A DNA stretch of 64,000 bases from Phoronis australis (Eukaryota > Animalia > Phoronida). The translations under genes and the position numbers were made by a program. The stretch lies in assembly GCA_002633005.1 (NCBI GenBank), contig NMRA01000106.1, forward strand, positions 863,338 through 927,337, read 5' to 3'. Each line of letters opens with the position of its first letter. Positions within the stretch are counted from its first letter, which is position 1. Under the pieces are notes generated by a model. The model was not told the origin of the DNA. It was given only the letters and a program-made list of their open reading frames with translations, and ran no database searches. Positions 1 to 64,000 of the stretch are shown piece after piece.

Positions 1-235
1 CTTGATTTGAGACCACTGCAAATTGATGAATTAACAAATTTCCTGAGAAAAAATTCATGTCTGTGGCAAAATTCTAATTTTGGAGGAAGTACACAGTCAT
101 GGAATTGAAAACATCTAAGCATTGCTTCCATGCACATGGTCATCAAGGATTTTAAAAATACAGTTTTGTAAATCTACTAGCCCAGATTGAAATTTTCAGA
201 CTAATTTTTAATTCTAATGGAACTAAATTTCTTAC

Positions 236-3200
236 CTGCAGGGCAGGAACAAGTGAACTGAGTTCCGGTCGGATCGTTAGGAACGTCAACACAGGTAGCC
301 CCATTTTTACATGTGGAATGGACACAACCATCAACATCTTCACAGAACTTTCCCGCGAATCCAAGACAACAGTCACACAAGTAATGATCCTGAAGAAAAA
401 ACATTTAAAGTTGCCCTGTTATAGTATTAAAAGCAACTGTTTTGCAGTCACACTTGCTCTTCCAATGAAATATCCTTAGTCTGAACTGAAACTGGTTCCA
501 ATAATCCATCTGGAACTCAATTAACTGATGTCATGGCCTAAGCCAAAAGCTGGTAGTTGACAGAAGGGGCTGGTTCTATTGCAATTTTAAGTACAGATAT
601 TGGTGATGAAGAAAAAACAAGTGTAACTGCTATAGGTTTAAAGAAATATTGCCAATATGTAGCTAGCCTGTTCTTTATAGATGTCGAAAAGGCATTTGAC
701 ATTATCTGAACTGATCTCAACTTCACTCTGGTGTAAATTACAAGTCCGTCCTGTCTAAATAGACAATGCCATGATCATCACAAAAGATGAACAAGACTTT
801 CTAATACTTTAAGCAGAGCAAAATTATCATTTGAACACTGAAGGAAAGTTAAAAAATTAAGCAAAGTTTTATATGCTCAAATATTTATTTTGTTGACCAG
901 GTGGAAAGCTCAGTATCCTAAAATACAGTGAAACAAAAAGTACCACCCTAAACTCGCAGGTTAACATCCTGAGCACTTAAATTGGGAAACCCTTGAGACA
1001 GGGGGGTGGTGATTACCCAATCAGTGGGCACTTAAACTGAAAATTGACCAAAAGTCGGGGATGGGCGATTACATGGGCATGGGCGTTAACCCGCGAGTTA
1101 ACGCTATATTATTTTGAAAACGTTACTTACGTAAATAGAAAATAATGTAAAATCAACCATTCATAAAACAATTTTGTATCACTTTCACCAATGTCTTGAA
1201 TAGACTTTCTCTGCTATTAATATAATTTAAATATCAATTGTAAAATTTTACCTTAACATTCTACAACATACCGTATAAAAACTTAACACATACCTCTTTT
1301 CTGCGGGAATGGCAGTGCCCTCTAGCGGAGCACATGGGTATGCTATCTGCCTGAGAGCAGATGTGCGTTTTCACCAAAACATCAAGACGTAATCCGTATT
1401 CACACTTAAACTCGGAGTTTTTGGTTTTAGCTGTAACAAAACAAATTTTTTATTTTTAAGATGGAATTTTTTTGAAATTAAAAGCACATGGTGCCCCATC
1501 TCCAGCAATCCAAAATCCCTATCTTAAGCAAATGAGAGGAAAATACAAGTTTATAATGTACCAGTGGTCAATGTTTGTACCATGGTGTAAACAACAGCAT
1601 ATTAGGTGTGACATGTACAGGAGAAAACCAGAACAAACGCATATCCTGTTCAAACTGAAATGTTTCAACAAAAACATAAAGTGAGTTTATTTCAACATAT
1701 TCTACACAACACGACGGCAAATCACATTTTCAGTGCAAATCCATGGCCAGCATCAAGGAGAAACAGATTGTTTATTTGTTCTCATCTCCAAAATGACATA
1801 TGACCCAACCACATGATGAGTCACGGCAGCGTTCACCTACTGTGAATAATCCAGGTGGGCAATCAAACAGGTGTGCTGGTCAGATCAATGGCATCTCATT
1901 TGGTATGCAGTCTGGAACACTGACTAATCAATACCTCCAGCCCCAGAAACTTACCTGAATAATGATGTCAACACTGCCCATAATCAATACTTAACAACAC
2001 CTTGTCAACACTTGCTACATACCACAGGATGACTAAGATTATTTCTAGCATTGCTAATGTCACACTCTTTTTCAAAGGCCCGCCCCCTGCCATTTTTACA
2101 CCAACTTAACTCCAGTTTAACAATCTGCAGGACCTAAGAAAAATATCCAAGTTTGGCTAAGTTTGGAACAACGTATCTTAGTAATAGCTGACCAGATTTA
2201 AATGAAACTTTCAGATTCTATGCTTTACGAACTGTTTGCCTAATTATTACAAATTGTTTTTAAAATGATTCACTTTTATAACTGAAGAGGATCTATAAAA
2301 AATAGGACTTTTATGATTTTGTGAAAAAATCAGAATTTGTATAAAAAATGAAATGGTAATTTAGAAAAAAGTAACTTTGAGATTTCATGTTGAAGATTTA
2401 TATCAAATTTGATCATGTTATTGATGCCATGAATGTGCCTCTGCTCTTTTTGCTAAATTTTACTGAAAAGACATCATGGTAACGTGATCGCCTAATCAAT
2501 GGCAGAATTGTTTAAAATAAAAATCGAATTCGAAAGGCCTTCTATTTCTAGAAAATATAAATTACACTTTTACGGAGTTAAATGTTATAGTTTCGTAGAT
2601 AACAAGTTGAATGCACAGCGTTGCCGATATGGTCCAAAATAACCTGACACGGAGCATTGATGCAAACTAGGAAATCACTTGAATCCTTCAGACTAGCTTT
2701 GGTAGTTAGCAGACAATGAATTAGTGATAGACTTTTGAAGCTCAGCTCATCTAAGTTAAATCAGGATGGTGCTGAAGTCTTATTGTGGAACTCCGTGCAC
2801 ATATTTAAAGCAAAACATCTAGCGTCTGTCATAGACTGTAATTAAAAATAAAAAAAACAAAGTTTATTGATCGTAAATATTGATCTGATTTTGCCTCAAA
2901 ACTCAGCAGGACTAACTTGTCTAGAACAAAACAAATAAAACACAAACAAAAATTATCCCACACCACTAATTCAGTTTTCCTCCTTTTAGTTCCCAAAGTG
3001 CCTCTTATTATTATTATCAAAGTATTTTATTATAATTCATAAACCATTCAGAGCCAAATTTCCAGTAATTTCCTGGAAAAAACAACACAAAAAACCTGAC
3101 CAGATGATACAAATTTCCGCTCATAACAACATTTTGCGCAAGCGTAAAATCGATTAGACAAGTCAGTCATCTGCTGGCCGAGTCCACAGGGGCCAAAAGA

Positions 3201-6200
3201 GAGTCTGTAGACGTGTGCAACCAAAATAACGCGATGAACAATTAGGTGTCACAACATCAACCAAACTATGTCCTCAAAATTATCGCTTTTGTCAGTATTT
3301 TATGACCTGATGCTCAGTGTAACCTTCAATAATAAGTGGGACGTGCCACTGCATATTCAAAAACAAAAACTAACGCAATACGTTCCTAAGGGAATACGAA
3401 AAAACAAAATAACCTAGCCGAGACAAATACTACTGACTCTCACTGATTCTGTCACCTATTCCGTTATTGCATGACACGTTCACATGGGAATACTTGTAAA
3501 CGTTCACATGGGAATACTTGTTCAGTGAAAAACTATTAAAGCACACTCACCAACTTGGGTTCTTACGGAAAAAAATAATTAATGGCCGCCTTTCTTACTG
3601 CATCTATAAATTTCTTGTAATGATGAAGACAGATGTTATGAGGATGCAGAGAACTTTTCATCACACTTTTCTGTGCTTCCTGACTGCTAATCAAAAACTA
3701 AATGTAAGTTTCACAGAGACAAGTCCCCACTGTACACAAGTAGTGACATCCCCTTTACTGATAAAATCAGTATTAAAGTACCACACCAGACCACTGGAGA
3801 CATTGCACAAACATCACAAACCACATCAATAAGCAGCACTGCATTAAAACCCAACAACTAGACTGTGCAATTTCCCAATGGGGCAAAGGGTTCACAATTG
3901 CCTCTGATGATTCAACATTGCATTAACTGTCAATAATTTCACTGAACGCACAGTAAAAAAAACTGATTTATTTTATGTTGGATATGTTGATGGAATTAAC
4001 CTACCAAATATACTAGGCCCGTGATTTCTTTTATTACCCAACAGCACATCAGTGCAATGCAAACGCTGAATTTGTGAGGAGCTAGAGAAACATCTTCAAG
4101 ACATAAAAATCATGAATTTTTTATAGTTAACCCCAAAGCGAATATTCGGAAATACTTTTATGATATCCCAAATGGAAGCCCGGGCAAATGATGCAAAATC
4201 ATGCAAACCATGAACTTTTGATAGTTACTCCAAGTCAAAAGAGCAAATATTCGGAAAATGGCACATTTTTACTTTTGTGATATCTCAAATGGAAGCCCGG
4301 GTGTTCATTCAGAAGCAAGAACCCTATGAATGAAAAATGTGCCAGCGACATAAACGTGGAATGGGGACTTAACGCATGTATAGTGAATGGCAAGGTTAAA
4401 TACTTGTAGATAAACCAAAAGTGGGCTGAAATGAACTATGTCCTGTGTCTCCCACAGCCTTCATTTAATACTCGCTGACATGTCACTTTCAGAAACCCCA
4501 GAAAAAGCAAAACCAGAACCATGGGATGCATTTGAAAAGTACATTTTACAACAACTACCTTCTAAAACTAGAGAAAATCAGCTGCACGATGCCAAAACTA
4601 GAACCAGTCTCTGTAACATGTTGTATGACAAATGTGTCACACAATCCTTTAAGCTGTGTAACAATGCCACACCATGGTGTACAAGCTTCAAGTCATTCTA
4701 GTGACACGTAGCTATGTTTGTACTGTCAATGAACATGATCATTCAGGCTGTGAATTATTACCACTGTGGAAAACACTGTCATCGAGCACGATGGCAAATT
4801 TTCTACTTGAATAATGTGGATGAAAGCAAACAGTGGTGAAATACTATATTACTGAAATATCAAAGTATGTTACATCACGCTTTGCAGAGAATACACGTCA
4901 ATGTGATTTAACGCTTCCGCTGTACACGTTATCTGACTTTGATGAATAAAGAACAAAACCTTTTTGACTCTCCATTCAATTAGCTACACACTGACACTCT
5001 ACTCATGGGATTCATAAAAACAGTGTTAATGTAGTCATAAACTGTACTTAACTGAAAACTGATAGACGCGTCAACTAAACAAGAATAGTTACCCGTCCGC
5101 ACACCTCGCCTTTTTAATATTGGGGAGGCTTGAATTTCTGACGATGTGGACCTTTTACAAACAAAAAACGGGGGGACTAAAAATAGAATGCCACATCCCG
5201 AGCTGTGAATTATGCGTTTATGCCTTTTTAGTGGACTTGTGTCTCGTTTTTTCGCACTTTTTGTTTCTCCGAGGCGGGCGCGCATGTTACTGTTTGGTAA
5301 TTCTTTGGTTATTTTGCACAAAACAATTTGGGGAATTGTTACTTTTTGTTGTTTCACGGGCTGACTACTACTGCACAAATAACAAAAATTACCAATCTTT
5401 ATTTTATGACTACTGTACCATATAAATCATATTTGACGATAAAACCTCACTAATTTCAGACAAAAAGAAATAATTAATATTTACAAATTTGCCATTTTCG
5501 TCATTTTCAGGAGACCCTAACATTGCCATGAATGTCCACAAAATTTTTTAAAATTGTCTGCTGGGAACTTGAACATGAAAAAGGGGTTAGCATTAATCTG
5601 CTGCTACATGAAAAAATGAGAAAATAAAATTTCACCTTTAAAGTGGAACTTGCCAGCAAACTTCTTATCTGTGTGACACCTTGGTCAAATTAGTTAGAAA
5701 CAGCCTATAGCGATGATGTGAACATGAAGTATATTGAAAATTTCCAAATGTTTTTAAGAGCGAGTTTTGTATTGAAAATGATCCGTGTAAATCCCTCAAC
5801 CGTATCCAGTGAGTACCGTGACGTGGTGTTGAGGAATAACACTGCATGATGCAGGCTATGTGAGCCTCCAAGGTACGTCATTAGTGCAAAGGTCGCTTAT
5901 TTGCAAAGTTTTTTGTTTTCACATTTACAAGTTGTCAATAAATACAACTGCATGTTGTTGAAATAGCATTGTCATTTAGTTCCTGCTATACGTTAGCATT
6001 GTTAGGAGCATGCAAATACATCTTTAATGTCCACCAGGTCATATTCTAAGGTGGTACGATGGTACATTTAAAACAAGTAGAATTTCTAATAGTCCATTTT
6101 TGATGATAATTTAGTGGATAAAGACAAATTCACCAGTCACACTTGCTGAACATGCATTTTGCTGTGGAAGTCCAAACTATTCATTGCTTATAGTCACTTA

Positions 6201-9200
6201 ATTCTATTGCCTGTCATTGAACTGTAACAAAACACAAAATATAGAATCTAAGTACCTCATACAGACTAATGTCGCTTTTCTATCTTCCAACTATCAGCTT
6301 ATACAGCCAACATGATGAGCACTCACATCTAACAAATTTTCATCATGTTATTGATACCGTTGTTTTATTATCAATTTACCTTTGAAGTTTTTTGCTAAAT
6401 TTCATGAAAAAGACATAGTCACATAACCTAATTCATGACAAACTGGTAAAATGTCAAAAATCAAATTCTTTAGGATTTCTAATTTCAGGAAATATCCTTT
6501 CACTCAGTTAAAATCCATAATTTTGTATTGTAGAGATTTTGTTCAATACACATACTTGTCAATAAGGTCTGACAAACCAGCAATGGCTTGTCCATACGTT
6601 TTTCAAAGATGAAAATCTCTTAATACCCTGCCTTGTACTCACCTATGAAATAGTTGTGGCCAGGCTGGAGAAAGGTAGAGTTGACCTCAAATGCTTGTAC
6701 GGTCATAGAATCCACGACTGGAGTCCCATGCCCGAAACTGCAGGATGCGAAGTCTTCCTGTGTCACTCTGTACATTCTCATGGGACCCATCATTTTACTT
6801 GATTTAAATCTAAAAAAGCAAAAATGATATCACTTTCTTTCCTTAAATCAAACAATTAATCAGATACAATAGTACTTCATCTATTCACCACAAAATACGA
6901 AAGACAAAAATTTTGCCAATCTTTCTCAACAAAACATCTATTACGAACTTGGTTTGAGAAATAGATAAAAGAAAACTTAGGCAATCATTTTTTGCGAAGA
7001 GAATCAACAACTACTGGAACCTGGATCGATAGTGATCACCATTTCAAAAGTATTCTGGCACTCACCTAAGAGTTAGACCTTGTTGTATTTCTATGGGGAC
7101 CATCTGAACCAATGTCGGGTCATGACCATGGTCACCCGTGACACCATAACATGTCTGTTGGTTGAAGCAGGTATACTGTAATAAGACAATCACAAATTAA
7201 CACACTTGCCATAACTATTACGGTAACCACTTTTCCCTAGTTCAAAAAGTCTAAAGCAAGTATTTATTTAACATTTGTAGCACTTGACTGTTGAGCTTAG
7301 TTCTTGTCAAAGAATCAAAGCGATTACTAAAGCTATTAGCTGCCTAGTTACATTTTTATGATGTGAAAACACAGCAAATAAAGTATTTAATTTTAACTTT
7401 TTGCGTCACCGGTATTGATATAAAAAGTGTTCAGCAGCAGGCCGCAACCCCCTTCAATACTAAAGCAAACATTTTGTACACGCTGGAAAATGGCAAGAAC
7501 TGTGAATGATCCCCAATACGCTTTTGAAAAGCATTTTATGGCTGAATTATGCGGATAACCCAGAAACCCATATGAACATTGTTTCATTATCCACTTATAT
7601 CAGCAGTAATTACCCTAGGCGAATACAATATTCTTTCAATGAACCTTTAATTTCTTTATCTACCTAACTTACTAACAACAACGGCCTAATATAAATTGAC
7701 TTACGGTTAAAATCAATTTCTACTTTGTCAAGGCGGAATTCACTTACAGGATCTTAATGAAAACCTATTGATTAAATAAACTGACAACATGTTGAAAGCC
7801 GAGCAATAACCAGGGATGTCTGCAGTAACTGGATCACGCAAAACGAGCATTTTCAATGAATCCTTAAAAGCTTCATAAGTCACCTGAATTTCACTGTGAC
7901 CAACAACCACCACCAGGTTTGAAATGTTGTTCAGATGTAATAACTTTCAAATAAACAATCATGTTTTTAGTCTAGATACAAAAATAAAATTTTTTTTGAC
8001 AGATGGATTTCAATTTCATCGCTTACAACTTAAAGTTTTTAGAGCTCATATTCATGTTTATTGTTACAAAACCTTATTGCTTTATCCTAATATAACCTTA
8101 TTGCTGCCTTGTGCTCTCCCATTTCACTGTTCTGGATCATTGTCTTTTCACATAGTACTTAATGTTAGTTTACGTAGATTATTTGAACGCAATCGATTTC
8201 GTTTAATTCCGACTTGAATGTCAGAAAAGACACATTTGGAGTATTGCCATTTTTTTAGAATATACAGACATTAGCAACACGGTCACACCATGTTGAGATC
8301 TGAGACCGTTTCCAGCTTATTACTTCTAAGTAGTGATTACGGAAGACTCACAAACCAGACAAGATAATTATTCAGTCACAGACAAGAACCTAATGAGAAT
8401 GATGAATAACCTACGGGAGTCATTATCACTTACAATGATCAATAACTTATGGGAGCCATTATCACTTACAATGATCAATAACTTATGGGAGTCATTATCA
8501 CTTACAATGATCAATAACTTATGGGAGCCATTATCACTTACAATGATCAATAACTTATGGGAGCCATTATGACTTACAATGATCAATAACCTATAGGAGT
8601 CATTATCACTTACAATGATCAATAACTTATGGGAGCCATTATCACTTACAATGATCAATAAACTATGGGAGCCATTGTCACTTACAATGATCAATAACCT
8701 ATGGGAGTCATTATGACTTACAATGATCAATAACCTATAGGAGTCATTATCACTTACAATGATCAATAACTTATGGGAGTCATTATCACTTACAATAATC
8801 AATAACCTGTGGGAGTCATTATCACTTACAATGATCAATAAACTATGGGAGTCATTATCACTTACAAGAATGTTTTCTGAGCACTTCACATCTAATGAAA
8901 TCTTGAAACTAAACTAAACTGCATGGAAAATAATGATGTACAGTACTTCCCAACTTATAACTGAATTTACCAGACAGTGAGCAATGAATGGCAAAAACAG
9001 CTAAAAGAAAATCAGCACATAACTGCTGTAGCACTTTCAATTTTCAAAAGAATTTTACATGTGATTCATCACATTGTAGACTTTAGGATGATTGTACAAG
9101 TCTGTCTGACAAAATTTGATCCATAATGTGCAACTAAAGTCATAAACAACTTAAAAAGAAATCCAATTACTAGTATATATTTTCAAAATTTATTTAAAAC

Positions 9201-9476
9201 GCACGCGAGCACACATAAACTACAAGACTGTACGTTATATCCAGCATCCGTAATCTGGTATGTTTCACTCCTTACCTGGCCGTACTGCCATTCTACTGTC
9301 ATGGCGATTGCCCCAGTGTTGTTTTCCCACCGACTGACACCGGGAGGTGTCATTGACGCCATGCACCCCTCTAGCGAGTCCTTGGCAGTATAACTTGGAT
9401 CCCCATCAGGGATGGCGCCATTCGCGAAAAGGTAGCAGTTGATGAGAAAGAGACTGAAGAACGCCGAATACAGCAT
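236..9476 (-). CDS. EYS (eyes shut homolog)-like secreted EGF-repeat protein, 5' part; continues beyond the left edge
   Basis: Coding exons 9476-9276, 7175-7066, 6809-6643, 1430-1294 and 389-236 are all GT-AG with compatible phases (0,2,1,0,1). Translation: signal peptide MLYSAFFSLFLINCYLFANGA...; LVQMVPIEIQQGLTLRF...MYRVTQEDFASC...VNSTFLQPGHNYFIAKTKNSEFKCEYGLRLDVLVKTHIC...CSARGHC...YLCDCCLGFAGKFCEDVDGCVHSTCKNGATC. From memory, this parallels the vertebrate EYS N-terminus (QICPLQIQLGD...VNSKWLSVGTHYFI...CPLGLRLNVTVK...CSGHGKC) followed by EGF repeats. Confidence 0.8.
925..1105. mobile_element. Degenerate Tc1/pogo-like MITE remnant
   Basis: Imperfect inverted ends AACTCGCAGGTTAAC (~951) and GTTAACCCGCGAGTT (~1085), with internal GGGCGATTAC-type repeats. 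Confidence 0.35.
4110..4302. repeat. Degenerate tandem duplication, ~100 bp unit x2
   Basis: CATGAA..TTT.ATAGTTA...AATATTCGGAAA...TGATAT..CAAATGGAAGCCCGGG occurs twice. Confidence 0.6.
8400..8867. repeat. 36-bp minisatellite, ~13 copies, intronic
   Basis: Head-to-tail unit ATCACTTACAATGATCAATAACTTATGGGAGTCATT with few substitutions. Confidence 0.95.
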
Positions 9477-12186
9477 GTCTGGACTATAGGCACGCTCTGA
9501 AGTTTCACCCACACAAGATGTCTGAGGAAGAAATTAAAATGAGACTTTGTTGATGAGCTTGTACACAAGTCTGGGAAAGTGTGATCAATAATAACTCATC
9601 AGACTACGAAACACGGATGAGGAAGCACAAGACAAGTCATGTGACAGATATCACAAAATAAAATCAACGGCTCAGCTTCAACTAACTAGAAAAGCTTGAC
9701 TTGAATGAGGATATTAGTTAAGACAGAAGTAGAGGTTCAGAGTGTCGCTATTGTTTGGGCAAAATGATGTCATGTTTTCAAGCTAACCACCTCCATTGCG
9801 TCGGAATTATGGCAACCCAAGCAGAAAGAGGCATATGAACCTTTTTGGCAGCAAAATTAAAAATTGTAAAGAGACCCAAGGCATTGACAGCATTCAAAAG
9901 TTTCAACCATGGTGTTTGGCCAAAACAATTCAATTAAAATTCTTAGTAAAATAATTTTAATAAAACATCTTTACTTTTATACAAAAATACCTGGTTGCTA
10001 AAATTTTCAAAGCTTTACTGTGAGAGATCAAATTTTTGCTACATGATAGCTGGAGGCAATTACATACTTAGGAACGCTGGAGTAAAATTTTTATTAAAAA
10101 GAAGAAATGAAATTGAACTTTTCTATCATATCGTGTCCAAATCAGAACAATTATTATCCGTACTTCCATTTTGATGATTATTCTGTGGAGAACGAAAAAT
10201 GCTAAGCCAGGTACAACGAGGTTTGAATTCATTTAATTTTGGTGCATTTACATTTACGACACATTTTAATGTAAAATATGTTTTTTCCTAGCCAGAGTGC
10301 CTACATCAGCAAACTTCAACAAACTTAAAGACTACTGCACCTGTGGAACACACTTGTACATATAACTTGCAAATAAATTATACTGAAGTTGGATTGAATG
10401 CCTTGAATATGCCAGAAAATGACAAATTAGACACAAAATGTATCATATTTGCACCTGCCTGAAGTTGATTTTTGACTGGGATGATATAATATCTTGTATA
10501 TTACCATCAACTGGGTAAGTAGCCATTTTTGCAGTGAGTGCATCACTGCGAATGTCTAATTGAATGCAATTTGAGTCATATCAAAGTCGACATTGGGAAT
10601 TTGCCAAAAGCAAACACTAGACACTGTCAAGATCATTAGTGCCTGACACTTGGCCAGCAGGATCAGTAATCTTGTACCCAGTATATTTTGAAATGGAAAA
10701 CACAAGTAGAGAGTGATTGATGCAAAAAAATGACGTTTATTAAATTGTTTTTCATTTTAACAGGCAAGGTGACTGTCGGTTGATTCCCAAACTTTGCATG
10801 CACCCCGTGGGTTGTGAGTTCTACATGTTGATTTTAGTTAAATTTAATGACGAGGTGATGATGCCCAGGCAGAATGTAATTTCATGATCAATACGAATTT
10901 TACATGCATCGGTTCCTAGCTCTATTTTGATGGTAGTCTTCATACAGCTGGCTGGCTACTATTCATGGTACTGGTATCCTAACCACCAACAGTATAGAAA
11001 CAGGTTATCACATCAGGAGAATTTCAATTGGTCAAAGATGTAAAACTCCAGAGTGGGAGAACTTTCTAGAGTAGGAGAATTTGATTTCACATACTTGAAA
11101 AAAAAATATTAAATGTCACAAAAGAATAGACTTGGTCACTGGTGAATTTTGGATAAATCAAACAATTTTTAAAAGCTCTAGGAGGTTTGCTGTTGCTTGG
11201 TTTGATTGTAATTGCTATGTTGAATGTCATATACAAGAGGTGGTGATTTACAGTAGTCATGTTATTTTTAGGGAACTACTGTACATAGCCTGTAATAAGA
11301 ATGCTCACCCAATCTACTTTTTGACTGATAAAACAGAGTATACTAAACACGATGTATGGAAAAAGTTGCTGGTTAACTATAGCTGCCAAAACTGCATTTA
11401 TTTCCATTTCAGGGGTTTGTCCTGGATGTGCAAGTTGTAAGCCACCTGTATAATATATATCACTGAAATATTGTTGCTTTCACAAGTTTTCAAAATTTAA
11501 GCAAAAATGGGTAATATTTTCTGTGTTATTATTTGCGGAAATTGGACAAAAGACGTTTTGTTCCCAAGGCGGAGGTGGCCAGGAACCAGCTGCCTGGATG
11601 ATGATCCATGTAAGAGGACCAAACTGATCCAAGCCACATAATGTTACCTCATACAGCCTCGGACATTTTTAGGAAGATTAGAGTTGGAAGAACTCAAAGA
11701 CTTAATAAAATTTTATGCAAAATGTTCTATGACCAGGTCTGGACACTTGGTGGCACTCATCTGGCTAGTGGTAAATAGTTCATCTGGCTAGTGGTAATGT
11801 TGACTCTAATTTTACTTTATGATACTTAACATCCTGTGCAATAACAAATCAAGATAGAACCATTCAAATCTGACATAAAAATGTAGATATTTGTGGAGAG
11901 CTTTAACAGAATGGTTTTTAAAAATGTGTCCTTGTGCTGCGAATGATGTAATTGATTTTGCCTCCATCAGTATGTTGGTGCAAAACAAGCACAGACAGGC
12001 AAAACCACATGGGACCCAATAGTTTATGTCAAGCACATCAACCCCACCATGCACAAAGGTGTCAGGCACCCAGAATCAGGGCAATTTTAAACATGTACAA
12101 ACCTAACAGACAATGTTTTGCCATTATTAAGAAATTTATACTGAGAAACAAAGAATTTTACTTAGAATGGGTGTAGTATCTGTAAC

Positions 12187-12344
12187 CAGGGGCGGATCCA
12201 GGATTTTGAGTTAAGGGGGGCCACGACAGAGTAGTAGCCAAGATTTTGCCCATCAGACATTCGCACCCTCGAATTGCCAAAGGTAATCTGGGAGAATTTT
12301 AGGAGGAGCATGGCCCCCTTGGCCCCCTTCTAAATCCGCCACTG
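12187..12344. mobile_element. MITE (~158 bp)
   Basis: Termini CAGGGGCGGATCCAG ... CTAAATCCGCCACTG are imperfect TIRs; the flanks GTAAC/GTGAC form a near-perfect 5-bp TSD. Confidence 0.75.
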
Positions 12345-13174
12345 GTGACCACACATAGAGATCATCAGCGAGGAAAATAATGCATTGTCCCTTACAAGAC
12401 ATGTTCTAGAATTAATGTCCGCATCTCATGGTGGCCCTTGGGAATTCTGGGAAAGAAAAACAATGTCATAAAAAGCATCAAGAGATAAATATGAATCATT
12501 TCATTCGTGAAGATTTTTGCCTTAATTTTATTTTTTAACCCTTGACCTTATTTCCACAGTATCAATTAAAGTCTCCAGGTTCATCTATGGGACCTCAAGT
12601 TTTTATCATACTAAGCTTTGGGAACCTAAAAAATGAACTTGAGCTTTGTCTGTTCACTTAGCACACGACCATGATTCGAACACATCACTATGAAGTATGA
12701 AATAAATTTGGCACTTAGAAGGAAAATTACAAAATTTAGGAGAAGTATTAACAGGATCATCCTTTCACCTCAGTGGAAGATTTAGGGTATCATGAATGAA
12801 AGGGTTCAACAATTTTCATTTTGTGAACTGTGTCCCTCCCCCCCTTAATACACACACAAAAGTACCCGCCGCCCACTACTTGACTACTAGTGTTAGTCGC
12901 AACTTAGCCGGTGCCAAAAGTTATTTTTGTGTTATTTCTACTATTTAATTTTGTCGGCTACCAACAGAGGAGAGGGAACGAGTGCCCTGAGCCCTCCCTA
13001 AATCAGCTGCTGACCATTATTGATAACTACACTACAACACCACACTTAAGCACGGCACGGTTTTAGACAATTGTTGTCAATACTGAATCATGAATTGAGA
13101 GTTGTCATTTTTGACATTTGTGGGCTTTCGTCTCTCGAAATTCCATGACGGGACATCGTTTACTGAAAACTTAC

Positions 13175-13714
13175 CTTTTCACATAATTTCACACTAATCG
13201 CACAATATATACACTACAAGCAAAGGCAAGAGATTCACTATCTCATCAGATAACTGTTAAGCGTTTACAATTGATTTGTTGCGAAAGTCGTTGGATCTTT
13301 AAACAAAGCAACAGCGACACCTTTCTTCCTGGTGAAAAACAAAACGAGAATCTCGTTTACTCTTGATTTTCCAGAAGCACCCCCCAAACATTCTCGGAGT
13401 ATATAAAGGCACATTGGCGCCACCTATGGTTAATTCGTTTTCATTTGACCTGGAAGCGAGAACGAAGAAAATTAGGTAGAACGAATTTCTACATTTTCTT
13501 GTAAAAACCCTCCTTAAAGAAGTACTTCTTATGTTTTAAGCACTGTTTAGTACCTCAACACAACTTTTATGAGACTTTATTATGTTGAAGTTCATTTTTA
13601 TTTCAGATTCTCGTCTTCTAAGTTGTGGCTAAAACACGTCACGGGGAAGTAGTCTGCCCGCGTTATGAAGTGCTGATCCAGCAGAATTGTGGTGCTCCAT
13701 AAAACGATATCAGC
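13175..13714. promoter_or_regulatory. Putative bidirectional promoter and 5'UTR exons of POLR2A (+) and the EYS-like gene (-)
   Basis: TATATAAA at 13400-13407, Inr-like TCATTT at 13441, and a plausible POLR2A 5'UTR intron (donor ~13476, acceptor TTTCAG ~13606). There is a minus-strand donor AAG|GTAAGT at 13175/13174, and the EYS-like ATG exon has an acceptor at 9522 that needs an upstream exon. Confidence 0.5.
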
Positions 13715-31367
<17,653 letters not shown>

Positions 31368-31497
31368 ACTCGTCTTGCTGGGTTGAGATCCTGAGAATCA
31401 CTGACGAGTGCTTGCTGCAATAGCTGCGTCGATTTTCATCGATGTCGCAGAACTGACGAGTTGAATGAATGTGTGAAGACAGTCTCTGGCAGTCAGT

Positions 31498-31503
31498 AAT
31501 AAA
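31498..31503 (+). terminator. Candidate POLR2A poly(A) signal (alternative at 32079-32084)
   Basis: AATAAA downstream of the stop; the second copy is followed by GT-rich TGTGTTGT. Confidence 0.4.
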
Positions 31504-32317
31504 TAGTCCAGTACACTGGATAATGTATGCGCACGTGTTATTATGAGGACATGTTTAACATGTTTAATCATTTAGTCGTGAATTGTGGTAAGAATGAACA
31601 TTGTTATGTTATCTTCTCTTGTAAAAAAAAGAAAGTGACAGAGAGGTAATGAAGTGCAGTTTTATTCATGTTAATTTTTTCATGCGAGCATGTTTTATGA
31701 ATACTGAAGATTGCTTTTAGTTAAGATAATGAAAGTCATTTTTTTCGACATGACCTTGAACAAAAAGGGAAAATATCATTAGTCGACACTTAAAGCAGTC
31801 GCTTGTTATCTATTTGACATTATTCTGTTTAAACAAAACTGTATTTTGTCTAATTCCCTGCTTTCTACGGTAACGAATGTATTGCTGATTTTACATGTTG
31901 AGAAGCATAGGTTCAAGAATTCTAAACTTGTCAAGTTGAATGTTATGTGTACACTCAATTGGATGCAATTTAGTCATGGTCAAACAGCATTAACTGTGAG
32001 TGAATTTATTTTCTTTTGATCAAGTGCAGAATTGTTTTGAGTACACAATATGTTTAGTCATTGTATGTCTGAAGAAAAAATAAAAATGTAAATATATACT
32101 TGTGTTGTATTACTTACGCCAACGCATATCTCTCCACTGATTGCCATAAAAATTTCTTTTAACTGATTACTAATTAAAAAGCTATTTTAATAATTTTTGA
32201 GAAAACGGATCAGTGCCATAGCGCAATTAAGTTGATTCATTGTACAATATCACAAAAACTTGTCTTGGACCACTTACTGCACATAAAAAACTGATGCCTG
32301 CTTGTTCATATCGTATA

Positions 32318-32381
32318 AGAAGTGGTTCTGGGCTTGGGAGAATATGGCTAGAAGTGGTTCTGGGCTTGGGAGAATATGGCT
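32318..32381. repeat. Perfect 32-bp tandem duplication
   Basis: AGAAGTGGTTCTGGGCTTGGGAGAATATGGCT x2. Confidence 0.9.
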
Positions 32382-33264
32382 AGAATATTGCTGCACAAAA
32401 TGACCCACAGTAACGAGCTAACTTGTAGAGCCTAGTTTTCAGTAATAACACATCGTCGGTTCTTTTCAAAGCCCAGACATCGCCTCGTTTTACCAAAGAA
32501 CAATACTCATTTCATCGTGTTAAGTGGTCTAAATATGTACGTAGTTCAAACAAAATGTTTTATTAAAAACAGGCCATCTCTAAACTCTTCATTAAGGTTA
32601 TATGTACCATGAAAAATTACATGAGACATCACACCTCACCTGTGATTCATTGAGGTATTAACTCAAACACAAATAAATAATTACAAAAATGGGGCTTTCA
32701 CCAATCCCAGAAACTGAACTATGGCTAGACTGAGCTGATGCCACAGAAATTTCAAATAAAACACGATTATGACAACAGTTCTAACTGTGATTGCCTTCCA
32801 TGGAAGGAAAGCAGTGTGCCTTCACTGTCGTACTGAGTCTGGGTGTAGCAGGATGAGGAAGATCTTGCAAGAAAAAATACAAAATACCATTTTTCAATAA
32901 TGCATAACTATTTTGAGCCCTAATATGAAGTACTGCATTACTGGTGCAGATCATGGATAATGAAAAAGAGGTTTGACGTTCATGTTAGATTTGTCAATTA
33001 AAGTAGAAAAAGCATCACAGTACTCTTCTCATTCCATGTCTAAATAAACACCCAGGCTTTTTGTATTGAGAGTATAGCCATTTTCCAAGCTCCTCGGACT
33101 GCAATCAAACATTTTCTTGGAATGCTGTGTGATACACCAATGAGCACATAGCTACCATCATTAAATTACAGTAAACAAATTCCCCCAACTCAATGTTTGC
33201 ATTGATCATAAGATTGCAAAGTCCTCAAAACGCCAATGCCATTTCATACATATGTCCGAGTTAT

Positions 33265-36200
33265 CTACATGCCGTTGTAAGCCGGTCCTTCTCCACCTTG
33301 TGGACACACCCAATTGATGTTCTGGCTGGGGTCTTTAATGTCACATGTCTTACAGTGGATGCAGTTCTGTGCGTTGATCTGCAGCCGCATTCCACCGTCC
33401 TCCACTTCTACGTATTCATACACGCCTGAAAACAAGAATGCATAGCCATTACATAATTAACGGATTAGCTTCATTCCCTGGCATGGTGGAGGCCACTAAA
33501 CCAAAGGCAAAACAATGACTGTGACCGTTAAGTGAATGGTACACAAATGCCAAGTGCCACTAAGCAACCATAAACCTCCCAGCTTCCGTCACATAAACAT
33601 TTGTCTTTTGATTTAGAATACTCACCACTACAAAATTGGTCTCAACATTTTCCACAGTCAAATTAGAAATTATTTCTTGGCATGAAACGAACTCTCAGTG
33701 TGCTATTGTTTGAGATCAGGTTCCATGAGTCGATTAGTCAAAGCAGATCATTTTTGTACAGAGCATAGTCTAAAGCTATATCAAACTGTCAATTCTTTGC
33801 AAACCCAGAAATGATTTCTCAATAAACAAGTAGTTTGAAAAAATAGAATATTAAAATTAACATGGGTTTATAGCTACAGCAAAAAAGAATATTGCAGCTG
33901 GAAACTAAAATCAAATAGGCAAGTCCAGAAATATCCTGCTTCATAATTACATTAAAATAAACAGATAGCATTACAACAGTCAACTTTCAAATATACCTAA
34001 TAATGCAAGAGACACCACATAATTTAATAAAACTCAAACTCAATAGGCAGAAATCAGTAAGAGTCTGATTTACATCATTTTAATTCAATGAATAAGGCAA
34101 ACAATCACAGTGAATTATGATGGTAAAAGACCTTCATTTAGTATTTTCTTTTATCCAAGAAGAAATTTAGCATATTCAGGTAGCAGCCTACTAATTGACC
34201 TGTATGACCACCATTGCTAATGTTATATTACCTGCTGGGCAAAACCTTTGTTCTGGGCCATCGTATATGGCAAGGTTGTTATTAACAGGAACATCATCGT
34301 TCTTCAGTGTGAGGTGGGCTGGTTGATCATGATCATGATTTGTGCCTGTTAGTGCCACGGACGACAATAAATCAAAGCTAATTTCACCATCAGGCTTGGG
34401 GTAGTCAATCGGTGTACATTCTGAAGCAGGCTTCAGCTTACTGGAGTCTAATTCTGAAAAAAAGGAAGATAGTGGCAAATTGATTCCACAAGCTGTAAGA
34501 GGCATTCCAGTCTACATCCTGCAGTCTACAAGAAAGAATTGGCCTAAATTGAAACTCACAGGCTGACGTAATTCCTCAAGGTGTCCATCTCTAAGTACAA
34601 TACTTACCACCGTGCTTCTCTAAGAGAAAGAAGTAACTTCAGATACAGTGTGATACCTCAGTGAAAGCATGATCAGAGTCAGTGTTACAGTCAAATTGTA
34701 AAAAGCTGTATAAGGAATGCTATTAACTTAAATTCTCAGAACACTGCAATTTGTGGTTACATTTAGTTGCTGCTCTCTGTCCATGAACGCAAAATTTGGT
34801 AAAATTATTACCAAGCATGGTCAGTGATTGTAAAGAGACAAAATCAGAGAGAATACCTTTGTGCCTTAATGTCCATGGTTCCTTTCCTCGTAAAAAGCAG
34901 TAGAATATTCCAGTATAAAGAAGTCCACCGTATAGCCCCAAAGGACTGTCGAAAGATGGACGAACGTTGCGAACCGACTTCAGCTCTTGCCACACCCAGC
35001 TGTTTTGCATATTTGTCGTGTAGATTTCAGGATTCAGGCCAACTAAAAGATTTTGAAAAAATTCAGTACGTGTAAAAACAAGCAAATGTTTTGAAATAAT
35101 GACGATGACTCGCACATTATTAAGGGTTTTGGACAGGAATTGATGCAAGTCACCAGTCACCAGTAGAACTAGCATAACTTTTCTCAAAAATAGATGGATG
35201 AATTTTGGGTGGTGTTTCGTACACCAAAGACAATCAAGACTATGTGCTTTGCTTGAAATGCATGGCGATATCGTAAATTTTCGCGAGTATTTTTGGGTCT
35301 ATGAAAAGCAAGTTTGACCCTAATGTCACAGCAACACACATATAATGTACACAGCATGTGGACAAATGTCATAGCACATGTTCAAACAATAGCTAAACAA
35401 TACATTGCAATATAATGCTTATGGCAAGTATGTTCTAGTTAGCTCTATTTCCAAAGTTCCTTCATTATTTGTGTTCATTGATCATCGAAAAATATTATTG
35501 AAGTTGGTGCAACATATCTTTTATTGAAAAAATGAGAAAGTAAAATTTCATATCATGTCCTAAATTGGTGAAAATTGACCGTGATCTCCAAAAAAGAAGA
35601 CTAAGTTATTCACAACCCAAGAAATACAGCCAGAGCTTGGGTTGCTTTGTGGTTGTTTGTGTCGTTATTTATGGTGTAGTTTTTATAACCAAGCAGAAGC
35701 ATACAGGACTTAAAAAACCTTGCTTGTAAAGGGTGTTCATTTCATGAAAATAATTCCAAATGTCCTCTACCCTTATCTGGAAGTTGAGTAGTAAAGCACA
35801 AAGATAAAACGCTAATTTAAATGCACATAAAATGCCAGCACAAATTAAGTTTTAGAGGTAACATTAATAAACTTGACTATTATGTAGAGTGCACCTGAAC
35901 TCACCAGNTTGGTGAATTGTCAGCGTGCTTGTTGATTGTCTCATATACACTCTCAGCTCCCACAATGCCGCTCTTCATTGCATTGTGGGTACCTTTGATC
36001 TTGGGCACGTTCATGAAGCCAGGACTACAGCCTATTAGGCAGCCTCCAGGGAAGGTAAGTTTGGGTATAGACTGAAACACACAAAAGGATGACTAAATCT
36101 GAAGTCTGTAGCTTAAGGTAAGGGAGTACGCTGATATACTATAACAAATAGATTGAATCTACCTGAGGAAGCACCAAAGCCAAATGGTAGACAGTATAAT

Positions 36201-39200
36201 TATCAAAACATCCAGTTTTAAAAGACTGTTGTGAGACAAGAATAAACAGCAGCACATGCTAAGTTAAGGTAGATTCACAACACGTTCCTCAAAGAGTGAC
36301 TTCAACAGGGGAGGGAGTGACCCCCGGGATGTCACTGATATTAATTATTAACCTGGAAGCCTCCCTCATTCAGTGCTAACAGTGAAGGGAGTGACCCCCG
36401 GGATGTCACAGATATTAATTACTAACCTGGAAGCCCCCCTCATTCAGTGCTCTGGCTCCATACGCTATCCTCTTGCCACCTCGCAACACTTTCTCCACAG
36501 ACGGGTGGTGCTTGAACTTCTGGAAGGTCTTGAATGGATTGAGGTAGGGATTGCTGTAGTCGAGGCCAACCTGATGTCAAAGGTCAAAGAGCATGAAAAT
36601 GAAGGTCACAGCTGATTGGTCACATCAGATAACAAGTTAGCTTCTCACCATTGATTTCCACAGCAAAACCATTTAAGTATTAGAATTTTGAGGATAATCT
36701 AGTAAACAGGAATGTGCCATTGCCAACTAAAGAAAGAATATGAATTAAAGATATAAAAGGTGAATTTTGAGGATATAGATACTTTTAGCAAAGTAATCAA
36801 TGCATTAATCTACTGATTGTATTATAATTTCCATGAACAAGATTATGAGAAATTGTTGTGCAACCACAACATCATCTAAATTGTACAGAAATTTATAAAG
36901 TTAACGAAATTTCTAATGTTCTTAGGCACATGTACAATCAGTTACTCAAAAGCATTTCATGAATCCAAAACACACATTAAAGTGCCTTGCTACATACCAC
37001 CATGCCTATAGCAATGAGCGGCGCACCTTCACCTAAATGGTACAAGAAAGAGCCGGCGTATGTGTTCCTGTCCTGTGAACAAAGCATGCATGTTATGCAT
37101 ACATTCTGACAATAAAATATAAAACAATACCGTAGAATACACAAGAACATGAAGTGTTCAAGAGACTCACAAAAGAACATCACAAAAATTAAATTACATG
37201 CCGCAATTAGACGACGAATTGTCAAACATAAATTTTAATCTTACTGTCAAAAAAGTTCAAATGCTATACTTAATAATTCTAAAATTATCATAATGTTTTA
37301 CTAAATCCTCTAATATGCTGAGGTTGGGGAACTTGAAAAACAATGTTTTTCAAATTTTTAAACTTCAAAATCAGAATAAACGAGCAATGTTGCTGATCTA
37401 GAAGAGTTAAGTCATTTGAGAAGAAAGTTGGCATTCCAACATCAGAAGATGATTGACAGTGACTTTAACCAACATAAAAAAAGAAATCAGTCCTCCATAA
37501 GTTTTGTTCCTCACCACAGGCCATCCCACTGTGTGTTCCACTCTCCCTGGTTTGTGATTGGCTGGATCTATTTCCCATACTTCCTTGAAGCCAATACCGT
37601 AAGACTGTGGATCACATTCGTCACGGAGATTGAACTGTGTGTAAAGCTGTTTGGCTAGGTGTCCATGGCAACCTTCAGAAAACATGGTGACTTTGGCATG
37701 TAGTTCCATTCCTCTCTCAAAAGTGTCCTGCAGAGAGATTAAACACGTGCTGAATATTAAAAGCCAGACAAACTTGTTCTTAACTCACATTTCAAGAAGC
37801 AAGTAAACATATATTTTCATCAAGCTAATAACTTCCACCAGCCATTTTGGTCTTCCACAGGCGATAGATAACTTCAACACACATAAAACCTTATCTGAGT
37901 CACACACCACGAAGACAATTGCTAGACACATTTGGACAAATCTGGCTAGTGCGGTATGATTCTGCAATGTTGTACATCTTTTTGCAAAAGATTTACATAA
38001 AAAATGACAGTCATTTTCTAAATAAACTTGAAAATACAATTTCAAAACAAAGATAATTTCTACATACTGTTTTTAAACTATGTTGAATTTTTTATGTAAT
38101 TTAGAAGTTGATATCAATTTGTCTTGGCTCCATACACTAAAATTTGCTATATTCGCATAATATACTAAATTTACAGAACTAATGAAATGCAACTTTAAGA
38201 CGAGAAAAAAAGCAAGCCTGAATCTCTTGGTTGGATAAAATAACGTCTGGTTGGTCTTTATTACTTAGCTTTATTTTACCTTAGGAGCTCCGTCTTTGTA
38301 TATTCCCACATCATTTGTAGCAATCCCTTTCACACTGCCATCCTCATGGTACAAAACCTGAAAAACAAGCCACATGTATTTTATGAAACCATTTTTACTG
38401 GCCACCGAATCTACATAATTCCAGATTTTAAAACATTTAAATTTTTGCCAGAGAAACATAATTCACCACTATGGATATAATCATTCAGCATGATTGTAAT
38501 TTTGGTGATAACAGAAAAATAGAGCAAAGATTTGAATAATCACAATTTTTACATTAAATTGTATAATATGCATAATGAACAGAAAACAGTAAAGTTGTGT
38601 GACACTTCACATGAAGTAAAGTAACAATTTTAAAGTAACAGAAGATCATATTTCAACAGATCTTGGCGTATTAGTTACATAAAAATTTTGACACTGAGCC
38701 ACGATATAAAATATGTCTCCAGTACCAGCCAGGATGTTTACCAATGTGGTACATTTGTGACCATAGCAGAAACACCGGCTTTATTTTTTCAATTTAAAGC
38801 TTCACAGAACTGAATTTAACTAAGCTTTGCTCACCTCAGCTGCCGCAGTGCCAGGGTAGACCTCTACACCTAAATTTTCTGCCTGCTCACCTAACCATCG
38901 AACTAAGTTCCCAAGGCGTACAATGAAGTTACCAGTGTTGTGCATTGGGAAAACTGGAATAAAGAAACAAAAAATTCTCAAGACAATCTACATGACCTAG
39001 AACTGAACTTAAGGTTGGAGAGGGACTAGGAATCAGTAATATGTCAATGATCTCAAGTTTGACAGTATTTTTGAAGATTTTGAAAAAGTAGCTTTACCCG
39101 TGTTCAGCACCACTTCAACAAAGTCCCTAAACGACTAGGGAACCGAACACAGCGAGGCAATAAACAATAACTGCAATATGAATTACCAGCAACACGCCTC

Positions 39201-42200
39201 GCAAACGTAAGTCCGCAAATCAAATCATTGCACAATACAGTCTTCCATTTAACACAGTAGAGGTAACAGATCCTCTCGATGACTTAAACCATCATTGGAC
39301 AACTTGCTCCAAACAGCAGAAGAGCACACTTGTGTTAAGTACGCTTAGTAACGAAAAGGTGTCTTGTCTGAAAGTGAACTTTTTGGTGACAAATATCAGA
39401 CAAAATCTAAAACAAATAGTGTAGAAACATGTTACACAAGACAAATTGTACTTACATGGCAAAATAGGAATATTTATCCTTCGTTTTTCTGTCAAGATTG
39501 AGAATACATCTTCAGTGACTGGAGTGTGTAGTGGTGCCTGTGAAAGTAACACAAGATAACAAGGTGAGCACATCAGGAATAGTACAGAAGTGGCTTCTGC
39601 TTTTGCACAAAAACATTCTTATTTTGGTTCATAAAGTATAAACCTACCTAATACAGTACAAGCCAAAGGTATTCAGACAAAATGACTCAGAATTACCTGA
39701 CATGACAGTTGGGTGGAAGCCGAATTCCTGGTAATAGAACTCATAGAAAGTCAGTAACGTGGATAAGCCACTCTGTAAATGGAATTTTATCACCCTTATA
39801 GTTATTACCTGTAATTTTTACAATTAGCAGAATTAGATGTCATAACAGGAATCTGTATTTTGTCTGATTACTTTTGTTTTGTACTGTAGGTGGCAGCACT
39901 ATCAGGGCATCAAAATATTGAATAGAGGTGACCCAGAAAATGAACCCATCAAACTTATAATTAATCCAACACTATTTTATTTATTGCGTTCAAATTTGGT
40001 AATTTAAATTTCATTCCATGGGTGACCTTTCCCCAGTTTTAACCATGCAGCCAGTTTCCATCAAATTTTTGGTTCTTTCCAACAGAATTATAATTTAGAA
40101 TTTAACACATTTTGTGGATTTGGGTTTCGCGTCGCCCTCTATATGCTGTAACCACAATAACTATTTTCTCATGAACTTTTTGTGGGATTTAATCTCACCA
40201 ACTTAGGATAAAAATAATTGCAAAAAACTCCCTTTTTTCATTTGCGAAACTAGTGCTTTTAACATTGTTGTGATTATTCACATTTTTTCAACACATTATG
40301 TGATGGTAGTCATGGTGTAGAAATGGAACACGAGGCAGCATTAATTTGATGCCTCACGTCCTTCATGGAAAAACAAAGAAATTCCACTAGTCAACTATGC
40401 TGTGTCCCAGATTGGTGGGAATTTTTCATAATACTATTTTTCAAAATCATCAGATGGTGTCAACCTCCAAATACCCGCTGTCCCTCAGACATTCCCTGAA
40501 AACTTACACCTAATTCTTCGTAGTTGGGAAACAATTCCATTAAAGCTCGTGGTTCAATACAGGCTCCAGACATAGTGTGACCACCTGCAACAAAAATTAA
40601 TTTCCAAGTTCAGAGCAAAATAAAGTTGAACAGCTCTTCAACATGTTTGGCTTTTTGAAATGGGTTTCTTGTTCCACATTTGAGATTTGAAAAGTTTTTA
40701 CTTCCTAGAGAATTATTCTTTTAAAAAATGGTAATTAAAAAACAAGACTGAGTTATGATTAACTAAATTCTGGTAGAACTTTGTGCAGTTTTTACCACAA
40801 TATAATTGAAAAGTAAAATGCATTAAAATGTCCATACATAATAGGTCATTTCAATAACTTTTTCCAACATGTCAGTGCGTTGTATTTTTGCTCATTTCAT
40901 TTACAACAGAATCATCACCATCACTTTTATTTAAAACATCTGAATGTATCCAGAATTGGCAAAAATTCACCAAACACAGAAATAAGCATCACATTTCATT
41001 AAGAGTTTGTTGACATATCTAGTGCTCATTGTTCACCTCACTTTACAAAAGGTGACACAAAAATTACAATACCCATCAACTCACCTATTTCTGATGCCTT
41101 TTCCACAACACACACTCTAAATTCATCATTGCCATCAGCATTGGCAAGTTGTTTCAGTCTACAGGCTGCCGACAGACCAGCAGGACCCCCACCCACAATG
41201 AGCACATCTACCTCATCTGACACTCTCTCCATGTCTACGTCTAAACAAAATGGAGCGATTCATTAATAGTGAGGGTAGGGCGAGTGGGTTGCAATGTGAC
41301 TACAATAGTTAAATGCAACAATTCACCGATAAACAGACCCAGTGAAATGAATCTTTCACACGAGGCTATGTGAGCCTGCATTTAAACAGAAAATGAAGAT
41401 ATTCATTAAGTAAACACATATCTACAGAAACTGAAGATTGTTGTTGTGTCCAAGTTCCACTTGTAATTTAAGACAGCTATAATTCTTAAGCCCGGTTACG
41501 AATGTATCGCCAATATAAAAACTAAAATTGACAAGGAAAATTTTACCTTTCCATCTTGGATCAGTGTCCCTGCTGACTATTGAGTAGTGTGTTGTTATCT
41601 TGGGTTGTGTTGACAGTTGACGACAACATCTCCACACAGACTTTGCACCTGAAATTTAACCATACAAGTAACATCACCAAAACAGGTTTCAACTAAAACT
41701 GGACATCGGTTAAAGGATTAGCACATCTTTGCCTAACTTACTTACAATCTACATTGGTTGTTCAATTGGCTCAAAAACGACCATCAAGTCATGGAGTCCT
41801 CTTGCCATAGTCAAGTTATCAGTCCTTTTGGACATTGCAAGTTAGTAATCCCTAGCACTAGGAACAAAACATTGTTCAGATTCAACATTTGGTGTGTCAT
41901 TGACTGAATGTACACAAGAGCTGTTGCACTGAATGTAAAATATGGACATTCTCTAATTATTTCAAACAAAAAATTCCCAAAATTTTCATTTTTCAAAGAC
42001 TGATTATCATTGTGAAAATAATGAAAACTTTGCCAAATGTCGTTTTGGGGCATCTACACAGCACATAGCACACAGCACGCAACACACAGCACATGGCACA
42101 CAGCACACAACACAAATTATGCTGGTAATTATACAAAATGTTCTTAGTCTTTTCTTTTGAGGAAAAATTTTGACAAAATTGAATTTCACAAGTCATTAAT

Positions 42201-44846
42201 AATAAATAAGTGAGGAATTACCATATACTAATAGTGAGACCACAGGTCTTCATTCAAAGACAGGTCCCTAGTTATGTGCTACTCATAAAGTATGCAGTTT
42301 GAGAGTCCAGCAAATATAATCTATTAAGGCAATGATAATAAGTTGATCTATATCATAAGTGACCCAAAAATTAATGTTTTATAAATTTTAAAGCAACTTC
42401 ATTCGCTGGTAAACTTTGACATTTTGTTATATAAAATTAATTTCGATGACCTTGCATATAGTAATTTAAGCAAATATTAACATGTCTGACGAAAAATACC
42501 GTGGAGCTAAAAATGGCTGTCAGAGTGGGTTTACAAGTTATCAGCCACTCAAACTAGATCTTTTCAACATGATTAGAATTCCTGCATAAACTTTAGCCAC
42601 TTGACACTAAACAATTCTCAGGTAGTTGTCTCACAGATAAGAGGTTCTGTGAATACTGGCAATGTTTCAGTCCTGACCTTCAATTAATTCCAAAATAACA
42701 TTCTGGCCGTCAAACAGACGGCTGCTGCGTAACCCCTTGCTTGGGAGTCCGAGTATTTTGCGCTTTGAAACGTACAGTTGTATATTTTAGCAAATAAAAT
42801 CTTTTAATGTGTATGACATGTGACTTCCGTGTGTAACGCGGAGTTGTATATAGCTCTTCTAAATTACAAACACTGAACAGAGTGTCTTGTGGTCTAGAGG
42901 TTTAGAGTGAAGTTAATTCGTAAATATTGAGAAAGCGGTCATCATTTCAAGCTTTTTTAAATTTTACCAACACTTTTTTAATTCTGACCAATCCCATCGG
43001 AACCCGTCCAAAATAACATCTTGGCCGTCCAACAGACAGCCACTGCGTAAACCCTTGCTTGGGAGTCTGATTATTTTACGCTTTGCAACGTACAGTTGTA
43101 TATTTTAACGTATAAAATCTTTTAATGTGTATGACATGTGACTTCCGTGTGTAACGCGGAGTCGTATAAAGCTCTTCTAAATTACAAACACTGAACAGAG
43201 TGTCTTGTGGTCTAGAGGTTTAGAGTGAAGTTAATTCGTTTTATGACCAAGGTACAATACCCGGTGTCAGAAGCAAAGTTTTTGTGTAACAAATTTGTAA
43301 TGAATGAAACAAAAATTGTGAACTTGCTGAATCAAATAATCGTGGAGAGCGGAAAAAGGTTAGAAAATTCATAAACGTAGAGACCCAAATAAGNCCTGAC
43401 CTTCAATTAATTCCAAAATAACATTCTGGCCGTCAAACAGACGGCTGCTGCGTAACCCCTTGCTTGGGAGTCCAAGTATTTTGCGCTTTGAAACGTACAG
43501 TTGTATATTTTAGCAAATAAAATCTTTTAATGTGTATGACATGTGACTTCCGTGTGTAACGTGGAGTTGTATATAGCTCTTATAAATTACAAAAACCGAA
43601 CTGAGTGTCTCGTGGTCTAGAGGTTTAGAGCAAATTAACTTGGTCTTACGACCACGGTACGATACCCGGTGTCAGAAGCAAAGTTTTTGTGTAACAAATT
43701 TGTAATGAATGAAACAAAAATTGTGAACTTGCTGAATCAAATAATTGTGGAGAGTGGAAAAAGATTTGAAAATTAATAAACGTGGAGACCCAAATAAGTG
43801 TCGTATAGACCGGAAAACGAGTCTGAAAAAATAATCGTAAAGATACGGCTATTTGGAACTCAAGAATAACTGTCTTTTCCATTTGACCTCAAGCAATGAC
43901 TGTAATGGCTTTAAGTCTTCCATTTCACTCTAGCTAGGAAAAGTTAACAACACCAACAGCGCCCTCTATTTTCAAAAGGTATAGCGACAGCAATATATGA
44001 CTTTGACAGTTTAGTCAATGTGAGACATAATTTGCCAAAAGTTTCCATCATACGGCAGCCCTATTGAGTGACTACCATCTGTGCTAGCAGCGCAGGGCAC
44101 GAGTCGGATATGATGGACCTGATTTAGATAACCAGTTTTATCCACTAAATAACGGCCATTATTTAGTGATTGCCTGGTTCTCTAAGTCAGGGTCCATTAT
44201 ATCCGACTAGTGCCGCTGCGCTGGACTGGTTCAGACAGTAGTACTGTCTAGCCAAGAGGAGGCAGCACACACAGGGGACCCGTTTTACAAAACCAACCCG
44301 TGTATTTGTCTTCAGGCTTTATCCTATTGGAGGGCTCTGATGACACACAAGCATATTCTTTACTATATTATATACCTAAGAATTTCCTCTACACTGCACT
44401 ACAGTCAGGTCAGTCAGGCCAGGGGTAGGGGAACTCTGGGACCCCTTACACCCTTACCATTGACCCAGACTAGAAGATAAATATACCCCGGTATCATACC
44501 GCTATACCGAGTATACCGGGTATGTAAACCAGCGCTACCTATATCCAATGATGCAAAGAAACAAACTACTTGAGTTACGTACAAATAAAACGATCTTCTG
44601 CAGTAGCCTTAATAGGCAGGGGACATCGGCAAGTACCACACCACTGACTGTTTACCCACTTAACCACTGACGAGAGTGAACACTGCTGAAGTCTTTACGT
44701 AATCATGTCAGTTGGCTACAGTGACCACACTTGGCTCGTGTTACTGACATTAACCAGAATGTTGTTCGAGAAATCTGCTGACATTTGCCTCAAAAAAGAA
44801 ATCTCTAATTTCAGTTTAACTTACCTGTCAATCTTCCGACAAACAT
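33265..44846 (-). CDS. ETFDH: Electron transfer flavoprotein-ubiquinone oxidoreductase, mitochondrial
   Basis: Exons 44846-44825 (MFVGRLTG, least certain), 41648-41547, 41240-41085, 40584-40508, 39537-39456, 38953-38835, 38357-38280, 37727-37515, 37072-36998, 36570-36427, 36071-35905, 35042-34857, 34453-34232, 33425-33265. FAD motif [22 protein letters not shown], 4Fe-4S ligands RFCPAGVYE and [13 protein letters not shown], and C-terminus [10 protein letters not shown]. Confidence 0.98.
36304..36451. repeat. 74-bp tandem duplication spanning an ETFDH exon end and splice donor
   Basis: 36304-36377 matches 36378-36451. Confidence 0.9.
42672..43798. repeat. Complex tandem triplication in ETFDH intron 1
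   Basis: A ~230-250-bp unit (CCAAAATAACAT...GTGACTTCCGTGTGTAACG...GGTCTAGAGGTTTAGAG) lies at ~42672, ~43007 and ~43394; the last two copies share a further ~155 bp. Confidence 0.9.
44071..44242. mobile_element. Fold-back (near fully palindromic) MITE-like element
   Basis: Left arm CAGCGCAGGGCACGAGTCGGATATGATGGACCTGATTTAGATAACCAG..CACTAAATAA pairs with right arm TTATTTAGTG..CTGGTTCTCTAAGTCAGGGTCCATTATATCCGACTAGTGCCGCTGCGCTG around a 6-nt loop. Confidence 0.7.
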
Positions 44847-45030
44847 TTTCGATCTCAATCACTGCCAGACCAGAACAAACTGGCTTGCTCCAGTGAAAAA
44901 GGTCCTCTCTCAGCAAAACTAGGTCAACTTTAATGTCCACTTATGATAAACTTACGTCAGTCGATTCATTTTCACGAAAGACGTCGCTCTAGTCGGTTGG
45001 CGAAGCGCGTCAAGTATCGCAAGACAAGAC
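44847..45030. promoter_or_regulatory. Compact bidirectional promoter shared by ETFDH and the Scm3/HJURP-like gene
   Basis: Divergent ATGs at 44846 (-) and 45031 (+) are 184 bp apart; the segment is locally CpG-rich; YY1-like ACATGGCG overlaps the + strand ATG. Confidence 0.65.
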
Positions 45031-47061
45031 ATGGCGACTGCCATTGATTTCGAATCCATTATTCGCAATGCAAGAGTGGACAATGCTGTGAGATCTAGAA
45101 CAAATTTTGCGTCGATTTTTGAAAAGGTATACAAGATTAAATCGTTTGAAATGCTCTAGTCAATGCCTAATTCTAATTTTATAATGTATCAACAGTGGAA
45201 ACGGTGAATGTTCAGTGACCAGTCTCACTCTACCTCTGTGGGCCTGTGGCTCACAGGCGCGTGCTCATGTCACGAGCGCGACAAACTTTTGTTACTATAG
45301 GCAAACAAATGATATTCATTAGATTGTTTTTCACTCAAGCGGCTGCAGCCTGCAAGGTGAGTGTTGATTGACTCCTAGATTTTGCATGCGCCTGCTCCAC
45401 TCGCTAGCTACATGTTTCACGTGACCGAGGTGACGAGCAGAACTATACCCGGGCTGTGGGAAATTTCGGGGATGTAACGGAGCTCAATAACGCAGTGCTA
45501 CCAAGTTTTATTTTTGCGAGTCTTTTCACAGCTAGCTGACCGGTTACGTCATAACCCGCAGTATCGTACAAAGGCCTTGATAACTACATTTTGTCCGGCG
45601 GTCATGTTCAGTCCCCGGCGGTCCTGTTTTCTGGTGGGGCGGTCATGTTTTTATATGCGTCAGTCCCATTTTCTGGTGTGACGGTCCCATTTGATCCCCG
45701 GAGGTCCTGTTTTGGGTGAGTCAGTCCGATTTAGAGGACCGGCGGTCATGTTGTTTCTTACTTAGGCAATGACCATCGCCTCTGTTGGCCCGAACCAGAG
45801 GCGATGCAGACCCTATAGGCGCTCTGTACGCCGGAAGCTTTTCGGCGAATTATGCCTCGCACCGACTAAACCATCAAAGTCACGTTGTTATAAATACCTT
45901 TTGCGCATAGAGGAACACCTTAGGAGGTTGTCGATGTGTTAAATAATTTAGCTTACTAAAAGAAGACTGTTGTTTTTAATGATCACTAATTTTGCGTCAG
46001 ATTTTATCTTGCCACTTTTTTACCCACATCGGTTCAAAGTTGTATATTTAGTAATACCAAGGCTACCTCTGGCTCTGTCTTGGCGCTGCTTTCTGCCGGT
46101 CTGGAAGTTGAAACGTAACACAGGCAGACGAATTTCACATCGACTGGTTACCATATAAGAAACATACATGTCTTTTATTTGAGTTAGTGTTGGTACCAGT
46201 GGCAGATACGAGGAACAGATAAACTCGTGGGCATGTGTTCTGAAATAGCCCATCCCCACCCCCGGTTGCCCCAATCAGTACCAATAGTCAATACCCCAAT
46301 CTGTCCAACCTCCAGCACCACCCCTAATTTACAATAAATTTGGCATTGATTTCTTTTGTTAATGTGGTCCTGTTAAATGCTGGTTTTGTAGTACTTTAAG
46401 GATTAAAAAGCTGCAAGGCAGATAATGGAAATTGATTGTTTGTGATGATTCAATATGCTCTTTATTACAGTATGATCGTGAATTTCCTGACAGCGACGAA
46501 ATCAACTTAAGTGATTTTTCTATCGTTAAAGATCGAGGTATGTCTCATTGAACTGTTCTAAAATCATCATTTGTAAATGGCATCTGCTCATCTGCTCATT
46601 CCCCTGAACAACAATGATTCCAATAGAACAACACAATTCCTGATAGACGTTGATACTATGGCACCATAGGCTATTGTACATGGACCGCCAACTCTGTATA
46701 TTTTCAAGGGACGAAATGTGTGATCTTACGCATAAGTCGTGATGTCATTATTCACTAGCGACACCTGGCAAAATTAGCAAGTTTTACTTCTGGCATGTGC
46801 TAATCATAGTCAGCTGTTGTGTGGTCATTTGCTAAAAGTACTCATGGTACCAACAGTTCTATTATTGGAAAACTCTGAGCAGCATTTCAATGCAGACATT
46901 TTTTTTTTCATTGTACTGGACAGTTAAGTAAATGCTAGAATTTTTCGTCTCAATACACTAATTAATATTTTGTTTTTATTAAATTAATTTTTATTATTAC
47001 CTCAATTACATTGATTATTATCACTGTTGTTGTTATTATTATTATTATTATATTATTATTA

Positions 47062-47092
<31 letters not shown>

Positions 47093-48526
47093 TAGGCCAT
47101 TTGAAAAAGATCAAGACTCAAAGTTTTGGTCACAGTCGACTTGCCGTGGAGAGAAGGAGAGGTAGAGTCATGAGTTTACAGTTAAAATTTTATGTATAAA
47201 ATGATGTGTCCAAGGTCACTACAGCACTGCATAGTTATACGACCTCGAACTACGTGGTATCAATACAGCTGAATTTCTCTATGAGTTCTGAGGAATGTCC
47301 ATGTCCTTCATATTGGAATTATGGAGAGAAATTCAGACACAACTAGGTTGTTTAATGGCACTGCACTTAATTAAAACTTTGTTGCTCGGTCATCATTAAA
47401 CATTTACTTAAAAAAAATTTTGGAAATTTGTTTTTGTCAATATGCTTGATGCTGATATCATGTTCATGCACTTTTAATGTTTACAAAGGTTAGACAGACT
47501 CTATTCACATTTTGTTTTCATGAAACAACTGCAGTTAAAGTCTCAACGATTTTGAATAAAAATATTGCCCTTATTTGTTTTTCAGGGGGTTTGAACACTG
47601 TTGCAAATGCCCAAAATTTCTTATTTAAAATGTTGTCGCATGGTAGCTATGGTACATAACTTGAACTTAAACAAATGCTCAAGTAACCAGTCCAAATATA
47701 GTAAACATACAGCACAACAGTCATCAAACATACAGCACAACAGTCATCAAACATACAGCACAACAGTCATCAAACATACAGCACAACAGNNNNNNNNNNN
47801 NNNNNNNNNNNNNNNNNNNNNNNNNNNNNNNNNNNNNNNNNNNNNNNNNNNNNNNNNNNNNNNNNNNNNNNNNNNNNNNNNNNNNNNNNNNNNNNNNNNN
47901 NNNNNNNNNNNNNNNNNNNNNNNNNNNNNNNNNNNNNNNNNNNNNNNNNNNNNNNNNNNNNNNNNNNNNNNNNNNNNNNNNNNNNNNNNNNNNNNNNNNN
48001 NNNNNNNNNNNNNNNNNNNNNNNNNNNNNNNNNNNNNNNNNNNNNNNNNNNNNNNNNNNNNNNNNNNNNNNNNNNNNNNNNNNNNNNNNNNNNNNNNNNN
48101 NNNNNNNNNNNNNNNNNNNNNNNNNNNNNNNNNNNNNNNNNNNNNNNNNNNNNNNNNNNNNNNNNNNNNNNNNNNNNNNNNNNNNNNNNNNNNNNNNNNN
48201 NNNNNNNNNNNNNNNNNNACAACTAGTTCTTGTCTGTCAATCATCTAAGTTCTTAACAGGTCCTCCTGGAGGCAATTTGTTTGCAAGTGTTGGATTTTAT
48301 ATTTTAACCTATTAAAAATAATTAAAAAATTATGGGTCATTGGTTGGAGAAATAAATGAAAAATATGGGCGGTGGGTACGAAATAAAAGTGCCTTCCCCC
48401 CCCTCCCATACAGATTTTGCTGGAACAGCCCTAATTAATATTTTGTTTTTACTAAATTAATTTTTATTATTAGCTCAATTACATTGATTATTATCACTGT
48501 TGTTGTTATTATTATTATTATTATTA

Positions 48527-48563
<37 letters not shown>

Positions 48564-51500
48564 TAGGCCATTTGAAAAAGATCAAGACTCAAAGTTTTGG
48601 TCACAGTCGACTTGCCGTGGAGAGAAGGAGAGGTAGAGTCATGAGTTTACAGTTCAAATTTATGCATAAAATGATGTGCCCAAGGTCGCTTCAGCACTGT
48701 ATAGTTATTCGACCTTGAACTACATAGTATCAATACAGCTGACTTTCTCTATGAGTTCTGAGGAATGTCCATGGCCTTCATATTGGAATTATGGAGGGAA
48801 ATTCAGACACAACTAGGTTGTTTAATGGCACTGCACTTAATTAAAACTTTTTTGCTCAGTCATCATTAAACATTTACTTAAAAAAAATTTTGGGAAATTT
48901 GTTTTTGTCAATATGCTTGATGCTGATATCATGTTCATGCACTTTTAATGTTTACAAAGGTTAGACAGACTCTATTCACATTTTGTTTTCATGAAACAAC
49001 TGCAGTTCAAGTCTCAATGATTTTGAATAAAAATATTTGCTGAAATTGCCCTTATTTGTTTTTCAGGGGGTTTGAACACCGTTGCAAATGCCCAAAATTT
49101 CTTATTTAAAATGTTGTCACATGGTAGCTATGGTACATAACTTGAACTTATGCTCAAGTAACCAGTCCAAATATAGTAAACATACAGCACAACAGTCATC
49201 AAACATACAGCACAACAGTCATCAAACATACAGCACAACAGTCATCAAACTTATAGCACAGCAGTCAAACATACAACACAACAGTCAAACATACAACACA
49301 AGAGTCGTCAAACTTACAGGCTCAACAGTCATCAAACATACAGCACAACAGTCATCAAACATGCAGCACAACAGATAAAGTTTGAGTCTAATACTAGAAA
49401 AAAACTTACAAAAATTAGTGACGTTGCGTCCGCATTTCACGGACTTCAGCTTGGCTTGTGACGTTAGTGTTATTCTGGCTAATTGGTGGTGTTTTGACCA
49501 GATGGCGTGGCATTGACGCCAGAACACCATCCCATACATGTGACAAATCGATTCTGTCCCTTTAACTAGGACAACGATGTTGTGACATCTGCATTTTAAT
49601 GGACTGTTTCGTTTCACCTAACTGTCAGCGCTGGGGATCCTTACACTGAACACCATAGACAACACATGATTTATTACCCTTGGGGGTCTTGTCCTTGACA
49701 TTAACCAGTTAGCTGCGGAGAGAATTAAACGGTTTGTGGATGATAGAAATGTCAAACTGTTCAAAATGTCCTCTTGAGGCGGTCAGAAAGACCTGATAGA
49801 CTCAAACTTTATCTGTTTTCTGAACTTGATGTCTCAAAATTGTCATGCTTTTATACAGCACAACAGTCATCAAACAAAGTAAACTGTTTCTCTGTCATGA
49901 CAACTAATTCTGTTAAATGCAAAAATAACTGGTAATATCCATTTTGGTGGTAACGTTGTAATTCCACAATGACTTAGCGGCCTTACTAACACTCCACCTC
50001 TGTTCCCGCTATTGTCGGTCATGAGGGAAGGATTTAGTGGAAAGTGTTGAAAATGTCATAGTGTTCTGAACATTGATCACATTAATGATTTTGGCCAAAG
50101 TATCAGTACTAGTACAGACTTCAAAATCGGCGCATATGTAAACAAAAGACATTTTATGAATCGACGTGTACCTGTGCAGACTGTTCTCCACCTGTGTTAC
50201 CTGAGTGGAATATTGAGAACATTTGTCTTGGGAACGGTTTAGTGACAATAAACCGAAACGTCGATTAATTCAATGTCTTTGTTTACATAGGCGCTGATTT
50301 TGAACTTAGTACTGAACACGAATCTACATATGATAATGAGAATTGTTTTGCTTTGGCGTATCTAGAGACTGAGGTTGGCATGGACACCTTTTCAAATGAT
50401 GATTGGAGCTTTGTAAATGCAACTGTTGTAACTGCTTTTGCAGATCTTAGTCATCTTCTACTTGATGTTGTGTCTTTGGACTCGGACGAGCCAGATACCT
50501 CTGAAGACATTTGTACTACAGGTACTTACATGGGTGATTTTTAAAAATTGAACAAATCAATAATTAGGGGGTGAGCATGGGTATTTAATTAGAGACTTTT
50601 TGAGAAGTTGGACAGATTGTCAATTTGAATGAACACCCCACCACTACCTTTATGTTAGACTTGTGTGCAAAAATCGAGTGAAAATAGAAGAGTTTTGAGT
50701 ATTTGCCTTCCAAATAAGTTTTGGTGCTGCTGAACTGACTGTCTATCAAATGTAGGAGAGGTCTACGTTTTTGGAGCTAAAATACAAGTGGGAAGAGTAT
50801 TCACAAAGGTATGGATGCTTTAAAGGGAGTCCCCGTTGTGTTAAGTTGGAGTGAGAGTGGGTGTTTAAGAGTGAAAATTTGGTATTTTCATGGGTGGACG
50901 TAAGATAAACATAGGTATTTACTTGGACGAGTGTGGTGGATTGTACGCTCAGGTTTGAATTAATTTGTTTAATCATTAATTTTTGAAAATAGTATTAGAA
51001 ATTGTTATTTCATGTAACTATCTACTCAAGCTTAATACTTACCGGGTGATTCCACAGGATTTTCTATAACTCTTATAGGAAGACTATCCTAGTGTTTCCT
51101 CATCATAAAGGGACAAAAACTGAAGTCAACTAGACTAACAAATTGAATGGATGCCTGGGTCACTTGATATATTATTTGATGGATTTAAACTGGCTTGACA
51201 AATTTAGATGAAACTTTGTTTTTCTTATCCTGAGGATTGCAGCACCCCCTTGTGGCTATTGTTTACAAAACAACTAATAACCAACATGCCGTCATGGTAA
51301 TGCTTTGCTCCTCTCCTGTTTGAATGCTGCACAATGTTGTTATTGTCTTAATTATCTGTATTTGATTACTAACAATGCCCAAGAAGACGACACCAAAAAT
51401 GGCGTACTCACACAGACTTACCCTAGAACAAGTTACACCTGCAGCGAGTTGTCACTCGGTTGAAGTGCTGTCTGGACAGTATTTAAAATAGTGCGCTTTA

Positions 51501-53500
51501 CCCCTCTTGTGACAACTTCACACATTATTGAGGTGGGGTAACGTTTTCTAGGGTACCTTGCACTACTTGTTGTTGCTGTTTGATCACAAAGGTGGGGTAG
51601 AGCGGAAGTAATTATCAGCTGGGGTTACATACAGACGGGTTTTCGTTTGCGCTCTGTGCTGGCATTAAGTGTTCATTGCCAATGACAGAGTGACAACTTC
51701 CGCCTTACCCTAGCTACCGGATATGTTTTGTGTGGACACTCCACTCTGAAGCGGGGTAAGTCGCACTAGTGGAAAATGTTTTGGGGCAGACTGTGTGCAA
51801 ACAGGACTTTAAACTTGCCAATGTCAATGGTATGTTTGTTTATTATTAGACACTATCACCGACAATAGTGATGCTGACGATGATGCTAGGTCCAGTTCAA
51901 GTGAACTAGACATCAGTGGTGAGGAGAGCGATGGCGATGCTAGATCCAGTCCAAGTGAGCTAGACAGGGGTGGTGAGGAGAGTGATGATGATGCTAGGTC
52001 CAGTCCAAGTGAAATAGACAGGGGTGGTGAGGAGAGTGAAAGTGATCTTAGGTCAAGTCTAAGTGAGCTGGATGGGGATGATCTGGGGAGTGATGGAGAT
52101 ATCTCGGATGTGTCATCATTATATGAGTGTGATTCGGCGATGGAAGATAAGTAAGTTAGTTAGCCATTATGTGGTCATCGTTCAGTCATTGCAGAACAAC
52201 CATTAGCCTCTAAATGTACATTTTGTACTGAACAGATGTCATAAATTTTGAGTTATGAATGTTTTAACAATGTAAGCAGCCTTTGGAAATATGAAAATGA
52301 CAATTTTGGCATTTGTTTTCGCATGAAATTGAACTGAAGTTATTGTACCTGTTTTGTAGAAGCGGCGAAGTATCTTCTGGTTGTGAACTGCTGTCCGACA
52401 GTGACGATGATTACTCTGTTGTAAGACCGACACATCAAGCCACAACTGATATCAAACGCCCCAGCAGTCACAAACACATGTCAAGTCAGTCAACAGTCAG
52501 TGGTGGTGACAAAAAAGCTCCTACGTCAGACTTAGAAATGTCATCTAATGTGAAACATGAACAGCATTTAGAGAAGTCAGAAAAGTCCCATAGTGAAGTC
52601 ACAACCATAGAAAACTCTGTGCCACCTGCTGACTTTGGTGTGAATATCAACCTGGAAATGAGCCTCGATCCTCTGTCTGTTTTTTACATGTTTTTCAATA
52701 ATTTGCCGTTAACACCAAAGCACAATAAGAGGGATACAAATAAAATTGAACGACCTCCCATGACACCTGGCAGACTGCTGTCTCCTTCGCAGCTCATGGA
52801 CAAATTAAAACTTTTTTCTCCAAAAAGTTCCAGGAAGATAGCTTCTCCATTGAATTTAAACGCTCTTTCTCCCAAGAATTCCTTGAAAGTTGCTTCACCA
52901 TCACATAAAAATGGTCATGTTTTAAATGGAAGTTCCAAAAAACACCAAGAGAATGTATTTCAGAGCCAAGGTTTGGACATTGCTGAAGCCTCAAATTGTG
53001 ATGATGGAGTGAGCAAAAGTTTCCAGTATTCTGCTCGAAGAAGATTACTGGAAGCGCCATCTGTGGCCTTGAGTAGCACACCCTCGAAGAAAGACCACCC
53101 TACTTTGGAGATCAGCTCAATTTCATCTATTGAATCGCACAGTATTACGTCTTCAAATCTGCATAACTCAGTGAAGGTATTTCACATTCCAAGTGCTGCC
53201 CAAAGGGAACATTCAAAACCGATCGGCATTGTTTCCGGTTACAGGAACACAAAAAACACATTGACGCTTAGATCTGTAAACAATTGGCCACTTAGAATGC
53301 AGTGTAGTGCAGAGAGGCCAGTTGGTGTCGGGCGAGTGCCAATCTATAGACAAAATGTTCAGAAAAATTCAACAAAACGATTCAATCCATACCCATTCAG
53401 TGAAGACAATGATGTTGAAGTCAAGAATCAAAATAATTCATGTCTTGGTCCAGATAGGTGTACTAAAGCTTTCTGTTTCCGATGTTTAAATGACCAGTGA
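45031..53500 (+). CDS. Scm3/HJURP-family CENP-A chaperone (putative), ~582 or ~633 aa
   Basis: Exons 45031-45126, 46471-46537, 47096-47161 (duplicate 48567-48632), 50444-50521 (or 50291-50521), 51850-52150 and 52360-53500; phases 0,1,1,1,2 are all compatible. N-terminus MATAIDFESIIRNARVDNAVRSRTNFASIFEK|YDREFPDSDEINLSDFSIVKDRG|HLKKI matches the Scm3 signature F.sIfeKY...F...DEIdL....IV.D.GHL. C-terminus CLGPDRCTKAFCFRCL. Confidence 0.85.
45592..45752. repeat. Degenerate ~20-21-bp GC-rich tandem repeat, ~8 copies, intronic
   Basis: GGCGGTC(A/C)TGTT / CAGTCCCATTT variants recur at ~21-bp spacing. Confidence 0.65.
47033..47092. repeat. (TAT)n microsatellite (second copy ~48506-48563)
   Basis: About 20 TAT units directly before the exon-3 acceptor TTTAG. 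Confidence 0.95.
47704..47789. repeat. 23-bp minisatellite (also ~49178-49372 and one copy at ~49853)
   Basis: AAACATACAGCACAACAGTCATC units running into the N gap. Confidence 0.9.
48219..48431. mobile_element. Right end of a probable PIF/Harbinger-type MITE
   Basis: Ends ...CCCCCCCCTCCCCATACAGATTTTGCTGGAACAGCCC followed by TAA; absent from the other copy of the duplicated segment; the left end is hidden in the gap. Confidence 0.5.
51410..51770. mobile_element. Degenerate non-autonomous DNA transposon remnant
   Basis: Multiple TTACCC(C) / GGGGTAA(GTCGCAC) motifs in both orientations, typical of subterminal repeats. Confidence 0.35.
51876..52095 (+). repeat. Coding 54-bp (18-aa) acidic/Ser tandem repeat x4
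   Basis: DDDARSSSSELDISGEES DGDARSSPSELDRGGEES DDDARSSPSEIDRGGEES ESDLRSSLSELDGDDLGS in exon 51850-52150. Confidence 0.85.
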
Positions 53501-56500
53501 TTCATGGGACATTAATTTTTTTTTGATTTTATGAGCCAACTAATATTGCCCGACTGAGAGTTGTCCGTTTTTGGCTTGAAATGATAGTTTCTAAACAAAG
53601 AAATCAATACCTTTTATTCCCATTTCGTAAATTTTACTGTCTGCACTACATATTGATAAATGCTTTTCTCGTTTTACAAAATTTTGTTGACCTAAGGTGG
53701 TGCTCTTATCGTCTGCGCATTCTCTTTAAGCTGATGTAAACTTTCCTTCTATCAAAAAAAACTAAATTTAGGTCACTTACCATTGTGATGGTTTCTCACT
53801 CAGATTAGAATTTGTGGGCGTGTCAAAAACTGACGTCATTCCTCAAGACCAGATTCAATAAATTGGCTTCACCAGGAGGGCTCTTTTATGCACCGAGCAA
53901 AGCCTCAAATAATAATGATATGTCGGCTCCTCCATAGTGCAGAAACCACTTAATATAATATGAGTAAGGAACAAGTGGAGACCTCTTGTGTGACTGCAAC
54001 ATAGTCAAAATCATGAGTTAGTGTCTAATGGTTGATGGTGGGCATTCAACAGCTGCAAGTCGTGCTAGGTTGGTGTATGAAGTTCTATAGTGGCGAGGAA
54101 TAGTTGGACTTCGTGGAAAAATTCTCTATTGAAACTTGCACTAATTAAATTAAATTAAATGAGATACTTATAAATCTTGACACCTTATTGAGATGCGTTG
54201 GTTAATCTGAATCCTATGAAATGAAATTTCATTGAAATCAGTGCAGTTGGACTTTGTGATGCGAGATTTGTTGTTCTATACTTGAACATTTTTATGATTA
54301 TGTTTACGGTTATTGTTATTCCTGAAGTGAATTATTTGTTTTTTCCAAGACATTAGTTGTGTATGAATTGAATTGTTTTCTTTTGCACTAATTTCAATTG
54401 TTTGTGTTATTATTGTGTCATTATAAACTTTAATTGAATGTGATGTTGAGGTTTTCTCAGATTTCATCTAGGATATTTTTGTATGCGATTGAAGTTTTTA
54501 ATTTTAATCAGAGCCATGAAATGTGTTGATCAACTGAAGAAAGTGAAAATGAAGTAAAATTCACATAAGGCGGGTCCTAATAGAGCTAGAGTTTATCCAA
54601 GTGGAATGCACAAACTAGAACAGTGGTGCCATAAAACTTGCGACTGGAGAAAAAATGACTGGTGCGAATTTTACTGTAGCAGTGGCAGTATGCCACTTAA
54701 CTAAAAAACTTGCTAATAAAAATAGGGGACAATTTGTTTGAAATGACAAACATATATTTTCCACTATTAGAGAAATGTAATGATTGTAAAAGCCCCGTGA
54801 AGTGCAATCTTTGGAAACCATTGTTTGATTCGTGTTTCGGGGTGTAACTTTTGATTTTGTTTCTTTAATACAGCCAGTTAGCATTCTTTATTACTCATGC
54901 TGAAATCACATGCCAAATGAAGTTCATTAATTACTTGAATATGATTCAGTCGCCAACTCAAGTTATTCAAGTTAGAAATCTGTGGTTTCATCTCAACTTA
55001 ATTAGTGCCGTCCTGGGAACAATAACTTGGTCATGTTTGCCGTCAAATGACTTGTTATAAAAGTTTTAGGGTGTTCAACACTACTGAAACAGATCTGCTC
55101 CAAAGTTAATTTTACTTGAGACCCTAAAAGTAGTTGTTTTCTGAAAAAGTCTGATGTAGCTATGAGGCGAGGTCAAATCAAAATTGCCATTTTCTAAATG
55201 AGAATACACCAACTTTGCAGTGAAAAACACAATTTTGAGACGAAGAATATAACTTTTAATTTGAACCTCTTGCCCCAATAAAATTGATCTTGACTTAATC
55301 ATTACTCAGATGTGCCACGGTTTTTGGCGATGAATAAAACGAGACACAGTCATGTGTCAACTTGTACAACATTGTCTCATACAATAACAAACATCTTTCC
55401 AAGTTCAGACACTGTAACCATTTTGACTAAAGGAACAATTTTAGATCAATTTTATGACAGTAAGTTGGTTTCTAATGTGACAGAAGGTGGCTGTAACCTA
55501 CTTGACAGTAGATAGGGAACGGTACCCATGATGGAGAAATATTTCAAGGATGGCCTAAAATACAAAAATTGCATACAAACTACAATGTATACTTTATTAA
55601 TAATATTCAAATTACGGTTGATGGAATCCAAGTGTTTGAGCAGAGTTGACATAAAATGATATACAAAGTATAGAAACTACTGTTAAAGCAAAATAATGTT
55701 CTCTACATCAAATGCACGCCAGTTCACACAGCACATCACACCAGCAATAACTTTGTGGCCATTTCACAGCACCGTACCTGTGTACAGGCAAAAGGATTTC
55801 TGCAGTCACAAGTAAGACGAATATTCTTTAGTTTTAGAATATTAACAAAACTATTAAATACCCACTGCTTGTTCAGTAAAGACTGAATTAATGTATGCAG
55901 TTAAGACTAGCATTTTAACATGTTAGACATCAACAAAATATCTGTACATAGTCACTTTAGTTTGTTACAAATATTAATTACATCAAAATATGCATAAAAA
56001 ACGATGCACCAGTTCCAAGGAGTCTCTCCAAATACATACAAAATAACTTTAGACCGACACAGTCAATATTCGCCACTGTTGACCATATTAAGAATGCTTT
56101 AGTCACCAGTTGTGGATTCACAAAATTGAACAAGCGGTGAGTAAAATTCAGTTTTGGAATATTTGTGGTTTAAACTCTAAATAGCCATTTATTTGCAACA
56201 TTCAGGAGCTACCTGTAAGTTTTTTTGTAATGGCACACATGTTTACTAAAATTAGAAGGTACTAGACAAGTATTGCTGAAAATTCACACTTCAGAACTTT
56301 AGGTAAGTACCACTATATTGTCTCTATGGTGCTTTGGCAATTCCCGAATCAGCAGCAGACGATCTTCAATTAGACACCATTTGGGGCCATTAGATTGTAA
56401 AACATAAGTGGAAAATATCAACTAAGTGTTTACAGTTAGTGTAATGGCAGTCACTTAGTCATATAAGATCAAAAATTCAAAAAACCCTACTCTACAGCAG

Positions 56501-56556
56501 AATAACTTTAGTCTTAGCTTAGACCGATTTTGGTCTTGAGAAATTTTGTGAAACTA

Positions 56557-56704
56557 CATGGGCGGCGCACCATAGGGGGCTGGGGGCTTAATAGCCCCCC
56601 ACTTATTCAGTGTTACGCCGCATGTGGTCTATAGGTGGTGCATCACAGGAGGCCCGAGGGGGCTTTAGCCCCCCCCCACTTTTTTCAGTGCTGCGCCGCC
56701 CATG
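56557..56704. mobile_element. MITE (148 bp) with 13-bp perfect TIR and 5-bp TSD
   Basis: CATGGGCGGCGCA ... TGCGCCGCCCATG flanked by AACTA on both sides; two internal GGGGGCT..AGCCCCC hairpins. Confidence 0.9.
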
Positions 56705-58137
56705 AACTATACAAAGACAGATTAGAGAAGATAACCCAATTTCAGTCACAGTTAAGACCGAAATGTTTCAGGAAATTGGCCCTTGATCTTGCTGCAGTGG
56801 GTAATTTCCTGAGTAAATGCATCAAAATCGCAATTTTCTAGAAAATGTATACATAGACATTGTGTAAAGGAAAATTGTAATACATTCAGTGGTAGAGAAA
56901 AACGATTATTTGATGATTGTTCGCAACATATATAATAAATTTCTCATATTTACCAACACCCAAAAAGCCTATTTTACAGTGAAGACACTTTTCCAACATT
57001 ACCACTACTCATTACGCATCACCAAGTTTTCAGAACAAAATCCACGAATAATTGATAGTCTAAGAACATGGATCAGCGAATCTCAAGCCCACTAGTAAAA
57101 ACAACAACAAATTAAGTTATTTGTGCAACTAGTTAATATTGTAACTTAGTAAAAACTAACTAAGAGGTAACTCCACAGACTGTACTCACGACAAAAGCAG
57201 ATTAATCACATTTTGTTCCATAAAGAATAGAATAGCAAAAATTGAATTTTAATTTAAAGAATACTTTGCGACAATAAAGAAAAATCTCCACTCGTTGAGT
57301 GCTTTATTTTTTTTTTGCCCAACACTAAATCAACACAATGTGCGAGTCCAGCACAGGTAACCACTTCATGGTGCACTTTTGCACATTTTCAAAATGTTAC
57401 AAATTTGTGTTTTGTTTATCCTTTACAATGCTAATGAAAAGCAAAAACAATCCAAAACATATACTATAGGTAATCCAGCCAAACAAAGTAGCAAATACTA
57501 ATAGAAAACTGACAATTTTTGGCAACAAACCCGCCTAATAATACAATTGAAGAAAATTTTAAGTGATACCTTATCCTGATTTAAAACTTTGCTTTCTCTG
57601 ACTGACCCAAAACAAAACTAAAAAACACTTGCCATAGACTGAATTTGATTCACTTTTTAGGTGAACTGGCTAAGACAATTGATTGGTTCTTATTGACAAC
57701 TACCAAACCAACCAGATGTCTCACTCCATTGATTTGAATGACCCCGCGGAGTGAATCAAGTGCATCCAAATGAAACATAAATGTGCAAGGTAATAGATAA
57801 TAATAGTTGCATGCACCAGCTTGCACAAGGAAAATAAATCTTTCAAGAGCCATCAATCTCATTTTGGCCATATCCTTACTGCAGAGTAAGTACCATGAGC
57901 AGATGACAGTCTTCAATTCCACCTTGACAGGACACAAGTCCTCCACAGATAAGTTACTAGACATGACTGTTAGTGGTATTCATTTATGTAGTCCAGTCAA
58001 CCAGAGCAACACATGTTAAATGCCTTGCTCAAGGACATAACTACAGCAACCCACAACCTTCTGGTTGAGACTCCATACAACCATTGAGCTAGTAGACATT
58101 GTGTGTGCATGGACAACAAGCTATACGTCGTTATCAA

Positions 58138-61100
58138 TTAAAGCTTGACAATCATAACCGTGATGTTGTCTGCAGATCCACTTCTATATGCTTGTAAAAC
58201 AATACTTTTGGCACCAAAGTCCGGCTCATGCAGCCTCTGTTTGATGAAGTCCACCGCTTGTTCATTAGTGAAAAAATCCCATAAACCATCCGTGGCTAGA
58301 AGGATGAATTTAGGCTTGTGCTCCTTGAGGTCGAATGTGAGGATCTCAGGTTCTGCTGTGAGAAAGTTCTGCTCCTTTAAAGGAAAGTCTCCTAGCGCTC
58401 GCGACGTGGCAAGCACTCCTGCCACTCGCCAAACACCAACAAAACTTACGAAACCGCCAGCGGCCTCGATTCTTTTTCTCTCTTTAACCTGGAAAGTTTT
58501 CAATCTCATTACTATCACTCATTTCTTTCTGACCCAGCAAAAACCAACTCTTCAAAAGAAATATAACTCTAGGTACACCGTCTGCAATTCCAAGCATTTC
58601 ATCAAAACCAAATACATTACTGAAAATAATGAGATGAACAGATGCATTGTAAGAGTAGCTGTGAGCACTAAAATGTCAAGGCATTTTAATTTTTAAGTGC
58701 GGTGTACACCGCAGTACTTTAGATGAGTAGATTTTATGTGAGCAAAATAACTGCACATAGATTTTACAGTGATGTTTTGTTAATCCTTTACAAAACAACA
58801 TATGGGACGACAAAACTGGGTTTACAAATGAGACTATTTTCATGAACTTGGAATAGGATCAAAAGCATGCAAACACAGCAAATAGTGATTAGTACTATTC
58901 TTACTTAGCAGTCAAAAGCAGTGGTCTTACCCATAAATTACTACACAATGCAAACTTAGTTAAAAAGAAAATCCTTTACGAGTCATTAGGCTCACTGGGG
59001 GATTTGTTTCTGTAGGGTGAACGGATTACTTATTCAACTCTTTCTGGATATTCATTGCAAATCAATTCCTAGAAATGGTTTAAACATATTTTTACAACTG
59101 AGTCCCACTGTAGCACTGCAGTTTAAGCGCCTTATTCACAGACACAACCACATAACTACAGCAGCCAAGGACTGAGCCTTGATCTTTTATTGAGTTGAGA
59201 TTCCATCACATTAATTTCTGGCCACACTGGCACTGCAATAATAGATGTTTTACAGACCTGTACGTGTACCTTTTGGAAGAAAATACCCTCTTTTCGTTTG
59301 AACAATTTGCAACAAACTGAGCTGACAGCAAGAGTAAACTACACACGCACATCTCAATATTAAGTAAATACTGGTCAAACACTGTACTGACTTAATGTCG
59401 AAACCAATTCTCCAAGTATACTTATGTTGAGCCAATAGCGAATGTGCAAATCTCAATGCGCACGCCCCACACCAGTTCCTCTCTATTGCATTCTGAGACA
59501 GTATGTACGCCTAGAAACAGCGTGAGAGTTTCTATACGGAAGAGATTATTGCAGCTGATTATGAGCATAATGTCACCCGGGCCCGGTTTCCAATCTCCGT
59601 ACTCAGACTCGAATTACTCACACTTCATACTCAACTCGAGTACAGACTCAGCTTTGGTGTATTCAATGTCATACTTTAAAAATCTATACTCGAAATTTCG
59701 AGCACTGTACTCAAATTTCGAGTATACTCGAAGTGAAGTGTATCAATATTTCGAGTACGATTTTGAGTAAAAATTCCGAGTATATGCTCCAAATTTCAAG
59801 TTTGGTTTGGCGGCATGCTTGAAATCGTACTCGAAAATAAATATGGCGGATGTGAGACACAGACAAATTATTCCATGAGCTAAAGAAGAAAATATCGAAA
59901 AACCACTGACAGAAACAGCAAATCTGGAAAATTTAAGTCCTCATACCCTATTTCAGTGCTTGAGACAATAGTTTTCATTTTAAATCTTCTTCAACTTAAC
60001 CCGCCGTATCACCGCACTTCATTGCCGCCAATTTTTAAAGTCTTTCTTACTACGATTCCTGGAAACTGGCGAATGCTAATCCCATGTCGACGAGTTATTA
60101 CAAGGGTCAAAAGCAGCTGTGGGGTGGGGATTGCAGTGATTGAAGTGCGTGTGCAACCGTTTGTCAGTTTCCTAAAGATGAGGAAAGTTAAAAAAACAAT
60201 TTGCTTCACTGTCATATTTCACATCATAGTTTAGTCATCAATAATTCCTCAATCCCCAAATGATATTCCAGATTTTGTTTGCCGATTTATGAGTAGACGT
60301 CTCGTTCCATTCACTGATGAACTCGATCTGAATGCGTGTAGACGTGCTCCAAATGTCAGCTAACTTAATACATCCCGGTAAATTGCAAAGATACAGTATC
60401 AAAGTTTTGACATCAGTGTAGGCCTACACGGCAATGGGTTCTATGCAAGAGAGAACAGGGGTTGACCAGTAGCCAAACAAATGTGGCCCAAAAATGTCGA
60501 CTTAAGTTTCGGGCTGACGTGAACAACCGGTTTACTAGATAAGAACACCACCACTGGCAATTAGGGTACAAACTTTTGAAATTCGACTCCCGTCAAGAAA
60601 ATATGCAATTCGAACTCTCCCTTAAAAATGTTGGTTGCAGGGTTGTGATATGGTACCCGACTCCCGTGCCTGGGTCACCGGCCCACCACTGCAGTAAAAA
60701 AGATAATTTCAATATGCCGTCAATCGTTGGTGTGACCATGACAATTTTAGGGGTAAATGAGTCAAGTGTAGGGGAGAAGGCCCCCTGACTAAATCAGACA
60801 TTGAGATTTTGGCTGTTCCACTCTGGCCGACTGCCAAGTGACTTTCTTTGATAAGCTGTTTCAAATATCTTGAGACATTTTCCGGGAGATAAGGAACTCA
60901 ACTTAAAGTAAAGCTTAATAATTGGCAAATGTATTAAAAAATGAAGAATATTGTATCATAAAGTTGAAACTGAAAAAATGAATAACAGTTACAGAACACT
61001 TAGCATTCCACGTTATACTCTTGTAATTGTAGCGAGAGCTGACGATAACATCGTTGCTAGGGTAGTCGATGTGAATATAGGGAGCACTGAATCAGCGCGA

Positions 61101-61963
61101 CTTTGCGTGGTTTTGCATTTCTCATCATAAATAGTTCCATAGCAACTCGAGTACGATTCTCAGATTTGAGTACGTTTGGAGTCTACTCGAAATGTGACAT
61201 TAATTATGCTTTTTCGAGTACGACTCCAGAGAGCACAATTTTGAGTATGAAAGCTCAAGTATGAGCATGAGTCTGAGTACGGAGATTGCTGACTGGACAC
61301 GGGTTGAACACAGTCACAGTCGACAGAGGAAGGGTGCGGCAACGTTGACTTTATTCATTTCCAAAACATTTCTATAATAAAATACAGTTGCATGCTTTCT
61401 GCACTAGTTATTCGTTTAATATTAATTTTTTGATAAGAATTCAATTAAAATAACTTTATTGACCACTTCTGTGCTAAACATTAGTTACAACAACACCCAG
61501 CAACACTGTACACAATCGGTTGTCAAGCAATAGAGGCATTCATTTCCCATAATGCAACTGCGGCGGCAAATTCAAATATGGCGGATTTGTACATTCGCTA
61601 TAGGAAACATTCTACATACAACTCTCTAGAATTGTAAGAGCACAAAAGCGTCATTCACTTGACTATTTCTAATCAAGACAACTGACCAATACTTAAGCAT
61701 ATTGGCTTGCACTCTCTGCATGAGTTGGGTGCCTGGGAAATTACATGATTTTTCAAATAATATTTTTTAATTGCTTAGCCTTAGAACTATATTTTTCAAT
61801 TACATAGATATGAAACAATTTATAATACTTACTTGATATGGTTTATGGTCAAAAGATAGAGGTACAACTTTATCGCTGTGATCACACATCACGCCCCTTG
61901 AATCACCCACATTAGCAACAGTCAGCGTGGTCTTGTTTGCAAGAGCTACAAGTGCTGTAGTTC
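58138..61963 (-). CDS. PPM1L: Protein phosphatase 1L-like (PP2C-epsilon), last two coding exons; 5' part lies beyond the right edge
   Basis: Exons 61963-61833 (GTTALVAL...VANVGDSRGV...PLSFDHKPYQ) and 58488-58138 (ERKRIEAAGG...LATSRALGDFPLK...LATDGLWD...LHEPDFGAKSIVLQAY...DNITVMIVKL*). DHKPYQ and EP.FGAKSIVLQ recall PPM1L specifically. Confidence 0.92.
59576..61303. mobile_element. Non-autonomous DNA transposon (~1.7 kb) in PPM1L intron
   Basis: Inverted ends CCCG...CAATCTCCGTACTCAGACTC and GAGTCTGAGTACGGAGATTG...CGGG, with dense subterminal TACTC(GA)/(TC)GAGTA repeats at both ends; no transposase recognised. Confidence 0.75.
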
Positions 61964-62829
61964 CTACAGCAAATAGTAATAATCCCATAGTTATATACGG
62001 TACCATTATTAAAACTGCATCTCTTTTATAATATTTAGCAGTCAAAAAGAACCAAAGCAAGCGAATATACAGTGGGACGACTTGTACTCAAGGGAAAATC
62101 CCGACAAATTATACAAAATTATTAAAATTATGTATATGCTAATTTACACCTGTCAATGATTAAGAAAGGGAACAAAGCGGAGGCTTTGGGTGCTTTCTTA
62201 TTTAGTCTTCATTTCAACCAATTTCAATGAAGAAATGAGGACTCCAAGAACAAGGAAAAATGTTTAGGGTACCACCAATTGGAAAGAAATTTCTACTTTC
62301 CCAGAATGTGCTTTTGTAATAAATAATATCAAATAACATTCTATTCTAAATAGATATGACAACATTGGACATAATCTGAAATGTATTCAATGATATTGGT
62401 TATAGTGCTTATATCAAAATCCGGGATTTGTACTTTAGAGAGAAACACTTTTGATGAATCCAGTCAATGTGAATTTGCTTTTTGCTGAACAGGGCTAAAT
62501 ACCTGCGTTTAGACAGATATTTTTAGCCTTTTGATAATAAAACAGCATTTACACGGTAAACTAAAATAAATGAAAGCGCTCCGAGGAGCGAGACTTGGCG
62601 AAATTAACCGAAAACATGACGATAAAGATGACGACGAATATGGCAATGATCGTGGCCATGATGAGCATTATGACATCATTCATATGACGAACGTAGAGGT
62701 CAGAAATCAGTAAGAAATAAGCTACAGTCTTGAGCGACACTTGGCGAAATTAACTGAAAAGACGACGACGGAGATGATGACGAAGATGACGAATATGATG
62801 ACAATGGTGATGAGGATGAACAACATCAT

Positions 62830-64000
62830 AAAGAAGGTGAAAAGCCTTCCAAATATTTTCTTCACTTGGAAAATAGGCATTACACAAGTAAGTTTATGCC
62901 TTTTTTGTGGAAATCTGACAATACTAAAACCAATAGTGAAGAAGAGGTTATTCAGGAAACCAAAACTTTTTATGAAAATCTATACAAATATAGACATACT
63001 AACAATACTTCTTTAAAAACTCTTCTTGATAATGTTTGTGTCTCCAAGCTGAATGAGACAGAAAAAGAAAAATTAGAAGGTCTTCTTACATATGAAGAAG
63101 TCACACAATGCTTGAAAAAAATGAAAAACAACAAAAGCCCAGGCTCTGATGGTTTTTCAGTGGAATTTTTGAAATTTTTTTGGGCTGACATTGGACATTT
63201 CGTTGTTCGCTCACTTAATACAGGTTTTGCTGTTGGCCAGTTATCCTCAACACAGAAAGAGGGAGTGATCACCTGCATCCCTAAGGGAGCAGATAAAAGT
63301 AAACATTATTTGAAAAACTGGAGACCCATATCCTTGCTCAATGTGACATATAAATTGGCTTCTTCGGCAGTAGCTGAACGGTTAAAATCCGTTTTGGGAA
63401 AAGTAATCAGTAGGGATCAGACAGGTTTCGTTTCTGGAAGAAATATGAACGAAAATATCCGAGTGCTATATGATTTAATGTTTTATGCCCAGGCAGCTAA
63501 CAAACCTGGATTGCTTTTGCTGATTGATTTTGAGAAAGCATTTGATTCATTGTCGTGGAATTTTATTCAAAAAACTTTATCTTTCCTTAATTTTGGTTGG
63601 TCGATCAGAAGGTGGGTGAAAGTCTTTTACAGTAATATTAAGTCCTGTGTTGTCGTAAATGGTCACCCATCTTCTTGGTTCAATATTTCACGTGGCTGCA
63701 GACAAGGTGACCCATTGTCTCCCTACATTTTTATATTGTGCGCGGAGATTTTGGCGTACTTAATCAAGAATAATAAAAATATTGCTGGTGTAGTTGCTGG
63801 GAATAAGGAATATTTGATTTCGCAATATGCGGACGACACATCAATTACGTTGGATGGGTCGAATTTGTCATTGACTACCACACTGAATGTACTACATTTG
63901 TTTGCTAGTGTCTCCGGTCTCCAAGTGAATGTGGATAAAACAAAAGCCATATGGTTTGGAAGTAAAACTGGTAGTGATGACGTGATTCCTACAAAAGAAA
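62830..64000 (+). mobile_element. 5'-truncated non-LTR retrotransposon, L1/Tx1-type ORF2 reverse transcriptase; continues beyond the right edge
   Basis: Open frame (62758 to the window end): EGEKPSKYFLHLE...KSPGSDGF...CIPKG...KNWRPISLLNVTYK...DQTGFVSGR...IDFEKAFDSLSW...RGCRQGDPLSPYIF...SQYADDT. No endonuclease domain upstream. Confidence 0.95.

Follow-up and report, generated by a model that had tools for sequence, protein, structure and literature searches.

The window, which comprises the whole 64,000-nt stretch of DNA that was analysed, can be recognised as animal DNA by its intron-rich, animal-type RPB1 gene, one exon of which scored 172 bits against mammalian RPB1 versus 65-82 bits against yeast RPB1. 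Beyond RPB1, the window carries genes for ETF-QO and a PP2C phosphatase, both on the minus strand, and a six-exon plus-strand gene that very probably encodes the Scm3/HJURP chaperone of this animal. ETF-QO and the Scm3-like gene are apparently arranged head to head, ~4 kb apart. Self-comparison of the window also returned two tandem repeat arrays, one with 36-nt-type units (8398-8871) and one with longer units (42669-43798). The main features are as follows, with the evidence for each in brackets where applicable.

~14100-31400, plus strand: RPB1, with its CTD interrupted by an N gap
~34000-41300, minus strand: ETF-QO (ETFDH)
45031..45126, plus strand: exon 1 of the Scm3-like gene, 96 nt, residues 1-32; start codon, long scm3 helix, K of the KY motif at its end (RNA depth and junction, predicted helix)
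46471..46537, plus strand: exon 2, 67 nt, residues 33-54; opens with the Y of KY and includes the acidic/hydrophobic patch and the first part of DxGxL (Pfam, RNA)
47096..47161, plus strand: exon 3, 66 nt, residues 55-76; end of DxGxL, trailing FG (splice sites and frame, stranded RNA depth of 1-4)
48567..48632, plus strand: second copy of exon 3, identical (66/66), within an 830-nt near-duplicate
50291..50521, plus strand: predicted exon 4, acidic, residues 77-153 (AG/GT and phase)
51850..52150, plus strand: predicted exon 5, Asp/Ser/Glu-rich, holding a 54-nt repeat (splice sites and frame)
52360..53500, plus strand: exon 6, predicted to join here, Ser-rich and weakly basic, with the stop codon (ORF, splice sites and frame)
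53441..53485, plus strand: C-terminal cysteine motif, C615-x5-C621-x4-C626-x2-C629 (sequence)
~58100-63300, minus strand: PP2C phosphatase

Exon structure, transcription and haplotypes

Spliced together, the six exons (45031-53500, plus strand) form 1902 nt in one frame with a single terminal stop and would encode 633 aa. The three short exons reported in an earlier note on this DNA (96, 67 and 66 nt) were found at the positions it gave (45031-45126, 46471-46537 and 47096-47161), each with AG ahead of it and GT behind it, and splice in frame to the same peptide; at 66-96 nt they are short, yet not "micro-exons", the term used there, as this word is usually understood. That note also joined them to acidic exons and a long last ORF, and reading frame and splice sites are consistent with these predicted joins: all five introns are GT-AG, and their phases link into a stop-free frame. 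The last ORF measures 399 aa from stop to stop, with 379 full codons inside exon 6. Exon 5 includes a coding tandem repeat (51875-52066) of a 54-nt unit (18 aa, acidic and Ser-rich), present in 3.6 copies and free of indels.

Transcription was assessed in three raw-read RNA runs from one study (X2, X3 and X4) and one set of contigs (X1), all matched by species label, with ~18-19% of each raw-read run read for junctions and the comparison for this gene reaching to 47690, i.e. the region of exons 1-3. The first junction predicted by the earlier note, 45126^46471 (GT..AG), was observed in 24 stranded reads across the three runs (9, 4 and 11 reads in X2, X3 and X4, from 7, 4 and 9 distinct starts), with every first mate on the minus strand. 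The gene is thus transcribed and spliced. The contigs of X1 gave no support for this junction and nothing on the exons. Where bins cover exons 1-3, RNA depth was confined to the strand of the junction reads, and bins beside exons 2 and 3 (46275-46464, 46560-46654 and 47225-47509) were empty. The next joint, 46537^47096, is not among the listed junctions because read mapping left out the ATT repeat (47014-47098) that contains the acceptor; this joint and all those downstream are predicted from splice sites and frame. Introns 1 and 2 also contain stretches of high RNA depth on both strands (45230-46084 and 46655-46940), which we attribute to dispersed repeats or mobile elements because 90-92% of these reads continue unlike the locus.

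The two copies of exon 3, the second of which (48567-48632) had been missed in the earlier note, each belong to an 830-nt block; the blocks share 94.5% identity, and an N gap (47790-48218) lies between them. An internal ~2-kb part of RPB1 is likewise doubled (23212-25175 and 25177-27147, 94.9% alike), with a single N between the copies, and probably represents both haplotypes of an animal with high heterozygosity, assembled in tandem. The same ~95% tandem copy across N in RPB1 points to merged haplotypes at exon 3 as well, so that the exon-3 doubling probably reflects two haplotypes placed in tandem across the gap; that exon 3 is genuinely duplicated in tandem was considered and judged less likely. 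A 23-nt minisatellite (47703-47789 and 49178-49374) enters the N gap and is probably its cause.

These features bear on an alternative in which the scm3 domain is real and the distal model wrong, either because exons 4-6 are joined otherwise, because additional exons lie in the N gap, or because exon 3 is used twice. The 429-nt gap does sit in intron 3, the distal exons lie past the end of the RNA comparison, and both exon-3 copies are in frame and stop-free. However, the five canonical introns with phases chained to an open frame, the absence of indels in the exon-5 repeat, and the similar doubling of RPB1 across N all argue for the model given here, and we consider the alternative unlikely.

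The predicted scm3 domain

Similarity to the Scm3 family was assessed by scanning seven pieces of the predicted protein (the exons singly, and including a portion of the last exon) against 24736 Pfam models. Exon 2 (22 aa), scored singly, matched PF10384 (Scm3) and no other family, with an E value of 0.0025 and 17.9 bits over positions 23-45 of 53, a score that lies under the curated cut-off of 24.3 bits for this model. Exons 1, 3, 4, 5 and 6, also scanned singly, had no Pfam family match. Single-sequence folding of exon 1 predicted a helix at residues 7-31 (25 residues, pLDDT 91), comparable to the ~25 residues of the scm3 helix (PMC13322267). Since short peptides often fold as helices, we take this prediction as modest support.

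The motifs of the family follow in order. K32-Y33, at the end of the predicted helix, corresponds to KY and is formed by the RNA-supported junction 45126^46471. It is followed by an intact F at KY+4, by the acidic/hydrophobic patch (D41-E42-I43-x-L45), by D53-x-G55-x-L57, which corresponds to DxGxL and in which G55-L57 depend on the predicted joint 46537^47096, and by the trailing FG of invertebrate scm3 rows. The helix has hydrophobic residues at 26, 29 and 30 and a serine at 22, a position that is hydrophobic in 13/13 rows of one published scm3 alignment (PMC13322267). Its hydrophobic moment did not differ significantly from that of shuffled sequences (p 0.12-0.92).

How readily such an arrangement would arise by chance was estimated with patterns that were drawn up after seeing the model and hence favour it. 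Downstream of exon 1, a single AG site out of 452 gave the exon-2 pattern, and the exon-3 pattern occurred at two of the 377 AG sites downstream of exon 2, these being the two copies of exon 3. When the first 80 aa were shuffled 100000 times, no shuffled sequence fitted the whole pattern, a post hoc comparison. Sequence searches of the PDB with exons 1 and 2 returned no Scm3/HJURP chain (best match for exon 1, a dockerin with an E value of 1.7; none for exon 2), and a protein homologue search with the open frame around exon 2 found no relative. The absence of homologues in protein collections fits a family with ~10% whole-protein identity among deuterostomes (PMC13322267).

Relationship to known Scm3/HJURP proteins

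The range of this family was formerly described as tetrapods, fungi and choanoflagellates (PMC3912524, PMC2697330). Hollis et al. 2026 (PMC13322267) have since reported orthologs in deuterostomes, in arthropods and nematodes, and in spiralians, as well as in a cnidarian, a sponge and a placozoan. Echinoderms, molluscs, annelids and brachiopods are among the groups covered, and the family is now found in most animals. Function was validated in zebrafish and C. elegans (PMC13322267). The surprise that the earlier note attached to such a gene is outdated; with the family already found in most animals in 2026, an added member is to be expected, and none of the published scm3 rows examined is this sequence (PMC13322267).

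Identity to seven rows, chosen from the many in Data S1 of PMC13322267, was counted by eye over residues 21-57, ungapped from KY. The highest counts were for Biomphalaria (19/37), Asterias and XP_065196999 (18/37 each) and Capitella (17/37), followed by Monosiga and the fungal POF25970 (15/37 each) and human (7/36). The invertebrate orthologs considered (Biomphalaria, Asterias/Patiria, Capitella, Lingula, Priapulus, Trichoplax, Geodia and Paramuricea; PMC13322267) resemble this protein in having an N-terminal scm3 domain with KY, an acidic/hydrophobic patch, DxGxL and a trailing FG/IG, and a long polar remainder with no detectable likeness beyond the domain. Metazoan members listed in Table S1 range from 288 to 1823 aa, with scm3 inside the first 92 residues, a layout that the N-terminal scm3 and long polar tail of the 633-aa model (distal joins predicted) would fit (PMC13322267). 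For these orthologs, the main text of PMC13322267 describes no C-terminal cysteine motif like the one considered below.

A reading in which the Scm3 likeness arose by chance in an unrelated low-complexity protein would accommodate the sub-threshold Pfam score and the lack of homologues in protein searches. It would also require chance to have built the motif across a junction shown by RNA, to match several published invertebrate rows at about half of 37 positions (PMC13322267), and to achieve what no post hoc shuffle did; we regard it as highly improbable. Based on the Pfam match of exon 2, the predicted helix of exon 1, the RNA junction and the agreement with published alignments, the earlier note's assignment to Scm3/HJURP is borne out: the gene very probably encodes this animal's Scm3/HJURP chaperone, whose role would be to take up new CENP-A/H4 and load it at centromeres.

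Human HJURP (748 aa, scm3 at 16-68) shares with this protein KY, the F at KY+4, the N-terminal place of the domain and a similar length (PMC13322267), but differs in its low identity, in a TLTY-type strand, and in having vertebrate motifs close to its HMD and R2 regions. These vertebrate motifs were not found in the 633-aa model; residues around 349-366 bear a faint likeness by eye, which we rejected. Fungal and choanoflagellate Scm3 (PF10384) have in common with this protein the DE-I-x-L patch and DxGxL, in addition to the 15/37 identities to POF25970 and Monosiga, whereas the gene described here is a multi-exon animal gene. Drosophila CAL1 and C. elegans NEFR-1 belong to the same family, and in both the scm3 domain has diverged much further than it has here (PMC13322267). 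The earlier note's impression that this protein resembles the fungal form more than human HJURP does is upheld by the counts (15/37 vs 7/36), although the nearest rows are those of invertebrates (17-19/37). Because DXGXL is treated as ancestral to fungi and animals (PMC13322267), we interpret the fungal look as retention of ancestral motifs lost from human HJURP.

Loss of CENP-A selectivity would be a further way to depart from this assignment, the gene then being an scm3 paralogue with the role of an H3/H4 chaperone, general or germline, or of a competitor. Ser22, at a conserved hydrophobic position, and the large acidic block described below would be compatible with such a role. Against it, this gene retains KY, the F at KY+4, the acidic patch and DxGxL, each of them intact, and most deuterostome genomes have a single strong scm3 match (PMC13322267), which makes a non-selective paralogue very unlikely. 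The protein is probably what loads CENP-A in this animal, and its scm3 domain, fairly conservative for an invertebrate, adds a stepping stone for homology searches; the general question of the invertebrate CENP-A loader received its answer in 2026 (PMC13322267).

C-terminal cysteine motif and possible mode of action

Four cysteines near the C-terminus (615, 621, 626 and 629) are arranged as C-x5-C-x4-C-x2-C and are likely to form a zinc site. We take this motif to resemble the CYS domain of fission yeast Scm3, a zinc-binding, cysteine-rich domain that, according to Folco et al. 2024, is reportedly needed for centromere targeting. Homology between the two is a tentative idea, closer to doubtful than to probable, and the connection of the motif to the scm3 exons depends on the distal exon joins predicted from splice sites and frame. 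[quoted passage not shown] Deuterostome members are said to have no feature in common other than the scm3 domain.

Searches with the motif against Pfam, proteins and the PDB returned no Scm3 protein. The best PDB match was RNF4 (E value of 0.5), with nothing relevant found, and a Pfam match to DUF4668 (E value of 0.16) was rejected as chance. Protein searches with the last exon and with its last 45 residues found no homologue; a search with the last 79 residues returned two proteins, one a tandem-repeat ORF and the other an Ig-repeat protease from a bacterium, which were dropped as repeat-sum artefacts. Among metagenome contigs, 118 pattern matches were obtained and none was confirmed, and no cysteine-rich tail was seen in Aspergillus Scm3 coding sequences. 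The last 59 residues, folded as a single sequence, reached a pLDDT of 51, too poor for a search. The best Atlas matches of the motif (0.85 and 0.79, all under 0.9) were IBR/PHD zinc fingers, which we treat as leads only.

In the literature, a narrow search, and so a weak negative, found no description of the cysteine motif in animal HJURP. The word "cysteine" occurs once in the main text of PMC13322267, in a reference title, and that text describes no animal C-terminal motif; the string "FCF" has, among the matches listed for the alignment file of that paper, a single occurrence in an unrelated dipteran block. The portions of PMC12532704, PMC13079627, PMC12695027 and PMC13445767 that were consulted likewise contained nothing on a cysteine domain.

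By analogy with the family, whose mechanism is based on structures 3R45 and 2YFV as named in PMC13322267, the predicted scm3 helix would pack antiparallel to CENP-A helix 2, and KY would touch a conserved CENP-A glutamate. The acidic/hydrophobic strand encoded by exon 2 would read the CENP-A loop-1 region, which would provide the preference over H3/H4 (PMC13322267). More speculatively, the chaperone may be brought to centromeres by Mis18 or CENP-C, with the C-terminus performing the targeting, possibly via its putative zinc site.

The remainder of the predicted protein suggests two further steps of a similarly speculative kind. Following a mixed region (residues 1-76), the protein has an acidic block at residues 81-280 with a net charge of ~ -52, and 23 CK2-type sites fall within residues 77-270; this block may shield histones. 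Beyond it lies the Ser-rich, weakly basic region, and ten S/T-P sites are spread over residues 187-494, eight of them in exon 6. This cluster might set the time of loading through CDK phosphorylation.

Follow-up and report, generated by a model that had tools for sequence, protein, structure and literature searches.

The locus described here raises the question of whether the cysteine-rich C-terminus of an animal Scm3-like protein was inherited from an ancestor shared with fungi, or arose independently. In S. pombe, the cysteine-rich domain of Scm3 reportedly binds zinc, and is said, in the title of a 2024 report (Folco et al. 2024, doi 10.1093/nar/gkad1182), to ensure centromere targeting. 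This domain has been studied in fission yeast. The gene lies within 64,000 nucleotides of the genome of the phoronid Phoronis australis (contig NMRA01000106.1, positions 863,338 to 927,337 of the forward strand); the whole of this stretch is called the window below, and all positions refer to it. As judged from sequence comparison, the gene belongs to the Scm3/HJURP family, and its product ends in a variant form of the Cys4 tail known from fungal C-termini, most likely through shared ancestry.

Gene structure, transcript and family assignment

Six exons with GT-AG borders join in phase into a frame of 582 residues with a single, terminal stop (Table 1). Three raw RNA runs with the same species label were used, about 18-19% of each being sampled, together with a fourth run (X4, contigs), which contained none of the splice joints. 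Four of the five joints were seen in RNA reads. The joint between exons 2 and 3 is absent among those listed, and a masked repeat (47014-47098), which was skipped, overlaps its acceptor; the phase, the same-strand coverage of both exons and an scm3 profile crossing the junction speak for a probable joint at this place. As the last part of the scm3 domain is encoded by exon 3, the reads tie that part of the domain directly to the tail. The original prediction would have failed if the last exon belonged to another transcript. RNA reads connect exon 6 back to exon 3, the step from exon 2 to exon 3 being deduced as above, and a separate transcript for exon 6 is therefore ruled out. The last exon is covered by stranded reads from three of the four runs, and coverage continues through the tail into the 3' untranslated region, where poly(A)-type hexamers occur at 53857, 54144 and 54154. 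At position 52704, RNA has C and the assembly T in all 24 reads, from three runs; the change, from Leu318 to Ser, is probably an allele difference.

Table 1. Position of the Scm3-like gene, its tail and neighbouring genes in the window.
Feature	Position	Strand	Evidence
Exon 1, coding part (aa 1-32): scm3-domain helix, ends at K of the KY motif	45031..45126	+	24 reads across the joint with exon 2
Exon 2 (aa 33-55): scm3 domain, Y of KY and the acidic/hydrophobic strand	46471..46537	+	Pfam match, stranded coverage
Exon 3 (aa 55-77): last part of the scm3 domain	47096..47161	+	fungal scm3 profile, stranded coverage
Exon 3, second, identical copy in the duplicated block	48567..48632	+	14 reads across the joint with exon 4
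Exon 4 (aa 77-103)	50444..50521	+	joints on either side
Exon 5 (aa 103-203): short acidic repeats rich in Ser	51850..52150	+	joints to exons 4 and 6 in 18 and 12 reads, composition
Exon 6, coding part (aa 203-582): 8 S/T-P sites in low-complexity sequence, then Cys tail and stop	52360..53500	+	frame, RNA reads
Cys4 tail, C564-x5-C570-x4-C575-x2-C578	53441..53485	+	match to the fungal Scm3 C-terminal motif
3' untranslated region, end approximate	53501..54250	+	same-strand depth drops after about 54220
RPB1, heptad repeats at about 30500-31367	about 14200-31370	+	one exon compared with PDB
Electron-transfer flavoprotein dehydrogenase-like exons	about 34190-37800	-	recognised by eye

Both copies of exon 3 are carried by an 844-base block duplicated across a gap of N (47790-48218). 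Tandem blocks 90-95% alike flank positions of N at 23212-25175/25177-27147, 46958-47789/48431-49264 and 43007-43393/43412-43798, duplicating exons of RPB1 as well as exon 3 of the Scm3-like gene; they are probably two haplotypes joined by the assembler. Since a similar duplication flanks N in RPB1, the duplications of exon 3 and of RPB1 exons are probably assembly duplicates. One RPB1 exon scores 172 bits against chains of 1970 residues and 82 or less against those of yeast length, which marks the window as animal DNA. Elsewhere in the window (8398-8867), a tandem repeat with a period of 36 bases and about 13 copies contains an open frame on the minus strand.

The N-terminus of the protein has an scm3 domain with the KY motif and the downstream acidic/hydrophobic strand, as expected of the Scm3/HJURP family. 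With exon 2 alone, the match to Pfam Scm3 (PF10384) is short of the curated cut-off (E 0.0025), whereas a profile built from 72 distinct scm3 domains of fungi matches residues 11-63 with 36 bits (E 2e-13) and spans the junction of exons 2 and 3 without a gap there. The domain is at most 40% identical to the fungal rows and, by eye, is like the invertebrate rows in Data S1 of a survey of HJURP across Metazoa (Hollis et al. 2026, PMC13322267). In the part of that survey used here, animal orthologues outside tetrapods are established by a predicted complex with their own CENP-A/H4 together with reciprocal best search, and the scm3 domain is treated as essentially their sole common feature. The invertebrate proteins presented there resemble ours in the N-terminal scm3 domain, the KY motif and the acidic/hydrophobic strand, as well as in a mostly polar remainder, and the length of 582 residues falls inside the range given for them.

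The terminal cysteines and their fungal counterparts

The protein ends in CLGPDRCTKAFCFRCLNDQ* on the plus strand, with four residues between the last cysteine and the stop. The TGT codons of the tail are at 53441, 53459, 53474 and 53483, and the TGA stop is at 53498-53500; the first spacer has five residues, beginning with Leu. Four of the nine cysteines of the whole protein are thus within its last 19 residues, and the last 60 residues hold only these four, the next cysteine upstream being residue 518. A terminal C-x5-C-x4-C-x2-C motif following a long disordered stretch, as predicted, is indeed present, and the region before it is of low complexity. No Pfam family was found for the tail, and the Pfam search of the last exon returned no RING, IBR or FYVE family. 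RBR, RING and FYVE domains have about eight ligands over 40-70 residues. The fingers of the RBR (ARIH1), RING and FYVE types share with the animal tail the local element C-x3-F-C-x2-C; however, the tail has only four cysteines, standing alone at the terminus, in place of about eight metal ligands in two sites. With the nearest further cysteine as far away as residue 518, the possibility of a RING remnant was rejected.

Fungal loci were gathered from metagenome contigs by a pattern of the N-terminal scm3 core alone, so that the tail was not used in their selection. Two of the 102 loci found (L001 and L040) were removed as noise, and 55 of the resulting 100 could be judged, the other 45 being too short. 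All six loci tested pass Pfam Scm3, and one cluster member bears the name "Centromere protein Scm3". The motif C-G-x5-C-x3-F-C-x2-C, with 1-9 further residues before the stop, occurs in 19 of the 55 judgeable loci, with 16 distinct tails. It shares one uninterrupted frame with the scm3 domain in 15 of these 19, and is in a downstream frame, presumably beyond introns, in the other four. No tail is present in 36 loci (22 distinct), although a long downstream stretch is, and a six-frame profile scan of the fungal loci gave no additional tails. Therefore, the cysteine-rich terminus attributed to fungal Scm3 in the original prediction is real, but it is not general. We infer that the tails collected here are the published CYS domain of S. 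pombe.

Two further features were observed upstream of the fungal tails. In L010, L016, L037 and L065, which supply four of the five tails of one fungal clade, an acidic stretch with a V/I-I-I-L/E core, resembling a SUMO-interacting motif, is located 10-15 residues before the first cysteine; a weaker acidic-Val stretch is found in a similar place in the window protein (residues 552-557). In 10 of the 16 tails (L005, L008, L042, L052, L056, L058, L068, L080, L006 and L047), though not in the window protein, the first cysteine has a T/S-P-G/S-G motif eight residues upstream of it; this could be a kinase site beside the zinc module.

A profile of the 16 distinct fungal tails, from which the animal sequence was left out, has a sole match in the 582-residue protein, at residues 569-579 (14.5 bits, E 1.1e-6). 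The window yields 2,883 pieces in six frames, of which the tail ranks top, with 15.1 bits against 8.0 for the next, and a profile-profile comparison over 14 columns gave a probability of 96.4 (E 1.3e-9). Residues 569-578 are the same as in the tails of L010, L037 and L065 at nine of ten positions, and C2-x4-C3-x2-C4 with Phe before C3 is invariant in all 17 rows (16 fungal plus the window). The matched stretch comprises 11-14 residues, and the local match does not reach Cys1. In each of the 16 fungal tails, Gly follows Cys1 and the first spacer has six residues, whereas neither applies to the animal tail; for this reason it is considered a variant and not a plain member. The distance to the stop is four residues, compared with 1-9 in the 16 fungal tails. 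Alignment to fungal Scm3 C-termini had been set beforehand as the test, and the motif does align. As expected in the original prediction, the tail independently supports the Scm3 assignment.

The real score was not reached by any of 5,000 shuffles of the whole protein or 20,000 of the tail. With the four cysteines fixed, it was reached by 0, 1 and 0 per 20,000 in three compositions, and by 3 per 20,000 when Cys and Phe were both fixed. Outside the tails, the fungal loci (931,550 translated residues) gave a top score of 10.4 bits, and the best single stretch among 177,635 PDB sequences, from ARIH1, scored 12.9 bits, below the animal tail (E 0.0035 for ARIH1 when three stretches are summed). It should be noted that 11 of 95 viral and prokaryotic stretches selected by pattern reach 14.5 bits, so that the score alone is no proof of homology. 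The animal-spaced pattern was found at 32 viral and at least 120 prokaryotic loci (the latter from 42 of 64 parts of the contigs), and none of these 152 ends a long frame or has an scm3 domain. The case for homology is therefore made by the score together with the position, namely the final 20 residues of a protein with an scm3 domain, which had been specified in advance.

Shared ancestry and its alternatives

The animal and the fungal tails probably share ancestry. Their two modules occupy the same two ends of the protein: in fungal Scm3, as in the animal protein, an N-terminal scm3 domain is followed by a long low-complexity middle and by a four-Cys motif at most 10 residues from the stop, and nine of ten core residues of the animal tail are those of three fungal loci. 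The animal protein differs in its host, its six exons, its C1-C2 spacer (five residues vs six), the missing Gly after C1 and its dissimilar middle. Convergence would instead imply that a zinc knuckle of the generic kind that makes up half of RING, IBR or FYVE-type fingers was recruited independently in the animal lineage, and that it looks like the fungal tail through the C-x3-F-C-x2-C common to such knuckles. It is true that the only PDB matches of the fungal profile are fingers with C-x3-F-C-x2-C (ARIH1, TRIM21 and a FYVE-RING protein), that the animal tail weakly matches the RNF4 RING (E 0.038), that the first half of the motif departs from the fungal tails, and that the tail is so far known from one animal. 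Nevertheless, we regard this possibility as unlikely, considering that the animal tail scores above every single PDB stretch, that the non-Cys residues agree beyond chance even with Cys and Phe fixed, and that no further RING or IBR ligands are nearby. In addition, a chance gain would have had to hit the terminal 20 residues of a protein with an scm3 domain, and none of the 152 viral and prokaryotic pattern matches forms the tail of a long frame.

Other animal carriers were sought in several ways, each of them weak for a motif of 15 residues. The last 50 and the last 40 residues of exon 6 found no animal relative among near and longer proteins; the whole last exon had no match at E 0.001 among 1.84 billion representatives; and an alignment of exon pieces gave 44 candidates, none of them at E 10. 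The ESM Atlas had no usable match for either the animal or a fungal tail. A second animal carrier was not found, which, given the insensitivity of these searches to so short a motif, does not demonstrate absence. None of the titles and abstracts returned by literature searches describes the tail in animals, although Folco 2024, Sanchez-Pulido 2009 and Aravind 2007 may bear on its novelty; nor is it described in the passages and term counts taken from PMC2697330, PMC6677171, PMC13079627, PMC13017519, PMC11185503 and PMC13314379.

Granting homology and zinc binding, the tail could still serve another role in the animal, e.g. in dimerization or with a nuclear partner that has nothing to do with centromere targeting, or could be a dispensable relic. 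The tail is missing from 36 of the 55 judgeable fungal loci, and is therefore dispensable in many lineages; the conserved Gly has been lost in the animal; and lineage-specific C-terminal modules are reported for vertebrates, flies and Caenorhabditis in the part of the survey used here (PMC13322267). However, all four cysteines and K-x-F-C-F have been kept beside a middle of 490 residues without similarity to the fungal middles, which argues for selection on the tail and makes this explanation quite improbable. Acquisition of the gene or of its tail from a fungus is highly improbable: near-identity of the tail core to one fungal clade (L010, L037 and L065) speaks for it, but the introns are long and spliced, the gene is expressed in RNA runs of the same species label, the neighbouring RPB1 exon is of animal type, the middle is unrelated to fungal ones, and the scm3 domain is not nested among the fungal rows with support and looks like the invertebrate rows of Data S1 (PMC13322267); fungal contamination was likewise rejected.

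Shared ancestry thus being the preferred reading, the question is how old the tail may be. Mapped onto a phylogeny of 38 scm3 domains, the presence of the tail requires six changes, three of which are imposed by branches with good support; the resolution of the tree is poor, the window row is a long, unplaced branch, and loss and repeated gain are not separable on it, the distribution being consistent with repeated loss. The proposal that scm3 domain plus tail is the ancestral architecture of opisthokonts is partly supported, by fungi and one animal. As a tentative scenario, to which we give somewhat less than an even chance, the CENP-A loader of the ancestral opisthokont would have had an scm3 domain and a Cys4 zinc tail; many invertebrates would have kept the tail and would use it to arrive at centromeres, whereas vertebrates, flies, nematodes and many fungi would have exchanged it for lineage-specific modules.

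Possible function and significance

By analogy with S. pombe, the tail is likely an ancient zinc-binding and centromere-targeting module. The four cysteines would very probably bind one Zn, forming a small knuckle followed by a helix; that the tail also targets centromeres as reported for the yeast is a conjecture that we favour slightly. In the proposed mechanism, the scm3 domain would bind CENP-A/H4, as is known from related chaperones, the low-complexity middle, acidic at first and S/T-P-rich further on, would be a flexible linker under phosphorylation control, and the Zn knuckle would help the chaperone to dock at centromeres. Outside the lineages that retain it, the tail may have been lost repeatedly; among fungi, too, several gains or losses have evidently taken place.

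Like the protein studied here, vertebrate HJURP has an N-terminal scm3 domain and a presumed role as CENP-A/H4 chaperone; it differs in the HMD-adjacent motif and the Mis18-binding R2 region, which are common to vertebrates and missing in echinoderms. Human HJURP is not known to have a terminal Cys cluster, and the tail may, as originally proposed, be a recruitment module unlike that of vertebrate HJURP. The occurrence of both modules in an animal suggests an origin before the split between fungi and animals for the histone-binding end of the chaperone and for its targeting end as well. The tail provides a second handle in the search for "missing" orthologues and a small module for probing the recruitment of the CENP-A loader outside vertebrates. 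If it were ancestral and widespread, it would serve as a second homology marker for the whole family, overlooked until now, and would suggest that fungi and animals share an ancient centromeric receptor.

Structure predictions from the single sequence and from 17 rows were of low confidence (mean pLDDT 58 and 54, respectively), and searches with Foldseek and VIA-align gave no match, which is uninformative for such models. Upstream of the tail, residues 484-563 had no match among PDB chains (best E 1.3), and neither there nor in the comparison of the middle with fungal middles was a Mis16/RbAp48-binding segment recognised. Within the middle region, the eight S/T-P sites are clustered in residues 321-443. 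The stretch that immediately follows the scm3 region, encoded by exon 5, contains three or four copies of an acidic unit of about 18 residues, rich in Ser, which might be a histone-binding acidic tract.
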